Shown here: positions 1-64,000 of the stretch, piece by piece | Position numbering within the stretch: position 1 is the first letter of the stretch | How the letters are laid out: each line of letters begins with the position of its first letter | Source: Candidatus Eiseniibacteriota bacterium | GTDB lineage: Bacteria > ARS69 | NCBI GenBank assembly: GCA_052390515.1 | Contig: JBQTGV010000058.1 | Location: forward strand, 1 to 64,000 | Length of the DNA: 64,000 bases | Direction: 5' to 3' | Program-made: the position numbers and the translations under genes | The notes under the pieces: generated by a model | Database searches by the model: none | The model's input: the letters and a program-made list of their open reading frames with translations, nothing else | What the model was told of the DNA's origin: nothing

Positions 1-164
1 GGGGCCCGCCGGCCCCCGCCGGCTCCCCCCCCCTCTCCGCCCAACCACCACGCGGGCTGCGAACCTACCACGCGGCCGGCCCGTGTCCGCGCCGCGACCG
101 AGGGGGGTATGGAGGGGCGAGGGCGAGGAGGTCGGCGCGGGATCGCGTAGAATCGGGGACGCCG

Positions 165-767
165 ATGGCCGTCTCCGATCGTCCGAACCAGCCGCTCCCC
201 GTCGAGCCGGGTCCCTCGACCCGGTCGCTCGTGCTCGGCGCCCAGGCCGGCAGCCGCGAGGCGCTGGAGGATCTTTACCGCCGGTATCTGCCGAGGCTGC
301 GGCGGTGGGCGCGCGGCCGGCTGCCGCACCGCGGCCGCGGGGCCGCGGACACGGAGGATCTCGTGCAGGACGTCCTGATGCGCACGCTGCACCGCCTCCC
401 CGACCTTCGCCCCGAGGGCGGGGGGTTCTTCCAGTCGTACACGCGTCAGGCGCTGCTCCATGCGATCGCCAACCAGGTGCGCAACGCCAAGGAGCGTGCC
501 CCGTCCGCGGCGCTGGCGGCGGAAGCGGCGCCGGGCCCCTCGCCGCTGGAGGCGCTGATCGGCCGCGAGGCGATGGAGCGCTACGAGCGCGGGCTGGCCC
601 GGCTGGATCCCGAGGAGCGCGAGCTCGTCGCCTGCCGGCTGGAGCTGCGGTTGAGCTGGGAGGAGATCGCGCGGGAGCGGGAACTGCCCTCGGCGGACGC
701 GGCGCGCATGGCGACGAAACGCGCGGTGGCGCGGCTCGCGCGGGAGATGTCCGTTGGGAACGCATGA
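165..767 (+). CDS. ECF sigma-70 family RNA polymerase sigma factor (kinase-associated)
   Basis: Region 2 'LYRRYLPRLRRWARGRL...DTEDLVQD' and region 4 'LARLDPEERELV...LSWEEIA'; overlaps the start of the downstream Ser/Thr kinase. Confidence 0.9.
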   Translation: MAVSDRPNQPLPVEPGPSTRSLVLGAQAGSREALEDLYRRYLPRLRRWARGRLPHRGRGAADTEDLVQDVLMRTLHRLPDLRPEGGGFFQSYTRQALLHAIANQVRNAKERAPSAALAAEAAPGPSPLEALIGREAMERYERGLARLDPEERELVACRLELRLSWEEIARERELPSADAARMATKRAVARLAREMSVGNA

Positions 768-3429
768 CGAGCTGCTGGATGCCCTGGCCGGCGACGTCGT
801 CGACGGCGTCCCGCTCTCCGCGGACGACGCTCGCTTGACTTCGGCCGGCGTCGAGGCGGACGTCGCCTCGAACCTGCGCGTGCTCTCCGCCGTGGCCGCG
901 CTCGGCGGTCCGACCGACGACGAGCCCGCGCTCCCGCTGCCGCGGATGCTCGGCGCCTACGAGCTGGTCGAGCGGATCGGCGCGGGAGGCATGGGCGAGG
1001 TGTACCGCGCGCGCCAGCTCCGTCCGCTGCGCCGCGAGGTCGCGGTGAAGCTGCTGCGCGCGAACGTCGACGCCGGTTTCGTGCTGTCGCGGTTCGAGGC
1101 CGAGAGGCAGACGCTCGCCGCCCTCGACGACGACGGCATCGCCCGCGTGTACGACGCCGGCGCGGACGAGGACGGCCGCCCGTACTTCGTGATGGAACTG
1201 GTGCGCGGCATCCCCATCCACGAGTACTGCGAACTCCACCGCCTCTCCGCCCCGGAGCGCATCCGGATCTTCGCCGAGGTGTGCCGTGCCGTGCCGCACG
1301 CGCACCAGCGCGGCATCATCCACCGCGATCTGAAGTCCTCGAACGTGCTGGTGGCCGCCGCCGAGGGCCGCGCGGTCCCCAAGGTGATCGACTTCGGCGT
1401 CGCCAAAGCGCAGCACGAAGACGAGGACGCGGCGAGGCGCACCCAGGCCGGGCAGGTGCTGGGCACGCCGGAGTACATGAGCCCCGAGCAGCTCGACGCG
1501 CCGGCCACAGTGGACGTCCGCGCCGACGTGTTCTCGCTGGGCGTCCTCCTGTACGAGCTCCTCGCCGGCGCGCTTCCGGTCCGCTCCGGCGAGCTTCGCA
1601 GCGGCGGGCTCGCCCAGCTCGTGGCGGTGATCCGCGAGCGAGTGCCGGCGCCGCCGAGCCTGCTTCACCCGCGCATTCCGCGGGAGCTCGACTGGATCAC
1701 CATGAAGGCGCTGGAGAAGGATCGCACGCGCCGCTACGGATCGCCGATGGAGCTGGCCGACGACCTGCTGCGTCACCTCCGCCACGAGCCGGTGCTCGCC
1801 GGGCCGCCGAGCGCGACCTACCGGCTGCGCAAGTTCGCGCGGCGGCACCGCACGCTGGTGACGGCCGCGGCAACGCTCTCCCTGGCTCTCGTCGGCGGGT
1901 TGATCACGACGACGCTACAGGCCCGCCGCGCCCTGCGCGCGGAGGCCCGCGCCGTCGAGTCCGCCGCCGCGGCGCGGGAGGTGAACCGCTTCCTCGCGGA
2001 TCTGCTGGCGCAGGCGAACCCCGAGGAGAACCCCCGGGGGCGCGACATGACCGTCGCGGAGGCGCTGGACGGCGCCGCCGCGCGGGTGGACGGGGCGTTC
2101 GACGACCAGCCGCTCGTCGAGGCGGAGATCCGGCGCACGATCGGCGCGGCCTACGATGCGCTGGGGCGGGTGGATGGCGCGGCCGCGCAACTGCAGCGCG
2201 CCGTCGAGCTGACCGCTCGGCACGGAAGCGCGACGGAGCGGATCACGGCGCTGGACGCGCTGGCCCTGGCCCGGGAGCGCGCCGGCCGGAGCGAAGACGC
2301 CGTCGCCGCCGCGCGCGAGGCCGCTCGGATCGCGGCGGACTCGCTCCCCCGAGGCGACGACGCCGCGGTGGCGGCGCGCATCGCGCTGGCGAGGGTCTTG
2401 CTGCGCGCGGGCGGTCACGCCGAGGCGGACTCGCTCTTCCGCGAGGCGCTGGCCGCCGGTCGGGATGAGTCCAGCGGAGATGCCCTCACCCGATCACGGC
2501 GCGTGCACGAGTACGCGAGCCTGCTGGCGGATCTCGGCCGCTTCGAGGAAGCGGAAACTGTGTATCGAGAGAGCGCCGGCGGCATGCGCGCGGCGCTCGG
2601 TGACCGCCATCCCGACGTGATCCGCGGCACGACCAACCTCGCCGCCTTCCTGCATCAGGTGGGAAAGGCGGGCGAGGCGGAGAGCCTCTTCGCGGTGGCA
2701 TCGGACGCCGCGCGGACGACGCTCGGCGAGCGGCACCCCGACTACGCCATCGCGCGGATGGGCGCGGGCGCGGCGTGGATCTCGCTGGGGCGGCTCGAGC
2801 AGGCCGAGGCCGCGCTCCGCGAGGCGCTCGCTGTGTTCCGAGCGGCTTACGACGACGGGCACCCCAACGTGGCGCGGACCTGCGGGTACCTGGGGGACGC
2901 GCTGCAACAGCAGGGAAAGCTGGACGAGGCGACCGCGGCGTTCCGGGAAGCGCTGGAGATCCAGACGGCCGCGTTCGGCTCGGAGCACGCCGAGACGTTC
3001 ACCGCCGCGAACAACCTGGCGAGCGCGTTGCGGCTGCACGGCGAGTACGCCGAGGCCGAGCGGCTCTTCCGCGGGGCGCGAGCGAGCGCCGCGCGCATCT
3101 TCGGCGAGGAGAGCTTCCAGGCGGCCGTCGTGTCGCACAATCTGGCGAAGACGCTGGCGGAGGTCGGCCGCCTGCGCGAGGCGGAGGTGGAGTACGGCCG
3201 CGCGCTCGACCTGGCTGCGCGCACCCTGCCACCGGGTCATCCGAACCTCGCCATCTTCTCGGGCAACTTCGGGGAGCTGCTGCTCCGGCAGCGTCGTTTC
3301 GCCGCCGCCGAGAGCGTGCTGGCGTCATCGCTCGGGGCGCTGGAGGCGGCACTCGGGACGGAGCACCCGCGCACGGCGCAGGTGGTGGAGTGGCTGGCAG
3401 CCGCCCGCGCGGGAGGCGCGGCGCGGTGA
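754..3429 (+). CDS. Ser/Thr protein kinase with TM segment and C-terminal TPR repeats
   Basis: IGAGGMGEVY, VAVK, HRDLKSSN, DFG, GTPEYMSPEQ; hydrophobic helix LVTAAATLSLALVGGLITT; repeated 'LG..HP' TPR units; TTG start inferred. Confidence 0.92.
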   Translation: MGTHDELLDALAGDVVDGVPLSADDARLTSAGVEADVASNLRVLSAVAALGGPTDDEPALPLPRMLGAYELVERIGAGGMGEVYRARQLRPLRREVAVKLLRANVDAGFVLSRFEAERQTLAALDDDGIARVYDAGADEDGRPYFVMELVRGIPIHEYCELHRLSAPERIRIFAEVCRAVPHAHQRGIIHRDLKSSNVLVAAAEGRAVPKVIDFGVAKAQHEDEDAARRTQAGQVLGTPEYMSPEQLDAPATVDVRADVFSLGVLLYELLAGALPVRSGELRSGGLAQLVAVIRERVPAPPSLLHPRIPRELDWITMKALEKDRTRRYGSPMELADDLLRHLRHEPVLAGPPSATYRLRKFARRHRTLVTAAATLSLALVGGLITTTLQARRALRAEARAVESAAAAREVNRFLADLLAQANPEENPRGRDMTVAEALDGAAARVDGAFDDQPLVEAEIRRTIGAAYDALGRVDGAAAQLQRAVELTARHGSATERITALDALALARERAGRSEDAVAAAREAARIAADSLPRGDDAAVAARIALARVLLRAGGHAEADSLFREALAAGRDESSGDALTRSRRVHEYASLLADLGRFEEAETVYRESAGGMRAALGDRHPDVIRGTTNLAAFLHQVGKAGEAESLFAVASDAARTTLGERHPDYAIARMGAGAAWISLGRLEQAEAALREALAVFRAAYDDGHPNVARTCGYLGDALQQQGKLDEATAAFREALEIQTAAFGSEHAETFTAANNLASALRLHGEYAEAERLFRGARASAARIFGEESFQAAVVSHNLAKTLAEVGRLREAEVEYGRALDLAARTLPPGHPNLAIFSGNFGELLLRQRRFAAAESVLASSLGALEAALGTEHPRTAQVVEWLAAARAGGAAR

Positions 3430-3441
3430 GGCACCGGCGCC

Positions 3442-4986
3442 TCAGCCGCCGTGCGACCTCCGCCAGATCTCCCGCACCGTGTCGATCGTGTCCGCCTCGG
3501 CGGCCGTCTTGTCGCCGCGGTAGCGCTTCACCCGCGCGAGCCGAAGCGCGAGCCCCGCGGGATAGCGCGGGCTCGTCTGAACGTCGGCGAAGGCGATCTC
3601 GGCGACGAGCTCGGGGCGGACGTGCACGGTGTAGTCGTCGCGGCCGATCTCCCGCGCGAGGAACTGCTCGGTCTGCCACGCCAGCATCTCGTCGGTCAGG
3701 CCCTTGAACGTCTTCCCCAGCATCACGAACGTGTTCGCCTGCGCGTCCCGCGCGCCGAGGTGCAGGTTGCTCAGCCAACCCTCGCGGCGGCCGCTGCCCC
3801 ACTCCGCCCCCAGGATCACGAGATCCAGCGTGTGCGCCGGCTTGATCTTCATCCAGCCCACGCCGCGGCTGCCGGCCTCGTACGGCGCGGTCCGCGACTT
3901 GGCCATGATGCCTTCGTGGCCGCGCGCGATCGCTTGCTCGTGGAAGGCGGCCGCCGCCGCGGCGGCGCTGGTGACGATCCGCCCCGGCACGCGCTGATCC
4001 GCGGGGACGATCCGCTCCAGCTCGGACGCGCGTCGCTCCTGCGGTTCGTCGATGAGCGCGGCGCCGTCCACGTGCAGCACGTCGAAGAAGAAGGGCGAAA
4101 GTGGGAGCGTCTCGCGCAGCTTCTCCACCTCGAGCTTCCGCCCGAAGCGGCGCATGGTGACCTGGAAGGGGTGCGGCGTGCCGTCCGCGCGCATGGCGAT
4201 GGCCTCGCCGTCGAGGATGAGCCGGCGGGGGGGGAGACTCCGCACGCAGGCCACGATCTCGGGCAGTGCCGGGGTCACCTCGCGCAGGTGTCGGGTGTAG
4301 ATGCGGACCTCGTCGCCGTCCTTGTGCGCCTGGATGCGCGCGCCGTCCAGCTTGTACTCGAGCGCGGCCTCGCCGAGCGCCTCCATCGCCGCCGCCACGT
4401 CCTCCGCCGGCTGCGCCAGCATCGGGCGGACGGGGTGGAAGAGACGCACGGCGAAGCGCGAGCGGCCCGATGCGCCCTCGGTGAGCGCCGCCGCCGCCAC
4501 CGCGGCGAGCGCCCCCTCCGCCATCATCGCGCGCCGCACCGCCGCCGCGGGGAGGTTCGCCGCCTCCGCCACCGCCTCCGCCATGATCCCCTCGAGCGCG
4601 CCTTGGCGCAGCTCGCCGAAGACGAGGCGGGCCAGGAAGCGCTGCTCGTCGGCCGTGGCACGAGCGAAGAGCTCGTGGAGCAGCCGGCCCTTCTCGGTCG
4701 CGGATCCCTTCCCGGACGCGGAGGCGATCCGCGCGAACGCGGCGTCCACGTCGTGGAGCGTCAAGGAAGAAGCCGGCGACGCCGCATCGGGGAACGCCTT
4801 GCGGATGGCGGACGGCCCGAGCCCGATCCTTCCCTGCGGCAGTTCTCCGGCCAGGTAGGAAACCGCGATCGCCGTCTCGTGCTTCTCCGTCCGGCGCAGC
4901 AGGTCGGCGAGAAGGGCGATCTTCGCCTTGCGCCCCGACGTGGCCGCCACGGCGGCCGACACGTCGACCAGGGTGGAGAGTTGCAT
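3442..4986 (-). CDS. ATP-dependent DNA ligase (LigB/archaeal-like, with N-terminal DNA-binding domain)
   Basis: Motif I EYKLDGARIQ, LDGEA, FDVL, EGIMAK, WMKIK, LRLARVKRYRGDK; start placed at MQLSTL (ATG 4986), not at the longer ORF start. Confidence 0.92.
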   Translation of the reverse strand: MQLSTLVDVSAAVAATSGRKAKIALLADLLRRTEKHETAIAVSYLAGELPQGRIGLGPSAIRKAFPDAASPASSLTLHDVDAAFARIASASGKGSATEKGRLLHELFARATADEQRFLARLVFGELRQGALEGIMAEAVAEAANLPAAAVRRAMMAEGALAAVAAAALTEGASGRSRFAVRLFHPVRPMLAQPAEDVAAAMEALGEAALEYKLDGARIQAHKDGDEVRIYTRHLREVTPALPEIVACVRSLPPRRLILDGEAIAMRADGTPHPFQVTMRRFGRKLEVEKLRETLPLSPFFFDVLHVDGAALIDEPQERRASELERIVPADQRVPGRIVTSAAAAAAAFHEQAIARGHEGIMAKSRTAPYEAGSRGVGWMKIKPAHTLDLVILGAEWGSGRREGWLSNLHLGARDAQANTFVMLGKTFKGLTDEMLAWQTEQFLAREIGRDDYTVHVRPELVAEIAFADVQTSPRYPAGLALRLARVKRYRGDKTAAEADTIDTVREIWRRSHGG

Positions 4987-5170
4987 GGTCCCTCGTGTAC
5001 GCCAGGGTGCGGCCGCACCGCTGCCGACCGGGCACGGGCGGTGGACGCACGAGTCAGCGCCGCCTAGACTTGGTAACATGGACTCGAACTCAAGCGCACC
5101 GCCAGACCTGCTGGCCGTGGCCGACCTCGAGGCTCTCCTCGAGGAACGCGAGCGCGGCGGATAGCGAAGA

Positions 5171-6736
5171 CTAACGCCGCGGCGGCGCCCCCACCCGCGC
5201 GGCGAGCTCGCTCTTGAGCGCCGCCACGCGCGCCTCCACCTCGTCGAGTTCCCGCCGGATCCGCTCGTCGTCGAACCGACCCGCCTCCGCCTGCTCCGCC
5301 GCGATCTCGGCACCGGACAGGGCCGCCCGACCCGGAGCCTCGCGGTCGTCGGGGCCCGCATTCGCCAACACGGGGTCGACCGTGCCGTACGCCGTCGGGA
5401 AGTACACGAGGTTCAGGGTCGTCTCGCGGGCCTCGAAGCCGCCGGCCGATTCCTGTCCCACGATATAGAACGTGCGGGCGCCCGCCGTGACGGCAAACAC
5501 CGCGCTGGAGTGGAAAGGAAGGAAGTAACTGCTGCTCGGCAGCAGGCTGGGCAGGATGAAGTCGATGTCCTGCGCCGTGCCGAAGCTCACGCCATCGTCG
5601 GAGAGACCGAAGATCCCGATGGACTGGGTGCCAGAGGTGTGCGTGATGGCGACCTGCAGAGAGGCCATGGCCAGCACCCATCCGTCCGCCGGGACGGTGA
5701 TGGTCCGCGAGATGATCACCTGCACGCCACCGGTCAGCGCGATGTTGCTGTCGAAGGCGCGGCAGGCCACGCCGGGCTCCGTCGCCGTCTCGGAGGCGTT
5801 GACCGACGCGGCGGGAAGCTGCACGGCGGCGTCGCCGGTCGTCGTGCCGAGCAAGGAGATCACCGGCTGGGAGGCGGAGTCGTACGCGGCGAGGTCGCCG
5901 CCGAAGCTCGACCAGCTCATCTGCATGGCCGGCTGGAAGCTCGGCGTGAGCATGTTCATGGTGCCGGGCGAGATGTTGCCGTCGGTGGCCGCGATCGAGA
6001 GCGCGTTGCCGCTCCCGCCGTTGCCGCCGCTCATGAACAGGTAGGCATTGCCTCTGGGCAGTCCGAACGTCTGATGCTCGAACATGAAGTCGATGTTGGG
6101 CGTCGCGTTTCCGGCGACTCCCATGTGCAGCGCCGTGTCGAACGTCTCCTGCGCCGTGCGCAGGTCCACCATGGTCTGCGGCGCTGTCGTGCCGACACCC
6201 ACGCGTCCCGTGGTGCGGTAGATGTCGCCGCCGCTGATGGTCCAGTCGCCGTCGTCCGCCGCGCCGGTCACGGCGGCCGAGTCGGCCACGGCCGCGCGGA
6301 ACGCGAACGGCGACGTGCGCAGCTCGGTGCGCGGAAGTTCCGCGGCGCCGTTCACGGCCACACCGAGCCAGCGCGGGAGGGCCGCGAACAGGCCGGCACC
6401 GAGCGGGGTGACCTGCCCGAGCGCCACGCCGAACACGCCCTGGGACACACTCACGCCGAGCTGCGTCTCGCTCCAGAGGCTGGCGCCACCGGTCGGGGTG
6501 CTGTAGAGCGCGAACGCCAGGTTCACCGTTCCGTTGATCGGAGTGCCGGTGGAGTCGGCCAGGAACCCCTGGAAGGCCATGGTGGACGGAACCGCGAGGA
6601 CCTGCGCGGGAACGGGGACCGTGGCAGGGGCCTCGACGTCGCCGGCCGGCGCGGCGGCAGAAGCTCCCGCCCAGATCAGCAGTCCCGCGGCGCAGTACGC
6701 ACTACCGGTGTGGATCCGTCGCGACGGCGAGTTCAT
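5171..6736 (-). CDS. Secreted fibre/adhesin-like hypothetical protein with C-terminal coiled coil
   Basis: Signal peptide; N-domain 'FQGFLADSTGTPINGTVNLAFALY...LWSETQ...PRTELRTSPFAF'; 'GDIYRTTGRVGVGTTAP' motif seen in fibre-like proteins; terminal heptads IRRELDEVEARVAALKSEL. Confidence 0.6.
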   Translation of the reverse strand: MNSPSRRIHTGSAYCAAGLLIWAGASAAAPAGDVEAPATVPVPAQVLAVPSTMAFQGFLADSTGTPINGTVNLAFALYSTPTGGASLWSETQLGVSVSQGVFGVALGQVTPLGAGLFAALPRWLGVAVNGAAELPRTELRTSPFAFRAAVADSAAVTGAADDGDWTISGGDIYRTTGRVGVGTTAPQTMVDLRTAQETFDTALHMGVAGNATPNIDFMFEHQTFGLPRGNAYLFMSGGNGGSGNALSIAATDGNISPGTMNMLTPSFQPAMQMSWSSFGGDLAAYDSASQPVISLLGTTTGDAAVQLPAASVNASETATEPGVACRAFDSNIALTGGVQVIISRTITVPADGWVLAMASLQVAITHTSGTQSIGIFGLSDDGVSFGTAQDIDFILPSLLPSSSYFLPFHSSAVFAVTAGARTFYIVGQESAGGFEARETTLNLVYFPTAYGTVDPVLANAGPDDREAPGRAALSGAEIAAEQAEAGRFDDERIRRELDEVEARVAALKSELAARVGAPPRR

Positions 6737-6879
6737 GGCTCCCTCCGATTGGTCCAGGCGCGGCGGGGCCGCCGCTGCGTCGCAGCATAGCAGACCGCAC
6801 CCGGGGAAACGAAGTCCGGAGCCAAAGTGCCTCTCCCCGTGTCGTGTGTCGCAAGTGTCCTGCGGTTCCAGCGTGGGCG

Positions 6880-9267
6880 TCAGCGGATGACGAGCATCCG
6901 CCGGGTGACAGACTCGTCACCCACTTGCAGGCGGCAGAGGTACACTCCGCTGGGCAGGCCAGCGGTGTCAAATGCCACGTCGTGCGGCCCGGGTTCGCTC
7001 CAGCGGCTCCGCACGGGAGTCGCCACCCGGCGGCCCGCCACGTCGAACACGTCCATCCGGATCCGTGCTGCACTCGAAAGTGTAAAGCGGATCGACGTCG
7101 CCGACCCGAACGGGTTGGGAGAGTTCTCCAGCCGCAGCGTAGAAGTGGGTGTTGGTCCCGGATCCGGTGGCGTTACCGGGCCGCCCATCACTGCTCTGCC
7201 GACCGCCCCGACGTTGTTGCGCCACGATCCACCAAGGGTCGTGAACCCCCCGCCGACGTACACCGTCGAGCTCGTCAGGGCAATGTCGAGGACTCCACCG
7301 TCTGCGCCCGGGTTCCATGCGGTCGGAGTACCGGTCGTGGCATCGAAAGCAGCCACGCGGCTCCGCGCCACGCCTCCGATAGTGGTGAAGGACCCTCCCA
7401 CGTAGACCGTGGAGCCGCTCACCTCCAGCACCTCGGGTATCGCGTTCGGATTCGGGTTCCAGGAGGTGACCGTCCCGTCAACGGCATCGACCGCGGCGAG
7501 GTAGTTGCGCGCTTGACCGCCGATGCGATTGAAGGATCCACCGACCAACACCGTCGAACCGCTCACCGCCAGCTCATTGACTTGCCACTCGCTTCCCGGG
7601 TTCCAGTTCGTTGCAGAGCCGGTCAGCGCGTCGAGTGCAGCGATGCAACTGCGTGACTGTCCTCCGATAGTGGTGAAGCCGCCACCCGCGTATACCGTCG
7701 AGCCGCTCAGTGCAAGGGCGTAAACGAGGGTGCTCGCGTTCGGATCCCAGTCTGTGGCCATCCCCGTAGTGATATCGAGCGCAGCGATGTAGCTGCGCGT
7801 CTGGCCACCGATACTGGTGAAAGCACCGGCCACGTACACGGTCGAGTCAGTTGCTACCAAGTCATAGATCAGGCTGTTTGCGTTCGGATCCCAGCTTGTC
7901 GCCACCCCTGTATCGGGATCGAGCGCTGCGATTCGGCTTCGGGGTTGACCGCCAATGTTCGTGAAGTACCCGCACGCGTAGACGGTCTGACCATGCGATA
8001 CTACCAGTTCCACTTGGTAGTCGGCGTTCGGATTCCAGTCGGTGACTCGCCCCGTGGTCGCATCGAACGCCGCGACTCCGTTCCGCGTCTCTCCGCCTAC
8101 GCTGATGAACCACCCACCCGCATAAACGGTAGAGCCCGCCACGGCAACGGCCGACACCGTGGTGTTGGCGCCCGGATCCCAGGCTGTGGCTGACCCGGAG
8201 TCGACATCGAGCGCAGCAATCCGGTTCCGTGGCTGTCCACCGATACTGGTGAATGATCCCCCCGCGTACACGATCGAGCCGTCTACGGCCAGTGCGCCCA
8301 CAGTGTTGCTCGCGTGTGGATCCCAGGTAGTGGCCACGCCGGTCGCGACGTCAAGCGCAGCGATACAGTTGCGAGCCTGCCCACCGATGCTCGTGAACGA
8401 CCCGCCCACGTACACGATCGAGTCCGTGACGGCCAAGGCGTGGACCCGGTAGCTCGCGCTCGGGTTCCAGGCCGTCACGGCGCCCGTTGCAGCATCGATG
8501 GCGGCGATGTAGGCGCGTGGCTGACCTCCCACGGAGAGGAACGTCCCTCCAACGTACAGCGTCGGGCCGCCTAGCGCGAGGGCCTGGACAACTGGGTTGG
8601 CAATGGGATTCCAGGCCGTGCTGAGCCCCGTAGAGAGGTCCAACTGAGCAATGAAGTTGCGGGGCAGCCCGCCGATGCTGGTGAACGACCCTCCAACGTA
8701 GACTGTCGATCCCTGTATCACCATGGCCGAGACGGTGCCGTTGGAATTGGGATTCCACGGAGTGACCGCCCCCGACGTTGCGTCGATTGCGGCGATGTGA
8801 CTCCGTTGCTGCCCGCCGACGTTACCGAAGGACCCCCCCGCATAGACGGTAGAACCGTCGATCGCAAGTGTCGTGACTGCAGCATCCGCACCCGGATTCC
8901 ATGCGGAGACCGAGAGGTCGCGTCCCACGTGTGCGAGGTTCGATCGTGAAACCCCTCCCACGGTCGTGAAGCTGCCACCGATGAACCAACCTCCCGCGCC
9001 ATCAGCGGTCACGGCAGAAACCCGACCCACGATCTTCGGGAACGAAGCGGGCGGCTCACCGCTCGTCGTACTCAGGGGCACGCCTGCCCCGGTTTGTGGT
9101 CCTACGTACTTGAAATTCCCGCCGATGTAGACCGTCTTTCCGATGACCGCGACCCCGCGCACCGTCCCGTCAGCAACCCACAACTTACCATTCGTGATGA
9201 CCTGGGCGGTGCCCTGCCGACTGGACAACAAGAGCAACAGGACGAGCACGCAACGGAGCAGTTGCAT
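6880..9267 (-). CDS. Secreted beta-propeller repeat protein with FlgD-Ig/T9SS-like C-terminal domain
   Basis: Signal peptide; 12 W[ND]P-anchored ~48-aa repeats (ALAVxGSTVYxGGxFTSIGGQxRxxIAALD); C-terminal 'PNPF...VFDVAGRRV...LPSGVYLCRL'. Confidence 0.85.
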   Translation of the reverse strand: MQLLRCVLVLLLLLSSRQGTAQVITNGKLWVADGTVRGVAVIGKTVYIGGNFKYVGPQTGAGVPLSTTSGEPPASFPKIVGRVSAVTADGAGGWFIGGSFTTVGGVSRSNLAHVGRDLSVSAWNPGADAAVTTLAIDGSTVYAGGSFGNVGGQQRSHIAAIDATSGAVTPWNPNSNGTVSAMVIQGSTVYVGGSFTSIGGLPRNFIAQLDLSTGLSTAWNPIANPVVQALALGGPTLYVGGTFLSVGGQPRAYIAAIDAATGAVTAWNPSASYRVHALAVTDSIVYVGGSFTSIGGQARNCIAALDVATGVATTWDPHASNTVGALAVDGSIVYAGGSFTSIGGQPRNRIAALDVDSGSATAWDPGANTTVSAVAVAGSTVYAGGWFISVGGETRNGVAAFDATTGRVTDWNPNADYQVELVVSHGQTVYACGYFTNIGGQPRSRIAALDPDTGVATSWDPNANSLIYDLVATDSTVYVAGAFTSIGGQTRSYIAALDITTGMATDWDPNASTLVYALALSGSTVYAGGGFTTIGGQSRSCIAALDALTGSATNWNPGSEWQVNELAVSGSTVLVGGSFNRIGGQARNYLAAVDAVDGTVTSWNPNPNAIPEVLEVSGSTVYVGGSFTTIGGVARSRVAAFDATTGTPTAWNPGADGGVLDIALTSSTVYVGGGFTTLGGSWRNNVGAVGRAVMGGPVTPPDPGPTPTSTLRLENSPNPFGSATSIRFTLSSAARIRMDVFDVAGRRVATPVRSRWSEPGPHDVAFDTAGLPSGVYLCRLQVGDESVTRRMLVIR

Positions 9268-9586
9268 ACGTCATCGGCGCCTGCAAACGACTTGTCGGCG
9301 CTGGTCAATGCCCGCTCGAGAGCCGTGGCATCCAGCTGCACTCATTCTACTCGCCGCGAACAGCAGAGGCGAGGGCTGAAGTGGATCAGGACCCACTGCC
9401 GAGGGCCTCGGCGCCAGGAGCAGCGACGGGCAGACGGCTGGCAGCCTCTCCGAGCGTGGTGCGCAGCCGCTGACGCTAGGGTCCGTTGTGCCGGCCGCAA
9501 TCCGGGCACTTCGACGCCATGGCGGCGGTTCGCCCCCGATTGCGTTCTCCAGGGTGCAGAGCCCCTTCATCCGCCGAGAGGGAACC

Positions 9587-11104
9587 ATGCGCACCCCAGG
9601 CCTCGCGCTCGCCGCCGCCCTCACCTTCGTCGTGCCCGCCGTCGCCCAGCCGATCATCGACGACTTCGAGACGGGGACGATCCACCTCGCGTCGCCGGGG
9701 GGTGGAGTCGCTTCCGGTGCGGCGTCGGTCTCGTCGCCGGGCCACGCGATTGCGTCGTTTCGAAACGTGCAGGTCCTGTCGAAAGTCGCTGGAGGCCTTC
9801 CGACTCGCGCCGACCTCGACGCCTGGACGGTGGTCGACGACGCCCTCCGCATCACGATCCCTCCTGGTGGAGGAGACGCCTGGCTGTGGTGGTTGCCGGC
9901 CTCGCCCGTCGATCTCACGGAGGGAGGTCTGAACGACCGGATCGAGATCGCCTTCTCGGCGGTGACTGTGGGAGCCAGCCTGTTCTTCCAGATCTACGAC
10001 GCGGTCGGCGGAAGCTACGTGAGCTCTGCGCTCCCGCTCTCTGCCGGGGCGAACGTCATCCGCTTCGCCGATCTCACGCAGGCGCTGACCGTGGACCCGA
10101 CGCAGGTCATCCGCTTCCAGATCATCGTCAGTCACGACATCGCGAGCATGTTCGACCTGCGGGACATCCGCGCCATGCGCGACGAGTCGATCTGGCAGAA
10201 GCTCGAGATCATCGCGGAGTCGGCGGTGGGCCCACCGTACCCGCTCGAGGCGCTGCCCTTCCTGATGACCGACGAGGTGCCCTCGGACGTGCAGGCCGTC
10301 CGCCTGCTGGGCGCGGCGAAGATCACGTCCGGCGCGGACGCGGGACTCGCCGTCACGGGGGCGGATTCCGGCGGGGACACCGCCGCGGGCTTCGCCGGCG
10401 CGCTCACGTTCGAGTGGGACGAATCAGGGATGCCGTACGAGAGCACCGCCTTCGATCTCGAAGTCGGCATCTCGGCAGTCTCCGGGGTCGAACCCCACCC
10501 GTTCCTCTCCTCTCTGCCGGCGGTGACGTCCACGCCCACGGGATTCCTGCTGCAGGACGATGTCGAGTTCCGTGACGCTGGCGGCTCGAGCGTGCGGACG
10601 TCGCGACGGCAGATGCACGTGGACGCACTGCCCGGCCAGGCGCTGGCGTTCGGGGGAGTGCGCGTGCATGCCCTGGCGCCGGCGCGCGCCGCCGGCTCCG
10701 GATTCCGCGTCACCTTCGACGCCGCGGGTGCCGGCGGCGTGGACTCCGCCGAGCCGCTCTTCGAGGCGACCTTCACCGGAGACTGCCGGCCGGCCGGCTC
10801 GACCGGACTTCCCGAGACGGCGAACGCCGGCACCGTCCGCACGAACGAACTCGTCGCCTGGCCGAGCGTCACGCGCGGCGGGACCGAGTTCCGGCTGGCC
10901 GGCCCGGCGAACGCGGAGCTCCGCATCGAGCTCTTCGACGTCGCCGGCCGGCTCGTACGCCGCCTGCCGGTTCACCCCGGTGACATCACCCGGACCTGGG
11001 ACGGCCGCGGGTCGGACGGCCGCGTGGTGGCCGCGGGCGTCTACTTCGCCACGCTCTCCGGCGCGCCGGCCGGCAGCGCGGCACGCGTCGTCCGGATCCC
11101 GTGA
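9587..11104 (+). CDS. Secreted hypothetical protein with FlgD-Ig/T9SS-like C-terminal domain
   Basis: ATG 9587 after GAGAGGG; signal peptide MRTPGLALAAALTFVVPAVA; C-terminal 'LFDVAGRLVRRL...WDGRGSDGRVVAAGVYF'. Confidence 0.8.
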   Translation: MRTPGLALAAALTFVVPAVAQPIIDDFETGTIHLASPGGGVASGAASVSSPGHAIASFRNVQVLSKVAGGLPTRADLDAWTVVDDALRITIPPGGGDAWLWWLPASPVDLTEGGLNDRIEIAFSAVTVGASLFFQIYDAVGGSYVSSALPLSAGANVIRFADLTQALTVDPTQVIRFQIIVSHDIASMFDLRDIRAMRDESIWQKLEIIAESAVGPPYPLEALPFLMTDEVPSDVQAVRLLGAAKITSGADAGLAVTGADSGGDTAAGFAGALTFEWDESGMPYESTAFDLEVGISAVSGVEPHPFLSSLPAVTSTPTGFLLQDDVEFRDAGGSSVRTSRRQMHVDALPGQALAFGGVRVHALAPARAAGSGFRVTFDAAGAGGVDSAEPLFEATFTGDCRPAGSTGLPETANAGTVRTNELVAWPSVTRGGTEFRLAGPANAELRIELFDVAGRLVRRLPVHPGDITRTWDGRGSDGRVVAAGVYFATLSGAPAGSAARVVRIP

Positions 11105-11125
11105 CGTCCACCCACTGCGCACCCG

Positions 11126-13654
11126 TCAGGGGGACGGGTCTGCGGGGAGGGCCGCGCGGTACGCCGCGGCCTTCTCCGGCTTTCCCCACGCATCGTAGAT
11201 CTCGGCGAGCGCCTGGATCCCGTTGACCGACTCCACGTGCTCCTCTCCGAGCTGCGCGCGGTTGATCGCGAGCGCGCGCACGTAGAGGGACTCCGCGGCG
11301 GCGAAGTCGCGGCGCCGCGCCTCCAGCCCGGCGAGCCGGTTCAGGATGATGGCGACGTCGCGGTGCTCCTCGCCCACCGCGGCGCGCTGGGTGGCGAGCG
11401 CTTCTCGATACAGCACCGCCGCCTCGTCCGACCTGCCCAGCAGGTCGACGGCGCGAGCCAGGTCGCTCTGCGTGGTCGCGGTGTGGCGGTTGTCTTCGCC
11501 CGATGCTCGCCGGATGGACAGCGCCTCGCGCAGCAGGGGCTCCGCCGCGCTCCCGTCCGCCTGGCGCAGCAAGACGTTCGCCAAGCTTCCCAGCGCCTTG
11601 GCAACCTGCGGGTGGCGGTCGCCGAAGGACGAGCGCTGCGCGGCGAGGACCTTCCGGCCCACCTCCGCCGCGCGGTCGTGGTTCCCTCTCATCGAGAGCA
11701 CGTTCACCAGCGCGTCCAACGCGACGATCGTCGTGGGGTGTCCCTCGCCGAAGAGCTCGCGGGATTCCGCCGCGTTCGCCTCGAAGGCGGCCTGCGCTCC
11801 CGGGTAGTCGCCGCGATAATAGCGGATGGCGCCGAGCGTGTGCAGCATGGACAGGTAGATGTCGCGGTCGTCGCCGGCCAGCGGGCGAGCCGCCTCCAGG
11901 CCGCTGACCAGCACGGACTCCGCGGCGGCCAACTCGTCCCGGTCCCCCAGCACACCGGCCAGGTTCGACAGCGCCGTCAGCGTCTGCGCGTGACCAGGTC
12001 CGAGCGCCGCGCTCGCGCGTTCGTACTGCTCGCGGAATGCCGCCTCGGCCTCCTCGTAACGGCCCGTCTCGGCGAGCAGCAAGCCGAGATCGCCGAGGAC
12101 CTTCGCCTGCCCCTCGGCGTCCGCGGGGATCGTGCGCTGCACTTCCAGCGCCGCTCGCATCTGCTCCTCCGCGGCGTCGTAGCCGGCGAGCGCCCAGTAG
12201 GTGTTCCCCAGCGTCATGCGCAGCGCGACCTCCACGTCCGGCGTGCCCTCCAGGCCGCCCTCCAACTCCGCCGCGGCGCGGTCGAGCACCTCCACGACGG
12301 TCACCTCGCGATCGCCGTGGCGATGGGGATCAGGCGAGGACAGCATCCCCGTCACGAAGGTGTTGACCGCAGCGAGCTTCGCCGACTCCCGCTCGGCGAG
12401 CTCCCGCGCGCGATTCGCCTGCACGGCGAGCGTCGTGGAGACGACCGCCGCGGCGATCAGCACGACGAGCAGCGCGGCCGAGGCGAGGACCACGCCCCGG
12501 TTCCGGCGCGCGAACTTGCGGAACTGGTACGCGGCCCCGGCCGGCCGCGCGACGACCGGCTGGTCGGCGAGGTACCGCCGGATATCGGCGGCGAGCTCCG
12601 ACGCCGACTGGTAGCGCCGCTCGCGGTCCTTCTCCAGCGCCTTGGCGAGGATGGTCTCGACGTCACCGCGCAGCCGCGCGTCGACTGAGCCCAGCGGCCT
12701 CGCGTCCTCGTCCCGGATGATCCGCGCCGCCTCTGGGACGGAGCGGCCATGCAGTGAATAGGGCAGCTCGCCGGCGAGCAGCCACCAGCCGAGCACGCCG
12801 AGCGAGTACACGTCGGAGCGCGCGTCGAGCTGCGCCGAATCGCCAGCCACCTGCTCCGGGCTCATGAACGGTACCGTCCCGAGCAACTGGCCCACCTCGG
12901 TCCGGATGCTCGCCGTCTCGAGATCCGGCTCCGTCGCTCGGGCCACTCCGAAATCGAGGATCTTGGGCCGCACCGCGTCTTCGCCCCCGGCTCCTTCGCC
13001 CACCGTCTCGCCGCGCTGAACGACGACGTTGCCGGGCTTCAAGTCGCGGTGGACGACTCCGTGGACGTGCGCGTGATGCACCGCGTCGGCCAGGTGCGCC
13101 AGGAGCCGCAGGCGCTGCCGAGTTCCGGGCGAACGTCGGACGATCCACTCGTCGAGCCGCTCGCCCTCGACGTACTCCATGACGAGGTAGGGGCGCTGCT
13201 CCGCGACTCCGCCCTCGGCGATCTCGGTCACGCCGGCGCCGTGGATCTGCGCGATCCCGGAGTGCTTCAGCCGCCCCAGCAGATCCGCCTCGTGCTCGAA
13301 GCGGCGCAGCAGCGCGGGTGCCGCGCCCCCCGGGCGAAGCACCTTGATGGCGACGCGCCGACGCGGCCGGTCCTGCTCGGCGAGGTACACGATGCCCATG
13401 CCGCCGCGACCCAGCTCGCGGAGGATCCGGAACGGCCCGATCCGCTCCGGCATGGACACCGCAGAGTGTGCGGGCGAACCCGTAGGGCGGAGACTTCGCG
13501 CGTCCCCGGCCAGCTCGAGGTTCTGCGACACCTCATCGAGAACCGCGCGGCAGCTCGGGCAGGCGGCCAGGTGAGCCTCGACCGGCCCCCGCGAGTCCGC
13601 GTCGAGCGTGCCGGATACGTAGCTCTCGAGCTGCTCCAGTCCGAGACAGGACAC
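11126..13654 (-). CDS. Ser/Thr kinase with N-terminal zf-HC2 (zinc anti-sigma-like) domain, TM segment and TPR repeats
   Basis: N-terminal HLAACPSC (HxxxCxxC); LGRGGMGIVY, HRDLKPGN, DFG, MSPEQ; TPRs; GTG start after GGAGG. Confidence 0.92.
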   Translation of the reverse strand: MSCLGLEQLESYVSGTLDADSRGPVEAHLAACPSCRAVLDEVSQNLELAGDARSLRPTGSPAHSAVSMPERIGPFRILRELGRGGMGIVYLAEQDRPRRRVAIKVLRPGGAAPALLRRFEHEADLLGRLKHSGIAQIHGAGVTEIAEGGVAEQRPYLVMEYVEGERLDEWIVRRSPGTRQRLRLLAHLADAVHHAHVHGVVHRDLKPGNVVVQRGETVGEGAGGEDAVRPKILDFGVARATEPDLETASIRTEVGQLLGTVPFMSPEQVAGDSAQLDARSDVYSLGVLGWWLLAGELPYSLHGRSVPEAARIIRDEDARPLGSVDARLRGDVETILAKALEKDRERRYQSASELAADIRRYLADQPVVARPAGAAYQFRKFARRNRGVVLASAALLVVLIAAAVVSTTLAVQANRARELAERESAKLAAVNTFVTGMLSSPDPHRHGDREVTVVEVLDRAAAELEGGLEGTPDVEVALRMTLGNTYWALAGYDAAEEQMRAALEVQRTIPADAEGQAKVLGDLGLLLAETGRYEEAEAAFREQYERASAALGPGHAQTLTALSNLAGVLGDRDELAAAESVLVSGLEAARPLAGDDRDIYLSMLHTLGAIRYYRGDYPGAQAAFEANAAESRELFGEGHPTTIVALDALVNVLSMRGNHDRAAEVGRKVLAAQRSSFGDRHPQVAKALGSLANVLLRQADGSAAEPLLREALSIRRASGEDNRHTATTQSDLARAVDLLGRSDEAAVLYREALATQRAAVGEEHRDVAIILNRLAGLEARRRDFAAAESLYVRALAINRAQLGEEHVESVNGIQALAEIYDAWGKPEKAAAYRAALPADPSP

Positions 13655-13690
13655 GTCGACCTCCGTCTTCTCCGGGAAACCCGCGATCCC

Positions 13691-14314
13691 TCACGCTTTG
13701 GATTCGCGGATCGGCCCCGGTTTCTCGTCTTGCAGCTCGCCGAGCTCGGCGATCAGCTCGCGCACCCGCCGCAGCACGCGATGCTTCGTGCCGTAGACCG
13801 CCTCGACGGGAAGCTCGAGCGCCTTCGCCGCATCGGCCGGCGAGCGGTCCTCCAGGACCACGAGCTCGAAGACCCGGAACGCGGAGGCGTCGAACTCCGC
13901 CCGCGCGCGCTCGATGCCCTTTTCCAGGAGGTGCCGGCTCCACAGGCGGTCCCAGACGTCCACGACGGCGGCCTCGTCCATGGATCCCTTCGGCTCGGCG
14001 CCCTCGGGGAGGGCGGGCGCCGGCGGATCGTGCGCGTCGCGGCGCCTCTGGCGGAGGGCCTGCTTGTAGGCGATTCCGAAGAGCCAGCGGCTCAGGCGGC
14101 CAGACGCCCTGTCGTATTTGCCGCCGCGGTATGCCTCGGCGAACGCGAGCAGCGTGTTCTGGGCGACGTCTTCGCAGTCCGCAGGAGCCACGCCCACCTG
14201 CCGCACGAAGCTCGCGATGGGAGGGCGAAAACGTTCGACGAGCCGGTCCCAGGCCCCGCGATTCGAGTAATCGCGGAGGTCGTGCAGGATCGTCGTCGTC
14301 GTGAGCCAGTCCAC
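13691..14314 (-). CDS. ECF sigma-70 family sigma factor
   Basis: 'TTTTILHDL...AWDRLVERFRPPI...DCEDVAQ...GRLSRWLFGIA' and region 4 'VEAVYGTKHRVLRRVRE'; GTG start at 14314 inferred. Confidence 0.88.
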   Translation of the reverse strand: MDWLTTTTILHDLRDYSNRGAWDRLVERFRPPIASFVRQVGVAPADCEDVAQNTLLAFAEAYRGGKYDRASGRLSRWLFGIAYKQALRQRRRDAHDPPAPALPEGAEPKGSMDEAAVVDVWDRLWSRHLLEKGIERARAEFDASAFRVFELVVLEDRSPADAAKALELPVEAVYGTKHRVLRRVRELIAELGELQDEKPGPIRESKA

Positions 14315-14374
14315 GGGGGCCTCCGGGCGGACTCTAAGGGAGCCGGGCCGCCGGTGGCGAGAGGGGCCGGCCTC

Positions 14375-14403
14375 GTGAAGATCCGGACCCCCAAGAGCGA
14401 ATA
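14375..14403 (+). promoter_or_regulatory. Putative ECF-type promoter for the 14473 gene
   Basis: GTGAAGATCCGGA-N10-CGAATA aligns without gaps to GTGTGAATCCGGA-N10-CGTTCT at 19014-19042; lies divergent from an ECF gene. Confidence 0.4.
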
Positions 14404-14472
14404 CGGGCAAGCAGGCGACCGGCGGGCGCGGGAAGACCGCGCGGGGCGGCCGCCCCCACCCGGAGTGTTTCC

Positions 14473-16695
14473 ATGCGCTGGATCGGTTCCTCGAAGGGTA
14501 GTGCGTCCGTTTCGCTCGTTGCGGCGGCAACGTGGCTCGCTATGGCCTCGCCTGCGCGCGCGGCCTCGGACTGGAACATCTTCCTCGGCGCCGAAGCGAC
14601 GCTCGACACCGGCGGGATCGTCCGCGGCATCGTGACCGACGGCCCCTACACGTTCGTGGCGAATGACACGGACTTTCGCATCTACGATCACGGTGACCCC
14701 GGCAATCCGGTGCAGATCGGCGGGCTACCGATCGCCGCGCAGGCGGTGGCGTACCGCGCCGCCAGCGGTTGGCTCGTCGTGGCCGACGTGACGAGCGTGC
14801 ACCTCGCGGACGTGTCGAACCCCGCGGCCCCGGCCGTCTTCGACACGCAGCCGGTCCTGGGTGGCGTATCGAACCTGCAGTTCTCCGACGACGGGCTGTT
14901 CGTGCTCGGGGCGGGCGGCAACAACGTCCACCGGTGGGACGTGGATTCGTTCGGCCTGTTCAACCTGCAGACGATGACGCTTCCCGTGGCCACGACGGAT
15001 CTCGACGTCAGCGGCAACCTCGCCGCGGTCGGCACCACGCAGGGACTCACGATGCTCGACCTAAGCAACCTCACCATTCTCGATGAGGTCCTTGACTCGT
15101 CCTACGACTGGGCGTGGGTGAGCCCCCAATTCTTTACTGGGGCAGGATCGAGCGGCGGCATCAACTTCTACAACGCGACCGTTCCGACCCAGCTATCACT
15201 CGTCCAGACGATCGAACCGGGTACGACCTTCAACCTCGTGGATATGGCGCAGAACGGCGTGCTCGCGGCCGCCGACGCCGGGTTCGGCCTTCTCCGCACG
15301 TACGACGTCCAAGATCCATTCGCTCCGGTTCAGCTCGGCTCGGCGAGGCTGCCCGGCGTCACGGAGCAGCTCGTCGCCTCTAACGACGGGCGCGTCGTCG
15401 CCGGCGCGGGTTCAGGACTCGTAATAATCCACGCCTCGGGCCCGGACGGCCTTGATCTGGAGGGCACCCTGAGCCTCGGCGCGTCGCCCACCTCCGCTGT
15501 GCACGACCCCACGAATCGGCTCCTGCATGTCGGGTCGAGCGACGGTACCATCATCACCTTCGACACCACGGACCCCGCGAACCCCACGACCGTCGGGACG
15601 TTCTCGACGGGCCAGTTCATCCTCGAGCTCAGCAAGGTCGCGAATGCCTTGTACGTGCGTAACTTCAATGGGCTGCTCGCGCTCGACTACACGAATGCGG
15701 TCACTCCCTTTCTCATAAGGAGCTTCACGGGCCTCACCGGCGACATCGACGCCGACGGCGACCGCCTCGTGCGTGCTCGGACTGACGTGCCCATCGTGGA
15801 GATCTTCCACGGCGCCGATGCTCCGCTCACCGTCGGCATACAGACCGTTTCGGTCTCCGGTTTCGCCCAGGCCATCGACCTTCGCGGGACGGAGATCCTG
15901 GCCGCCGTCGGGGCGGCAGGCATCCGGCACATCGACTTCACGAGCGGGGTGGTCATGACGACGTATCCTGCGTATCCCTTCATGAGCGACGTCGACTTCC
16001 TCGGATCCGTCTCCGGGACTGATTACGCGACTTGGGCGAACGGCGCCCGGAGCTACTACTTCGACCTGAGCAGCGGCGTGGAGATCGACCTAATGGACCT
16101 CCATGCGTTCGTGTCCGCATGGGCCGCGTCTCTTCCTGGCGCTCTTCCTGGCGCTCTGCGCAGCGCCGGTGCCACGCCGGTATACCTCTACGGAACGTCG
16201 CCGCAGGGTTCGATCTTCGTGCTCGACGTGACCGATCCGTCGGATGTGTCCTTCGTGGGCGAGTACACGCAGCCGGGATTCACGCCGCAGTTCGCCGTTC
16301 CTTCGGACGAGGTCGTGTACGTCGGGGACAATTCCGCAGGCGGCCGGCTGGTGATCCTTCCGGCCCACGCGGCCGGCAGCGCGACGGGCGCCGCGGACGT
16401 GGCCGTGCCGGCTGCATCGGGAAACCTGCTCGGCGCGGCTTGGCCGAACCCGTTCGCCGCCTCGACGACCGTTCCTTTCACGGTGAGGCGGACCTCGGTG
16501 GTGAATCTCTCGGTCTTCGACGTGACCGGGCGGCTCGTGAGGACGCTCGCTTCAGGCGGTTTCTCCGCCGGCGAGCACGTCACGTCCTGGGACGGCCAGG
16601 ACGGCTCGGGACGGCCGGCGGCCGCCGGCGTCTACTTCGTCCGCCTCGATGCGGGCGAGGACGCCGCGACTCGCCGGATCGTCCGGCTGCGGTGA
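14473..16695 (+). CDS. Secreted LVIVD-like beta-propeller protein with FlgD-Ig/T9SS-like C-terminal domain
   Basis: Signal peptide; repeats such as DVSNPAAP, DVQDPFAPVQLG, DVTDPSDVSFVG; C-terminal 'PNPF...VFDVTGRLVRTL...WDGQDGSG...AGVYFVRL'. Confidence 0.8.
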   Translation: MRWIGSSKGSASVSLVAAATWLAMASPARAASDWNIFLGAEATLDTGGIVRGIVTDGPYTFVANDTDFRIYDHGDPGNPVQIGGLPIAAQAVAYRAASGWLVVADVTSVHLADVSNPAAPAVFDTQPVLGGVSNLQFSDDGLFVLGAGGNNVHRWDVDSFGLFNLQTMTLPVATTDLDVSGNLAAVGTTQGLTMLDLSNLTILDEVLDSSYDWAWVSPQFFTGAGSSGGINFYNATVPTQLSLVQTIEPGTTFNLVDMAQNGVLAAADAGFGLLRTYDVQDPFAPVQLGSARLPGVTEQLVASNDGRVVAGAGSGLVIIHASGPDGLDLEGTLSLGASPTSAVHDPTNRLLHVGSSDGTIITFDTTDPANPTTVGTFSTGQFILELSKVANALYVRNFNGLLALDYTNAVTPFLIRSFTGLTGDIDADGDRLVRARTDVPIVEIFHGADAPLTVGIQTVSVSGFAQAIDLRGTEILAAVGAAGIRHIDFTSGVVMTTYPAYPFMSDVDFLGSVSGTDYATWANGARSYYFDLSSGVEIDLMDLHAFVSAWAASLPGALPGALRSAGATPVYLYGTSPQGSIFVLDVTDPSDVSFVGEYTQPGFTPQFAVPSDEVVYVGDNSAGGRLVILPAHAAGSATGAADVAVPAASGNLLGAAWPNPFAASTTVPFTVRRTSVVNLSVFDVTGRLVRTLASGGFSAGEHVTSWDGQDGSGRPAAAGVYFVRLDAGEDAATRRIVRLR

Positions 16696-16699
16696 TCCA

Positions 16700-18373
16700 T
16701 CAGCGCGCCGCGTGTCTGAGCGTCAGCTCGTGGAGCCAGATGCGGCCCGGCGCCGCGTCGGCCAGCATCCGCGCGGTGGCGAAGACGTCGTCACCGGGAT
16801 GAGACTCGGCGGGGGCTGGCAGCCGCGCCAGCGAGGTGATGCCGCGGTAGAGATCGACGCCGGAGCCGGGGGGAAGCGGCACGGCGAGCGCCCCCGGCGC
16901 GGGACGAGGCAGCCGCTCCAGCGCGCGTTCGAACTCGCGGAGCGGCGCTTCGGCCGCGACGACGAGGAAGCGCTCGGTGCCGCCCTCGGTGCCGACGACC
17001 CAGCCGAGCGGCTCGGCCCGGCCGGCGAAGCTGCCGGGGAGGTCGACTTCGCGGCCGGCGCTCACCGGATTCGAGAGGGTGAGCCCCGGCAGCGGGAAGA
17101 GCAACGCGAGCGCCCCGCGGTCGTCGGCATTCAGCACGTACACGTGGCAGTCGCGGGCCGGGTCGAGGCGAAGGTGCAGCACGTCGCCGACGCGCACCGG
17201 ATCTCCGGAGACGAGCGGCTCCCATGCGGACGCGCGCAGCCAGCGAGCGTCGGCGACCAGCGCGGGTGGCGGTGTGGCTTCGCCGCGAAGCAGCACGAAG
17301 GCGACCGCGACGGCAACCGCGGCGACGCCGGCCGCGGCGACGAGCCGCACCGGCCGCGCCGTGGCCCGCACGAGCGCCCCCCCGAGCTCCCGCGCGGTGG
17401 CGAAGCGCGCCACGGACATGGGAGAAACCGCTCGCTCGATCGTCGCCGCGAGGCGCGGGGGGAAGTCCGCGCGGGCGCCGCGCAGCGAGAGACGCCGCCC
17501 CGCGGCGTGCGCTTCGAGCAGGGCGTGGCGCGTGTCGCCCTCCACGGGGAACCGGCCGGTGGCCAGGTGGAAGAGCAGCACGCCGAGCGAGTACACGTCA
17601 TCGCGCGGCGAAGGGGCGGTGCCGCCGGAGAGCGCCTCGGGCGGCGCGTACAGCGGGGTGAGCGCCGCGCGTTCGCCGCCGGATCCGCGCCCGCGTGAGC
17701 CCGCGCCGAAGTCCACGAGCACGACGCGCCCGTCCGCGCGCTTGGACACGTTCTGCGCCTTCACGTCACCGTGCACGAGGTCCCGGGCGTGAACCGCGTC
17801 GAGCGCCGCGCACAGCTCCCGGCCGATCCGCGCGACCTCGCGGGGGGGCAGCGGCCCCTCCCGCCGGAGCACCGCGTCGAGCCCCGAGCCCTCCACGAAC
17901 TCCATCCAGATTCCGGGGCGGCCGTCGCGCGTGGCCGCCCCGTACACGCGGGCCACGCCCGGATGATCCACCTGCGCGAGCAGACGCGCCTCCTCGAGTA
18001 TCCGCTCCGCGGCGCCGGAACTGCCGTCGTCCCGCAGCAGCTTGAGCGCCGCGGGCCGGTTCAGCGCCGGATCCCACGCGCGATAGACGTCGCCGAACGC
18101 GCCTTCGCCCACCTTCTCGAGGATGCGAAGCTCGCCCCACGACGCCGGCTGCGCGGCTGCAGCGTCCGGCCCCATGGATGCCGCGCCGGCGACCGACCCG
18201 GCGGCGGCGGCGCCTCCGGGGCCGCGGTGGAACTCGCTCAGCCTGGACAGCGCGATGAGGTTCGCCACCACCGCCGAGCGCGAGCCCTCACCGAACCCGG
18301 AGGCGTCGGGCACTGCCCGTCCCTCGGCGATCGCATCGGCCAGGCGTTCGACCTCCTCCTCGTCACTCCGCAT
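16700..18373 (-). CDS. Ser/Thr kinase with TM segment and extracytoplasmic DUF4384-like domain
   Basis: VGEGAFGDVY, ALK, HGDVKAQN, DFG; TM AAAGVAAVAVAVAFVLL; 'VRVGDVLHLRL...HVYVLN...LLFP...GTERFLVVAA' DUF4384-type pattern. Confidence 0.88.
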   Translation of the reverse strand: MRSDEEEVERLADAIAEGRAVPDASGFGEGSRSAVVANLIALSRLSEFHRGPGGAAAAGSVAGAASMGPDAAAAQPASWGELRILEKVGEGAFGDVYRAWDPALNRPAALKLLRDDGSSGAAERILEEARLLAQVDHPGVARVYGAATRDGRPGIWMEFVEGSGLDAVLRREGPLPPREVARIGRELCAALDAVHARDLVHGDVKAQNVSKRADGRVVLVDFGAGSRGRGSGGERAALTPLYAPPEALSGGTAPSPRDDVYSLGVLLFHLATGRFPVEGDTRHALLEAHAAGRRLSLRGARADFPPRLAATIERAVSPMSVARFATARELGGALVRATARPVRLVAAAGVAAVAVAVAFVLLRGEATPPPALVADARWLRASAWEPLVSGDPVRVGDVLHLRLDPARDCHVYVLNADDRGALALLFPLPGLTLSNPVSAGREVDLPGSFAGRAEPLGWVVGTEGGTERFLVVAAEAPLREFERALERLPRPAPGALAVPLPPGSGVDLYRGITSLARLPAPAESHPGDDVFATARMLADAAPGRIWLHELTLRHAAR

Positions 18374-18926
18374 CGCCCATCTCCTCGGCCAGGCGGATCA
18401 GCGCCCGCTTCACCTTCATTCGTGCCGCGTGCGCCGACGCGCTGCCCAGCAGGTCCGCGATCTCGTCGTACTCGCAGTGCATCTCGATCCGCGCCACGAC
18501 AGCCTCCCGGTCGGAGTCCGAGAGCCGTTCGAGCGCCGCTTCGTAGCGCTCCAGGGTCTCCTTCCCGATCACCTCCGCGAGCGGAGAGGCGGCCGGCGGC
18601 GGAGGCTGGACCTCGCCGAGCGCGCGTTCGCCGACGTCCCGCCGGCGGATCTGGTCCCGGATCCGGTTCGTCACCGCCTGACGCAGGTAGGCGAAGAACG
18701 CCCCGCTTCCATCCGGCCGGAACGACTGCAAGTGCCGCAGCGACTGCACCACCGCGTCCTGCACGACGTCCTCGGTGTCGAGCAGGGACCGTGCACTGCC
18801 CGGCAGACGGCCTGTCGCCCAGCGAGTGAGCCGCGGCACCAGCCTCCGGCACAGGCTGTCCAGCGCCTGATCGTCTCCGGACTTCGCCCGATTCAGCAGG
18901 AGCGAGGTCGTCTCCCCGGTCTTCAT
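18363..18926 (-). CDS. ECF sigma-70 family sigma factor (kinase-associated), paralogue of 165..767
   Basis: 'LTRWATGRLP...DTEDVVQD...FFAYLRQAVTNRIRD'; region 4 'LERLSDSDREAV...YDEIA'; overlaps the kinase start. Confidence 0.9.
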   Translation of the reverse strand: MKTGETTSLLLNRAKSGDDQALDSLCRRLVPRLTRWATGRLPGSARSLLDTEDVVQDAVVQSLRHLQSFRPDGSGAFFAYLRQAVTNRIRDQIRRRDVGERALGEVQPPPPAASPLAEVIGKETLERYEAALERLSDSDREAVVARIEMHCEYDEIADLLGSASAHAARMKVKRALIRLAEEMGDAE

Positions 18927-18975
18927 GCCCGGAATCCTAGCACCGAGCGCCGGAGGGATCGTCCCGGATCCACTC

Positions 18976-19006
18976 CCAGAACGAGCGAGGCGGCGCGAAT
19001 TCACAC
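18976..19006 (-). promoter_or_regulatory. Putative ECF promoter facing the ECF gene (autoregulatory)
   Basis: Minus strand reads GTGTGAAT-N15-CGTTCTGG, with the same boxes and spacing as the plus-strand copy. Confidence 0.7.
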
Positions 19007-19013
19007 CGCCGGC

Positions 19014-19044
19014 GTGTGAATCCGGAGGGAGCTCTTCGTTCTGG
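19014..19044 (+). promoter_or_regulatory. Putative ECF promoter facing the small protein-S8-CHAT operon
   Basis: GTGTGAAT-N15-CGTTCTGG; the CGT-type -10 box is typical of ECF promoters. Confidence 0.7.
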
Positions 19045-19123
19045 AGTTGTTCCCCGGCGGGGGTCGCCGAGACTGGCCACGGCGGCCGCCGCCTCCCTAC
19101 CACGCACCACCGGGAGACTCGAA

Positions 19124-19651
19124 ATGTACAGGACGCGAATCGCCGCTCTCGCTCTCTCCACCCTGATGGCCGCCGGCACGGTTCCGGCGCAACCCACCGA
19201 GCCCACGCCGGCCACGGCGCGGGAGGTCACGAGCGCGGAGGTGGACGAGGCCGCCGCGCGCCCGCTCCCGCTGTACGGACCGATCCAGGCGAAGGACCCG
19301 CTGGTGCGCGCCGAGATCAAGCGACTGTATCTCGAGCGCGGCCGCGTCGCCGCGGACACGCAGACGAAGGTCGCCGAGCTCGGCGCGCGGATGGCCGCTG
19401 AGCGAGATCCGGACTTTCGCTTCGAGATGAGCCGAGAGATCGGTCAGCTCAAGCGTCACGCCGAGCGCCGCGGCATGGAGATCGGACTGGAGATCGCGCG
19501 GCTCAACGGCGACGCCGAGCGCGTGGCCGAGTTCGAGGCCGCATTGGATCAACTGCTGAACCCGGATCGGTATCTGCCGGCTCCCGTCGACCCGTCGCTG
19601 CAGGCGGAGCGGATCCGCCGCCTTTCGACCGACGTGGAGGTGGGACGATGA
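19124..19651 (+). CDS. Small secreted helical hypothetical protein
   Basis: ATG 19124 after GGGAG; signal peptide MYRTRIAALALSTLMAAGTVPA; ATGA overlap with the S8 gene. Confidence 0.7.
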   Translation: MYRTRIAALALSTLMAAGTVPAQPTEPTPATAREVTSAEVDEAAARPLPLYGPIQAKDPLVRAEIKRLYLERGRVAADTQTKVAELGARMAAERDPDFRFEMSREIGQLKRHAERRGMEIGLEIARLNGDAERVAEFEAALDQLLNPDRYLPAPVDPSLQAERIRRLSTDVEVGR

Positions 19652-22600
19652 AGCCGTCCGCCCTGTTGCTCGCCGCCCTTCCCGTCCTGGCTCTCTCGCC
19701 GGACTCGCGGGCGATGGACTTCGCCGAGAGACGCGGCGACTTCTGGTACGACTCCGAGGGAACGCTGGTCGCCGCGCGCCACGCGGAATGGCCCGAAGGC
19801 GTGGAGCGGCGGCCCATGAGCCACCGCGAGAAGATGCAGATGCTCGGGCTGCAGCTCCCCGCCCCGGGCCTGCGCGCGCTGAAGCCGCGGGCAGTGCCGA
19901 TGAAGCACGAGCGCGTGCACCTGTACCCCGAGCTGCAGGAACACGTCGTCATCGTGAAGTTCCGGGACGACACCCCGGTTCGGCTTCGCGGCGGCGCACT
20001 GACTTCCTTCGGCCGCGCCGCGGGCGCCGCGCAGACGGTGCTCGCCGCGTATCCCGATGGACGCCTGGAGCGCGGATTCTCGGTCGAGGAGCGCATCCTC
20101 GACGAAAACCGCGAGACGGGGCAGCTCCTTTCCGGCAAGGAGCTCGCCGACCTCAACAACTACTACGTCGTGCGCTTCCCAGAGGGGTCGCGGCGCGGCA
20201 TCGACGTGGCCAACGAGCTGCTCGCGCTGGACGAGGTCGAGACTGCGTACCTGGAGGCGCCACAGTCCGATCCGTCCTGCGCCGACATCCTCCCCGTCAC
20301 CGGGACGTGGGAGACGTTCCAGAACTACCTCGATCCCGCGCCGGCCGGGCTCGACTCCGAGTTCGCCTGGGCGTACCACGCCGGAGGTGACGGCTTCGGC
20401 TCAGGTTACTGGGTGATGGACTGTGAGCGCACCTGGACCTTCGACCACGAGGATCTGAACTTCTCGGCCAGTGACGTCGTGAACGGAGTGACCGGAGCCT
20501 GGTACAGCGACCACGGCACCGCGGTGGTGGGCGAGTACGGCGCCTGCGACAACGGCTACGGGATGACCGGCATGACGCCGGACGTCGCGCTCAAAGCGAT
20601 GGACCACAACACCGAACCGACGTTCGCCGCCGGGGTGGCCGTGGCCGACGCCTGGCTCGTGGCCGGAGAGATCATGCTCCTGGAGTCCCAGCTGGCGGGT
20701 CCGCCTTCCGGCGGGATCTGCCCCTGCAACTGCCCCGACTTCGACTCCGTTCCCGTCGAGTACGATGCGATGACGTTCGCCGCGATTCAGACGGCGACGG
20801 CCAACGGCATCATCGTCGTGGAAGCCGGTGCGAACGGCTCCGCGAACCTCGACAACATTGGCCTGTACGGGAACCTCTTCCAGCTCTGGTTCCGGGACTC
20901 CGGCGCCATCCTGGTCGGTGCGTCGGATCTCACCCACGCGCCCATGTGCTTCACCAGCACCGGCAGCCGGATCGACGTGCACGCGTACGGAACGTCGGTC
21001 TACTCGACCGGCTACGGCGACCAGTGGAGCGGGTCCTTCCTCGACAAGAAGCAAGACTACACCGCGAGCTTCAACGGCACGTCGAGCGCATCGCCCATGA
21101 TCGTGGGCGCCTGCGCGTCCCTGCAGGGAATCGCCAAGGCGAAGTACGGAGTCACGCTGACCCCCGCGCAGATGCGCAGCGTGATCAAGTTGGGCGGAAC
21201 ACCGCAGCTCCCGGGCGGGAACATCGGCCCCATGCCGAACCTTGCGGCGGCGATCAATGTGCTGGAGCCGGATCTGCGCGAGTACCAACCCGTCGGCTGG
21301 AGCTACCCCATCGTGCCGCGCTCGACCGCGGACGCGACCAGCGTGAGCGCGGTGCTTCCCACCGGTGCTCTCCCGGGGAATGGCGCCAGCACCTACTACA
21401 ACTTCGCGCTGCAGAACTCCGCCGGGTCGTACACCCCGGCGGTGAACTCGCCCGACTCACGCCTCCACCTGGAGGACACGCCGATCTGGGAGGTCGTCGA
21501 TACGAACCTCGCACCGGGGGCGTGGGGCTGGGCGGTGAACCTGCCCACCGTCACCAAGGGCGGACGCCACTCGCTCACCTTGATCGTCGACTACGCCGGC
21601 GTGGAGTCCGAGTCCAACGAGGGGAACAACGCGTGGCGCCGCCAGTTCATCTGGTCGGGCCTCGGCCTGATCGAGGACGTACCTCTGACGCGCACCGCCG
21701 ACCCCATCGCGCTGGGCGCGAATTACGCGGGACCCTGGTACAACGCCGAGGGTGTCCACGGCTCCACCGGAACGACCTACTGGCACGCGTTCGCCGTGGC
21801 GCCGACCCTGGCCAGCGACGACTTCGACGTCCGCCTCAACACCGAGGTCCCCGCCAACGTCCCGCAGGCCGGGTTCGGCGCGCACGTGGCCTGGTCCTCC
21901 GAGCCCGCCGGGATGGTCGACTTCGTGGTGCTGGACCGCAACCAGGTGGGGGCCGGCACCTTCTACGCGAGCCTCGTGAACTTCAGCGGCAGCGGCTCCA
22001 AGATCGTCGAGTTCGAGTCGGACGACGGAGCGCTGGCCCCCGGAGTCCATGGCCCGTACACGATCCAAGCGGGCGACCTCGTTGACGTTCACGAGGTCTT
22101 CCTGAACACCGGCCAGGAGTACCGCGTCCACGTCGAGGTGCTCTCGGGGCTCGCGGACATCGGCATCTCCGTGTTCGATGGTACGGGCGGCTTCTTCGAC
22201 AAGACGGCAACGATGCCGGGCGGTTTCGGCGATGCCGCCGGGCCCGGGCAGGACGAGTACGCCGTCGTGGCTCCCGCCGCGAACGACTTCTACGGGGCGG
22301 TCGTGTGGAAGCGCGGGTCGGCGGACGTCAGCCAGTCGCTGACCTACAACCTTCACGTGAGCGTCCTCCCCAACTTGGTGGGAAGCCGCGCGCCCTCCGG
22401 CTGGGACCGACCCATCGTGCCGCGGAACACTCGAGATGCGGTGTTCCTCGTCGATCTCCCCGCCATGCTGAACGGCAACGCGGCCACCACGTCGTTCAAC
22501 TGGGCGACGTACAACGAGGGGGCGAATCAGGCTCCAGGGCCGTGGCGGACCGATCTGTTCGTGGACGACGTGTTGCGGCTGACGTCGACGGCGGCGGGTT

Positions 22601-23790
22601 CGCTGAATTCCGGGGCGTACTACGCGGTGATGAATTCGGTGCAGAGCACGGTGACCGGCGGCAGACATCACCTGCGCTCCTCGGCCGACGTGCTGGCGCA
22701 GCTCACCGAGTTCGACGAGGCGGACAACGCGCGGACGGAGGCCTTCGTGTGGTCGCCGCTGAGCCTGACGGACGGAGTGCCGGTCACGCGCGCGGCCCCA
22801 CCCCGGAAGGACCCGCTCGGGTACGGTCCCTGGTGGTCGGTGGACGGCCTTCGCGCCGCGCCAACCACATACTGGACCGCCGTCGGCATCGTGCCGGTGA
22901 ACGCGGCGGACACCTACGACCTGCGGATGCACGACGCCTCGACCGGCAGCGAGGACGGCTTCGCGGCGCCCCGGATCTGGTCGTACGACGGCTCCGGTGA
23001 TTGCGTTTTCGCGCTGACGAACTACAACCTGGAACCGCTGGGCGCGAAGGACTACGGCATCCTGAACTGGAGCGGCACCGGGAACGTGGCGGCGCAGCGC
23101 TCGGATGCACCGATCCTCGCAGGGTACTCGGGCGGCGTGGTCCGGTACGGACCGTACTCGCTGGGCGCCGGCACGATCCTCGCCGCCTACGAGTTCTACC
23201 TGGATCCGCTCGCCGCCGGGACGCCCCTGCACGTCTCCGTGAACGCTACCGCGGGGACCGCGAACCTCGTCGTGGCGATCTTCGACGGGCAGGGCGCTCC
23301 CGCATACGGGAAGTACGATGCGCTCGCCCTGGTGGACGCGGCCGGCGGCGGCGCGGACGAGCACCTGCCGCCGTTGACGCTGTCCCCGGGCTTCTACGCC
23401 GTCGTCGTGCACAAGCGCGGCTCGGCGGACCTGCCGCTCACGGCGAACTTCGATCTCGTGCTCTCGGGCGCGAACGTGGTGGGCGTCGAGGAAGCGCAGT
23501 TCGTTCCGTCGACGTTCGCCCTGGCCGCGCCGCGGCCGAACCCGGTTCGGGACGCGGTGACGCTGGAGTTCGACGTGCCCGCCGGTGGCGAGCCCGTTCG
23601 CCTCGGGGTCTTCGACCTGATGGGGCGGCAGGTGGCCACCCTGGCCGACGGTTCGGTGGCGGCCGGCCGGCACGCCATCTCGTGGAACGGACGGTCCTCG
23701 ACCGGTGAGCGCACCGCCGCGGGCGTGTACTTCGTGCGCCTGGACGCGCCATCCGGGTCGTGGACACGCAAGGTCACGCTGTTGCGCTAG
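19648..23790 (+). CDS. Secreted S8 (subtilisin-family) serine peptidase with duplicated CARDB-like modules and FlgD-Ig/T9SS-like CTD
   Basis: Triad motifs VMDCE, DHGTAVVG, FNGTSSASP; oxyanion region EAGANG; C-terminal 'PNP...VFDLMGRQV...AGVYFVRL'. Confidence 0.9.
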   Translation: MKPSALLLAALPVLALSPDSRAMDFAERRGDFWYDSEGTLVAARHAEWPEGVERRPMSHREKMQMLGLQLPAPGLRALKPRAVPMKHERVHLYPELQEHVVIVKFRDDTPVRLRGGALTSFGRAAGAAQTVLAAYPDGRLERGFSVEERILDENRETGQLLSGKELADLNNYYVVRFPEGSRRGIDVANELLALDEVETAYLEAPQSDPSCADILPVTGTWETFQNYLDPAPAGLDSEFAWAYHAGGDGFGSGYWVMDCERTWTFDHEDLNFSASDVVNGVTGAWYSDHGTAVVGEYGACDNGYGMTGMTPDVALKAMDHNTEPTFAAGVAVADAWLVAGEIMLLESQLAGPPSGGICPCNCPDFDSVPVEYDAMTFAAIQTATANGIIVVEAGANGSANLDNIGLYGNLFQLWFRDSGAILVGASDLTHAPMCFTSTGSRIDVHAYGTSVYSTGYGDQWSGSFLDKKQDYTASFNGTSSASPMIVGACASLQGIAKAKYGVTLTPAQMRSVIKLGGTPQLPGGNIGPMPNLAAAINVLEPDLREYQPVGWSYPIVPRSTADATSVSAVLPTGALPGNGASTYYNFALQNSAGSYTPAVNSPDSRLHLEDTPIWEVVDTNLAPGAWGWAVNLPTVTKGGRHSLTLIVDYAGVESESNEGNNAWRRQFIWSGLGLIEDVPLTRTADPIALGANYAGPWYNAEGVHGSTGTTYWHAFAVAPTLASDDFDVRLNTEVPANVPQAGFGAHVAWSSEPAGMVDFVVLDRNQVGAGTFYASLVNFSGSGSKIVEFESDDGALAPGVHGPYTIQAGDLVDVHEVFLNTGQEYRVHVEVLSGLADIGISVFDGTGGFFDKTATMPGGFGDAAGPGQDEYAVVAPAANDFYGAVVWKRGSADVSQSLTYNLHVSVLPNLVGSRAPSGWDRPIVPRNTRDAVFLVDLPAMLNGNAATTSFNWATYNEGANQAPGPWRTDLFVDDVLRLTSTAAGSLNSGAYYAVMNSVQSTVTGGRHHLRSSADVLAQLTEFDEADNARTEAFVWSPLSLTDGVPVTRAAPPRKDPLGYGPWWSVDGLRAAPTTYWTAVGIVPVNAADTYDLRMHDASTGSEDGFAAPRIWSYDGSGDCVFALTNYNLEPLGAKDYGILNWSGTGNVAAQRSDAPILAGYSGGVVRYGPYSLGAGTILAAYEFYLDPLAAGTPLHVSVNATAGTANLVVAIFDGQGAPAYGKYDALALVDAAGGGADEHLPPLTLSPGFYAVVVHKRGSADLPLTANFDLVLSGANVVGVEEAQFVPSTFALAAPRPNPVRDAVTLEFDVPAGGEPVRLGVFDLMGRQVATLADGSVAAGRHAISWNGRSSTGERTAAGVYFVRLDAPSGSWTRKVTLLR

Positions 23791-23854
23791 TCTGACGGAG
23801 GCGCGCCTTTACGCCGGGTGACGGCGCAGACTACCCTGCCCGCGGGAGGTGGCG

Positions 23855-26800
23855 ATGTTGGCAACCCACCCGCGGGCGGGGTTCGTCGGCGCCTTGCTGC
23901 TGCTCGCCGCGGCCGGCGCCACAGCCGAAGAGACCGACGACATCGAGGTGCTCCTCGAGACTCGGGATCTGGTGCGTGCCGAGGCGATCGCGCGGGAGAG
24001 GCTGGCCGCGGCCGAGGCCTCCGGTGACCGAACCGCTCAGGCCGGCGCCCGCGACGGCCTGATCCGTGTGCGGCTGCGCGCGCGAGACGTCGACGAGGAT
24101 CTCCTGGCCTTCGCCGAGGAGACGCTCGCCCGCAAGCGAGCGCTGTTCGGTGCCGACCACTCCGAGGTGGCCACGAGCCTCTATCACCTCGGCGCGTGTC
24201 TGGATCTCGCCGGCCGTCCCGACGAAGGCAAGGCGCACATGGACGAAGCGCTGGCGATGCGACGCCGCGTGCTCGGGGACCGCCACCCCGATGTCGCGAG
24301 GTCGCTCGCCGGGCTGGGCATCTACGAGTGGCGCAACGGCCGGCTCGCCGAGGCCGAGGCTCTCCTGGAACAGGCACTCGACATCCAGGACGAGGTACCC
24401 GCCACGGCCGGGGAGATCGTCGGCACGCTGCAGTTTTTGAGCCTCGTTCAGGCGAAGCTCGGCGAGATCGAGGAGGCGGTGGAGCGGGCGCGGCGCGCCG
24501 TCTTCATCCGAGAGGACCTTCACGGCGCCGGGCATCCGCGAACCGCGGAGGCGCTCCACAACCTGGGAGCGGTGTACTCCGAGGCCGCCGCTCTGCAGGA
24601 CGCGCTCGCCACGGAGCTGCGCGCGGCCGCCGCGCTGGAAGGCGCCGCGACGCACTGGGACTGGCTCCGCGCGCCCGTCTTCAACAACCTGGCCAACTTC
24701 GAGGGATCGCTCGGGAACTTCCCAGCCGCGCGCTCCTGGGCCGAGCGCTCCGTGGACCTGCTCGAACGAATGTACGGAGCAGACAGCGCCGACTACGCGT
24801 TCGGGCTGAACAGCCTCGGGCTCCAGCAGCTCGTCATGGGCGATCTGGACTCGGCGCGGCGCGCCTTCGAGCGCGTGCTGGCCGTCTACGAGGCCACGCT
24901 TCCGGCCGACCACCGCTGGACCCTGCTGGTCCTCACCGATCTCGCTTCGGTGGAGCATCGCAGCGGCAACTTCGCGAGGGCGGTCGAGCTGCTGGAGAGG
25001 GCGGTGCCAGGGATCCAGGAAGAGTTCGGCGACGGCGGCGACGCGGCCTTCGCGTGGGGGAGCCTCGGGGAGGCGCGCCTCGCGGCCGGTGACGTGAACG
25101 GGGCGATCGCCGCGCTCGAGAGGTCCCGCACCATGATCGAGGGCGTCTCCGGCCCGGAGAGCGCCGACCTGCCGCGCGTACTCGGGCTGCTGGCGCGCGC
25201 CCACACCCGGAACGGCAACCGGGAGGCCGCCGAGCTCTTCCACGTGCGGTGCCTGGACCTGAGCGCGCAAGCCAGCGGCGAGGACTCCATCCTCTACGAG
25301 AGCGAGCTGCGCGTGTACGCGCGCTTTCTGTTCGAAGGCGGCGAGATGGAGCGCGCCTTCGAGGCGGCCCTTCGCGCCGACGAGCTGTCCCGGAATCACG
25401 TGCGCATCAACGTGCGCGGTCTCGCGGAGCGCGAAGCGCTCGCGTTCCTGGGCACCCGCTCGCGCGGGACCGACGTGCTGATGGCCGTGGTCGAGAGCGA
25501 AGCGTCGGACCGAATCGATCCCAGGGTGGAGTCGGCCTGGGACGCCGTGATCCGTTCGCGGTGCCTCGTGCTCGACGAGATGATCGAGCGCAACCGCGCG
25601 GTGGTCGGGACCGAGGATGCCGGCGTCGCCGCCGTCCGAGCGAGATATCGCGAAGCGGGCGAACGTCTCGCCGGGCTCTGGCTCTCGCAGTCCGCCGGCG
25701 GCGCGAGCCGCGAGGAAGTCGACGCGGCACGTGCGGAACTGGAGCAGTCCGAGCGCGCGCTCGCCGACGCCAGCGCATCGTTCCGAGATGCTGCGTCGCA
25801 GTCGCGGGCGGGGTTCGCGGAGGTGCGCTCCGGGCGGCCCGCGCGCTCGGCCGTCGTCGCCTACGCGAGGTACGACGCGCCCCTCCCTGGTGGATTCGAG
25901 GCGGAGACGCGCTACTTCGCCTTCGTCCTGCCAGCCGACGGCATGGCTCCGCGCGCGGTCTCGCTCGGACCTGCGGATCAGATCGATGGTCTCGTGAGGA
26001 CGTGGCGCGCCACCCTGGTCGCCGGCGAGTCCGCCGCCCGCGAGGCCGGCTCACGCCTGCGAGAATCCGTCTGGGATCCGGTGGCTCCGCTCGTGGGCGA
26101 AGCACCCGATCTCGTGCTGGTCGTGCTCGACGGCGCGTTGCACGAGGTCTCGCTGGCGGCGCTGCCGGATGGGGACGGCGGCTACCTCGTCGAGACGGGG
26201 CCGACCTTCCACCACTTGAGCTCCGAGCGCGACGCCGCGCGCGTCGCCGCCGAGACGACCGGCCGCGGACTGCTGGTCGTCGGCGGGGCGGATTACGACG
26301 CGGATCCGCGAGGCGGCGGGGCCGAGCTCGCGGCGGCCGGCCCGGCTCCGGGCGTCGCCGTCTTCCGCGGCGCGCACGCGGACTGTCGCGGATTCGCCGA
26401 GCACCGCTTCGAGCAGCTCCCCGCCACCTCACGGGAGGCGCGCGACGTCGCGACGCTCTGGGGACCCGACGCCGCGTTGCTGGAAGGGGACGCGGCCACG
26501 GAAGCGGCCTTCCGCGCCCACGCTCCGGGTCGCCGCGTCCTGCACCTGGCGACTCACGGCTTCTTCCTCGGCGGGGACTGCCGCACGGCAGCGTCCGGAG
26601 AGCGCGGCGTGACTGGCGTCGTGCCGCTGGGCGATGCCCCCTCGGCAGGACCGCCGCTGGCCGAACTGCACCCGCTGCTCGCGTCCGGAGTGGCGCTAGC
26701 CGGCGCGAACCGCCGCGCTCGGGTCGCGGCCGGAGAGGACGACGGGATCCTGACGGCGCAGGAGATCGGCGCGCTGGATCTCGGCGGCGTGGAGTGGGCC

Positions 26801-27100
26801 GTACTTTCGGCGTGCGACACCGGGATCGGCCGCGTGGCGGCGGAGGAAGGGGTGCTCGGTCTACAGCGCGCGTTCGCGGTGGCCGGGGCGAGGACCGTGC
26901 TCATGACGCTCTGGCCGGTGAAGGACGAGGACGCGCACGCGTGGATGAGCGCACTCTACGCGCGGCGCGCAGCCGGGGCCGGCACGGCCGAGGCCGTGCG
27001 CGCGTCGAGCCTGCAGTTCCTGAGGCAGCTTCGCGAGCGCGGCGAGGACGCCAGTCCCGCGCGGTGGGGCGGGCTCGTCGCCGTGGGGGACTGGCGGTAA
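23855..27100 (+). CDS. Signal-peptide TPR-CHAT (caspase-like, clan CD) protease
   Basis: Signal peptide; TPRs 'LG..HP.VA.SL..L'; intact dyad motifs LHLATHGF and VLSACDTG; DDGILTAQEI, LWPVKD, PARWGG; ATG after GGGAGG. Confidence 0.9.
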   Translation: MLATHPRAGFVGALLLLAAAGATAEETDDIEVLLETRDLVRAEAIARERLAAAEASGDRTAQAGARDGLIRVRLRARDVDEDLLAFAEETLARKRALFGADHSEVATSLYHLGACLDLAGRPDEGKAHMDEALAMRRRVLGDRHPDVARSLAGLGIYEWRNGRLAEAEALLEQALDIQDEVPATAGEIVGTLQFLSLVQAKLGEIEEAVERARRAVFIREDLHGAGHPRTAEALHNLGAVYSEAAALQDALATELRAAAALEGAATHWDWLRAPVFNNLANFEGSLGNFPAARSWAERSVDLLERMYGADSADYAFGLNSLGLQQLVMGDLDSARRAFERVLAVYEATLPADHRWTLLVLTDLASVEHRSGNFARAVELLERAVPGIQEEFGDGGDAAFAWGSLGEARLAAGDVNGAIAALERSRTMIEGVSGPESADLPRVLGLLARAHTRNGNREAAELFHVRCLDLSAQASGEDSILYESELRVYARFLFEGGEMERAFEAALRADELSRNHVRINVRGLAEREALAFLGTRSRGTDVLMAVVESEASDRIDPRVESAWDAVIRSRCLVLDEMIERNRAVVGTEDAGVAAVRARYREAGERLAGLWLSQSAGGASREEVDAARAELEQSERALADASASFRDAASQSRAGFAEVRSGRPARSAVVAYARYDAPLPGGFEAETRYFAFVLPADGMAPRAVSLGPADQIDGLVRTWRATLVAGESAAREAGSRLRESVWDPVAPLVGEAPDLVLVVLDGALHEVSLAALPDGDGGYLVETGPTFHHLSSERDAARVAAETTGRGLLVVGGADYDADPRGGGAELAAAGPAPGVAVFRGAHADCRGFAEHRFEQLPATSREARDVATLWGPDAALLEGDAATEAAFRAHAPGRRVLHLATHGFFLGGDCRTAASGERGVTGVVPLGDAPSAGPPLAELHPLLASGVALAGANRRARVAAGEDDGILTAQEIGALDLGGVEWAVLSACDTGIGRVAAEEGVLGLQRAFAVAGARTVLMTLWPVKDEDAHAWMSALYARRAAGAGTAEAVRASSLQFLRQLRERGEDASPARWGGLVAVGDWR

Positions 27101-27118
27101 GCGCCGGGGGTCTCGACA

Positions 27119-27150
27119 CGAAGGAGCCGGAGCTGCTGCCGGCTCCTTCG
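27119..27150. terminator. Hairpin between convergent genes (probable bidirectional terminator)
   Basis: Perfect 12-bp inverted repeat CGAAGGAGCCGG / CCGGCTCCTTCG with 8-nt loop; no clear U-tract. Confidence 0.55.
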
Positions 27151-27161
27151 CGAGCATCGAG

Positions 27162-29358
27162 TCATCGGCGGACGACCAGCTTCCGAGTCACCACGTCGAC
27201 ACCTGCCTGGAGACGACACCAGTACACACCGGAGGGTAGCCCGTCCGAGACGAAGCTCAGGCGGTGCTCGCCGGTACCGAGCCACTTGTCTTCGATCGGG
27301 GTCGATACCCGGCGCCCGGCGACATCGAACACGTCCACTCGAACGCGCGCAGCAGCCGGGAGCGCGAAGCGGACCTCGGTCCCGAGCTCGAAGGGGTTGG
27401 GCGCGCTCTCCAGGGCGATCCGTGAGCCGGACTCCTGGAGGTAAGCCCGCACGCCGGTCGTGGCGGACGGATCGGTCAGTGGCGCAGTGGTCCTCGTCGA
27501 CGTTTTGATCACCGCGAAGTTGGCCCGTGGAATCCCGCCGACACCCACAAAGGAGCCGCTTGCGCACACGCTCGAGCCGCTCACTACGAGCGCGTGCACA
27601 ACGGATGAGATTCCGCCAAGAGCTTGCGCGCCCGGATTCCACGCGGTGGCCGCGCCGGTCACGGCGTCGAGCGCGGCGATGTTCTCACGCGGCCGGCCAC
27701 CGATTGCGTCGAACCGTCCGCCCACGTATACGATCGATCCGCTCACCGCGAGCGCGGAAACCCGCGTGGACGGACCCGTGGCGACGGGGTCCCACGCCGT
27801 GGCCGCTCCCGTACCGGCGTCCAATGCCGCGAGTCGGCTGCGCGTCTGGCCCCCGATGCTCGTGAAGGTGCCGCCCGCGTACACCGTCGCACCGCTCACC
27901 GCGAGCGCGCTGACCACAGAGTCTGGATCGGCTCTCCAGCTTGTGGCGGAGCCGGTAACTGCATGGAGCGCGGCTAGGTGGCTCCGTGGCTGGCTGCCCG
28001 CTTGCGTGAATAGCCCACCCGCGTACACGGTCGAGTCGCTGACCGCGAGCGCCAAGACGGTGCTGTCGGCGCCCGGATCCCAGCTCGTCGCGGAGCCGGT
28101 GGCGGCGTCGAGCGCCGCGAGGTGAGCCCGTTGCTGGCCGCTGATGCTGGTGAAGTGACCGCCGACGTAGACCGTCGAGCCGACTACCGCGAGTGCCGAG
28201 ACGATGTTGTCAGCACCCGGATCCCAGCTCGTGGCGGCGCCGGTCTCGACGTCGAGGGCCGCGATGTTGTTACGCGGTTCGCCGCCGACGCTGTTGAAGG
28301 AGCCTCCGGCGTATACCGTCGTGCCGGTCGCTGCGAGCGCCAGTACGAAGCTGTCGGCATGGGGGCTCCAAGTCGTTGCAGCACCGGTCGCGGAGTCGAG
28401 CGCGGCGATGTTGCTGCGCGGCTGGCCGCCCGTCGTCGTGAAGCGCCCTCCCACGTAAACCGTCGAGCCGCTCACCGCTATCGCGTGGACCACGCCGTCG
28501 GCGCCCGGGTTCCAGGTCGTGGCCAGGCCGCTAGTGGTGCTGATCGCGGCGATGCTCTTTCGCGGCTGGCCACCGATGCTGCTGAAGCCGCCGCCCACGT
28601 ACACCGTCGAGCCACTGACGGCGAGTGCCCGGGGAAGCGGCGGGGGCCATGCGGAGGCCGCGGGATTTCAGGGGTTGACCGCACCAGTCGATGCGTCGAT
28701 CGCGGCGATGCCGTTGCGCAACTGGCCACCAAGCTTGGTGAAGTAGCCGCCGACGTACAACGTCGACCCGCTCACCGCGAGAGCGGTGACGTACCCCCCG
28801 CTAGTGTCAAGGTTCCAAGTGAACGAGTAGCCTTGAGTGTCTAGTGCGACGAGGTTCCGGTGTGCGTACCCCGCGATGGTGTCGAAGAACCCGCCGGCGA
28901 ACACGATCTGGCCGCGCACGGCGAGCGCCATGACCTCGCGGTTGGCCCCGGGTTCCAGTCCGTCGCCGAACCGGTGACGGCGTGCACCGCGGCGACGTTG
29001 CTGCGCAGCTGACCAGCGATGCTGGTGAAGAGCCGCCCACGTACACCGTCGCGCCGCTCACCGCCAGAGCGGAGACATGGCCGCCGCTGCCGACGCCCGG
29101 GTCCCAGGCCGAGACCGAGAGGTTCGAAGCGATGTGTGCGAGGCTCGCCCGAGGCACTCTGCCGACATGAGTGAGCTGGCCGCCGATGTACCACCCCCCG
29201 GACCCGTCGGGGACCACGGCGAACACGCTGCCCTCGACCTCCGGGAACGACGACGGCAGCAGTCCGCTGGACACGTCTATAGGCGCGCCACTTCCCGTAG
29301 CCGGTCCCACGTAGCTGAAACTCCCTCCCAAGTAGATTGTCTCCTCGCTTGCGGCGAC
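27162..29358 (-). pseudogene. Disrupted paralogue of the 6880..9267 beta-propeller/CTD protein
   Basis: Homology starts abruptly at VAASEETIYLGGSFSYVGP with no signal peptide; 1-nt deletions near 29031 and 28947; in-frame TGA at 28668-28670 replaces the W of a WNP repeat; CTD intact. Confidence 0.85.
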
Positions 29359-30861
29359 CGGCTCGGCGAGGGGGCATTCGGCGAAGTGTTCCGTGCCTGG
29401 GACCCGAGGCTCGAGCGCGAGGTCGCCCTCAAGCTCCTCAAGGCTGCCGGCGGGAAGAGCCCGATCGCCTCGAACGTGATCGCCGAAGGCCGGCTGCTCG
29501 CCAAGCTTCGCCACCCGAACGTCGTCACCGTCCACGGCGCTGAGGTCCACGGCGAACGGGTCGGCGTCTGGATGGAGTTCGTCCGCGGGCGCTCGCTCGA
29601 GCAGATCCTCCGCGACCACGGGCCTTTCGGCGCGCGGGAGGCGGGGCTCATCGGCATCGACGTCTGCCGCGCGCTGGCGGCGGTGCACCGGGCCGGCGTC
29701 ATTCACCGCGACGTCAAAGCACAGAATGCGATGCGCGAGGAAGGCGGACGCATCGTGCTGATGGACTTCGGCGCGGGAATCGAGGCGAGCGACGCCGAGA
29801 GCACGAGGAACATCTCCGGCACGCCGCTCTACATGGCGCCCGAGCTGCTTCGTGGAGAGACGGCGACGACGCGTTCGGACATCTACAGCCTGGGCGTGCT
29901 GCTTCACCGCCTGGTCAGCGGAACGTTTCCGATCGAGGCCTCTTCCTGGAGCGAGCTCCGCCAGAAGCACGCGCGGCGGGAATCGAGACTGCTGCGCGAC
30001 GAGCGCCCCGATCTACCGGAGGCGTTCGTGCGGGTGGTGGAGCGTGCCACCGCCTGGGTGCCCGAGGAGCGTTTCGCAACGGCTGGAGAGATGCAGCGCG
30101 CCTTGTCGCAGGCGCTCGGTGTCGAGGAGCACCGCGCTCGGCGGCCTCCCGGAACCCGGGTCATCGCCGGCGGCGCCGTGCTCGTGTCCGCCGCCGTCGT
30201 CGCCGTGCTGCTGATGACGGGAGACAGACAGGATCGGACGACGACACCGACCCTGAACGAGAAGTCCGCCGCCCCCGCCGAACCCGAGGTCCCCGCGGCC
30301 TACACCGTCGAGGCGGGACTCTTCCGCGCACCGCGGGGCGGCGTGCGGGAGCGCATCGAGCCCGGGGCCCAGCTGGCGCTGGGAGACCGGCTCTCCCTCG
30401 AGATCCAGGCGTCGACGCCGCTCCACGTCTACGTCATCAACGAGGACGACGCCGGACGCGCCTTCGCCCTCTTCCCGCTGCCCGGGATCGAGCCGGGGAA
30501 TCCGCTGCCGCCGAACGTGCGGCACGTGCTGCCAGGACAGCGCGACGGGAAGAGCATGTCGTGGACCGTGGACACGCCGGGCGGCCAGGAGCACCTGATG
30601 GTGCTGGCCAGCCCCACCCGGCTGATCGAGTTCGAGGTGGAGATGAACGGCTTGGCCCGTCCCGGTCAGTCGGCGGTTTCGATCCCCGAGTCGGCGAAGA
30701 GCCGGCTGCGAGGTATCGGATCTCTCGAGGAGTCGCCCGCGGCGGTAGAGGGCCAGCCGGCGACTCGCCTCTTCGAGCTCGTCGAGCAGCTCGCCGCCGG
30801 CTCGGAAACGGTCCGCGGCGTCTGGATGCGACGCATCGACCTGGCGAACCCCCAGCGATAG
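29356..30861 (+). pseudogene. 5'-truncated Ser/Thr kinase-TM-DUF4384, paralogue of 16700..18373
   Basis: Kinase homology begins at DRLGEGAFGEVFRAWDP with no in-frame start nearby; upstream DNA is the antisense of the propeller gene; HRDVKAQN, DFG, GTPLYMAPE and DUF4384 are intact. Confidence 0.75.
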
Positions 30862-30994
30862 AAGCCCCGCCCGTCTACGGCGTGTAGCGGCCCTCTCCAT
30901 CAGCACGGCGAGACTCTCCCTGCCTGGTCCTGGAGCGGACGGGTTGGCGCGTCAGCGATCGCCGGGGTTCCGTGCTACGCCGAGTCGAGCTGCC

Positions 30995-32041
30995 TCACGG
31001 CGTGATGGCGACCTTGAGCACTCCGTCACGCTGGTTGGCGAAGAGCTCGTAGGCTTCCTCGATCTGGTCGAGCTTGAAGCGGTGCGTGACGAGAGGGCGA
31101 AGATCCGCGCGCCCGGACGCGAGCACGTTCATGAGCCGGCGCATTCGCTCCTTGCCGCCGGGGCAGAGCGTCGTCACCACGGTGTGGTCGCCGAGCCCGG
31201 CGGCGAACGCGTCGAGCGGCAGCGTGAGCTTGCCGGAGTACACGCCGAGGCTCGAGAGCACGCCGCCCGGCCGCAGCACGCGCAGGCAGTTCTCGAACGT
31301 CTCCTGTATCCCGAGCGCCTCGACGGCGACGTCCACCCCGCGGCCGTCCGTGGCGTCCAGGATCGTCTTCACGGGATCGTGTTGCGTGTGATCGATGCAC
31401 ACGTCCGCGCCGAGCTTCCGCGACATGGCCAGCCGCTCCGGCACCGAGTCCACCGCGAAGATCCGCGTCGCGCCCATGAGCTTCGCCCCGACCGTCGCAC
31501 ACAGCCCGATCGGCCCCTGCGCGAACACCGCCACGGTGTCGCCGATCTTGATCCGCCCGCTCTCCGCGCCGCCGAAGCCCGTGCTCATGATGTCCGGGCA
31601 CATGAGCACCTGCTCGTCGGTCAGGTTGTCCGGGATGGCCGCGAGGTTCGCGGCCGCGTCGGGGATCAGCACGAACTCCGCCTGCGTACCGTCGATCGTG
31701 TTGCCCAGCCGCCAGCCGCCCATCGGCTTGCCGCCGCACTGCGCCTGGCTCCCGCCGAGACACGACCCGCACTGACCGCAGGGGGTGATCGCGCCGACGA
31801 CCACGCGCTGGCCGATCTCGTAGCCGGTGACGGCCTCGCCGAGCTTCTCGATCATGCCGACCGGCTCGTGGCCGACGGTCAGCCCGCGCGCGACCGGATA
31901 CTCTCCCTTGAGGATGTGCACGTCGGTACCGCAGATCGTCGTCGTCGTCACGCGCAGCAATGCGTCGCGCGGACCGACTCGAGGGATGGGCTTCTCTTTC
32001 AGGACGATACGACCGGGTTCCACGAGCACGGCGGCTTTCAT
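30995..32041 (-). CDS. Zinc-dependent NAD(P) alcohol dehydrogenase (MDR family)
   Basis: TTICGTD, GHEPVG, CGQCGSC...C, QGPIG; RBS AGGAGG. Confidence 0.93.
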   Translation of the reverse strand: MKAAVLVEPGRIVLKEKPIPRVGPRDALLRVTTTTICGTDVHILKGEYPVARGLTVGHEPVGMIEKLGEAVTGYEIGQRVVVGAITPCGQCGSCLGGSQAQCGGKPMGGWRLGNTIDGTQAEFVLIPDAAANLAAIPDNLTDEQVLMCPDIMSTGFGGAESGRIKIGDTVAVFAQGPIGLCATVGAKLMGATRIFAVDSVPERLAMSRKLGADVCIDHTQHDPVKTILDATDGRGVDVAVEALGIQETFENCLRVLRPGGVLSSLGVYSGKLTLPLDAFAAGLGDHTVVTTLCPGGKERMRRLMNVLASGRADLRPLVTHRFKLDQIEEAYELFANQRDGVLKVAITP

Positions 32042-32150
32042 CGTGCTCCTCCTTCCCGCTGAGCGTCCCTGTGAGCGAAGGGCGGCGGGAGAGGCTCAGC
32101 TACCAAGCTACGCGGGGGATGGTTCGGGGAACAGACCGTGCCAGCTCCGC

Positions 32151-32516
32151 CTACGGAGTGTAGCGGCTCTTCTCCAGGAGCACGGCCAGGCTCTCGAGCC
32201 CGATCGTGAAGGCGGAGCGGAACGTGCCCTCGACGCCCACGTTCGCGCCGACGCGCGGTGCTCCACCCGACTCGCTGACGACGCGCAGCGTTCCCGTGCC
32301 GTCGTTCACCTGGTACGTGCCGAGCCCGAGCGCGCCCACCCCGCTCTCGACGTCGCCCACGATCCGCACCGTCTTCCCCTCGAAGCGGGAAGGATCATCG
32401 AGGAGCGTGGTGATGGGTACCCTCGGTGCGGCACAGCCGTGCAGGAGCAAAGTGCTGACGACGAGAAGCCCCGGCAGGGCGACCGACCGGCGCGTTTCCT
32501 TCGGCGAACTCTCCAT
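32151..32516 (-). CDS. Small lipoprotein, probable OB-fold
   Basis: Lipobox LLHGC; 'ITTLLDDPSRFEGKTVRIVGDV...YQVNDGTGTLRV' OB-fold-like pattern. Confidence 0.65.
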   Translation of the reverse strand: MESSPKETRRSVALPGLLVVSTLLLHGCAAPRVPITTLLDDPSRFEGKTVRIVGDVESGVGALGLGTYQVNDGTGTLRVVSESGGAPRVGANVGVEGTFRSAFTIGLESLAVLLEKSRYTP

Positions 32517-32605
32517 GTACGTGCGCTCCACATTTCGAGGCCAGGATCACGACAACTCGAGCACATCCTACCACGACGTGTCCGGCCCGTCCCAGGCGGC
32601 TCCCG

Positions 32606-35600
32606 TCAGCGAACTGCCTCCTCCGGCTTGCCCCATGCTTCGTACAGCGCCGCCAGCCGCTCACGCGCCGCGGTTCGCCGCGCCTCCCATCGCCCGCGTG
32701 CATCCAGCCTCTCGTGGCCCTCGCGGAGCAGCGGCTCCGCCTCCGCGAAACGGCGCTGCCCGCCGACCGCTTCGCCCAGGACGCTCATCGCCTCGCCGAT
32801 ACGCCAGTCCGCGGCATCCAGGTGGCGCTGTCGGATCACCAGCGCCTCCCGCGCCGGGGGCTCCGCGCCTGCGTGGTCGCCGCGCCGGCACGATGCCTCC
32901 GCGAGCGCCACCAGCGCGGCGGCGACGTCCGGGTGATCGTCGCCCTGCATCCGGCGCGCGCGCTCGACGGCGCCACGCAGGAGCGTCTCCGCCTCCTCCG
33001 CTCGTCCCATCTCGCACAGGAACCGGCCGAGGTCGACGTCTCGCAGCGCCACGTCGATGTGCTCCTCGCCGCGGATCTCCCGGACGAGCGCGCACGCCTC
33101 GCGCAGCAGCTCCTCCGCCTCCTCGTCCCGCGACGTGGCATGGAGGATCTCGGCGTACACGGCCAGGTTGCCGGGCCCAGCGCGATCGTGGCGCCCGCCC
33201 AACCTCGCCCGCCGGTCCAGCCCCTTCTTCAGCAGCCGCTCGGCCTCCACCAGGTCCCCGCGCTCCCACTGGCGCATCGCCAGAGACTGCATGGCGTAGG
33301 CTCCGTTCGGATCGCCGACGCCGAGCTTCGCGCGCAACGAAGCCAGCGAGTCGCCGGTCGCGGGCCACGCCGTTCGCCGCTGCGCTAGTTGCAGCGTCTC
33401 GCGGAACTCGCTCGAAGAGGGGACGGCGAACACCAGCTCCTCCGCAGCGAAGAGTGCGAGCGCCCAGTCGCCGGGAGCCGCCTCCGGCGACTCCAGCATT
33501 TCCCGGACGAGCACGTTCGTCCAGACCCCTTCGCCCATCAGCTCGGTGTATGCGTGCATGTCATAGCACCTCGCCAAGGCGAACTCCGCCGCCATGTCAC
33601 GCTCGATCTCGGTAAGATCGCCGCGCCCGCGGATCTCCGTTGCCGCATCCGACAGCTCCAGCCAGAAGCGGTCGTTCGCGGGCGTGATGGAGAGGTCGCG
33701 GAGGATCTGCCGGCGCACGTGTGGGCCGGCGATCTCCTCGGCGCGAGCAACCGCCGCATCGAAGAGCGCCCCGCGACGCTCGTACAGCTCCATCACCGCC
33801 GCGTCCTTCACCGGCTGCCCGTGAGCGGTGCTGCCCTCGATGCGCTTCATGACATGCGCCGGCGCCAGCTTCTCGCCCTCCAGCGCGTCGATCCACGCCA
33901 CGGCGGCTTGCCGTGCCTCGCGGTGCGTCTCGCGGTCTTGCACACGCCGCTCCTCCGGCCGCGAATCGAGTACGCGGACCTCCGTCCGGCCGAGAGCCAG
34001 GCGCTCCCCGTCGGGACTGAACGCGAGCCCGGTCAGTCCGCCTTCGGCTCGACGAGCCAGCAGCTCTCGCCAGGTGGACGGCTCCCAGAAGAGGATGGAG
34101 CCGTCGACCGCTCCGGAGACGACCCGCCTGCCGTCCGGCGACCGCACGATCCCTTCCACGCGGTCGGAGTGCGCCGCGAGAACGTCACCGAACGAGCTGC
34201 GGTCGAGATCCCACAGCGCGAGTCCGCCGGTAGCCAGACCACACACCAGCGAACCCCAATCCTCGAACAGCGCGAGCGCCGTGATGCCCGCGGAGTCCGG
34301 CGCCACGCGCGTTTCGAGCAGCGTGCCCGCGGCCGGATCCCACTCGCGCAGCGTCCCGTCCGCGCCACCCGTCCACACGCGCCGTCCATCCCTCGAGAAG
34401 GCGACGTCCTCGACGGTGCCTCGGTGCCCCCACAACTCGACGAAGCGATCGGCCTCCGGCGCGAAGACGCGGGCGAGTCCGTGATTCCCGACGACCGCGA
34501 CGCGCGTGCCGTCGGGGCTCCAGGCCACGCCCCGCGGGTCGTGCCCCCAGAACACCTCCGGCGCATACGTCGTGAGTCCGCTGGCCGCGTCGAAGATCTT
34601 GAGCCGGCCCTGTTCCCAGCCGCTCGCGACGGCCACGGCGAACCGCGAGCCATCCGGGCTCATCGCCGCATCGATCACTGCATTCGAGTGGGCGTGCGTG
34701 ACGGCGAACTGATACCACCCGCCTACTGTGTGCGGATCGTCGAGGTCGATGAGCGTGGCGACGCGGGGCTTGTCGAACCTCGAAAGATCGCCGACGGCGA
34801 GCAGCCCCTTCGGTGGAAGGAAAAGGAGTGGCCGCGCCATACTGCTGCGCAGGAACGCCCAATCCGGGAACAGCGGCCACTGATGCACGACGCCGCGGGC
34901 ATGCACCGTCACGAGGCGGCCTGCCCCTGGGTCCCAGGCGATCGATAGGGTGGGGCTCGCTTCACCCCGAAGCTCGCCGCGCGGCTGCGGGCCGACCGGA
35001 CGGTACGCGCGCAGGACCCCGTCTCGACCGGCGCCGACGAGCGCGCCGCTTCCGGCCAGATCCAGGAACGCCACGTCTCCGCCGATCAGCGCACCGTAGC
35101 CGCCGACCTTGTCGAGAGAGGTGCGCAGGTCCCAGGTCGACGTGTCGTACAGCCTCGCTTGCGAAAGACCGAGCACGGCGAGAAGCGTTCCATCGGCGGA
35201 GAAGCCGCAGGTGGTCGTCGGACCCGTGCCCCGAAGCTCGCGCAAGATGCGGCCGGAGGGAACGTCGATCACGCACACCCTCTCCGCCTCGAGGGGCGAG
35301 ACGACGAGCATCCCTCCGTCGGGGCTGAATGCGCCCCATGTGGTCGACGGGTCGAACGGAACCTCGGCGCGGCACACCTCGGCCCAGTCGCTCAGCCGGA
35401 CGACGACGACGGTGCTGCTCGTGGCAAGCGCGACGTGGACACCCCCGGCGTCGAAACCCAGCAGCGACTCGTAGCTCCCGGCGGCTTCCGAGGACAGTCG
35501 TTCCTCTCCCGTGGTCAGGTCCCAGATCTGCACCGACCCGGGGCTGGTGGCACCGTAGGCGAGCAGCCGGCCGTCAGGACTGAAGCACAGGTTCGAAGCG

Positions 35601-37081
35601 AACGACTCCCATGTGGGGAACTCGTGCAGCTGCCTGCCGTCCCGTGCGTCGTACACGCGAATCGGTGCGATTCGACCGCCGGCAGCGCGCGCCGCGACGA
35701 GGCGTCCGTCCTCGCTGAGGCGCATGCAGTAACCGTTCTTCGTCGGAGGCAGCTCCAGCGTGGTGGCCAAGCTTCGATCCGCCTCGCTCCAGAGCCACTC
35801 CCACTCGAATCCCCGCAGCTCCTCGGAGGTCGACGCGAGGTGCCGGCGCACCGCGGCGGCGTCGTTGAGATCCAGCGCCGCCGCCGCCGCCGCGAGCGAC
35901 GCGGTGTACACGCGGAACTCGGCCTCCCGGCGCGCCGCCTCAGCGCGAAAGAACAGGATCGTGCTCACGATCGTCGCCGCGACGAGAACCAGGAGCACGA
36001 GTGCCGACGCGGCCACTCCCACGCGATGTCGCCGCACGAACTTCTTCGCCAGATACGCGGGACTGGGAGGAGCCGCCATCACCGGGCGGTGATCGAGGTG
36101 CCGCTGGATGTCCGCCGCCAGCTCGCTGGCCGAGTCGTAGCGGCGCGTGCGGTCCTTCTCCAGCGCCTTCATCACGATCGCGTCCAGGTCGCCGCGAAGC
36201 TGGCGATGCAAGGTCATCGGATCCGTCCGGCGGCTCTCCGCGGTGCTCGTGGACTGCCGGCCGAGCGCGCGAATGCGCGTGCTGGGCTTCGCCGGATCCC
36301 GGTCGCGGATCGTCCGGCGCATCTCATCGGTTCCCTCCTTGCGAAGGGTCGCGGAGTCGAACGGAAGCTCTCCCACCAGGAGCACGTAGAGCAGCACGCC
36401 GAGCGAGTAGACGTCGGTGCGCGTGTCGACGTCGGCGCTCGTCGGCTCGGCCTGCTCGGGGCTCATGTACTCCAGCGTTCCCACCACCGCACCGAGCTCG
36501 GTATAGAGCGTACGCTCGGTGAGCCGCTGGTCGAACGCCTTGGCGAGACCGAAGTCGATGATCTTCGGCACCGGCTTGTCGTCCTGCGCGCGCACCAGCA
36601 CGTTCGAGGGCTTCAGGTCCCGGTGGATCACACCCTTCTGGTGAGCGTGCTGCACGCCTTCGCACACTCTCGTGAAGAGATCGAGGCGCTCGCGCATGGG
36701 GAGACGCTGCCGATCGCAGTAGTCGGTGATGGGCTCGCCGTCGACGTGCTCCATGGCGAAGAACGGCCGGCCCTGCTCGGTGGACCCCGCGTCGAAGACC
36801 CGGGCAATGCTGGGATGGTTCATCAGGGCGAGCGCCTGGCGCTCCGCATCGAACCGCGCGAGGACCGACGCGGTGTCCATGCCCGCCTTGATCAGCTTGA
36901 GCGCGACGCGCCGCCGGACGGGCCGCTCTTGCTGGGCGAGCCACACCTCGCCCATGCCGCCCTCGCCGATCTTCTGGAGGAGGTGGTAGGGGCCGATCGT
37001 CATCCGGGGTACGGCGGCACCCGGCATGGTGGGGAGCTGGCTCGGGTCCAGCGTGTCATCGGGGTGGTCGGCGTCGGCCAT
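32606..37081 (-). CDS. Ser/Thr kinase with TM segment, WD40 repeats and C-terminal TPRs
   Basis: [33 protein letters not shown]40 '[15 protein letters not shown]...DGTLREWD'; TPR tail. Confidence 0.92.
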
Positions 37082-37284
37082 CGGGTTCGGAGGTTACACG
37101 CTGGGGCTCGGCGGGGATAGGCGAAGCCAGGTCGAACGCCGCGCTCCCGACTTGACGCGCCGCGTGGTGGTTCGTGGGTGCTCGTGGTCCGGCTCCTTGG
37201 CAAGCCCGCGTGCCCGCGGGTCCCGGAGCTGGGCTCGGGATCCGGATTCGGAGTAGCATCACCGCCTGATCCGAGGAGCGCGCC

Positions 37285-40053
37285 ATGCCGCCCGCCGACG
37301 ATACGGCCCAGAACCCACGTTCCGAGCGGACCCTTCCGGTTGCAGCGGCGCCCTCCGCCGGGGCGCCGTCCGCCGGGGCGATGCCGGAGTCCATCGGGCA
37401 GTACCGGGTGCTCTCGGAGCTCGGCCGAGGCGGCATGGGGGTCGTGTACGAGGCCGAGCAGGCGAGCCCGCGCCGGCGCGTGGCGGTGAAGGTGATCCGG
37501 GGCGGGCAGTTCGTCGACGAGCAGCGCATCCGCATGTTCCAGCGGGAGGCCGACACACTCGCGCTGCTGGAGCACCCCAACATCGGCGCCATCTACGAGT
37601 CCGGGCGCACCGCGGACGGGCACCACTTCTTCGCCATGGAGCTCGTGCGCGGCCGCACGCTCGGCGACTGGCTGGCGGCGCGGCCGCAGCCCGCCGCCGC
37701 AGCGGAGCGGCGCCTTCGGCTCGAGCTGTTCCGGACGATCAGCGACGCGGTGCACTACGCGCACCGCCGCGGGGTCATCCACCGGGACCTGAAGCCGGGC
37801 AACATCGTGGTGGTGGCGAGCGCGGACGATTCCTCCGGCACGTCGTCCGGATCCGGGAGCCGCTCTCCCGCCGTCAAGATCCTCGACTTCGGCTTGGCCC
37901 GGATCACCGACGGCGACCTCGCGCTGGCCAGCATGACCACCGAGGTCGGCGTCATCAAGGGCACGCTCTCGTACATGTCGCCGGAGCAGGCGCGTGCCGA
38001 TCCCACGCGGATCGACCTGCGCAGCGACGTGTACGCGCTCGGCGTGATCCTCTACGAGATGCTGACCGGGACGCGCCCACACGACCTGACCGCCAAGCCG
38101 CTTCCCGAGGCGGTGCGCATCCTCTGCGAGGAGGCCGCCCCGCGGCTCGGACAGAGCAGTTCCGGGAGGGTCGACGCGGACCTCGAGACGATCGTGGGCA
38201 AGGCGCTCTCCAAGGATCCGGACCTGCGTTACGAGAGCGCGGCCGCGCTCTCCGAGGACGTCCACCGCTGGCTGACGCAGCAGCCCATCCTGGCGCGGCC
38301 GCCGACCACCATGTACCAGCTCCGCAAGTTCGCCGCGCGCAACCGTGCGCTGGTCGGCGGGCTGGCGGCCACGTTCGTGGCGCTCCTGGCCGGCGTCTTC
38401 GTGAGCACGACGCTCGGCCTGCGCGAGGCCGCCCAGCGCAGCGCCGCGGAGGACGCCCGCGCCGATCTGCAGACAGTGGTGGACTTTCAGACCGAGATGC
38501 TGCGCGGGGTGGATCCCGAGCGCATGGGGCTGTCGCTGCTGGCGGACATGCGCGAGCGCGTGCGCGAGGCGGCGGGACGCGCCGGGCTCACGACCGAAGA
38601 GACGGATGCCGCCGTGGCCGCGCTCGACGGCGTGAACGGCACGACCGCCGCGCTCCGGCTGATCGACGCCGAGGTGCTGGACCCGGCCGCGGCCGCCGTG
38701 GACTCCCGGACGGACCTCGACCCGATGGTCGCCGCGCAGCTGCACGGGACGCTCTCGCGCACGCGCTCGGGCCTCGGCCTCTACGAGGGCGCGGTGGAGC
38801 AGGCCTCGCGCGTGGTCGAGCTGCTCGAGCGGGAGCGCGGCGCGGAAGCGCGTGAGACCCTGCGAGCGCGTACGGAGCTGGCTTGGGCCGTGGGGCTCGC
38901 CGGCCGCGACGCGGAGGCCGAGGTCATGCTGCGAGATGTCCTGGCCGCGCAGCAGCGCCTGCTGCCGGCCGACGACCCGGACCTCCTGCGTACCACGGGC
39001 AACTTGGCCGGCGTGATCGAGGGTCAGGAGCGCGCCGAGGAGGCCATCCCGCTGCACCGGCAGACGCTCGAGGCATGGCGCCGCGCCGGCGGCGACGACC
39101 ACCCCGAGGTGCTCGAGTCGCAGCGGAACCTGGCTTACGCGTTGGCGGCAGCGGGTCAGTTCGAGGAAGCCGAGCCTCTCCTTCTGGACACCATCGAGAC
39201 GGGACGGCGCCTCCATGGCGAGCGCGACTCCGGCACGCTTTCCGCCATGATCAACCTGGCCGCCGCGTACTACGACGAGGGCCGCAACGACGACGCGGAG
39301 AAGCTCGCGCTCGAGGTGCTGGAGGTCTACCGCCGCATGCACGGGGACGACCACCCCAAGACGCTCGTGGTACAGAACAACCTGGCAGCGCTCTACCTCG
39401 ACACGGGCCGGCCGGAGGCGGCGGAGGAGCTTCACCGCCGCACGCTGGAGGTGCGAATGCGAACGCTCGGTCCGATGCATCCGTTCACGCTGACCTCGCT
39501 GCGCAATCTCGGACTGGTGTGCTGGGACCTCGGCAAGGACGCCGAAGCGGAGGACCTGCACCAGCGCGCGCTGGCCGGCCGGCGCCGTGTGCTCGGCAAC
39601 GACGATCCGCGCACGATCGAGTCGCTGGCGGACCTGGGCGTCTGGTACGCGCGGCGTGGGCGTTCGGCCGACGCCGAGCCGCTGCTCGAGGAGCAGGTGG
39701 CGGCGAACCGCCGGCTGCTCGGGGAGGACGACGCGTTGCTGTACTTCTCGCTGGCCGATCTCGCCAACGTCGAGAAGCGGCTCGGCAAGCACGACGAGGC
39801 CGGTGCCCTCTACCGCGCGGCGTACGACGGGCTGCGGCGCCTGGACCACCCGAGTGCGGCCGTCGTGTCCTACAACTTGGCGTGCCTGGCCGCAGTCCGC
39901 GGGGACGCGGAGGGGGCTCTCCGCGCGCTGGCCGCCGCGGTGGACGCGGGTCTCGACGCGGCCGACCACATGGAGCAGGACGAGGATCTGCGTTCATTGC
40001 GCGGACGGCCGGAGTTCGCGGAGATCGTGGCGCGGGCGCGGGGTGGTGGCTGA
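37285..40053 (+). CDS. Ser/Thr kinase with TM segment and TPR repeats
   Basis: LGRGGMGVVY, HRDLKPGN, DFG, MSPEQ; TPRs ending 'YNLACLAA...DEDLRSLRGRPEF'; RBS GAGGAG. Confidence 0.92.
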   Translation: MPPADDTAQNPRSERTLPVAAAPSAGAPSAGAMPESIGQYRVLSELGRGGMGVVYEAEQASPRRRVAVKVIRGGQFVDEQRIRMFQREADTLALLEHPNIGAIYESGRTADGHHFFAMELVRGRTLGDWLAARPQPAAAAERRLRLELFRTISDAVHYAHRRGVIHRDLKPGNIVVVASADDSSGTSSGSGSRSPAVKILDFGLARITDGDLALASMTTEVGVIKGTLSYMSPEQARADPTRIDLRSDVYALGVILYEMLTGTRPHDLTAKPLPEAVRILCEEAAPRLGQSSSGRVDADLETIVGKALSKDPDLRYESAAALSEDVHRWLTQQPILARPPTTMYQLRKFAARNRALVGGLAATFVALLAGVFVSTTLGLREAAQRSAAEDARADLQTVVDFQTEMLRGVDPERMGLSLLADMRERVREAAGRAGLTTEETDAAVAALDGVNGTTAALRLIDAEVLDPAAAAVDSRTDLDPMVAAQLHGTLSRTRSGLGLYEGAVEQASRVVELLERERGAEARETLRARTELAWAVGLAGRDAEAEVMLRDVLAAQQRLLPADDPDLLRTTGNLAGVIEGQERAEEAIPLHRQTLEAWRRAGGDDHPEVLESQRNLAYALAAAGQFEEAEPLLLDTIETGRRLHGERDSGTLSAMINLAAAYYDEGRNDDAEKLALEVLEVYRRMHGDDHPKTLVVQNNLAALYLDTGRPEAAEELHRRTLEVRMRTLGPMHPFTLTSLRNLGLVCWDLGKDAEAEDLHQRALAGRRRVLGNDDPRTIESLADLGVWYARRGRSADAEPLLEEQVAANRRLLGEDDALLYFSLADLANVEKRLGKHDEAGALYRAAYDGLRRLDHPSAAVVSYNLACLAAVRGDAEGALRALAAAVDAGLDAADHMEQDEDLRSLRGRPEFAEIVARARGGG

Positions 40054-40150
40054 GCCGAGAAGTCTTGGAGGGAGCGCCGTCGGTTGATTGTCGTCGTCGT
40101 GGCTCGTCATGGCCTTGCCTTGTCGGACCGGGAGTGTGCGACAGATCGCA

Positions 40151-41527
40151 CTACCCGGGCACGTTCAGAAACGCCCTCATGGCCAGCACGACGAGGAACT
40201 GCGCAGCCGCCACGGGGACGAGGCGTGCCGGAACGGGACCGGCCGCCGCCTCCGGCGACGCCGCCGCGCCCACCGCCAGCGGCATCAGGAACATCCAGAT
40301 CCGGCCGGTCTCGCCCAGAATCGTCCCGGAGACGTCCAGCACGAAGAGGGCGATGACGAGCGCCGCCGCGAACGGGATCTCGGCGCCGGCATCCCGCCAC
40401 TCGCCGCGCACACGAGCCATCCACACGACGACGAGCGCCGGCCCGAGGAAGAGCGCGAAGTCGGCGAGGTTCCAGACCACCCACGTCGAGTACACGCGGC
40501 CGTGCACCTCCGCCTGCACGTGACGCGCCGCCTCCGCGCACTCGCGAAAGACCGCCGGCCAGTTCATTCCGAGCAGAGCTGTCGTTCCGACCACGACGCC
40601 GGCGCCGGCCAGCGCCGCCACCGAGAGACGCAGCGTCTGCATCACGGTCGGGAACGGCGTCCGCTTGCGCCGCGCGAGCACCAGCATCCCGGCGAACGCC
40701 AGCCCCCATGCACCGAGCGCCGCCAGCGTCGTGAACGACACGAAAGCCCCGAGCCCGGCGAACAACCCAGCCGCCGACGCCAGCCACGGCGCGCGCTTCT
40801 GGCCGGCATACCGCATGCCCTCGACGAGACACGCCGCCGACGCCAGCGAGAGGAACAGGATGAGATGATCTGTCTCCGGCGTGAACAGGAGGAAGCTCGG
40901 CAGGCTCCCCATGAGCATGACCGTGCCGCCGACGGCCGCCGGCGCGTTCCGCCCTCCGACGATCACCGCGAGCGGCACGATCGACAGCGCACCCAACGCC
41001 ATCAGGCCGAAGCCCGCGATCCACGGCCCGCGCTCGTCGCCGAACAGCCACCGCATCTTCCAGAAGTAGAAGACGCGCCCCGGCGGCTGCGACGGCCCGT
41101 GCACCGGGAACGTGTCCTGGATACGGTGATATCGCCGAAGGAAGTCCGCCGGATCCCCCATGCGCCGCGCGATCGTGTCGTAGCTCGTGAAGGACTGCGA
41201 GGTCACGCGCGCCACGACGTTCGTCAGGCCGTCCGGCTCCGCTGCGGTCAGCACCACCATGTGCCCGAAGATCAGCGCGACGCACGCGGCCATCCAAGCC
41301 GCCCGCTTCGCCGCCCGGTCCCTCAGCTGGCTCCGCGCCGTGCCGAGCGCGGTCAGCACCGTCGCGGCGAATATGACGGCGCTCGCGAGGAGCCACGGCG
41401 AGAAGACGACACGCCGCTCCCACCGCCAGTTCTCCGGTCCCCGGAGCCCCGGCCAAAGGTCGGAGGCCAGCAGCGCCGTCGTCACGACACCGGCCGCCAC
41501 CGCGATCCATCGCGTCTTCGAGCTCAC
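40151..41527 (-). CDS. Polytopic membrane protein, GT-C glycosyltransferase-like
   Basis: Multiple TM helices; loop 'HGPSQPPG'; 'GETGRIWMFLMP'; in an operon with other GT-C genes. Confidence 0.6.
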   Translation of the reverse strand: MSSKTRWIAVAAGVVTTALLASDLWPGLRGPENWRWERRVVFSPWLLASAVIFAATVLTALGTARSQLRDRAAKRAAWMAACVALIFGHMVVLTAAEPDGLTNVVARVTSQSFTSYDTIARRMGDPADFLRRYHRIQDTFPVHGPSQPPGRVFYFWKMRWLFGDERGPWIAGFGLMALGALSIVPLAVIVGGRNAPAAVGGTVMLMGSLPSFLLFTPETDHLILFLSLASAACLVEGMRYAGQKRAPWLASAAGLFAGLGAFVSFTTLAALGAWGLAFAGMLVLARRKRTPFPTVMQTLRLSVAALAGAGVVVGTTALLGMNWPAVFRECAEAARHVQAEVHGRVYSTWVVWNLADFALFLGPALVVVWMARVRGEWRDAGAEIPFAAALVIALFVLDVSGTILGETGRIWMFLMPLAVGAAASPEAAAGPVPARLVPVAAAQFLVVLAMRAFLNVPG

Positions 41528-41531
41528 TCGC

Positions 41532-43184
41532 TCATTCCTTCACCCGCCTCCAGATCTCGATCCGCGGATGATCGAAGAAGCGGATCAGCGCCTCCGCGCC
41601 GTCGTCCTTCAGCACGAGCGGTCCGATCCGCGGATACGATTCGAACACGGTCACGCGCTCGAACGGAAGCCGCCCTGCGTCCAGATCGGCATAGAAGGCG
41701 CTCTCCACCGGTCGCAGCTCGGGTGCCGTCGTGAACTCCCGTCGGTGCCCCTCCGAGAGCACGAGAACGTCGGCTCTCCTCAGCACGCGCTCCAGGTGCT
41801 CTACTCGGTCCTCGGCGCCTCGCCGCTCGTGCAGATCGTAGAAGTCCCGCCAGAGGATCTCGTAGCGCAGCGGCGTCCGCATCACTTCCGGCGAGGGCGA
41901 CCCCAGCGGCGGACCGTATCCCGGCGGATCCTCCACCGCCACGGTCTCGGTTTCTCCGACGTTCGCGTCGAGCCACTTCGCCGCGGCCACGCGAGGATCG
42001 TCGCCGCCGTAGATAGCCGAGAACGCGAGACCGTGGAGCAGCGTCAGGGCGGAGACGACGGCCGCCGGCACGCGCCACCTCGCCACGGGGAGCGCCGCGC
42101 ACACGGCGAGCGCCGGCAGCGCCGGCAGCAGGAAGCGCACCGTCTTCACCCGCGCCGCCAGCAGCAACAGGAGCACCGGCACGAGCACGAGCAGGAGGCG
42201 CGTGTCCCGCGGCGAACGCCGCCGCGCGAGGATGACGAGCCCGCCGACGGCGAGCATCTCCGGCACGATGCCGACCGCGTACGGCAGGAGCTTGGTGAGC
42301 TCGGTGACGAGCGGCCTGTCGTGCGCGTAGGGCAGCGTCCAGTCGTGGAAGTCCGCGGAGTACGCTCGGCGAAGGTTGCCGCCGAGTGTCGTATGCTCGC
42401 CGCCGTCGGCCCTGCTCGCGGCGTCGCCGAGCACGAGCGCCGGATTGAGCGCCACGGCGACCACCGCCGCCGTCCCGAGCAGGAGCCCCGCCCGCCCGAG
42501 GAAGCGCCGCCGCCAGCCGCCTTCGCCCCGCCCCTCGCCGTCGCCCGAGCCCGCCAGAGCGTGCAGCATCGGCAGCACGAGCACCGCCCCCGGCGCCTTC
42601 ACCGACACCGCCAGCCCGAGCACCGCACCCGCCGCCGCCGCGCGCCGCGCCATCGCGCGCCCGGCCTCTCGCCACTCGGCCAGCCGCTCCGCCGCCAGCA
42701 TCCCCGCGGCCAGCAGCGCCACGAGCGGCGCCTCCACCGTCCCGAAGTGCGAAGCCTGCACGAGCGCGGGGAACCCGGCCGTGAGCGCCGCCGCGGTCAG
42801 CGCCGTCGTCCACCCCCACCGCGACGCCCAACACCCGACGAGCACGATGGCCGCCGTGCCCCACGTTGCCGAGATCCACCGCGAGAGCAGCACCGTCGCG
42901 GCGAACTCGTCACCGTGAATCGGCGGACCCGGCGCCGCCGCCACCCCGAGGAAGAGCTTCCGCGCGGCGACGAGCAGCCACAGCGGCAGGATCCCGTACG
43001 ACGTGATCCCGGGATCGGGCACGCCCTGCCCGAGACTCCTCTCCAGCTCGATGGCCTTCGCCACGACGAAGAGCCGCTCGTCGATGTGCAGCGCCCAGGG
43101 GAGTCCCCAATCAAGGCCGCGGAAGCGGAGCGCCGCGCCGGCGAGCACGATGACGACGAACGTGACCCGGACGCCGGCGCTCAC
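41532..43184 (-). CDS. GT-C glycosyltransferase (family 39/PMT_2-like)
   Basis: 'GAALRFRGLDWGLP...HIDE', 'QASHFGTVE', 'GLAVSVK', 'RFLLPALP'; GTG start inferred. Confidence 0.75.
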   Translation of the reverse strand: MSAGVRVTFVVIVLAGAALRFRGLDWGLPWALHIDERLFVVAKAIELERSLGQGVPDPGITSYGILPLWLLVAARKLFLGVAAAPGPPIHGDEFAATVLLSRWISATWGTAAIVLVGCWASRWGWTTALTAAALTAGFPALVQASHFGTVEAPLVALLAAGMLAAERLAEWREAGRAMARRAAAAGAVLGLAVSVKAPGAVLVLPMLHALAGSGDGEGRGEGGWRRRFLGRAGLLLGTAAVVAVALNPALVLGDAASRADGGEHTTLGGNLRRAYSADFHDWTLPYAHDRPLVTELTKLLPYAVGIVPEMLAVGGLVILARRRSPRDTRLLLVLVPVLLLLLAARVKTVRFLLPALPALAVCAALPVARWRVPAAVVSALTLLHGLAFSAIYGGDDPRVAAAKWLDANVGETETVAVEDPPGYGPPLGSPSPEVMRTPLRYEILWRDFYDLHERRGAEDRVEHLERVLRRADVLVLSEGHRREFTTAPELRPVESAFYADLDAGRLPFERVTVFESYPRIGPLVLKDDGAEALIRFFDHPRIEIWRRVKE

Positions 43185-43185
43185 C

Positions 43186-44253
43186 TCACGACCCCGGCAG
43201 CGCGCGCTCGAGCAGACGGATCCAGTTGCGTCCGAGCACGTCGTGGATCTGCTCGTCGTCGAAGCGCGCGGACATCTCGTCGGCCAGGCGCGGGAGGTCG
43301 GCGATCGTCTCGAGCCCCTTCGGCACCGACTCCGCGCCGAAGCCGCCGTCGAGATCGCTCCCGACACCCGCGGTCGTGTGCGTGCCGGTGACCTGCGTCA
43401 CGTGCCAGATGCAGTCGGCCACCCGCGAAAGCGCCAGCGGTCCGCCGCTCTCCTGCGTCCACCCGGCCGTGAGCATCTTGTTGAACGGCACGGCGCCGAT
43501 CACTCCGCCGCGCTCGCCGATGCGGCGGATGATGTCGTCGGGGATCTGCCGGTCGCTCGCGCAGATGGCGCGGGGATTGGAGTGCGAAGCGATCACGACG
43601 CCATCGAAAAGATCGAGCGCGTCGTTCGCCGCCTGATCCGCGGCATGCGAGAGATCCAGCACGAGCTTCGCCGCATCCAGCTTCTTCACGAGCTTCCGCC
43701 CTGCCGCGGTGAGCGGTCCCGGTTCGCCGGTGCCGCCCGCGTAGCGCGTGCCCTTCCACGCCAGTCCGACGAGGCGGACGCCGCGCTCGAACCAGCGGGG
43801 CGCATCATCGGGCGAGACGATCGGATCCGCGCCCTCCATCAATGGGACGATACCCACGCGGCCCGTCGCGCCGTCCTTCCACTCGTCGAGCACCGCCTTC
43901 AGATCCGCGCGACTCTTCACCAGACGGTACCCTTCGCCGTCCTTCGACACCTCACCGTAGATCTCGAGCTGCCTGAGCGCCAGCTTCTCGGCTTCCTGCG
44001 GCGTGTCGTACGCCAACGCAGGGTCGAACCCGGACTCCGCCCAGTCCTTCGTGCGCGGCACGAAGAGCGTCCCGAACACGAGCGCGACGCGGCCGGCGCG
44101 CAGCTCCGGGAGCCCCACCATGCAGCGCCCGCGCCACTTCGACGGCGGCAGCCCCTTCTCACTTCGTCGCACCTCGAGTGCCGACGTTCGCGGATCCCGC
44201 CCGAAGCACATGCGGTTGAACGCGAGATCGAGATGTCCGTCGACGAGGATCAC
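43186..44253 (-). CDS. Membrane dipeptidase (peptidase M19)
   Basis: DGHLDLA, LMEGAD, LDLSH, ASHSN, GSDLDG; GTGA overlap with the upstream gene. Confidence 0.88.
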
Positions 44254-45905
44254 GGCGCTCTCCGCAGCACGAGGACGAACTCTTTCGGTCCGGAGGATCC
44301 GCCCTTCGGCCCGAGCGGCGCGAGCAGATTCGCGAGGAGAGCCGGCTCGGCGGAGTCGGGCGGACGGGGGTCCGCGGCCTCGGCCGCCGAAGCCGACGGC
44401 GCGAACTGCTCGATGGAGTACCTCGCCCCGAGCGCCCACATCTTGTCGCGCGCCAGCTCCAGCGCTTCACGCGTGCGCATCAGCTCGCCGCCCTCGGTCA
44501 CGAGGTGCGGCAGGATCCACTCCGGCTCCCGGTCCAGGAAGAACTCCGGGCCGACGATCTTGTCGTGACCCGGCGCGGTCGGCTTGCCGCCCGGCCGGAG
44601 CGCCACCTCGCGATCCACGAGCCCGGCCATGTCGTGAATGGTCAGCTCGGACCAGTACCCCACGTTCCCGATCCCCGGCGTGACCACCGCGTCGTCCGGA
44701 TCGGCCCGTTCCCGCAGCGCGAACGCCAGCCGCTTCCAGCGCGCGCCGTTCACGCGCATCACGTTCCAGTACTGGATCTCGCTCCAGTACTTGTTCCAGT
44801 GCCGGCGGAAGTTGAACTGCGCGCGGACGGACTCCGGGACGACGTGCACGTCGGCGGCCGGCAGCAGCGCGAGCAGGATGGCGGCCGCAGCCGCTGCCGT
44901 AGCCTTCCCCGGGCTCCGGCGAAGGAGGGAGCCGAGCCACCAGCCGGAGAGCAGCGTGCCGAACGCGATCCCCGGAACGAGGAAGCGACCCATGGACATG
45001 AAATCCCCGCCTACGGCGACGGCGTAGCCGTACGCGGCGAGCACCATCACCAGCACCGGCAGCCCGACGGCGCGCCGCTCCGGGCGAAGCGCATGCAGCG
45101 CCGCCGGCACCACGAGCAGCGGGGTCAGGAACGTCAGCACGTACGTGGCCGCGTACTCGAAGCCGCGGTACAGGATGCCGCCGCTCATTCCCACCTTCGC
45201 CGCCGCCGTGTTGGAGATCCAGCTCCCGTGGTAGGCGTGTCGCCAGAGGACGAAGGCCGCCGTGCCGGCCAGCACGATGCCGAGGTAGCGGACCAGCGCG
45301 CCGGCCGCCGCCCCCCGCGACACTCGCCCTGACATCCGCCACGACACCGCGGCGCACAGTCCGACGAGCACCGCCCACGCCACGCCCTCCACCCGCACGA
45401 GCGCCGCCGCGAGTCCCGCCACGCCCGCGGCCACCGGCGCCGGACCCGCGCCGCGCAGCACGAGCCGCTCGAACGCCACGAACACCGTGAGCGCGAGCGC
45501 CATCGTCTCCATGCCGCTCGTCGACCAGACGAAGAAAGGCGCGAACGTCGCCAGGGAGAGCGCGGCGAGCGACGACGCGCGCAGATCCACGCCGCTCTCC
45601 CGCAGCGCCTCGAACACGAGCCGCAGCAGCACCGACCCCGCGGCGAAGGACACGAGCGCCGCCCACAGCGCGACGTCGCCGCCGAGCCGCTCCACTACGG
45701 CGCACAGCGCGACCCACAGGAAGTTGCTGTAGCCCTCGACCGGCACCGCTTCGCCCAGGTTGTAGCGGAGACCGTGGCCCTCGGCCCAGTGTCGCGCGTA
45801 GCGGAAGGAGATGTAGGCGTCGTCGGTGACGAACCAGAACGCCTTCACGAACAGGGCGTACACGAGCCAGACCAGGGCGAACGCCAGTCGATCCCGCGAC
45901 GTCAT
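44250..45905 (-). CDS. GT-C membrane glycosyltransferase-like protein
   Basis: '[12 protein letters not shown]...G.RYN...VEGYSNFLW', 'SGMET', 'GGDFM..GRFLVP', 'DMAGLVD', 'PGHDK'. Confidence 0.75.
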
Positions 45906-45951
45906 CGCCGCGGTCGCCGTCTGCGCCGCACCGTGCACGCCGCCCGCCGGA

Positions 45952-47337
45952 TCAGCCACCGCGCACCCAGTCGAGCGGCGTGGCCGGATCGAGCCGCACC
46001 ACCTCGAGAAGCGTGGCCACGAAATCGCCCTTCGCCCCGGCGCGGTACGGGCTGAGGTACTCCCACACGATCGCCCCGTCCGGCGCCACCTCGAACGCGC
46101 GCCCGCGCTCCGACTCGGTGATGAGCGTGGTGCCGTTCGGCAGGCGCTCGCTCGCGCCGCAGAGCTCGGTGTAGAACGCGCTCGGCGGCGTGCCACGGTA
46201 CGTCCACGCGACCTGCTGCGTCACTGGATCGAGCTCGATGACCTGGGACTTCCCGCCGTAGCCCTGGTTGTCGAATACGAGCAGGTGTCCGTTCGCGAGG
46301 AGCCTCGGCTCGTGCTGGCGCTTCCACGGCCCAGCCATCGCCCACACGATCGTCCCGCTCTCCGGATCGAGCACCGCCACGACGTTCAGCGTGTGGATCG
46401 AGATCAGCAGGTTGCCTCGGCGGAAGGCAGGCACGCGCGTGGCGTGCGCGCCGTCCAGGATCTCGAGCGCGTTCGTGTGGAAGATGTCGCCGGCCTCGGG
46501 CATGATCTCGAGGAACGGCGCGTAGACCGACCGCTCGAACGCTTCGAGCACGGAGATCTTGCGCTGCTCCGTCCCGTCCGGCGCGAGCACCGCCACGAAA
46601 TCCTCCAGCACCGGCTTCTCTGCGTGGATGCGCTCGAGGAAGCGGATCTCGCGGGTGAGCACCCAGATGTTGCCGCTCCCGTCCAGGTCGAGTGCGTGGT
46701 GCGCGCCGCCGGCGTAGGCCCACACCAGGTTCGACGCGGAGTCGAGCTTCACGAGGCCGTGGCCCTCGAAGATGGCGAGCAGAGCGCCGCCGTCGAGCAG
46801 CCGCGCGCGGCGCCAGAACGTCGCCGCCTCGCGGTCCCTGGGGACGTCCGTTCCCGGGAAGGCCGTCCAGTAGTCCATGGACCAGCGGTGCAGCTCGCGG
46901 CCGGCCATGTCCAGGAGCACGGCCTCCGGCGCGTGGCCGGAGACGACGAGGTTCGGCCCGGCAAAGGCGCGGCTCTCGTCGTGCACAACGACCCCGCCGG
47001 CATCAGTGTCAGGCGCCTGCGTGCCGCTCGCGTAGCCGAGGGAGGCAAGCTGCTCGACCGCCTCGAGCTGTTCGCCGGTGAGCGCTTCGCCGGTGAGCGC
47101 TTCGCCGGTGCCCGCCACGCCGTCTTCGCCGCCCGCCCTCCGCCAGCGGCCGCCGGGCTTCGTCTCGTCCCGGCCGAGGAGCCCGTCGGCGGCCCGCTTC
47201 GCGCGGAGCAGCTGCTCGTAGCCGAGCCTCGCGGCGCCGGAGGGAGGAAGGCCGCGCTCGCTCGAGGCGAATCCCCAGAAGAAGGCGGCGAAGAGCGCGA
47301 GGGCGGCGATAGCGCCGCGCGCAGGGGAGATTCGCAT
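45952..47337 (-). CDS. Arylsulfotransferase (ASST)-family beta-propeller protein
   Basis: [44 protein letters not shown]-terminal TM; start 47337 inferred from an extended -10 element. Confidence 0.8.
47071..47110. repeat. 15-bp tandem repeat (2.7 copies) encoding GEALT
   Basis: TTCGCCGGTGAGCGC x2 plus TTCGCCGGTG. Confidence 0.85.
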
Positions 47338-47354
47338 CGGCGGCATTCTATCAC

Positions 47355-47397
47355 CGGGAAAACGAGTGCGCCCGCGCACCGGAGCACGCGGGCGCAC
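47355..47397 (-). terminator. Probable intrinsic terminator after the small Cys-rich peptide gene
   Basis: Perfect 11-bp inverted repeat GTGCGCCCGCG / CGCGGGCGCAC (47366-47397) followed on the minus strand by TCGTTTT. Confidence 0.7.
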
Positions 47398-47418
47398 CGT
47401 CAGTTCACCGGGACCGCG

Positions 47419-47598
47419 CTACCCGATCGGGCAACCCGGACACGGCACGCAGTCCTTCGGATCGCAGGGGCCGCACTCCGACGGATCGCACGGAGTGCAG
47501 GCCGTCGCGCGGTCGACCTGCGCGGAGTCCCCCGCGAGCGAGAGACCGGCTCCTCCCACGGCGGCAAGCGTCGCGAGGGAGACGATGAGCTTCTTCAT
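47419..47598 (-). CDS. 59-aa secreted Cys-rich peptide (absent from the ORF track)
   Basis: RBS AAGGAGG; MKKLIVSLATLAAVGGAGLSLA-GDSAQVDRATACTPCDPSECGPCDPKDCVPCPGCPIG*; 7 Cys. Confidence 0.8.
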   Translation of the reverse strand: MKKLIVSLATLAAVGGAGLSLAGDSAQVDRATACTPCDPSECGPCDPKDCVPCPGCPIG

Positions 47599-47646
47599 GT
47601 GAGTCCTCCTTGAGGCTCGAAGTGGAAAGGTGAACGATGAATCCGA

Positions 47647-48057
47647 TCACGAGAACTTCGAGAGGACCTCGGGAGGCGGCGCCGTCGGCTCGAACGCGAG
47701 CGAGGCGGGAAGGGCGGGCGGTGCTTCGGCGAAGACCGGCTCGGGCGCGGGAGGAACCAGGCGCGCGGGACAGGCGATCACGCTGATCCCGCACTGACAG
47801 GCGATGCACAGGTTGCAGGCGGGGGGGCCGGCCGCCGCGGCGTCGGGTCCGGCCGCGTCGGTGCAGGGGGTGGCATCGGCGCAAGGCGCGGTGCAGCAGC
47901 CATCGAGCGGCCCGCCGGCGTTGCAGGCCACGCTGCCGGCCTCGTCCGGCATCCAGCAGATCGTGCCGTCGAGTCCGACGAGACGCGGAACGGGACTCGC
48001 GGCGGTGAGAGTCGCCGCGAGAAACCAGACGATCCAGGGGGTCGGGATCCGGTCCAT
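47647..48057 (-). CDS. Cys-rich protein with N-terminal hydrophobic segment and C-terminal Pro-rich PTAPPP (DUF2946/CutF-like leader)
   Basis: MDRIPTPWIVWFLAATLTAA; CC, CNLCIACQC; C-terminal EPTAPPPEVLSKFS; GAGG upstream. Confidence 0.6.
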   Translation of the reverse strand: MDRIPTPWIVWFLAATLTAASPVPRLVGLDGTICWMPDEAGSVACNAGGPLDGCCTAPCADATPCTDAAGPDAAAAGPPACNLCIACQCGISVIACPARLVPPAPEPVFAEAPPALPASLAFEPTAPPPEVLSKFS

Positions 48058-48197
48058 TCCGCCTCTCGTCGATGGGGCCTGTACCCCGCTCCGCCGGGCG
48101 GGTTCCCGATTCGCGGGCATCTTCGGCACCGCGCGCGGGGACGACGATCCTCGGGCTTGTCCCGGGACCGCGGAGGGGACTGTGCTAGGGTGAAGGG

Positions 48198-49487
48198 ATG
48201 AGAGTCCCCCCCGCGGTGCTCCAGGCGGCTCGGCCGGCCTTCGCGGCGTTCCTGGCGACCTTTGCCCGGCTCGTGGCGTCGGCGCTGCCACCGGCCTTCA
48301 CCCCGGTCCTGGCTCTCGCCCTCGGCCCGGCCGCCCCCGCGGACGCTCAGCCCCGCCCGGAGATCGGGATCGTCTCCGGGCTCGTCTTCCCGGACGAGGA
48401 CGTCACCGGCGGCGGGAATGGCACGAGCGATTTCGAGCCGTCGCTCGGCATCTACGCGGGTCTCCCCCGCGGGGATCACTGGGCCCTCTTCGGCGAGGGC
48501 CTGTGGTCCCGCTTCGACTCCTCGCGTCCCGACGGCGACGTCTCCTACGTCGAGGCGCGCGGCGGTGCCCGCGTCTTTCCCTTCGGGATGGCGCCTCGGT
48601 ACGCGCTCTTCGCCGAGGTGGCGGCCGGCTGGATGCGTCTGGACCTCGCCAATCGGGTCTTCGCCGTGGACCGGCCCTTCGCCTCCGTCGGCGTCGGCCA
48701 GCGGTTCCACCTGGGCGATCGCTTCGCGTTGCACTGGGAGACGAGGCTCTCGCGGACCGCGGCCGACGACGGGGATCCCATCCAGGCCGGCATCGGCCAG
48801 CCCACGGTCCTGATCGGGCTTTCCGTCGGGCTGGGCGAAGGCCAGCGCGACCGGGACCGGGACGGCATCACCGACCGCCGCGACGTCTGTCCCGACACGC
48901 CGCGCGGTGCCCAGGTCGACGCGAACGGTTGCCCGCTCGACGGCGACCGCGACGGCGTCTTCGACGGGCTGGACCGCTGCCCCGACACGCCGCGCGGCGT
49001 GCCGATCGACAGCCTGGGCTGTTCCGACACCATCGACAGCGACGGCGACGGCGTCCCCGACGGCATCGACCGCTGCCCCGGCACGCCCGCCGACGTGAGC
49101 GTGGACGCGTGGGGATGCGAGCGGGCCGAGCTCCTCACCCTTCCGTTGCCGCGCGTTCTCGCGGGCGTGCGCTTCGAGCCGGGCAGCGTGCACCTTCTCG
49201 AGGGCTCGATCGAGGCCCTGGACCGCGCCGCGCAGGCGCTGCAGTCCTTCCCGGAGGATCACTTCGAGGTGGCCGGGCACACCGACTCGTCCGGGGACGC
49301 CGCCGAGAACCGCGCGCTCTCGCAGCGGCGCGCGGAAATGGTGCGCGCGCAGCTGATCGCGCGGGGAGTGAGCCCGGCCCGGCTGACCGCGCGGGGTTAC
49401 GGCGAGGAGCAGCCGCTCGCCGACAACGGCACCGAGGAGGGACGCGAGGCGAACCGGCGCGTCGAGCTCCGCCGGATCGACGAGTGA
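48198..49487 (+). CDS. OmpA-family outer membrane protein with thrombospondin type 3 (Ca-binding) repeats
   Basis: Beta-barrel-like N-half; DRDRDGITDRRDVCPDTP repeats; VAGHTDSSG...LSQRRAEMV...GYGE...NRRVE. Confidence 0.9.
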   Translation: MRVPPAVLQAARPAFAAFLATFARLVASALPPAFTPVLALALGPAAPADAQPRPEIGIVSGLVFPDEDVTGGGNGTSDFEPSLGIYAGLPRGDHWALFGEGLWSRFDSSRPDGDVSYVEARGGARVFPFGMAPRYALFAEVAAGWMRLDLANRVFAVDRPFASVGVGQRFHLGDRFALHWETRLSRTAADDGDPIQAGIGQPTVLIGLSVGLGEGQRDRDRDGITDRRDVCPDTPRGAQVDANGCPLDGDRDGVFDGLDRCPDTPRGVPIDSLGCSDTIDSDGDGVPDGIDRCPGTPADVSVDAWGCERAELLTLPLPRVLAGVRFEPGSVHLLEGSIEALDRAAQALQSFPEDHFEVAGHTDSSGDAAENRALSQRRAEMVRAQLIARGVSPARLTARGYGEEQPLADNGTEEGREANRRVELRRIDE

Positions 49488-50386
49488 AGGACTTCGTCAA
49501 GCAACGCTGGTTGCAGATGCGCGCGCCGCGGCCGCACGGGCCGACGGTGGCTGACGTGCAGCGCGCGCTCGCCGCGTTCGAGCGCGTCGCCGGACCTTCG
49601 CCCTTCGCCGACGACGGCGACGACCCCGTGTTCCTGCTGGCGGTGAGCTGGCGGACCGGCTCGACGCTCCTGCAGCGCGTGCTCATGACCGACCCTTCGC
49701 TCCTCGTGTGGGGCGAGCCGTGGGGGCGGATGGCGCTGCTGCCGCGGCTGACCGAGGCGGTCCGGGCGCTCGGCGAGGACTGGCCGCCGACGAGGTACCT
49801 GATCACGGAGATGACCGCCGACCCGACGCAGACGTTTCTCGCCGCCGACTTGTACCCGCCGGGGCAGGACTTCCGCGCGGGCCTCCGCGAGATGCTGGGG
49901 CGATGGCTGGCAGCTCCGGCGCGGGAGCGTGGTTACCGCCGGTGGGGCTTCAAGGAGGTGCGGCTCGGCGCCGCCGAAGCGTGCCTGCTGCACTGGCTGT
50001 ACCCCAAGGCGAGGTTCCTCGCGTTGCTGCGAAACCCGCTGCACGCCTACCGCTCCTGCAAGAACTGGAACCTCTGGTACCGCTGGCCGGAGTCTCCGGT
50101 GTCGTCGGCGGCGGCGTTCGGCCGCCACTGGAGCCGCCTGGCCATGAGCTGGAAGGACGCGCCGCCGGACTTCCCGGTCCGCGTCGTCAAGTACGAGGAC
50201 GTGGCGTCGGGCGCGCTCGACTTCCGGGCGCTGGAGGCGGAGCTCGGTCTGCGTCTCGACGAGGCGAAGGCCCTCGGCGCGCGCGTCGGGGCGAGGCCCA
50301 ATCCGGCGGTGCTGACGCGCACGGAGGCGGCGGTGCTCGCCGAGGAGGCCCGCGAAGGCATGGCGGCGTGGGACTACGGGGCTTGA
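49484..50386 (+). CDS. PAPS-dependent sulfotransferase
   Basis: 5'-PSB RTGSTLLQR, WGFKE, 3'-PB LLRNP...YRS, VKYED; GTGA overlap with ompA. Confidence 0.85.
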   Translation: MKDFVKQRWLQMRAPRPHGPTVADVQRALAAFERVAGPSPFADDGDDPVFLLAVSWRTGSTLLQRVLMTDPSLLVWGEPWGRMALLPRLTEAVRALGEDWPPTRYLITEMTADPTQTFLAADLYPPGQDFRAGLREMLGRWLAAPARERGYRRWGFKEVRLGAAEACLLHWLYPKARFLALLRNPLHAYRSCKNWNLWYRWPESPVSSAAAFGRHWSRLAMSWKDAPPDFPVRVVKYEDVASGALDFRALEAELGLRLDEAKALGARVGARPNPAVLTRTEAAVLAEEAREGMAAWDYGA

Positions 50387-50468
50387 GCCGTGCGGACCGC
50401 CTTCGGGCCGGGCCGGCTGCAGTCCGCCGGCAACGACTACCGGTCGCTCGACAGAACGAGGCGGCCCT

Positions 50469-51023
50469 TCACTTCCGCGGCCTCGGAGGAGTCGTGCGGT
50501 AGTGTACTTCCACACTGGCTGACGCGAAGCTCTCGAGCCGGCTCAGCTCCGCTGTGGATAGGCCCGCTGTCCTCGTGGCCGGATCGGTGGTCACGATGAA
50601 CCCGTAGGCCGGCATCCTGGACTGCAGCACCTCCTTCATGATCGAGGTCACGTCGATCGAGACGGTGCCCGTCTGCGCCAGATCCACCTCCGCTCGGGCG
50701 AACACCGTCTCCTCGAAGTCCCCGCCGGCCCGCGACCAGCCGGACGTCCAGCCGGCGGCGGCTGCGCTCCACTGGGTCGTCACCGGGTGAATCCGCAGGC
50801 GAAGAACGCCAGCCTGCCCTGTCCCGCTCAGGTCCAGCGTGAGCGTCGCCTCCGCGATGGAGAAGTCCCCAGACGGACCGGATCCGTCCAGGTTGAACAG
50901 GATCCGGTTGCTTCCCCGGCCATCTTGGATCGTAGACACGTCCTTGATCCCGCACGTGAACAGGCCCGGCACTCCGGACGTCGTCATGATCAGTCCCGCT
51001 GCCAGGGTCAGGAGTGTCTTCAT
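50469..51023 (-). CDS. Secreted DNRLRE/disaggregatase-like beta-domain protein
   Basis: Signal-like N-terminus; 'RILFNLD...IAEATLTL...HPVTTQW...WSRAGGDF...IDVTSIMK' pattern; ATGA overlap. Confidence 0.55.
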   Translation of the reverse strand: MKTLLTLAAGLIMTTSGVPGLFTCGIKDVSTIQDGRGSNRILFNLDGSGPSGDFSIAEATLTLDLSGTGQAGVLRLRIHPVTTQWSAAAAGWTSGWSRAGGDFEETVFARAEVDLAQTGTVSIDVTSIMKEVLQSRMPAYGFIVTTDPATRTAGLSTAELSRLESFASASVEVHYRTTPPRPRK

Positions 51024-52345
51024 TTGTAACCCTCCTTGATCTTCCCCCAGGAAGTGCGCTCCACGGAGACGGTCCCGCAACCCTGATCCTGTGCGCCGAT
51101 GAGCCCGCAGCCGAGCGAGTTCGCCGGAAGGCAGGGGGAGGTGTCGAAGACGGTGAGATCCCCGCTCGGCGCGTCGCAGTACTGGGGGTCGACGATCCGA
51201 TCCGTGAGATCCAGCCCGAAGTTGAGAGTGTTTCCGCCGGCGTTGTTCCAATAGACGTTGCAGCCCTTCGTGACGGCTCCCCCCGTCAGCTTGTAGACCG
51301 CCTGAGCGCCGATCGATCCGGTGATCAGGTTGTTGGTGAAGGTCACCGAGCCGAAGTCCAGGTAGACCGCGCTGCCGGGCAAGAGAGAACCGTTGGCTTC
51401 GAAGGTGCAGCCGGTCAACGTCCCGGCTCCTCCGATGGCGCCCGCGAACACGGCACCGGCAGCCTGACCGGGCGCCTGATTCCGCCAGAACACGCAGTCC
51501 AGGATCGACCAGGGTCCGGCGGCGCCGATGGCGATGGCGCCTCCCGAGGAGATCGCCGTGTTGCCCTCGAAGTAGCAGTCCGTGATGGTGATGCCGGCCT
51601 CGTAGTCATTGATGTTGATGGCGCCGCCACCGCCGGAACCCGTCTCGGCGTTGTTGAGGAACACCGAGTTTCGGATCACCGCTTGCTCGGGGACGCCGAG
51701 GTCGGCTCCTTGCAGACCGATGGCCCGCTCCACGCAGTTCCTGAAGTCGCACGCGTCCACGGTCAGATCGGCTTCAAGCACTGAGATTCCTGCGGGAAAG
51801 CCCACCAGATCGGTAAAGACGCAGGAAGTCACGTCGACATCCGTGTACCGCGATGACAGGGCTGCGGAGTATGGACCTCCCATGTCTCGGAACACGCAGT
51901 CACGGAAGGTGACCCGTTCGGAATCCACAACAAACGCGCCCGCCCTGTCGGTCGGCACACCCGTCACCGTAAACCCCTCGACCATTGTCTGCCCGGAGAG
52001 AAGCTGCTCCCCGTAGATGACGTTCGCCTGGAACACAGCCGCCTGCTGCATGTCGATGGTGGTGACCTCGGGTCCGCCCTCGGAGAGGAGCATCACCCCA
52101 TCCGCGAGGAACACGCAGGCGTGCCTCTGAAAGCCGTGGAAGATACGCTGCGTGTAGTCGGTGTAGATGCCCGGAGCCACCAGAACGCTGTCGCCCGCGG
52201 TACTGGCATCGATCGCGGCCTGGATCGTGGCGTACTCGCTCGGGACGCGGCGCACCACCGCCCAGCCCTCTACCCCGTAGAGCAGGAGGAGGGTGGCGGT
52301 CAGCGTAGCCGAGTACGGTTTCGGAAGCCTCATCGCGGTCCTCAT
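51020..52345 (-). CDS. Secreted right-handed beta-helix (pectin lyase-like) protein with 'SWGKIK' C-terminal tail
   Basis: VPSEYATIQAAID...GDSVLVAPGIY; C.F..N..GGA repeats; 'DPQYCD...SPCLP...CGLIGA...GC'; ends VERTSWGKIKEGYK. Confidence 0.85.
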   Translation of the reverse strand: MRTAMRLPKPYSATLTATLLLLYGVEGWAVVRRVPSEYATIQAAIDASTAGDSVLVAPGIYTDYTQRIFHGFQRHACVFLADGVMLLSEGGPEVTTIDMQQAAVFQANVIYGEQLLSGQTMVEGFTVTGVPTDRAGAFVVDSERVTFRDCVFRDMGGPYSAALSSRYTDVDVTSCVFTDLVGFPAGISVLEADLTVDACDFRNCVERAIGLQGADLGVPEQAVIRNSVFLNNAETGSGGGGAININDYEAGITITDCYFEGNTAISSGGAIAIGAAGPWSILDCVFWRNQAPGQAAGAVFAGAIGGAGTLTGCTFEANGSLLPGSAVYLDFGSVTFTNNLITGSIGAQAVYKLTGGAVTKGCNVYWNNAGGNTLNFGLDLTDRIVDPQYCDAPSGDLTVFDTSPCLPANSLGCGLIGAQDQGCGTVSVERTSWGKIKEGYK

Positions 52346-55300
52346 CTCACTAGCACCAGCTTCTTGGTTACGCGGAAGGAGGGTCCCTCGGCTCGCACGA
52401 AGTAAGCTCCCGCGGCCACCCGCTGCCCCGAAGCGTCGGTCCCGTTCCACTGGATCCGGTGGTACCCTGGCGCCAAGATCTGATCCAATGGTACCGCAAC
52501 CCGCCGGCCGGTTACGTCGAAGACTTCCAGCCGGAAGGGACCGACGTTCTCGGGCGCCACGGCCAGGACCATCTCCGCCGCCCCCCGCATGGGATTCGCG
52601 AAGGGCGCACCCAGCGAGGTCCGATCGGGGATGATGGCATGGGTCCCGGTGGCGTCCTCCACCGGTGCGCTTCCCGGCCCAGCCACGATCCTCCCGACCT
52701 GCGGAGGCCCGGACATCCTGAAGTACGTGGGGTTAGTGTCGCTGGACTGGATGGGGGTGATCTGGAAGTGATTCTCGCCCCCCGAAGGATCGGGAACGAG
52801 CCGCGGGTTGATCTTCGTCGTCTGCTTCGAGCTCAAGCTCAAGAAGTCCTCGTTACCCTGCGAGTCGACCAGATACCAGTAGCAGTCTCTGGCATCGAGC
52901 TTCACGCTCGTGCCCGTGTCGGGGTCTTCGTTTCGAATGAACTTCACGTTCTGGTCCAGCACCATGAGCCCGTTGTGACCGCGACCGGCCGCGCCGTTAC
53001 CGAGTTTGGTCTTCGCCTTACTGTTCGTGCGAGCCACCTCTTTACCCGCTTGGAGCCGCACCTCCAGCCAGTTCGCCTTGAAGCTGACCGCCGGACCGAC
53101 CACCGTACTGTCCCGGCTCACCTCCACGCCGCGGTATGAACTCACCACGTTGTTGCTGTCCGCCCGCACGTCCTCGGTCTGGAGGAATTCCATGCCGGCA
53201 AAGCCGAAGTCCTGGATGTAGTTCCTCACGACCTCGATCGTTCGTTCGTCCGTCCCGCAGACCCAGTTCGCTTTGACCCCCGAGTAGGTACCGGCCGTAG
53301 TCACGCCGGGGCCAATCACATGGTTCCCTGCGATTCTCAGTGTCGCCGTGTTCGACGGCGCCGTGCTGCACCAGGAGTTGCCGAAGTAAGCTTCGATCGC
53401 GGCACTCGTGACCGAGCCCCCCTGCACGCCGAAGATGTCGATCTCGTTGTCCAAGACCTGAAGCGCCGCTGCTTGGTCCACGAAGACACCCGTGTCCCCG
53501 GCGCTGCCGGGGCTGATCGTCCCCCGGATGATCGTATTCGACTCGACGATTCCTCCCTGACCCAGCGACCCATCCACCCACACGCCGATCCCCGCGAAGT
53601 GGTGGATCCTCGAATGCCGCACCGTCGTCAGCGAGTCCGGGAAGAACACGTACAGCGGGTTCCAGGCATACCCGATGTCCGCGTACTCGATCACGCTGCC
53701 GCCGTAGACGCTCTGGTCAAGGAGGATCCCACCCCAGTTGGTCGCCGCGCTCGTCTGCGTCTGCGGGCGGAAGTAGACGGTGTCTCCGCTCGCCGTGCTT
53801 CCGGTGGTGAACAGCTTCCCTGAAACGATGAGGTCCACCCTCCCCGGAGTGCCGTACCCCATGTCCGCTCCCGCGCGCACGCTGTCCGCGGCGACCACGT
53901 TGGTCGGCCCGTCGAGGTCCCAGATCCCCGGAAATGGATCGACGTGATGCGTGGAGTCAGGACCCGTCCGGTCCCACACGCCGTACGGCAACACCACGTC
54001 CGTGCTATCGAGGTAGATGTGCTTCGCCGGGCTGCCGCCGATGTTCTTGAACTGGACGTCCGCCAGGTTCGGCGCAATGAGGTTCTCGATCGAGACGCCC
54101 CGGACCGCGTCGCGAACAGTGGCGTTCGAGATCGACGAGAGAGGCTCCTCTGAGCCGACGTAGCCGTAGCCCGTCCAGGTCGCCCCGATCAGGTCCATGC
54201 GGATCCCGTACCAGCCGTTCGCCGCCGTGGTGTCCACGCCGCGGAACTCGATGGGTTCGTTCGCCGTACCGTCCGCGAGCAGGGTCCCCTGAACGATCAG
54301 CTCGACGAGACTCGTGTCCTTCCCGCCCGCAAGCCGGTCCGTGCTGTCCGCCGCCACCACCATGGTCCCGGGCTTGATCTCCAGCGTGCAGCCCGGCGCC
54401 ACGTAGAAGTCCGCATCCAGCGAGACGAGGCCCTCCCAGACCTGCTTCCCAGCCATCACGCTGTCCGCGATCGGGTAGCCGGCCCGCGCCCATGCTTCGT
54501 TCGTGTTCTGAGCGTCCCGAGCCGTGAACGTCATCCAGGTGGTGTCGTGGCTGGCGACGAACCACCCCCGCTGGGAGTCCTTCGGGCCGTCGGCGAAGTC
54601 CGCCGTCACCATGGAGGGAACCGACCAACCGTCGGGAGTGTCGGGCATTTCCGACGTCGCATCGAATGGATCCTGCGGAACCGCCGTGGTCACGTACTTA
54701 TGCCAGATCTGATCCAGCGACGTGGTGTCGGGTTTGGCCGCCCAAATGAGGTGCCAAGTCCCGTCATCCGTGCGCAACAGCTGCATGTCGTGCGCGTTCA
54801 CTCCGGACGGAGTGAGTTGCCTGGTGTTGTCCACGTCGAGCTCAGTCGAGTCCGGATACGGTGGGTCGACGTCCACCCGGTGAATGAACACGGGGCCACC
54901 GACCATCCTCCAGAGGAAGTACAGGAAACTCCCCTCCTCCACCAGCCAATCGATCCCCTCCGGATCTCCCCCAGACTCAGCGAATCCCTGGAAGTCGTCC
55001 GGCTGATGGTCCGTCAGGAGCACTCGGCTGGCGGTGTCCTGCCATGCGCCGCCGCGCTGCCCCGGCATGCCCCAGAAGTGCCGCCACAGAACGGTGTCGT
55101 CACCGGGATTCTCTTCGAAGACCTGCCTCCCCCACATGTGCACCGTGCCGTTCGCGTCACGCAACAGCGTGCGAATCCCTGCCGCCAGCATGGTGGGGCC
55201 GCCCTGAGTGTGCCTCTGATACCCCTCGGTCGCGAACGTCTCCTTCGGCCAAGCGCTACCTGCGTCCGGCGTATCCACCGCCTTCTTCGTGTACACCATC

Positions 55301-55962
55301 CAGTGCTCTGCGGGCGTGCAGGACGACGAGTCCGCATCGTGGGAGATGGCCACGTGGATCGAGTCCGCATCTCCGCTCCGCTCCAGGAAAAGCTGCGGCC
55401 CGTGTTCGCGACGGGGGCATTGGGAGATGCCTGCCGTCAGTGTGTCCGATAGCACCACTGCGGTGTCGGGGGCCCAGCTTGGCCGATCTTTGACCTTGTA
55501 CCCGATCGCCGGGTACGCGGACGAGTCGCCGTAGGCCTGATGATGGAAGATCTCGAAGGCCACGTGCACCTCGTCGTTTCGGTCCACCACCATGTCGAAG
55601 TCCTGTCCCCTCAGGCTGTCACCGCTCGGAGACTGCACACCGGTAAGAAGATCCCGCTCATCCTCCCACGCCTCCACCCAGGCCGCGGAATCCAGATCGG
55701 AACCGACCTCGATGTACCAGCCCACCGCACCATCGCCGCCACAATGCACAGATCCAGGGTTCACACACTCCCGAAGCACGTGATGAATCCGGCGACTGCC
55801 GGCCTTGCTCCAGGAAGGCTGAACATTGGGCGAGCAGCCGTAGGTCGTGTTGCTGATCTGCACGGCCGGCTGCCACATGTAACTCGAACTGGTCGTTTCT
55901 GCGCGGATCAGGATCAGGATGAGTGCGAAGGTGCAGGCGGCGGTGAGTGAGGTTCGTGACAT
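52342..55962 (-). CDS. Large secreted multidomain protein (beta-helix-like region) with FlgD-Ig/T9SS-like CTD
   Basis: Signal peptide; 'LIVQGTLLADGTANEPIEF...WYGI' repeated as 'LIVSGKLFTTG...WGGI'; C-terminal 'VFDVTGRRV...WNGTDASGQRVAAGAYF'. Confidence 0.8.
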   Translation of the reverse strand: MSRTSLTAACTFALILILIRAETTSSSYMWQPAVQISNTTYGCSPNVQPSWSKAGSRRIHHVLRECVNPGSVHCGGDGAVGWYIEVGSDLDSAAWVEAWEDERDLLTGVQSPSGDSLRGQDFDMVVDRNDEVHVAFEIFHHQAYGDSSAYPAIGYKVKDRPSWAPDTAVVLSDTLTAGISQCPRREHGPQLFLERSGDADSIHVAISHDADSSSCTPAEHWMVYTKKAVDTPDAGSAWPKETFATEGYQRHTQGGPTMLAAGIRTLLRDANGTVHMWGRQVFEENPGDDTVLWRHFWGMPGQRGGAWQDTASRVLLTDHQPDDFQGFAESGGDPEGIDWLVEEGSFLYFLWRMVGGPVFIHRVDVDPPYPDSTELDVDNTRQLTPSGVNAHDMQLLRTDDGTWHLIWAAKPDTTSLDQIWHKYVTTAVPQDPFDATSEMPDTPDGWSVPSMVTADFADGPKDSQRGWFVASHDTTWMTFTARDAQNTNEAWARAGYPIADSVMAGKQVWEGLVSLDADFYVAPGCTLEIKPGTMVVAADSTDRLAGGKDTSLVELIVQGTLLADGTANEPIEFRGVDTTAANGWYGIRMDLIGATWTGYGYVGSEEPLSSISNATVRDAVRGVSIENLIAPNLADVQFKNIGGSPAKHIYLDSTDVVLPYGVWDRTGPDSTHHVDPFPGIWDLDGPTNVVAADSVRAGADMGYGTPGRVDLIVSGKLFTTGSTASGDTVYFRPQTQTSAATNWGGILLDQSVYGGSVIEYADIGYAWNPLYVFFPDSLTTVRHSRIHHFAGIGVWVDGSLGQGGIVESNTIIRGTISPGSAGDTGVFVDQAAALQVLDNEIDIFGVQGGSVTSAAIEAYFGNSWCSTAPSNTATLRIAGNHVIGPGVTTAGTYSGVKANWVCGTDERTIEVVRNYIQDFGFAGMEFLQTEDVRADSNNVVSSYRGVEVSRDSTVVGPAVSFKANWLEVRLQAGKEVARTNSKAKTKLGNGAAGRGHNGLMVLDQNVKFIRNEDPDTGTSVKLDARDCYWYLVDSQGNEDFLSLSSKQTTKINPRLVPDPSGGENHFQITPIQSSDTNPTYFRMSGPPQVGRIVAGPGSAPVEDATGTHAIIPDRTSLGAPFANPMRGAAEMVLAVAPENVGPFRLEVFDVTGRRVAVPLDQILAPGYHRIQWNGTDASGQRVAAGAYFVRAEGPSFRVTKKLVLVR

Positions 55963-56230
55963 GACAGTCCCCCGGCTCGAGTGCCCAGCCTGGGACACGT
56001 CCCGCCGCGGGATCCCTGCTCGCGGGACGCGCCCGCTTGGTCAGCACCTCCGACGGGGGATTGCCGGAGATACATCAATGATCTGTCGCTGACCTGGAAC
56101 CAATCTACTTCCGGGGGGGCCGCGTCAAGGGACCGGCGGGGGGGCGTAGTTGGGAGGCAAACTGACCACTACGACGCAGCAGATTCACCGCTCGGACCCG
56201 CGCGGACGCCGCCGACCACCGAGTCCCGTC

Positions 56231-57300
<1,070 letters not shown>

Positions 57301-57304
<4 letters not shown>

Positions 57305-57636
57305 ATGGACACCTTGGCCAGCGCGTTCTTCATCTGCACGCCGTGCACGAGGGACGCGCCGCCTCGGATCGCGTTGGCGACGTGGATGGCCTCGGTCATC
57401 TGCTCGAGGTTGGAGCCCTTCTCGAGAGCGGCTTGAGTGTACGCGTCGATACAGTAGGGGCACTGCACCGCCGACGCCACCGCCAGGGCGATGAGCGCCT
57501 TCTCCCGCTCGGAGAGTGCGCCCTCCTCGAAAACGGCGCCGTAGTACTCCATGAACTTCTGCCAGAGCTCCTGGCTCCCCTCGGCCATCTCCGCGAAGCG
57601 GGCGAGGTCGGCCGGATCGTAGTAGGTCTCCTTCAT
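57301..57636 (-). CDS. AhpD/carboxymuconolactone decarboxylase-like peroxidase, usual partner of ArsS-type radical SAM
   Basis: TYYDPADLARF, GALSEREKALIALAVA..VQCPYCIDAY, AIRGGASLVHGVQM. Confidence 0.85.
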
Positions 57637-57705
57637 GCGGGTCTCCCGGGTTGGCGTGGAGCGGCGGTAGTCTACCATCCACCGCGGCGCGGGGCGGAAG
57701 GCCGG

Positions 57706-57991
57706 GTAGTGGGTCGGCTTGGAGCGCGCGCGACGGGGCGCGAGGCCAAGGAGCCTGGCCCGGGCTCAGACAGTCCTCGCGACGCGTCGTCCCGAGGAGG
57801 GGGCCCGCGCGAGTGCCGCAGCGGGTGCGCAGGTCACCCGAGTCATGGGGCTCGTCAACAGGATCCCTGCGCACCCGCGAGGACTGTCTGAGCCCGGGCC
57901 CCATCCTAGGGACGACGTGTCGCTGCGGAACTCGCGCGGGCGAGACCCCCGACCTCGCACCGGTGGCGCGCGCTCCACGCTGACCCACTGT
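57706..57991. repeat. Intergenic structured element with nested and permuted inverted repeats (possible ncRNA)
   Basis: Arms: 57706-731/57966-991; 57757-781/57876-900 (25/25); 57779-807/57895-923 (26/29); 57803-823/57921-941 (20/21); 57821-833/57866-878 (13/13). Confidence 0.85.
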
Positions 57992-58064
57992 CGACGCGAC
58001 GCTCTCGTTGACAGCGGTCGGCTCGCCGTCGATCATCGCGCCGGACGGGTCGAGGAGGGGTGCG

Positions 58065-58991
58065 ATGAGGGCGGGTCCGGCCTTCCCGCGCGGCGAGTGG
58101 GCGAAGTCACCGCTGCGCCTCTTCGACGGCGACCGCGTGCAGGCTCAGCTGGAGGACGGAGACTGGGTCGCGGGCGTCCTCCGCGTGGTGGGTCACGGTC
58201 TCGAGATCCTCTACGACGAGCCGCGCGCCGTCTCCGGCTGCATCGAGTCCAGCCGCTTCCTCGACCGCGAGCACGCCGCGCGGCTCCGGGTCATCCTCCG
58301 CCCGCAGAACCTCTGGACCGACGCGGTGCGCGCGCGCCGCGAGGATCAGATCTGGTTCTGCTCGCACCCGACCCTGCCCCACCGCCTGCGCCGCTGGGCG
58401 CGGGAGATCCTCCACCGGGATCCGATCGCCGCCGAGCCGCTGCTGCGCCGCTACATCGGCCGCCGCGTGCTGGTCGAAGCGAGCCAGGGGCCGCGCAAGC
58501 TCCTCGCCTCCGGTCTCCTGCTCTCCTTCGACCGGGAATTCCTCGCGCTCGCCGATGCCACGCTTCCCGCTGAGACGCAGCTCCCCCTCTGCCCGGGGAA
58601 GACCGCGGGCGCGGATCTGGAGATCCTCTGGAACGACGACGGCCTCGAGCTGTTCAACCGGGGGCCCGTCACCGTGAGCGTGCTGGGTCTTCGCACCGCC
58701 GACGGCCTCCGCCCGTGGGAAATCGTGCTCCGGCCCGGCTTCCGGGAGCGGACCGGCCTGCGTCGTTCGCCGGCGGGTACCGTGGAGCTCGTGTTCGAGA
58801 GTCCCGTCAAGGGCGACGCCGTCTTGCCGCGTGCGTCGTTTCGCGTGCGGGGCGGTTCGGAGGGCGCCATCGCCTTGCCGGCGCTCCCGGATCTCGCGAC
58901 GATGGCGGACCTGCCGAGCCCGGCCGCCGTCGAGGCGCTCGAATCGGAGCGGCTCAGGAACACCGGGCTCGCCGAGCCCTCCGCGGTCTGA
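58065..58991 (+). CDS. Hypothetical protein
   Basis: ATG after GAGGAGG; GC-rich third codon positions; no motif recognised. Confidence 0.65.
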
Positions 58992-59055
58992 CTGGTCGGG
59001 CGCGGCCTTCGCCCTTAGAATGCCGGGTCCGTTCACACCCACATCGAGGAAGACG

Positions 59056-60171
59056 ATGTCCCGAATCCACCGGATGCTTCTCGCCGTCGTTCTCCTGGCG
59101 GCCTGCGGCCCCGCCACCGTCCGAGCGGAGGACCCAGCCGTGAAGGAAGCGACGAAGGCCGACGGCCTCTACGCCGTCTTCGAAACCAGCATGGGCACGA
59201 TCGTGTGCAAGCTCCACTATGACAAGGTCCCGGTCACGGTCGCGAACTTCGTCGGTCTCGCCACGGGCGGAATCGAGTGGAAGGACCCGAAGACTGGCAC
59301 GATGGTGAAGCGGCCGTTCTACGACGGACTCAAGTTCCATCGCTGCATCAAGGAGTTCATGATCCAGGGCGGCTGCCCGCTGGGAAACGGCCGCGGGGAT
59401 CCCGGCTACAAGTTCACCGACGAGTTCGACGCGTCTCTCCGTCATGACGGACCCGGCGTGCTCTCCATGGCGAACTCCGGGCCGAACACGAACGGCAGCC
59501 AGTTCTTCATCACGCACGTCGCGACACCCTGGCTGGACGACAAGCACTCCGTCTTCGGACGCGTCGTGCTCGGGCAGGGGGTCGTCAACCAGATGGGCGA
59601 GGTCCCCATGAAGGGTCCGGGAACGGAGCCGTCGGTTCCGGTGAAGGACATCTTCCTGACCAAGCTCAGCATCGTGCGGACCGGTGCCGCAGCCCAGGCG
59701 TTCGACTGGAACGCGGCCTGGTCGAAGCGCGACGAGGCCGCGGGGCGGCTGGCCGGCCAACGGGAGAAGGCGACGCTGGACGGACTGGCGACCGTCTGCA
59801 AGCAGCTCGGTGTGGACGTGGCGAAGTCGGTGAAAACCCCGAGCGGGCTCCGCTACATCGTCAAGCAGGAAGGCAAGGGCGACAAGCCGAAGTCCGGCAA
59901 GAGCATCTCGGCCCACTACACCGGGTATCTCACCGACGGAACGAAGTTCGACTCCAGCCGGGACCGGGGCAAGCCGTTCCAGACGCCGATCGGGATCGGA
60001 CGTGTGATCAGGGGCTGGGACGAGGCTTTCCTGGACATGAAGGCCGGCGAGCAGCGCGTGCTCATCATCCCCCCCGAGCTCGGCTACGGCTCCCAGGGAA
60101 CCCCCGGCGGTCCCATCCCGCCGAACGCGACGCTCGTATTCGACGTGGAGCTGGTCAGCTTCACGAAGTGA
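59056..60171 (+). CDS. Exported peptidyl-prolyl isomerase, cyclophilin-FKBP fusion
   Basis: Cyclophilin [80 protein letters not shown]; signal peptide. Confidence 0.93.
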
Positions 60172-60339
60172 GGCGACGCAAGAATCCGCCAACGTTCTCC
60201 AACGGCCGGCTCGCGACGTTCGGATCCCTCGGTCCGGCCGTCGCGGCGGCCGATGAGATCGGGAATGCCCCAGGTTCCCGGACCACCGGGGTTGGGATAT
60301 GCTCGATCGTCCCCCCCGGGCCAGCCACGGGAGTAGTCC

Positions 60340-60906
60340 ATGAACGTCTGCGTGTATTGCTCGTCCAGCGACCGCGTCGCCCGCATGTACTTCGAGGCGG
60401 CGGCCGAGCTCGGCCGGCTGCTCGGAGAGCGGAAGAACAATCTCGTGTACGGCGGCGGCAACACCGGGCCGATGAACGCGCTGGCCGTCGCCGCCAAGGA
60501 AGCCGGCGGCCGCGTCATCTCCGTGATCCCGCGTGCGTTCGATCGCCGGGGTCTGCGCTTTCAGAGCTCGGACGAGACCGTCGTCACCGACGACCTGCAG
60601 AGCCGGCGTCTCACCATGGTCAAGGGTTCGGACGTGTTCGTGGCGTTGCCGGGAGGGTACGGCACGCTCGAGGAGGTCGCCGAGAACCTGACCATGCGGC
60701 AGCTCGGCTTGCACCAGCGTCCGATCTCGCTGGTCAACGTGGGCGGCTTCTGGAACGGGTTCCTCTCGTTCCTGGATCAGCTGGAGCGTGACGGCTTCAT
60801 TCTTCCCGAGCACCGCCGACTGGTGCACGTCGCCGAGCGGCCCCGGGACGCGATGGAGTATCTCGACCGGTACGCACCGGTCGATCTGCCCGACAAGTGG
60901 TCCTGA
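60340..60906 (+). CDS. LOG family phosphoribohydrolase (TIGR00730-type)
   Basis: VCVYCSSS, LVYGGG, ALPGGYGTLEE. Confidence 0.9.
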   Translation: MNVCVYCSSSDRVARMYFEAAAELGRLLGERKNNLVYGGGNTGPMNALAVAAKEAGGRVISVIPRAFDRRGLRFQSSDETVVTDDLQSRRLTMVKGSDVFVALPGGYGTLEEVAENLTMRQLGLHQRPISLVNVGGFWNGFLSFLDQLERDGFILPEHRRLVHVAERPRDAMEYLDRYAPVDLPDKWS

Positions 60907-60943
60907 CGCGCAGCGAACCTCGCCGCGCGCCGCGCCACTCCCC

Positions 60944-63286
60944 TCAGAACAGCTCCAGCTGCGAGTCGTCTCCGACCACACGGTCGAAGTCCAGGCCCAG
61001 CAGTCCGAGGACCGGTTCCGCGACCGGACGGATCTGCCGCTGCACGTAGTGCTCATGGTCGATCGGGGACCTTCGCTCCGCAGCCGGCTCCGCTCCCTCC
61101 CTGGTCATGACGTACTCGACGACCCATCCGGGCCCGCGCCGCATCTTCCGCGCGGCGGCCACGTGCGGAGGCGTCGAGGCCACGTACGCGTCGAGCCGCT
61201 TGCGCAGCCCCTTCCGGTACACGAGCATCTCATCGAGCCGGCCCGCGCGCAGGTCCGCCACGACCGTCTTCAAGTACTCGGCGACCGGCGCATCGGCGAA
61301 GAGCCGGGCGAACAGCTCGCGCTGCACGCGCTTGGCCAGTTCGGTCCAGTCGCGGCGCACGGCCTCGTGTCCGGTGAGCACCAGACGCGTGCCCTCGCCC
61401 TCCCGCGCGAGGCCGGCGTACCGCTTCCGGGCACCGGCAGAGCCGCCGCGTACCGCCGGAAGGAAGAGGCGAACGTAGATCCGGTCGATCTCGAGCCGAA
61501 GACGGCTCTCCACGCGCCACCGCGCGGCGACCCACGCCGCGAGATCGCGGTTCAGCAGCTCGACGAGCTCGTTCGCCAGACGCTCGGCCTCGTCCGTGCT
61601 CTCGCGGCCGGACTCCACGAACAGGCTGTCGGTGTCGCCGTAGAGCACGCGGAAGCCCTCGCGCTCCACGCGCGCCTTCGCCCACAGGAGCACCTCGCGC
61701 CCGAACCCGGTGATCGCGTTGGCCAGCGCCGGCGAGGCGAAGCGGCACGCCGACGTGCCCAGCACACCGTAGAACGAGTTCATCAGGATTTTGATGGCGA
61801 CGTTCGCGGCGCGGTCGCCGGAGCGCTTCGCCGCTTCGCGGCGCGGGAAGAGCGCGTCGAGGATTCCGGGTAGGATCCCGGGCTCGCGGCGGAACCGCGC
61901 ACCGTTCGGCGCGACGATCGGATCGTCGTACTCCGCCGGCTCGACGACGCGGCCGAGCGGGTCGATCTGGAACGTGCGGATGATGCTGGGATAGAGGCTC
62001 TGGAAGTCGAGCACGATGACGTTGCGGAAGAGTCCCGGCGTCGGCTCCAGCACGTGGCCGCCGCCCAGTTCCTCGGGCACGGACCACGGCCGCACCGTCG
62101 GCGCGACCATCCCGCGCCGCCCGAGCTCGGACAGATACAGGAAGTCGAAGGAGGCGATGCTGGCCGCCACCCGATCCGGCGGCATGCCGGTGAGGCGGCT
62201 TCGCTCCACCGCCAGCGGCAGCAGCTGCAGCTTCTCGAGCACCGCGAGCACGAGCTCCGCGTCGCGGCGGTTGTACGCGGCGAGCTTCTCGCGGTCCTTG
62301 CGGAATGCGTCCAGGATCTCCTGCGCGCGCCCCGGGCCGGCCATGCTCTTGCCTTCACCCAGCACCTCCCTGGCCACGGAGTCCAGGGAGTAGCTCTCGA
62401 ACCGCAGGAACGCGCCACGCAGCAGGGCGATCCCGTCGAGCACGAGCCGACCCGGCAGGCGGGCCTCGCTCGGCGCGCGCGGCGAAGCGGCCGGCCGGAT
62501 GCGCAGCGGATCGGATCCCCTCCCGAGCGCGAGCGGAACGCCGCAGCGCTCGGCGATGCCCGCGAGTACGGCGAGATCGAAGTCGACGACGTTCCAGCCG
62601 GTCAGCACGTCCGCGTCGATCCGCCGGACGCGGTCGACGAACGCCGAGAGCAGGTCGCGCTCGGTGGCGAAGGGAACGGCGTTGGCCGGGCACGGCCAGC
62701 CGGGCGGCGTGAGCAGCAGGACTTCGGATGTTCCGCACCCGACGAGCGCGATGGACAGCACGCGTCGCGCTTGCGGATCGGTCTCGATGTCGATGGAGAG
62801 AGCGCGCAGCGCCGGCGACCAGTCCGCCGCCTCGACGTCCGGGTTCTCGAAGACGCGGTCCACGTCCGTCCCGGGCCTCGACGGACCTTCGATGCGCAGC
62901 GATCCCCGGATCCCGCGATCGATCAGCCAGCGCACCGCGAAACGCACGTCGGCCTCGAACGTCTCGATGCCGCGCTCGATGAGCCGGTCCCGAACCGCGG
63001 GCGCGTCCTGCGGCCGGCGCACCCCGACGCGCGCGACCGGCTCTCCCCGCATCGTCTTCCGGCCGCGGTCGTCCGGGCCGACGTCGGCGCCGAGCTCTCT
63101 CGCTCGCGCGGCATCGTCGGCACGGATCCAGAAGACGGGCTGCTGCCGATCGTCGCGGAGGCGGAACGACCCGCCGCCTTCCAGAATGCCGTGGAGCACG
63201 ACGACGGCACGTCCGCTCTCGACGCGGTAGGAGGCGTCGAGCAGGAAGCCGAGGACGCTCGCCGGTCCGCTCACCTCACTCGACAT
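60944..63286 (-). CDS. polB: DNA polymerase II (family B)
   Basis: Exo SIDIET, GWNVVDFD; Pol LDFQSLYPSII, KILMNSFYG, YGDTDS, RKRYAG. Confidence 0.93.
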   Translation of the reverse strand: MSSEVSGPASVLGFLLDASYRVESGRAVVVLHGILEGGGSFRLRDDRQQPVFWIRADDAARARELGADVGPDDRGRKTMRGEPVARVGVRRPQDAPAVRDRLIERGIETFEADVRFAVRWLIDRGIRGSLRIEGPSRPGTDVDRVFENPDVEAADWSPALRALSIDIETDPQARRVLSIALVGCGTSEVLLLTPPGWPCPANAVPFATERDLLSAFVDRVRRIDADVLTGWNVVDFDLAVLAGIAERCGVPLALGRGSDPLRIRPAASPRAPSEARLPGRLVLDGIALLRGAFLRFESYSLDSVAREVLGEGKSMAGPGRAQEILDAFRKDREKLAAYNRRDAELVLAVLEKLQLLPLAVERSRLTGMPPDRVAASIASFDFLYLSELGRRGMVAPTVRPWSVPEELGGGHVLEPTPGLFRNVIVLDFQSLYPSIIRTFQIDPLGRVVEPAEYDDPIVAPNGARFRREPGILPGILDALFPRREAAKRSGDRAANVAIKILMNSFYGVLGTSACRFASPALANAITGFGREVLLWAKARVEREGFRVLYGDTDSLFVESGRESTDEAERLANELVELLNRDLAAWVAARWRVESRLRLEIDRIYVRLFLPAVRGGSAGARKRYAGLAREGEGTRLVLTGHEAVRRDWTELAKRVQRELFARLFADAPVAEYLKTVVADLRAGRLDEMLVYRKGLRKRLDAYVASTPPHVAAARKMRRGPGWVVEYVMTREGAEPAAERRSPIDHEHYVQRQIRPVAEPVLGLLGLDFDRVVGDDSQLELF

Positions 63287-63320
63287 GAGGGAACTCCCGT
63301 CCCGAGTGTCCGAGGTGCGC

Positions 63321-64000
63321 TCACTCTACCACGAAGGCATGCAGCACCGGCCGGCCGCTCGCGTCCTCGAACGTGAGGGCTGCCGGCGGCAAGCGTCCGC
63401 CGAAGTGCGCGAGCAGCATGCCGTGCAGCCGCCCACCGTCCCAGACGACGAGAGAGGCACCTTCGCGCATGCGCGCCGCGAACTCGGGCGCGGGCATTCC
63501 CTCGCGCTCCGGGTTCAGGAACTCGAACGGAGCGTCCCGTCCGAGGTAGTAGCGCAGCGGCCACTCCAGCCAGTAATCCTCGACGATGACCGGCGGGCGC
63601 GGGCCGGAGGCCTCGGCACGCGCGCGGAGCGCATCCGCCGCCGCCCGCTTGGGGTCGACCGCAGCGGTGCGGTACGTGCGATGTGCTTCGCCGCCGTTGC
63701 GCAGCACGTGCACGGGATACGCCAGGGCGAAGTGCGCACAGAGCGCGGCGCAGGCGAGCGCGGTCGCCGGGACGGACGCGCGTAACGAGCCGAGCGCCGC
63801 CGAGACCACGACGACGGCGGGAACGACGGTCCAGAGCGCGTAGCGCTCGTACTCGGGCGAGAACGCACCCGGCCCGGCCACGAAGTAGAAGACGAGCAGC
63901 GCGGCGGCCTCGCCGAGAACGAGAGCGGGAAAGCGGCGAATCCCGACGAGGCGCGCGGCGATCGACGCCGCCAGCACCGTCGCGACCAGCGTCTGCTCGG
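63321..64000 (-). CDS. Partial membrane protein (5' end outside the window), possibly GT-C-like
   Basis: Several TM helices, 'ERYALW' motif, soluble C-terminal domain; the frame runs to the window edge. Confidence 0.5.
   Translation of the reverse strand, partial: EQTLVATVLAASIAARLVGIRRFPALVLGEAAALLVFYFVAGPGAFSPEYERYALWTVVPAVVVVSAALGSLRASVPATALACAALCAHFALAYPVHVLRNGGEAHRTYRTAAVDPKRAAADALRARAEASGPRPPVIVEDYWLEWPLRYYLGRDAPFEFLNPEREGMPAPEFAARMREGASLVVWDGGRLHGMLLAHFGGRLPPAALTFEDASGRPVLHAFVVE

What the first reader, a model, noticed from the sequence alone, without database searches (positions are those of the whole stretch)
16700..27100. Candidate extracytoplasmic protease-kinase-ECF circuit (CHAT + S8 + kinase-DUF4384 + ECF)
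Seen: an ECF sigma coupled to a TM kinase with an outside DUF4384-like domain, divergent from a small secreted protein, an S8 protease and a TPR-CHAT protease that has a signal peptide and an intact His/Cys dyad. Matching promoter-like motifs face both units. Known: some ECFs are activated by Hanks kinases (EcfP/PknT), and the cytoplasmic TPR-CHAT Csx29 controls a sigma factor by cleaving Csx30. Inference: an exported caspase-like protease processes the kinase sensor domain, which activates the ECF and induces both proteases as a positive feedback loop. I know of no characterised system with this layout.
Basis: partly seen in the sequence, partly recalled or inferred. Interest (0 to 1): 0.88.

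Follow-up and report, generated by a model that had tools for sequence, protein, structure and literature searches.

The report
Sigma factor, receptor kinase, periplasmic caspase-like protease
A stress sigma factor, its membrane kinase and an exported caspase-like protease form a gene module conserved in several little-known bacterial phyla, and a short matching motif on the kinase's outer sensor and on the protease suggests that the protease acts directly on the sensor.

Summary
Window 16700-27100 encodes a transmembrane Hanks kinase with an outward DUF4384 domain, translationally coupled to an ECF sigma factor. Divergent from them lie a small exported protein, an S8 subtilase with a T9SS sorting tail, and a signal-peptide TPR-CHAT protease with an intact His/Cys dyad. 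Two back-to-back ECF-type promoters (GTGTGAAT-N15-CGTTCTGG) face both units and occur nowhere else in the 4.27-Mb genome.

Comparison splits the locus. The small-protein/S8 cassette is a separate unit: it recurs without CHAT. The conserved core is ECF + kinase-DUF4384 + exported TPR-CHAT. In 42 loci found with the kinase ectodomain, 37 of 38 with upstream sequence have ECF then kinase. CHAT lies within 10 kb in 18 of 24 full-length loci, where I estimate about 4% by chance.

New here: an invariant Arg-Gly sits in a predicted disordered loop of the sensor. The same R-G-x-G-G-hydrophobic motif sits in an insertion just after the CHAT catalytic His, and the two copies match locus by locus.

This supports direct recognition, probably cleavage, of the sensor by the protease. 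Cleavage, its direction of effect and the feedback loop remain inferred. Co-folding gave no verdict. No paper describing this layout turned up. The scan has noted the same module on other DNA.

The parts
16700..18373 (-). Transmembrane Hanks-type Ser/Thr kinase (557 aa). It has an N-terminal extension of about 75 aa, a kinase domain, a TM helix L344-L362, and a periplasmic DUF4384 beta-sandwich with a C-terminal helix and strand.
   Evidence: Pfam Pkinase 123.6 bits and DUF4384 37.4 bits. Motifs and the TM helix were read. The start overlaps the ECF stop by 11 bases.
16946..17197 (-). DUF4384 domain of the kinase (residues 393-476), on the periplasmic side.
   Evidence: PF14326 match at exactly these coordinates. 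The AF2 model of the ectodomain is a confident beta-sandwich.
16805..16882 (-). Exposed ectodomain loop (kinase residues 498-523) carrying the invariant R510-G511 (LYRGITSL). This is the candidate recognition or cleavage site.
   Evidence: R is present in 41 of 41 and G in 38 of 41 aligned kinases. pLDDT is below 50 for ectodomain residues 136-161, between well-folded parts.
18363..18926 (-). ECF sigma factor (187 aa), co-transcribed and translationally coupled with the kinase.
   Evidence: Sigma70_r2 41.6 bits and Sigma70_ECF 29.6 bits. TIGR02937 64.5 bits against a cut-off of 42.9. Orthologues of 49-52% identity sit beside kinase-DUF4384 genes.
18979..19006 (-). ECF-type promoter facing the ECF-kinase operon: GTGTGAAT-N15-CGTTC. 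Its -10 element lies 53 bases before the ECF ATG.
   Evidence: With its twin it is unique in the genome.
19014..19041 (+). Twin ECF-type promoter facing small-S8-CHAT: GTGTGAAT-N15-CGTTC. The two -35 boxes are back to back, 7 bases apart.
19124..19651 (+). Small exported helical protein (175 aa) of no known family. Its stop overlaps the S8 start (ATGA).
   Evidence: No Pfam, NCBIfam or PADLOC match. It is conserved as the first gene of a small-S8 cassette in 7 of 11 related genomes.
19648..23790 (+). S8 subtilase (1380 aa) with signal peptide, CARDB domain and T9SS type-A sorting tail. It is predicted to leave the periplasm.
   Evidence: Peptidase_S8 49.2 bits. TIGR04183 25.7 bits against a cut-off of 23.
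23855..27100 (+). Exported TPR-CHAT caspase-like protease (1081 aa from the ATG). It has a signal peptide and no T9SS tail, so it is predicted to be periplasmic. Catalytic residues are His903 (26555-26557) and Cys989 (26813-26815).
   Evidence: CHAT 191.3 bits. AF2 model pLDDT 84.4. Best structural matches are Csx29, DdvA and separase.
26597..26626 (+). Insertion loop of CHAT, 14-23 residues after the catalytic His (G917-P926, GERGVTGVVP). It carries the same R-G-x-x-G-hydrophobic motif as the kinase loop.
   Evidence: R is invariant in 25 of 25 module CHATs. The motif matches the cognate kinase loop locus by locus. The insertion is absent from 4 of 6 non-module CHATs in family loci and from 4 of 4 readable paralogues in this genome.
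29077..30861 (+). Second kinase-DUF4384 (594 aa) without its own ECF. Its ectodomain loop reads RLRGIGSL, so it is a possible second client of the same protease.
   Evidence: Pkinase 160.1 bits and DUF4384 48.2 bits. Motif.

Best explanation
The region holds a conserved three-gene envelope-signalling module.

1. An ECF sigma factor.
2. A co-translated transmembrane Hanks kinase whose periplasmic sensor is a DUF4384 beta-sandwich.
3. A Sec-exported, periplasmic TPR-CHAT (separase/craspase-type) cysteine protease.

In this genome the module is wired to a separate output cassette (small exported protein plus a T9SS-secreted S8 protease). Twin ECF-type promoters drive both transcription units.

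Proposed mechanism, with shown and inferred steps marked:
- Shown: the three genes travel together.
- Shown: both proteins face the periplasm.
- Shown: the kinase sensor has an invariant Arg-Gly in a flexible loop.
- Shown: CHAT carries the same motif in an insertion beside its catalytic His.
- Shown: the two motifs match locus by locus.
- Inferred: one site on CHAT, most simply its active-site cleft, reads both loops.
- Inferred: CHAT's own loop acts as an autoinhibitory pseudosubstrate or self-processing site.
- Inferred: a signal sensed through the TPR arm lets CHAT engage the kinase loop and probably cut it after Arg510.
- Inferred: this changes kinase activity.
- Inferred: the kinase then controls the ECF by phosphorylation. 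Candidate conserved sites are T51 in sigma-2.2 and S114 in the linker.
- Inferred: the ECF transcribes its own operon and small-S8-CHAT, which would close a feedback loop.
For: Synteny:
- With the kinase ectodomain as query, 42 loci were fetched. By record title: 13 Eisenbacteria, 10 Acidobacteriota-type, 3 Krumholzibacteria, 3 Gemmatimonadota-labelled, 1 Fibrobacteraceae, 1 'Patescibacteria group' and 11 unnamed.
- ECF followed by kinase was found in 37 of the 38 loci that have upstream sequence.
- A CHAT domain lay within the flanks in 26 of 42 loci, and in 18 of the 24 loci with the full 20 kb. Gene orders vary: CHAT-ECF-kinase, ECF-kinase-CHAT, divergent and convergent.
- Background, my arithmetic: 7 CHAT places in 4.27 Mb gives roughly 4% per 20-kb window.
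- In 11 control loci holding the small-S8 cassette, 0 have a CHAT domain.
- Within the window's own family, DUF4384 and CHAT lie less than 5 kb apart at 5 further places in four genomes.

Exported, active protease:
- A signal-peptide-like N-terminus was found in 24 of the 30 rows listed; one ORF appears on two rows.
- His is present in 27 of 27 and Cys in 25 of 27. The two exceptions are a contig end and a frameshift.
- CHAT has no T9SS tail, whereas the S8 has one.

Shared motif:
- R510 is invariant in 41 of 41 kinases, in a loop with pLDDT below 50 between confident parts.
- The CHAT insertion carries R invariant in 25 of 25.
- In 22 cognate pairs there are 94 identities at 8 variable positions, against 69.6 +/- 4.0 in shuffled pairings; 0 of 20000 shuffles reach 94. 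At P5', 18 of 22 are identical against 8.3 expected.
- Rare states coincide at the same tips: M/M in L044, I/I in L055 and L067, and T at P3' only in this window's pair.

Promoters: twin GTGTGAAT-N15-CGTTC sites, unique in the genome. A like motif precedes the orthologous ECF in L034 and L036 and a small-S8 cassette in L013 and L016.

Precedents from papers:
- DUF4384 forms the C-terminal domain of some Csx30 proteins, the substrates of the TPR-CHAT Csx29 that hold an ECF-type RpoE. [quoted passage not shown]
- DdvA is an anti-sigma factor with a periplasmic TPR-CHAT (PMC11506125, abstract and passages).
Against: - No biochemical evidence exists for any step.
- The permutation test ignores relatedness. 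The tree-aware test found only 4 independent pairs on well-supported branches: about 3.1 go the same way, 0.1 the other way and 0.9 show no difference, with sign-test median p 0.25. It cannot reach significance.
- In this window's own pair P5' differs (kinase L, CHAT V), as it does in 3 other pairs.
- Six of the 24 full-length loci have no CHAT within 10 kb.
- In one related genome the unlinked kinases (YRGVTGV, LRGIAGM) could not be matched by motif to the unlinked motif-bearing CHAT (RGIGSL).
- The ECF keeps the acidic D50-x-x-D53-x-x-Q56-D57 surface. The phospho-switch shown for EcfP therefore need not apply, and how the kinase controls this sigma factor is open.
- The promoter motif was not found before the ECF in 32 of 37 module loci with the relaxed pattern. 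Of the five hits, only L034 and L036 share this window's -35, spacing and -10.
- Csx29 does not cut after Arg as far as I recall, so P1 = Arg rests on analogy with separase and metacaspases (recalled).
Confidence: 0.5

Rival explanations
1. Regulator plus output only. The ECF-kinase pair senses some other envelope signal through DUF4384. CHAT, like the S8 protease, is simply the main gene it switches on and does not touch the kinase.
For: ECF operons commonly carry their target genes. Here CHAT sits in the output operon behind an ECF-type promoter. Co-location alone cannot separate a partner from a target.
Against: This reading does not explain why the same R-G-x-G-G-hydrophobic motif sits in a flexible loop of the sensor and in a module-specific insertion beside the CHAT catalytic His. 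It also does not explain why rare variants coincide in the same loci. CHAT is often upstream of, or between, the regulator genes.
Confidence: 0.22
2. Co-receptor without cleavage. CHAT docks on the kinase loop, through its TPR groove or its cleft, as a ligand-binding accessory. The shared motif lets CHAT's own loop and the kinase loop compete for one site. CHAT's protease activity is aimed at other periplasmic substrates or only at itself.
For: Motif sharing and matching require common recognition, not necessarily hydrolysis. TPR arms are protein-binding modules. DdvA's dyad is in a resting state in the solved structure (PMC11506125).
Against: The catalytic dyad is conserved in every complete module CHAT. 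An invariant Arg followed by Gly in a disordered loop is the usual look of a cleavage site for Arg-specific clan-CD proteases (recalled knowledge).
Confidence: 0.2
3. Chance neighbourhood in a genome crowded with kinases, ECFs and CHAT genes.
For: The genome holds 22 ECF-like matches, 7 CHAT places and about 48 kinase-domain matches.
Against: 18 of 24 full-length loci from several phyla keep CHAT within 10 kb, against roughly 4% expected. Both DUF4384 genes of the genome flank this one CHAT. The twin promoters are unique in the genome.
Confidence: 0.03

Closest known systems
DdvA-DdvS of Myxococcus xanthus (transmembrane anti-sigma with periplasmic TPR-CHAT, and its ECF sigma)
   Same: A periplasmic separase/craspase-type TPR-CHAT with a His-Cys dyad is coupled to an ECF sigma factor. 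The proposed mechanism is signal-induced CHAT cleavage of a flexible periplasmic linker of the membrane regulator (PMC11506125). DdvA is the second-best structural match of the CHAT model (8rot_A, E 3.2e-12).
   Different: Here CHAT is a free exported protein, not fused to a TM helix or a zinc anti-sigma domain. The membrane partner is a Hanks kinase with DUF4384, not an anti-sigma factor. The proposed cut is in trans on another protein. DdvA-like proteins were reported only in Myxococcota and one Comamonas species.
Type III-E CRISPR craspase: Csx29 (TPR-CHAT), Csx30, Csx31, RpoE
   Same: A TPR-CHAT protease cuts a regulator that holds an ECF-type sigma factor. Some Csx30 C-terminal domains are DUF4384 (10.1101/2022.08.17.504292). 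Csx29 is the best structural match (8eey_B, E 7e-14, TM 0.52).
   Different: The craspase system is cytoplasmic and RNA-guided. No cas gene was found among the neighbours scanned. The sigma regulator here is a kinase. CHAT here has a signal peptide.
Kinase-activated ECF sigma factors (ECF43: EcfP/PknT of Vibrio parahaemolyticus, EcfK/PknS of Xanthomonas citri)
   Same: An ECF is co-encoded with a transmembrane Hanks kinase that has an N-terminal extension and a periplasmic sensor, and there is no anti-sigma factor (PMC13147305, passages; PMC7826278, passages).
   Different: The ECF43 hallmark is an uncharged QTTA with a phospho-Thr in place of DxxD. That hallmark is absent here: this ECF reads D-T-E-D-V-V-Q-D. 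PF07638 scores 29.8 bits here against 148-188 bits for 14 paralogues in the same genome. No protease partner is described for ECF43 systems in the texts I read.
Separase autoinhibitory or autocleavage loops (recalled, not read here)
   Same: A caspase-fold protease with a helical arm carries substrate-like motifs in its own flexible loops, which occupy or are cut by its active site. Separase is among the structural matches (7nj1_A).
   Different: Separase is eukaryotic and cytoplasmic. The comparison concerns mechanism only and comes from memory.

Membership tests
ECF (group IV) sigma-70 factors | [quoted passage not shown] | tested here: met
   Sigma70_r2 scores 41.6 bits (cut-off 24). Sigma70_r4_2 scores 22.3 bits, below its cut-off of 25.7. 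TIGR02937 sigma70-ECF scores 64.5 bits (cut-off 42.9).
ECF43-type kinase-activated ECF | Co-encoded Hanks-type kinase and no anti-sigma factor | tested here: met
   The kinase start overlaps the ECF stop. ECF followed by kinase occurs in 37 of 38 related loci. No anti-sigma family was found in the five genes.
ECF43-type kinase-activated ECF | Sigma-2.2 DxxDxxQE replaced by an uncharged motif with a conserved phospho-Thr (QTTA) | tested here: not met
   D50-T51-E52-D53-V-V-Q56-D57 keeps the acidic residues. The D-T-x-D pattern is conserved in 38 module ECFs. The criterion is taken from PMC13147305.
ECF43-type kinase-activated ECF | Strong match to PF07638 / TIGR02999-like models | tested here: inconclusive
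   PF07638 scores 29.8 bits, just over the cut-off of 21.1, against 148-188 bits for 14 paralogues. The best NCBIfam subfamily, TIGR02984, scores 80.8 bits, below its cut-off of 183.75. The ECF Hub group models were not available.
Hanks-type Ser/Thr kinase | Gly-rich loop, catalytic Lys, catalytic Asp, DFG | tested here: met
   GEGAFG (89-94), K111, H201-G-D203 (non-RD), N208 and D221-F-G were read. Pkinase scores 123.6 bits.
DUF4384 (PF14326) | Profile match over the gathering score | tested here: met
   37.4 bits against a cut-off of 27; 41.9 bits in the genome search. The model is a beta-sandwich with no close solved relative: Foldseek gave no hit at E <= 1e-3.
TPR-CHAT (separase/craspase-type clan-CD protease) | TPR arm plus CHAT domain with a His-Cys dyad | tested here: met
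   CHAT scores 191.3 bits and TPR_12 169.3 bits. H903 and C989 are present and conserved 27/27 and 25/27. Top fold matches are Csx29, DdvA and separase.
DdvA-type anti-sigma factor | N-terminal zinc anti-sigma domain and TM helix fused to TPR-CHAT | tested here: not met
   There is no zf-HC2 or other anti-sigma match. The N-terminus is a cleavable-looking signal peptide.
Type III-E craspase | Cas7-11/gRAMP, Csx30 and Csx31 neighbours | tested here: not met
   None of the 14 ORFs scanned between 11126 and 37081 matches a Cas family. PADLOC gave only kinase and TPR matches.
Subtilase S8 with T9SS type-A sorting domain | S8 catalytic domain plus C-terminal sorting domain | tested here: met
   Peptidase_S8 scores 49.2 bits. 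TIGR04183 scores 25.7 bits against a cut-off of 23. The His (DHGTAV) and Ser (GTSSASP) motifs were read; the Asp was not assigned.

The most novel reading that the evidence does not exclude
This would be a bacterial protease-gated receptor kinase. A periplasmic caspase-like TPR-CHAT, held in check by a pseudosubstrate loop that copies its target, cuts the DUF4384 sensor of a Hanks kinase after an invariant Arg. That would switch an ECF sigma factor, giving a third route, besides anti-sigma proteolysis and ligand-driven kinase dimerisation, for passing envelope signals to transcription. DUF4384 would then be a general handle or substrate module for caspase-fold proteases, which would also explain its presence in Csx30 and in caspase fusions.
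Probability: 0.35. Interest if true: 0.9.

Novelty: new variant of a known kind. Interest (0 to 1): 0.8.

Why it matters
Two routes for controlling ECF sigma factors have been characterised only recently. One is direct phosphorylation by Hanks kinases. The other is control through TPR-CHAT proteases (DdvA, craspase).

This module appears to join the two routes. It also gives DUF4384 a concrete, testable role. The candidate scissile site (R510|G511) and its mirror in the protease (R919-G920) can be tested with a handful of point mutants and purified proteins.

The module is spread over poorly studied phyla (Eisenbacteria, Krumholzibacteria, Acidobacteriota). A positive result would therefore define a widespread signalling family rather than a curiosity of one genome.

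Tried and rejected
- Co-folding of CHAT residues 285-1083 with the kinase ectodomain 363-557, both with alignments. The verdict was 'no answer' (score 0.01, mark 0.32). This is no evidence either way.
- Promoter conservation. The relaxed TGTGAAT-N14-16-CGTTC pattern was found upstream of the ECF in only 5 of 37 module loci. Only L034 and L036 share this window's -35, spacing and -10. No such motif was found before CHAT or ECF in L022-L031. No common promoter could be defined across genera.
- A regulon guess in a relative. The pattern occurs 6 times in G001 and 5 times in G008, against 0 for the control pattern. The four extra G001 sites that I fetched show no module gene downstream by my crude gene calls. 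I did not pursue this further.
- Matching unlinked partners by motif in G001 failed.
- The tree-aware co-variation test was underpowered: 4 independent pairs, median p 0.25.
- The small protein has no Pfam, NCBIfam or PADLOC family. Atlas hits scored 0.77 or less, below a useful level.
- Sequence search of solved structures: CHAT matched only TPR proteins, and the ectodomain profile matched nothing below E 0.07.
- Foldseek on the ectodomain gave only generic beta-sandwiches, with no hit at E <= 1e-3.
- The idea that the small-S8 cassette belongs to the circuit was rejected. It recurs without CHAT. Elsewhere in this genome a paralogous cassette (C154) lies next to a different, PF07638-type ECF with a TPR kinase.
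- My first two home-made gene callers picked antisense shadow frames in several loci. Counts therefore rest on six-frame HMM scans, not on those gene calls.
- Supplements of the papers were closed. The ECF-group tables of PMC7826278 and table S7 of PMC11506125 may list CHAT or DUF4384 neighbours that I could not see.

Full report
**What is there**

The window has about 70% G+C. Third-position GC marks the true frames. Between 16700 and 27100 the genes are as follows.

- A 557-aa kinase lies at 16700-18373(-). Pfam gives Pkinase 123.6 bits and DUF4384 37.4 bits.
- A 187-aa ECF sigma factor lies at 18363-18926(-). Its stop overlaps the kinase start by 11 bases.
- A 175-aa exported protein of no known family lies at 19124-19651(+).
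- A 1380-aa S8 subtilase lies at 19648-23790(+). Its start overlaps the small gene's stop.
- A TPR-CHAT protein lies at 23855-27100(+). Pfam gives CHAT 191.3 bits.

From the translations, the kinase has all catalytic motifs (a non-RD H-G-D) and one TM helix (L344-L362), so DUF4384 faces outward. CHAT begins with a signal-peptide-like MLATHPRAGFVGALLLLAAAGATA|EE and keeps His903 and Cys989.

The S8 carries a T9SS type-A sorting tail (TIGR04183, 25.7 bits against a cut-off of 23). CHAT has none. The S8 should therefore leave the cell envelope, while CHAT should stay in the periplasm, where the kinase sensor is. No terminator-like site lies between S8 and CHAT.

A second kinase-DUF4384 gene lies at 29077-30861(+). 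These two are the only DUF4384 genes in the 4.27-Mb assembly.

**Promoters**

The 197-base divergent spacer holds two copies of GTGTGAAT-N15-CGTTCTGG, at 18979-19006(-) and 19014-19041(+). Their -35 boxes are back to back, 7 bases apart.

The window has 2 matches against 0.01 expected. The whole genome has only these 2. The layout is that of an ECF promoter, so I read it as autoregulation plus control of small-S8-CHAT by one sigma factor. The promoter also shows that the ECF starts at the ATG at 18926.

**The S8 cassette is a separate unit**

The small protein recurs in 7 of 11 genomes of the same family, always directly followed by an S8 of the same kind.

In the 11 loci fetched around those copies, no CHAT domain was found. 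An ECF is adjacent in only one of them, L017.

Elsewhere in this genome a paralogous cassette (C154) lies next to a different ECF of the strong PF07638 type, with a kinase-TPR. A further copy of the small protein (C4) does the same.

A promoter of the same form (TGTGAAG-N15-CGTTC) precedes the cassette in L013 and L016.

**The conserved core is ECF + kinase-DUF4384 + exported TPR-CHAT**

Within the family, DUF4384 and CHAT matches lie less than 5 kb apart at five further places. Pfam confirmed the proteins.

- L022: ECF, kinase-DUF4384, CHAT and S8 on one strand.
- L023: CHAT divergent from ECF and kinase-DUF4384.
- L024: CHAT convergent with kinase-DUF4384.
- L025 and L026: S8, a sorting-tail protein and CHAT, divergent from a 303-aa DUF4384 protein.

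A search of one genome per species with an alignment of five ectodomains returned 42 loci. Three of them duplicate L022-L024. By record title they come from:

- Eisenbacteria: 13
- Acidobacteriota-type groups: 10
- Krumholzibacteria: 3
- Gemmatimonadota-labelled MAGs: 3
- a Fibrobacteraceae MAG: 1
- a 2.2-kb 'Patescibacteria group' contig: 1
- unnamed bacteria: 11

Six-frame HMM scans gave these counts:

- ECF followed by kinase in 37 of the 38 loci with upstream sequence.
- A CHAT domain in 26 of 42 loci.
- A CHAT domain in 18 of the 24 loci that span the full 20 kb. The six without are L034, L040, L041, L047, L060 and L062.

With 7 CHAT places in this genome, a random 20-kb window should hold one about 4% of the time (my arithmetic). 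S8 follows CHAT in only 2 of the 42 loci.

The module CHATs are about 1000-1150 aa. A signal-peptide-like start was found in 24 of the 30 rows listed; one ORF appears on two rows. The dyad is complete in every intact copy: His 27/27 and Cys 25/27, the exceptions being a contig end and a frameshift.

**A shared motif**

In 44 aligned ectodomains the stretch after DUF4384 is variable, except for an Arg (41 of 41) followed by Gly (38 of 41). The consensus is RLRGVGGL; here it reads LYR510-G511-ITSL.

The AlphaFold2 model of the ectodomain (40-row alignment, pLDDT 82.5) is a confident beta-sandwich. It is followed by a loop with pLDDT below 50 (ectodomain residues 136-161), which holds this Arg-Gly. 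A confident helix and strand then pack back onto the domain.

The CHAT alignment (25 rows) shows an invariant Arg within GxRGVGGV, about 16 residues after the catalytic His. Here it reads G-E-R919-G-V-T-G-V.

This stretch is an insertion. It is missing from CHATs that are not next to a kinase-DUF4384 (L025, L026, L030, L031) and from this genome's paralogues on C105, C70, C22 and C159. Two unlinked CHATs (L027, L028) do carry it. In the CHAT model (pLDDT 84.4) the flanks of the motif have low confidence.

Locus by locus the two motifs match:

- RGVGGM with RGVGGM (L044)
- ..GGI with ..GGI (L055)
- RGAGAI with RGAGEI (L067)
- RGIGGV with RGIGAV (L061)
- Thr at the third position after the Arg, only in this window's kinase and CHAT

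Over 22 pairs there are 94 identities at 8 variable positions, against 69.6 +/- 4.0 for shuffled pairings. None of 20000 shuffles reaches 94.

That test ignores relatedness. On a CHAT tree built without the loop columns, only 4 independent pairs were available. These went the same way about 3 to 0, with p about 0.25. The co-variation is therefore suggestive, not proven.

**Mechanism**

Two unrelated periplasmic loops that keep the same motif are most simply read by one site. The only module component that can read them is CHAT itself.

I therefore favour direct recognition of the sensor loop by CHAT, probably with cleavage after Arg510. CHAT's own loop would serve as a pseudosubstrate or self-processing site.

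By analogy with PknS, whose periplasmic domain restrains autophosphorylation (PMC13147305), cutting the sensor could release kinase activity. The kinase would then act on the ECF.

The ECF keeps the acidic D-x-x-D-x-x-Q-D surface, so the EcfP-type switch is not required. Conserved T51 and linker S114 (at least 80% Ser/Thr in 38 sequences) are candidate phosphorylation sites.

All steps after 'common recognition' are inference.

**Comparison with known systems**

The CHAT model matches Csx29 best (8eey_B, E 7e-14), then DdvA (8rot_A, 3.2e-12) and separase.

- DdvA is the only characterised periplasmic TPR-CHAT. It is fused to an anti-sigma domain.
- Csx29 cuts Csx30, which holds RpoE. Some Csx30 tails are DUF4384.
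- Kinase-linked ECF groups are known: ECF43, ECF59-62, ECF217, ECF267 and ECF283.

I found no paper describing a free exported TPR-CHAT paired with a DUF4384 receptor kinase. The searches were 'DUF4384' (7 papers), 'CHAT domain'+ECF+kinase+'sigma factor' (3 papers) and 'TPR-CHAT'+periplasmic (1 paper). Supplements were closed.

After my analysis, a look-up showed that this scan had already noted the same module, including a shared co-evolving motif, in other genomes. Those are unchecked AI notes and are not independent evidence.

**Verdict**

I class this as a new variant of known kinds of ECF control, of high interest because it is directly testable.

Noticed in passing
window 165-767(+) and 754-3429(+): A paralogous ECF (43% identical to the module ECF) is followed by a kinase with a TPR tail. 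This is a second kinase-linked ECF pair of the same ECF subfamily, with neither DUF4384 nor CHAT.
   Followed up: partly
window 11126-13654(-) and 13691-14530(-): A kinase carries an N-terminal zf-HC2 (anti-sigma zinc finger, 28.9 bits) and a TPR tail, downstream of a weak ECF-like ORF. It looks like an anti-sigma/kinase fusion.
   Followed up: no
own genome contig C44:21367-49107 and other contigs: There are 14 strong PF07638 (ECF43-like) sigma factors in a 4.27-Mb genome. Five of them lie on one 28-kb stretch of C44.
   Followed up: no
window 32606-37081(-) and 37285-40053(+): Two very large kinases: a 1491-aa kinase with WD40 propellers and TPR repeats (Pfam), and a neighbouring ORF of 922 aa with kinase-domain and TPR-like BLAST matches. 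The region is unusually rich in Hanks kinases.
   Followed up: no
window 14473-16695(+) and 27162-28604(-): Beta-propeller proteins with T9SS-type C-terminal sorting domains flank the module (LVIVD/FlgD_ig, and DUF5122 with Por_Secre_tail). They are probably bystanders.
   Followed up: partly
L023:11040-11514(-): Two small overlapping ORFs that look like a toxin-antitoxin pair by their N-terminal sequences only. They sit between CHAT and the ECF in a related genome.
   Followed up: no
L063 (whole locus): One locus holds three module-type CHAT genes and two ECFs around a single kinase-DUF4384. The divergent CHAT (830-3496) matches the kinase motif RGIGGV exactly, whereas the adjacent one reads RGLGGV.
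   Followed up: partly
own genome C159:1-3596(-) and C5:1-250(+): A CHAT gene is cut by a contig end. The start of C5 encodes a CHAT C-terminus, so the two contigs may abut.
   Followed up: no

Follow-up and report, generated by a model that had tools for sequence, protein, structure and literature searches.

The window considered here, a stretch of 64,000 nucleotides from a Candidatus Eiseniibacteriota bacterium, carries two genes for Ser/Thr kinases with a predicted periplasmic tail and, lying between them, the gene of a TPR-CHAT caspase-like protease. Kinase 1 (16700..18373, minus strand; 557 aa) is of the HGD, non-RD type (HGDVKAQN) and kinase 2 (29077..30861, plus strand; 594 aa, with a database start at 29167) is of the HRD type (HRDVKAQN); both possess a DFG motif, and the Pkinase profile matches them with 123.6 and 160.1 bits, respectively. 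Each is predicted to cross the membrane through a single helix (17288-17344, minus strand, in kinase 1; 30160-30216, plus strand, in kinase 2), leaving outside a tail made of a DUF4384 module, in kinase 1 with a C-terminal extension. The Pfam profile of this module (PF14326, cut-off 27) places its core at 16946..17197 on the minus strand (37.4 bits) and at 30373..30618 on the plus strand (48.2 bits), and it has no further match in the genome. The gene of an ECF sigma factor (18363..19103, minus strand) overlaps the start of kinase 1, as befits an operon; its product matches Sigma70_r2, Sigma70_r4_2 and Sigma70_ECF, and the NCBIfam model that fits it best, TIGR02984, gives 79 bits, below the cut-off of 183.75. 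There is no ECF sigma gene upstream of kinase 2.

The protease gene (23849..27100, plus strand; 1083 aa, database start 23855) directly follows, and abuts, that of an S8 subtilase (19648-23790). Its product comprises TPR repeats, also recognized by Pfam, and a CHAT domain at residues 732-1081 (PF12770, 191.3 bits for a cut-off of 24). A Sec signal peptide is predicted at 23855..23926 (plus strand), with, as judged by eye, a charged start, a hydrophobic core and an A-x-A end. His903 (codon 26555..26557, plus strand) and Cys989 (26813..26815, plus strand) are invariant in an alignment of 78 CHAT rows, and the predicted catalytic dyad is thus present. The AF2 model of the CHAT region (pLDDT 85.8) has a separase/craspase-type fold, and its Foldseek matches include DdvA, Csx29 and separase, with E-values from 8.7e-10 to 1e-5; DdvA (8rot) is the best of them, at 8.7e-10, with Csx29 among the best.

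A preliminary description had noticed related hexapeptides in these three proteins and taken them for the recognition site of the CHAT protease, present in its substrate and in a loop of the enzyme itself. All three are indeed there. The translations of RGIGSL in kinase 2 (30709..30726, plus strand; residues 545-550) and of RGVTGV in the protease (26603..26620, plus strand; residues 919-924) are as described, and RGITSL in kinase 1 (16829..16846; residues 510-515), given earlier with no strand, is read on the minus strand only, the plus strand encoding QRGDAA. The alignment of the two kinases spans the whole of both, with 38% identity and with the motifs in register, at equivalent positions after DUF4384 as had been claimed, and the copy of the protease begins, again as claimed, soon after the catalytic histidine, 16 residues past His903 and ahead of Cys989. 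It sits in an insert (26588..26662, plus strand; model residues 227-251) that appears disordered in the model, with pLDDT below 50, and this protease is the only CHAT protein of the genome that has the His-loop insert together with the motif.

When the six frames of the window are searched, the pattern RG[IV][TG][SG][LV] matches three times, at the copies just named. Over the genome it is found 25 times in open frames of at least 150 aa, for about 30 expected from composition, so that a match between three sequences, recognized post hoc with a pattern that is not enriched, is weak by itself. This is what one would see if the likeness were due to chance, or to structural convergence on a glycine-rich turn with no common reader, and the arrangement of the window does not plead for a simple pair either: the protease gene belongs to the operon of neither kinase, and at three or more of the six positions the motif of the protease is unlike that of each kinase, which speaks against cleavage at the motif. 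The weight of the argument is therefore borne by homologues.

Conservation of the motif in kinase tails and CHAT proteases

The kinases form a large family, with 717 clusters at 50% identity for E <= 1e-30, and the motif follows DUF4384 in every complete tail that we examined. Among 88 homologues of the kinase 2 tail the successive columns hold R in 88, G in 83, I, V or L in 84, G in 81, G or S in 74 and L in 82, with a leucine just ahead of the arginine in 81; a linker of variable length comes next. Further representatives of the 50%-identity clusters have, in 141 cases out of 141, a variant of the motif that opens with R-[GSA], and among 106 related kinase loci 97 match the motif pattern, seven carry variants and two are truncated. 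The arginine is thus invariant over some 230 tails. Orthologues of kinase 1 in related organisms carry RGVTGV or RGVTGL. The DUF4384 module with its tail is not restricted to Ser/Thr kinases, as a CadC-like transcription factor has it too, and it also exists in the form of a lipoprotein.

In the CHAT family, the strict hexapeptide is present in 77 of 119 homologues and the core R[GAS][ILVMF][GA] in 82. It starts 13-18 residues past the catalytic HG and is succeeded by a variable linker of 19-38 residues. Its consensus, RG[IV]GGL, is that of the kinases, and both families can be summarized as R-G-[IVL]-G-G-[LVM]. The conservation in homologues that the preliminary description had counted on is therefore found on both sides, in the columns of the 88 kinases and in the core of the CHAT loops. 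The likeness stops at the flanks: where kinases have their leucine, CHAT proteins have a variable residue, and a profile of nine columns built on the kinases (the preceding leucine, the motif and two following residues), run on the window's own genome, recovered kinase 2 and brought neither the CHAT loop nor kinase 1 above threshold. We conclude that the flanking residues are not common to the two families; a proponent of chance resemblance may also take comfort from this failure. Furthermore, about 31-35% of the CHAT proteins of the subfamily have kept the His-Cys dyad in the absence of the motif, which must accordingly be dispensable for the enzyme as such, an observation unfavourable to a role in cleavage.

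Models bear on what the segment may do in the kinase. Neither copy is buried, burial being a feature that would have spoken against a recognition site: the CHAT loop has the low confidence already mentioned, and in the AF2 model of the kinase 2 ecto-domain the motif (residues 148-153) belongs to a segment with pLDDT 56-75, lower than the rest, where it is drawn as a beta-strand of an Ig-like module. Since this strand is coupled to an invariant arginine, a structural role of the motif in the kinase is possible, and this weighs against the idea of a mere cleavage site. We are thus led to consider that the DUF4384 module might bind its own RGxGGL as an edge beta-strand and that the CHAT loop might mimic this strand, to dock on the module or to swap with the tail, the protease then cutting something else, or the sensor at another place. 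The module itself offers little guidance: Foldseek returned no PDB match for the ecto-domain model at E <= 0.001, a wide search with VIA-align returned generic Ig-like sandwiches only (best Z 7.2), and a profile search of PDB sequences gave nothing at E <= 1, and there is for these reasons no informative structural relative. A complex predicted between the CHAT region and the kinase 2 ecto-domain, in a run made without controls, scored 0.00 and is uninformative either way.

Cognate pairs and the reader of the motif

Related loci, retrieved with an alignment of seven rows, display a conserved order: an ECF sigma factor, then a Ser/Thr kinase with transmembrane helix and DUF4384, then a TPR-CHAT protein with a signal peptide. 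Of the 68 loci whose sequence extends 700 nt or more upstream of the kinase, 66 have a homologue of the sigma factor there. A CHAT gene is present in 33 of 50 loci where this could be judged, 28 of them encoding the same subfamily and five another type; in 20 of those 28 the subfamily gene is immediately downstream, on the same strand. As judged by eye, the N-terminus resembles a signal peptide in nearly all kinase-adjacent CHAT proteins, as it does in that of the window, and both partners are therefore predicted to meet in the periplasm. The remaining 17 loci of the 50 have no CHAT gene within 10 kb, and orthologues of kinase 1 in relatives have no adjacent CHAT gene and no counterpart with T at position 4 among the CHAT loops that were parsed; both facts tell against the kinase tail being a substrate.

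Proximity to a kinase goes together with the core of the motif. All 28 kinase-adjacent members of the subfamily have it, whereas among 119 unselected members 82 do (p=1.6e-4; about 2e-4 with the broad pattern). For the strict hexapeptide there is no such difference (19 of 28 against 77 of 119), which does not favour recognition of the full motif by the protease. Once the window was left out, the two copies of the 28 cognate pairs were identical at 78 of the residues compared at positions 3-6, for 63.0 in shuffled pairs (p<1e-5), and when identical pairs were collapsed, leaving 21, the value was p=0.0013, both shuffles ignoring phylogeny; the tests were run again with the window pair removed and, for the window, with kinase 2 as the partner. 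The co-variation between cognate CHAT and DUF4384 proteins on which the first interpretation had been made to depend is thus borne out by shuffling. Position 3 does not co-vary among the cognate pairs, a further point against cleavage. Rare residues are paired as well, with E5 facing E5 in locus L069, A4 facing A4 in L086 and L106, and E5 facing Q5 in L023. In two genomes endowed with two systems each, the kinase with RGVGGV adjoins the CHAT gene with RGVGGV, and the kinase with RGIGGM is unlinked. In the window itself, the RGVTGV of the protease is identical to the tails of kinase 1 orthologues in three relatives, and T at position 4 is absent from both families outside this protease and the kinase 1 group.

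The motif can also be found at other sites. Kinase-adjacent CHAT proteins of two other subfamilies have a short His loop, and each carries one exact RG[ILV]GG[LI] elsewhere, either ahead of the CHAT domain (L013, L015 and L051) or in its last loop (L112 and L114), for a background rate of two per 1.04 million residues. Taken together, the conservation in both families, the conserved synteny and the co-variation of the homologues lead us to hold that the sharing of the motif exceeds chance. Coincidence or convergence, which would account for the post hoc pattern of the window but neither for a common consensus in a conserved gene order, nor for copies that vary together down to their rare residues, nor for the independent placement of the motif in other subfamilies, is a highly improbable explanation.

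A protein other than the CHAT domain might read both copies. TPR arrays bind extended peptides, and the array of the CHAT protein could do so here; another periplasmic protease might be involved as well, the S8 subtilase being one candidate as its gene abuts that of the protease and has homologues in a few related loci. Those homologues are limited to two of 26 genome loci, and the subtilase was rejected as a member of the module because it is not conserved, the conserved set consisting of sigma factor, kinase and CHAT protein. We regard a third component of this sort as quite unlikely.

Docking of a strand deserves a longer discussion, as several of the facts that argue for a link between the two proteins are those it would lead one to expect. 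Two ligands of the same groove would co-vary towards identical residues; a portable docking peptide may be carried at three different sites of CHAT proteins; the arginine is invariant in the tails, where the model places the strand, even if at lower confidence than its surroundings. Only one genome of the phylum has a CHAT protein of the subfamily but lacks the kinase (G006), and there the loop has lost the motif, a loss that fits a docking function depending on the kinase at least as well as it fits cleavage. Yet docking would leave the conserved His-Cys dyad with no role in the link, it does not explain why many motif-bearing CHAT proteins are unlinked, with several per genome for each kinase, and the commonest placement of the motif is directly beside the catalytic histidine. 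On these grounds we judge it unlikely, if appreciably less so than a third component.

The account which we prefer, and which we consider probable by a modest measure, is that the hexapeptide is a short linear motif recognized by the CHAT protease, at which the tail of the sensor would be cut and which, in the enzyme, would form a processing site or a pseudosubstrate loop. The motif would couple the periplasmic sensor module, DUF4384 with its C-terminal extension, to its cognate exported TPR-CHAT protein, and the active-site cleft of the CHAT domain would be the most likely reader. The protease would bind the sensor tail and cut it at the motif, and its own copy, on a flexible loop beside the catalytic histidine, may be a site of autoprocessing or else a pseudosubstrate that restrains the enzyme. 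Cutting of the tail would in turn alter the output of the kinase towards the co-encoded ECF sigma factor. By analogy with characterized enzymes, the scissile bond might lie past the arginine, as for HetF, or past the final leucine or methionine, as for Csx29, and both would fit the motif. It must be noted that the shared conservation lies C-terminal to the arginine: were this residue P1, the shared determinants would be on the prime side, which is unusual for clan CD and counts against cleavage.

Relation to known circuits and meaning of the module

Substrate-like segments that occupy an active site or are cut are familiar in this clan, from the autocleavage of separase, its pseudosubstrate securin and the linker of type II metacaspases. 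There the segment lies elsewhere in the protein, whereas here it is usually an insert directly past the catalytic histidine, and it co-varies with the putative substrate.

The closest parallel is type III-E Craspase. According to the accounts of that system used here, the TPR-CHAT protein Csx29 cuts Csx30 past a methionine (AVGM|K) situated in a loop of the C-terminal domain; an ECF sigma factor (RpoE, or CASP-sigma) acts together with Csx30, some of whose C-terminal domains are DUF4384. A TPR-CHAT protease, a single partner to be cut, control of an ECF sigma factor and, in part, DUF4384 are therefore features that both systems would have in common. They differ in that the protease of the window has a signal peptide, as judged by eye, while Csx29 is cytoplasmic; that the partner is a Ser/Thr kinase and not Csx30; and that the enzyme bears its own copy of the motif. 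No Cas family, Cas7-11/gRAMP included, was matched among the 16 proteins scanned from 11126 to 37081.

In the DdvA-DdvS system of Myxococcus xanthus, an ECF sigma factor is associated with a periplasmic TPR-CHAT, and a flexible linker has been proposed as the site of autoproteolysis in trans. DdvA unites in one polypeptide a zinc anti-sigma domain, a transmembrane helix and the TPR-CHAT part, which is devoid of three active-site helices. Here, in contrast, the protease is separate and predicted to be exported, the partner in the membrane is a DUF4384 kinase, and there is a defined common motif; the TPR-CHAT protein of the window has no zf-HC2 or anti-sigma match, and its sole hydrophobic segment is the N-terminal one that resembles a signal, so that it does not have the architecture of DdvA. 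The cyanobacterial CHAT protein HetF is described as cutting PatU3 after an essential arginine (R117|S118), hence one specific substrate and an arginine before a small residue, as in the R-[GAS] that opens our motif; it is cytoplasmic, and the account we relied on reports neither a motif common to the enzyme nor a sigma factor or kinase context. Finally, in ECF43 and related groups (PknT-EcfP, PknS-EcfK), as summarized in the sources consulted, the sigma gene adjoins that of a membrane Hanks-type kinase considered to act on the sigma factor by direct phosphorylation, and this recalls the pairing of sigma factor and kinase seen in the window and in its relatives. The word CHAT is absent from the ECF classification paper's main text. 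The papers found on DUF4384, on CHAT domains together with ECF sigma factors and kinases, and on the hexapeptide RGIGGL described neither the module nor the motif.

We can therefore see in the set of sigma factor, kinase and CHAT protein what is probably a signalling module of protease and substrate, linked to an alternative sigma factor. A wider proposal, which we put forward tentatively and at slightly less than even confidence, is that it represents a widespread and hitherto undescribed class of protease-gated envelope receptors. In this class a portable DUF4384 and tail module would be addressed by its cognate exported TPR-CHAT protease through a co-evolving hexapeptide, which would also be the lock or the processing site of the protease; variants of the hexapeptide would insulate paralogous systems in the same cell, and the whole would be a relative, outside CRISPR, of the Csx29-Csx30-RpoE circuit.

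To our knowledge, very few CHAT proteases of bacteria have a known substrate and recognition site, HetF and Csx29 being among them. The module supplies a predicted pair of enzyme and substrate with a defined site of six residues and natural variants of its specificity, and it places DUF4384, for the first time, in a concrete functional setting. Three kinds of signalling component that are as a rule investigated separately would meet in it, namely caspase-like proteases, Hanks-type kinases and ECF sigma factors, and it suggests where the Csx30/DUF4384/sigma circuit of Craspase, as well as the anti-sigma factor DdvA, may have originated.

Two sensor kinases and a CHAT protein

According to the gene translations, kinase 1 (557 aa; 16700-18373, reverse strand) carries RGITSL at residue 510, kinase 2 (594 aa; 29077-30861, forward strand) RGIGSL at residue 545, and the 1083-residue TPR-CHAT protein (P0003; 23849-27100, forward strand) RGVTGV at residue 919. 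The three hexapeptides of the preliminary description are real, RGIGSL and RGVTGV being read on the forward strand and RGITSL, at 16829-16846, only on the reverse strand. Pfam recognizes Pkinase and DUF4384 in both kinases, and a CHAT domain with many TPRs in the third protein. The kinases are paralogues over their full length (38% identity) and their alignment puts the motifs in register, in line with the equivalent sites after DUF4384 first proposed; RGVTGV also lies where it had been placed, shortly past the CHAT catalytic histidine, 16 residues after His903 and 70 ahead of Cys989. The catalytic loop of kinase 1 (17750-17780, reverse strand) reads HGD, which makes it a non-RD kinase; its counterpart in kinase 2 reads HRD.

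A degenerate form of the hexapeptide occurs only three times in the six frames of the whole window, and its 25 matches genome-wide, for approximately 30 expected, show no enrichment, so that the CHAT match, judged from the window alone, could be due to chance. Kinases 1 and 2 are the sole DUF4384 genes of this genome, and only one of its seven CHAT matches has the insert with the motif, at most 6 kb from both kinases. The insert subfamily has a further member in this genome, at a contig end (G000:C159:6-959; loci L008/L167), whose loop is short and devoid of the motif, as is that of its counterpart in genome G009.

The window has a high density of large Ser/Thr kinases to which TPR or WD40 arrays are fused; together with an ECF sigma homologue, this group occupies 3-764, 754-3429 and 37285-40053 (forward), and 11126-13654 and 32606-37081 (reverse). 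That sigma homologue, the second of the window (3-764, E 2.9e-42 to the first), is followed by another kinase of the TPR/WD40 type, and the kinase at 11126-13654 begins with a zf-HC2 anti-sigma zinc finger. An S8 subtilase with CARDB, and several beta-propeller proteins (19648-23790 and 14473-16695, forward; 27162-28604 and 6880-9267, reverse) all end in FlgD_ig or Por_Secre_tail-like domains and are probably secreted; the subtilase gene abuts the CHAT gene but lacks conservation among related loci.

Conservation and co-variation of the motif

A search with the kinase-2 tail returned 89 proteins, all kinases with DUF4384 bar one with DUF4384 alone. Across 88 homologues, the two kinases of the window being left out, the motif columns hold R in 88, G in 83, I/V/L in 84, G in 81, G/S in 74 and L in 82, with Leu directly ahead in 81; after the motif come a linker rich in Pro and Ala, whose length varies, and a conserved helix-hairpin. 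Against 1.84 billion representatives, the tail profile gathered 717 clusters at E <= 1e-30, and all 141 new representatives among the matches listed carry the motif in a variant that opens with R-[GSA]. These matches include non-kinases (P0263, P0271 and P0292) in which DUF4384 plus tail, with LRGIGGL or LRGIGEF, is borne by a winged-helix regulator of CadC/OmpR type that has a TM helix, belongs to a lipoprotein-like protein, or follows a TPR segment; kinases are therefore not the only carriers of the module, the membrane partner being in P0263 the CadC-like regulator. In two relatives, one in-frame TAG is reported within the kinase-tail match (G013:C413:2905-3438; G014:C3:548916-549449).

The nearest 119 CHAT-domain homologues, 47-53% identical to that of the window, have in common an insert after the catalytic histidine, H-G-F-F-L-G-G-x-C-x-S-A and then t-R-[GAS]-[IV]-G-G-L, continued by a variable linker and the next core strand. 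The motif begins 13-18 residues past HG, and 77 of the 119 have the strict 6-mer. Conservation in homologues thus holds for both kinase tails (R in 88/88) and CHAT loops (core R[GAS][ILVMF][GA] in 82/119), and the two families converge on RG[IV]GGL, an agreement which is, on comparing consensuses, closer than that among the three sequences of the window. In the CHAT subfamily Cys846 never varies, and conservation of Cys911 is at least 90% (P0003 numbering; codons 26384-26386 and 26579-26581, forward strand). One lies on either side of the point where the insert begins, and a disulfide in the periplasm may link them.

Co-variation, which the preliminary description named as a test, was found in 28 cognate kinase/CHAT pairs, the window pair being left out: identities at positions 3-6, counted from the Arg, amount to 78, for 63.0 with shuffled partners (p<1e-5; p = 0.0013 for the 21 pairs left after collapsing identical ones), position 6 co-varying (p = 6e-4) and position 3 showing no co-variation in this test, with p-values that are optimistic since shuffles ignore relatedness. 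Rare residues match as well. GEI answers GEI at locus L069, Ala stands at position 4 in both partners at L086 and L106, and at L023 E is paired with Q at position 5 and Ile is shared at position 6; whatever the relatedness, these matches are separate events. The RGVTGV of the window CHAT recurs unchanged in the tails of three kinase-1 orthologues from related genomes; RGVTGL stands there in a fourth, and RGITSL in the window. Thr at position 4 is absent from every other kinase or CHAT examined. Two genomes (G003:C100 and G004:C21; L149, L151) hold two paralogous systems with differing variants, where an RGVGGV kinase adjoins an RGVGGV CHAT and an RGIGGM kinase is unlinked.

Gene order, placement and exposure

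Locus searches brought in 26 loci from genomes (labelled Eisenbacteria, Polarisedimenticolia and Krumholzibacteriia) and 80 from metagenomes, which were then scanned with custom profiles of the kinase tail, of the CHAT subfamily and of the window's sigma factor. Of the 68 with sufficient upstream sequence, 66 have an ECF sigma gene directly ahead of the kinase. In 56 of the 106, downstream sequence is too short to judge the CHAT, and the following counts rest on the other 50: a subfamily CHAT in 28 (20 immediately downstream on the same strand, the remainder either 1-2.3 kb downstream or in divergent orientation ahead of the sigma gene), a different type of CHAT in 5, and none detected by the profile scan within 10 kb in 17. 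Subfamily CHATs lie elsewhere in five genomes in which no CHAT adjoins the kinase; in four of these the loops bear the motif. Of the 12 genomes of the window's phylum in the collection, 8 have kinase and subfamily CHAT, 3 neither and 1, G006, the CHAT only (Fisher p = 0.018, for genomes that are non-independent kin).

Two other subfamilies, in which the His loop is short, account for five of the kinase-adjacent CHATs, and each of the five has exactly one RG[ILV]GG[LI], just ahead of the first helix of the CHAT domain (L013, L015, L051) or in the loop preceding the last strand (L112, L114); the background of this exact pattern is 2 per 1.04 million residues in coding-like frames of the window's genome. 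Retained in the partner, but in differing flexible segments, the motif behaves like a short linear motif and not like a part of the fold.

Both kinases have a single TM helix, located beyond the kinase domain, which places the DUF4384 tail outside the cytoplasm, and the window CHAT and nearly all adjacent CHATs have, judged by eye, a signal-peptide-like start. For the CHAT region, the AF2 model (pLDDT 85.8) has as best structural matches, in order, the periplasmic TPR-CHAT of DdvA, Csx29 and separase; its residues 914-938, with the motif, fall below pLDDT 50. The ecto-domain model (pLDDT 87.3) is at its least confident where the motif lies (block means 56, 60 and 75); it shows residues 148-153 as an edge strand in an Ig-like sandwich, ahead of a confidently modelled helix and hairpin. 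The models thus speak against burial: a disordered CHAT loop, and a low-confidence edge strand (56-75) in the kinase.

The claim that the motif is the CHAT recognition site gains in this way from conservation, co-variation and exposure, and stands in part only. The modelled strand favours the main rival, in which the motif would be read by the DUF4384 module, with the CHAT loop imitating the strand of the sensor so as to dock. So does the CHAT of G006, the genome without the kinase, which has lost the loop motif. We nevertheless consider docking unlikely, as the conserved dyad and the placement of the motif next to the catalytic histidine favour the cleft. The substrate cleft of the protease itself is the most economical reader of a motif common to the protease and its conserved neighbour.

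A candidate proteolytic circuit

Two scissile bonds are plausible by analogy, and we favour neither: after the invariant Arg, with a small residue next, as HetF is reported to cut PatU3 between R117 and S118; or after the final Leu/Met/Val, by which the shared residues would come to lie non-prime, as is usual, in the way that Csx29 is reported to cut Csx30 between AVGM and K within a loop of the Csx30 C-terminal domain. In type III-E systems Csx29 is described as a TPR-CHAT protein whose substrate Csx30 works with an ECF sigma factor, one group of Csx30 C-terminal domains being DUF4384 according to the authors; in Myxococcus xanthus, DdvA is an anti-sigma factor whose periplasmic TPR-CHAT is proposed to cleave the linker of DdvA itself; and ECF sigma factors adjoining Ser/Thr kinases are presented as a recognized class. 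Our search of the literature on DUF4384, on CHAT with ECF sigma factors and kinases, and on RGIGGL found no description of a sigma-kinase-CHAT module or of its motif. The present system resembles the Csx29-Csx30 circuit in its TPR-CHAT, DUF4384 and ECF sigma, and DdvA in a periplasmic TPR-CHAT tied to sigma control. It differs from these and from the kinase-ECF class in that the protease is separate and predicted to be exported, that the membrane partner is a kinase, or a CadC-like regulator, and that both proteins hold a defined, co-varying hexapeptide. In the mechanism that we propose, the exported TPR-CHAT protein would bind the sensor tail and use the motif there as its cutting site. The copy that the protease carries next to the catalytic histidine would be either cut for activation or kept in the cleft as a pseudosubstrate, and once the sensor was cut, signalling from the kinase to the ECF sigma factor encoded with it would change.
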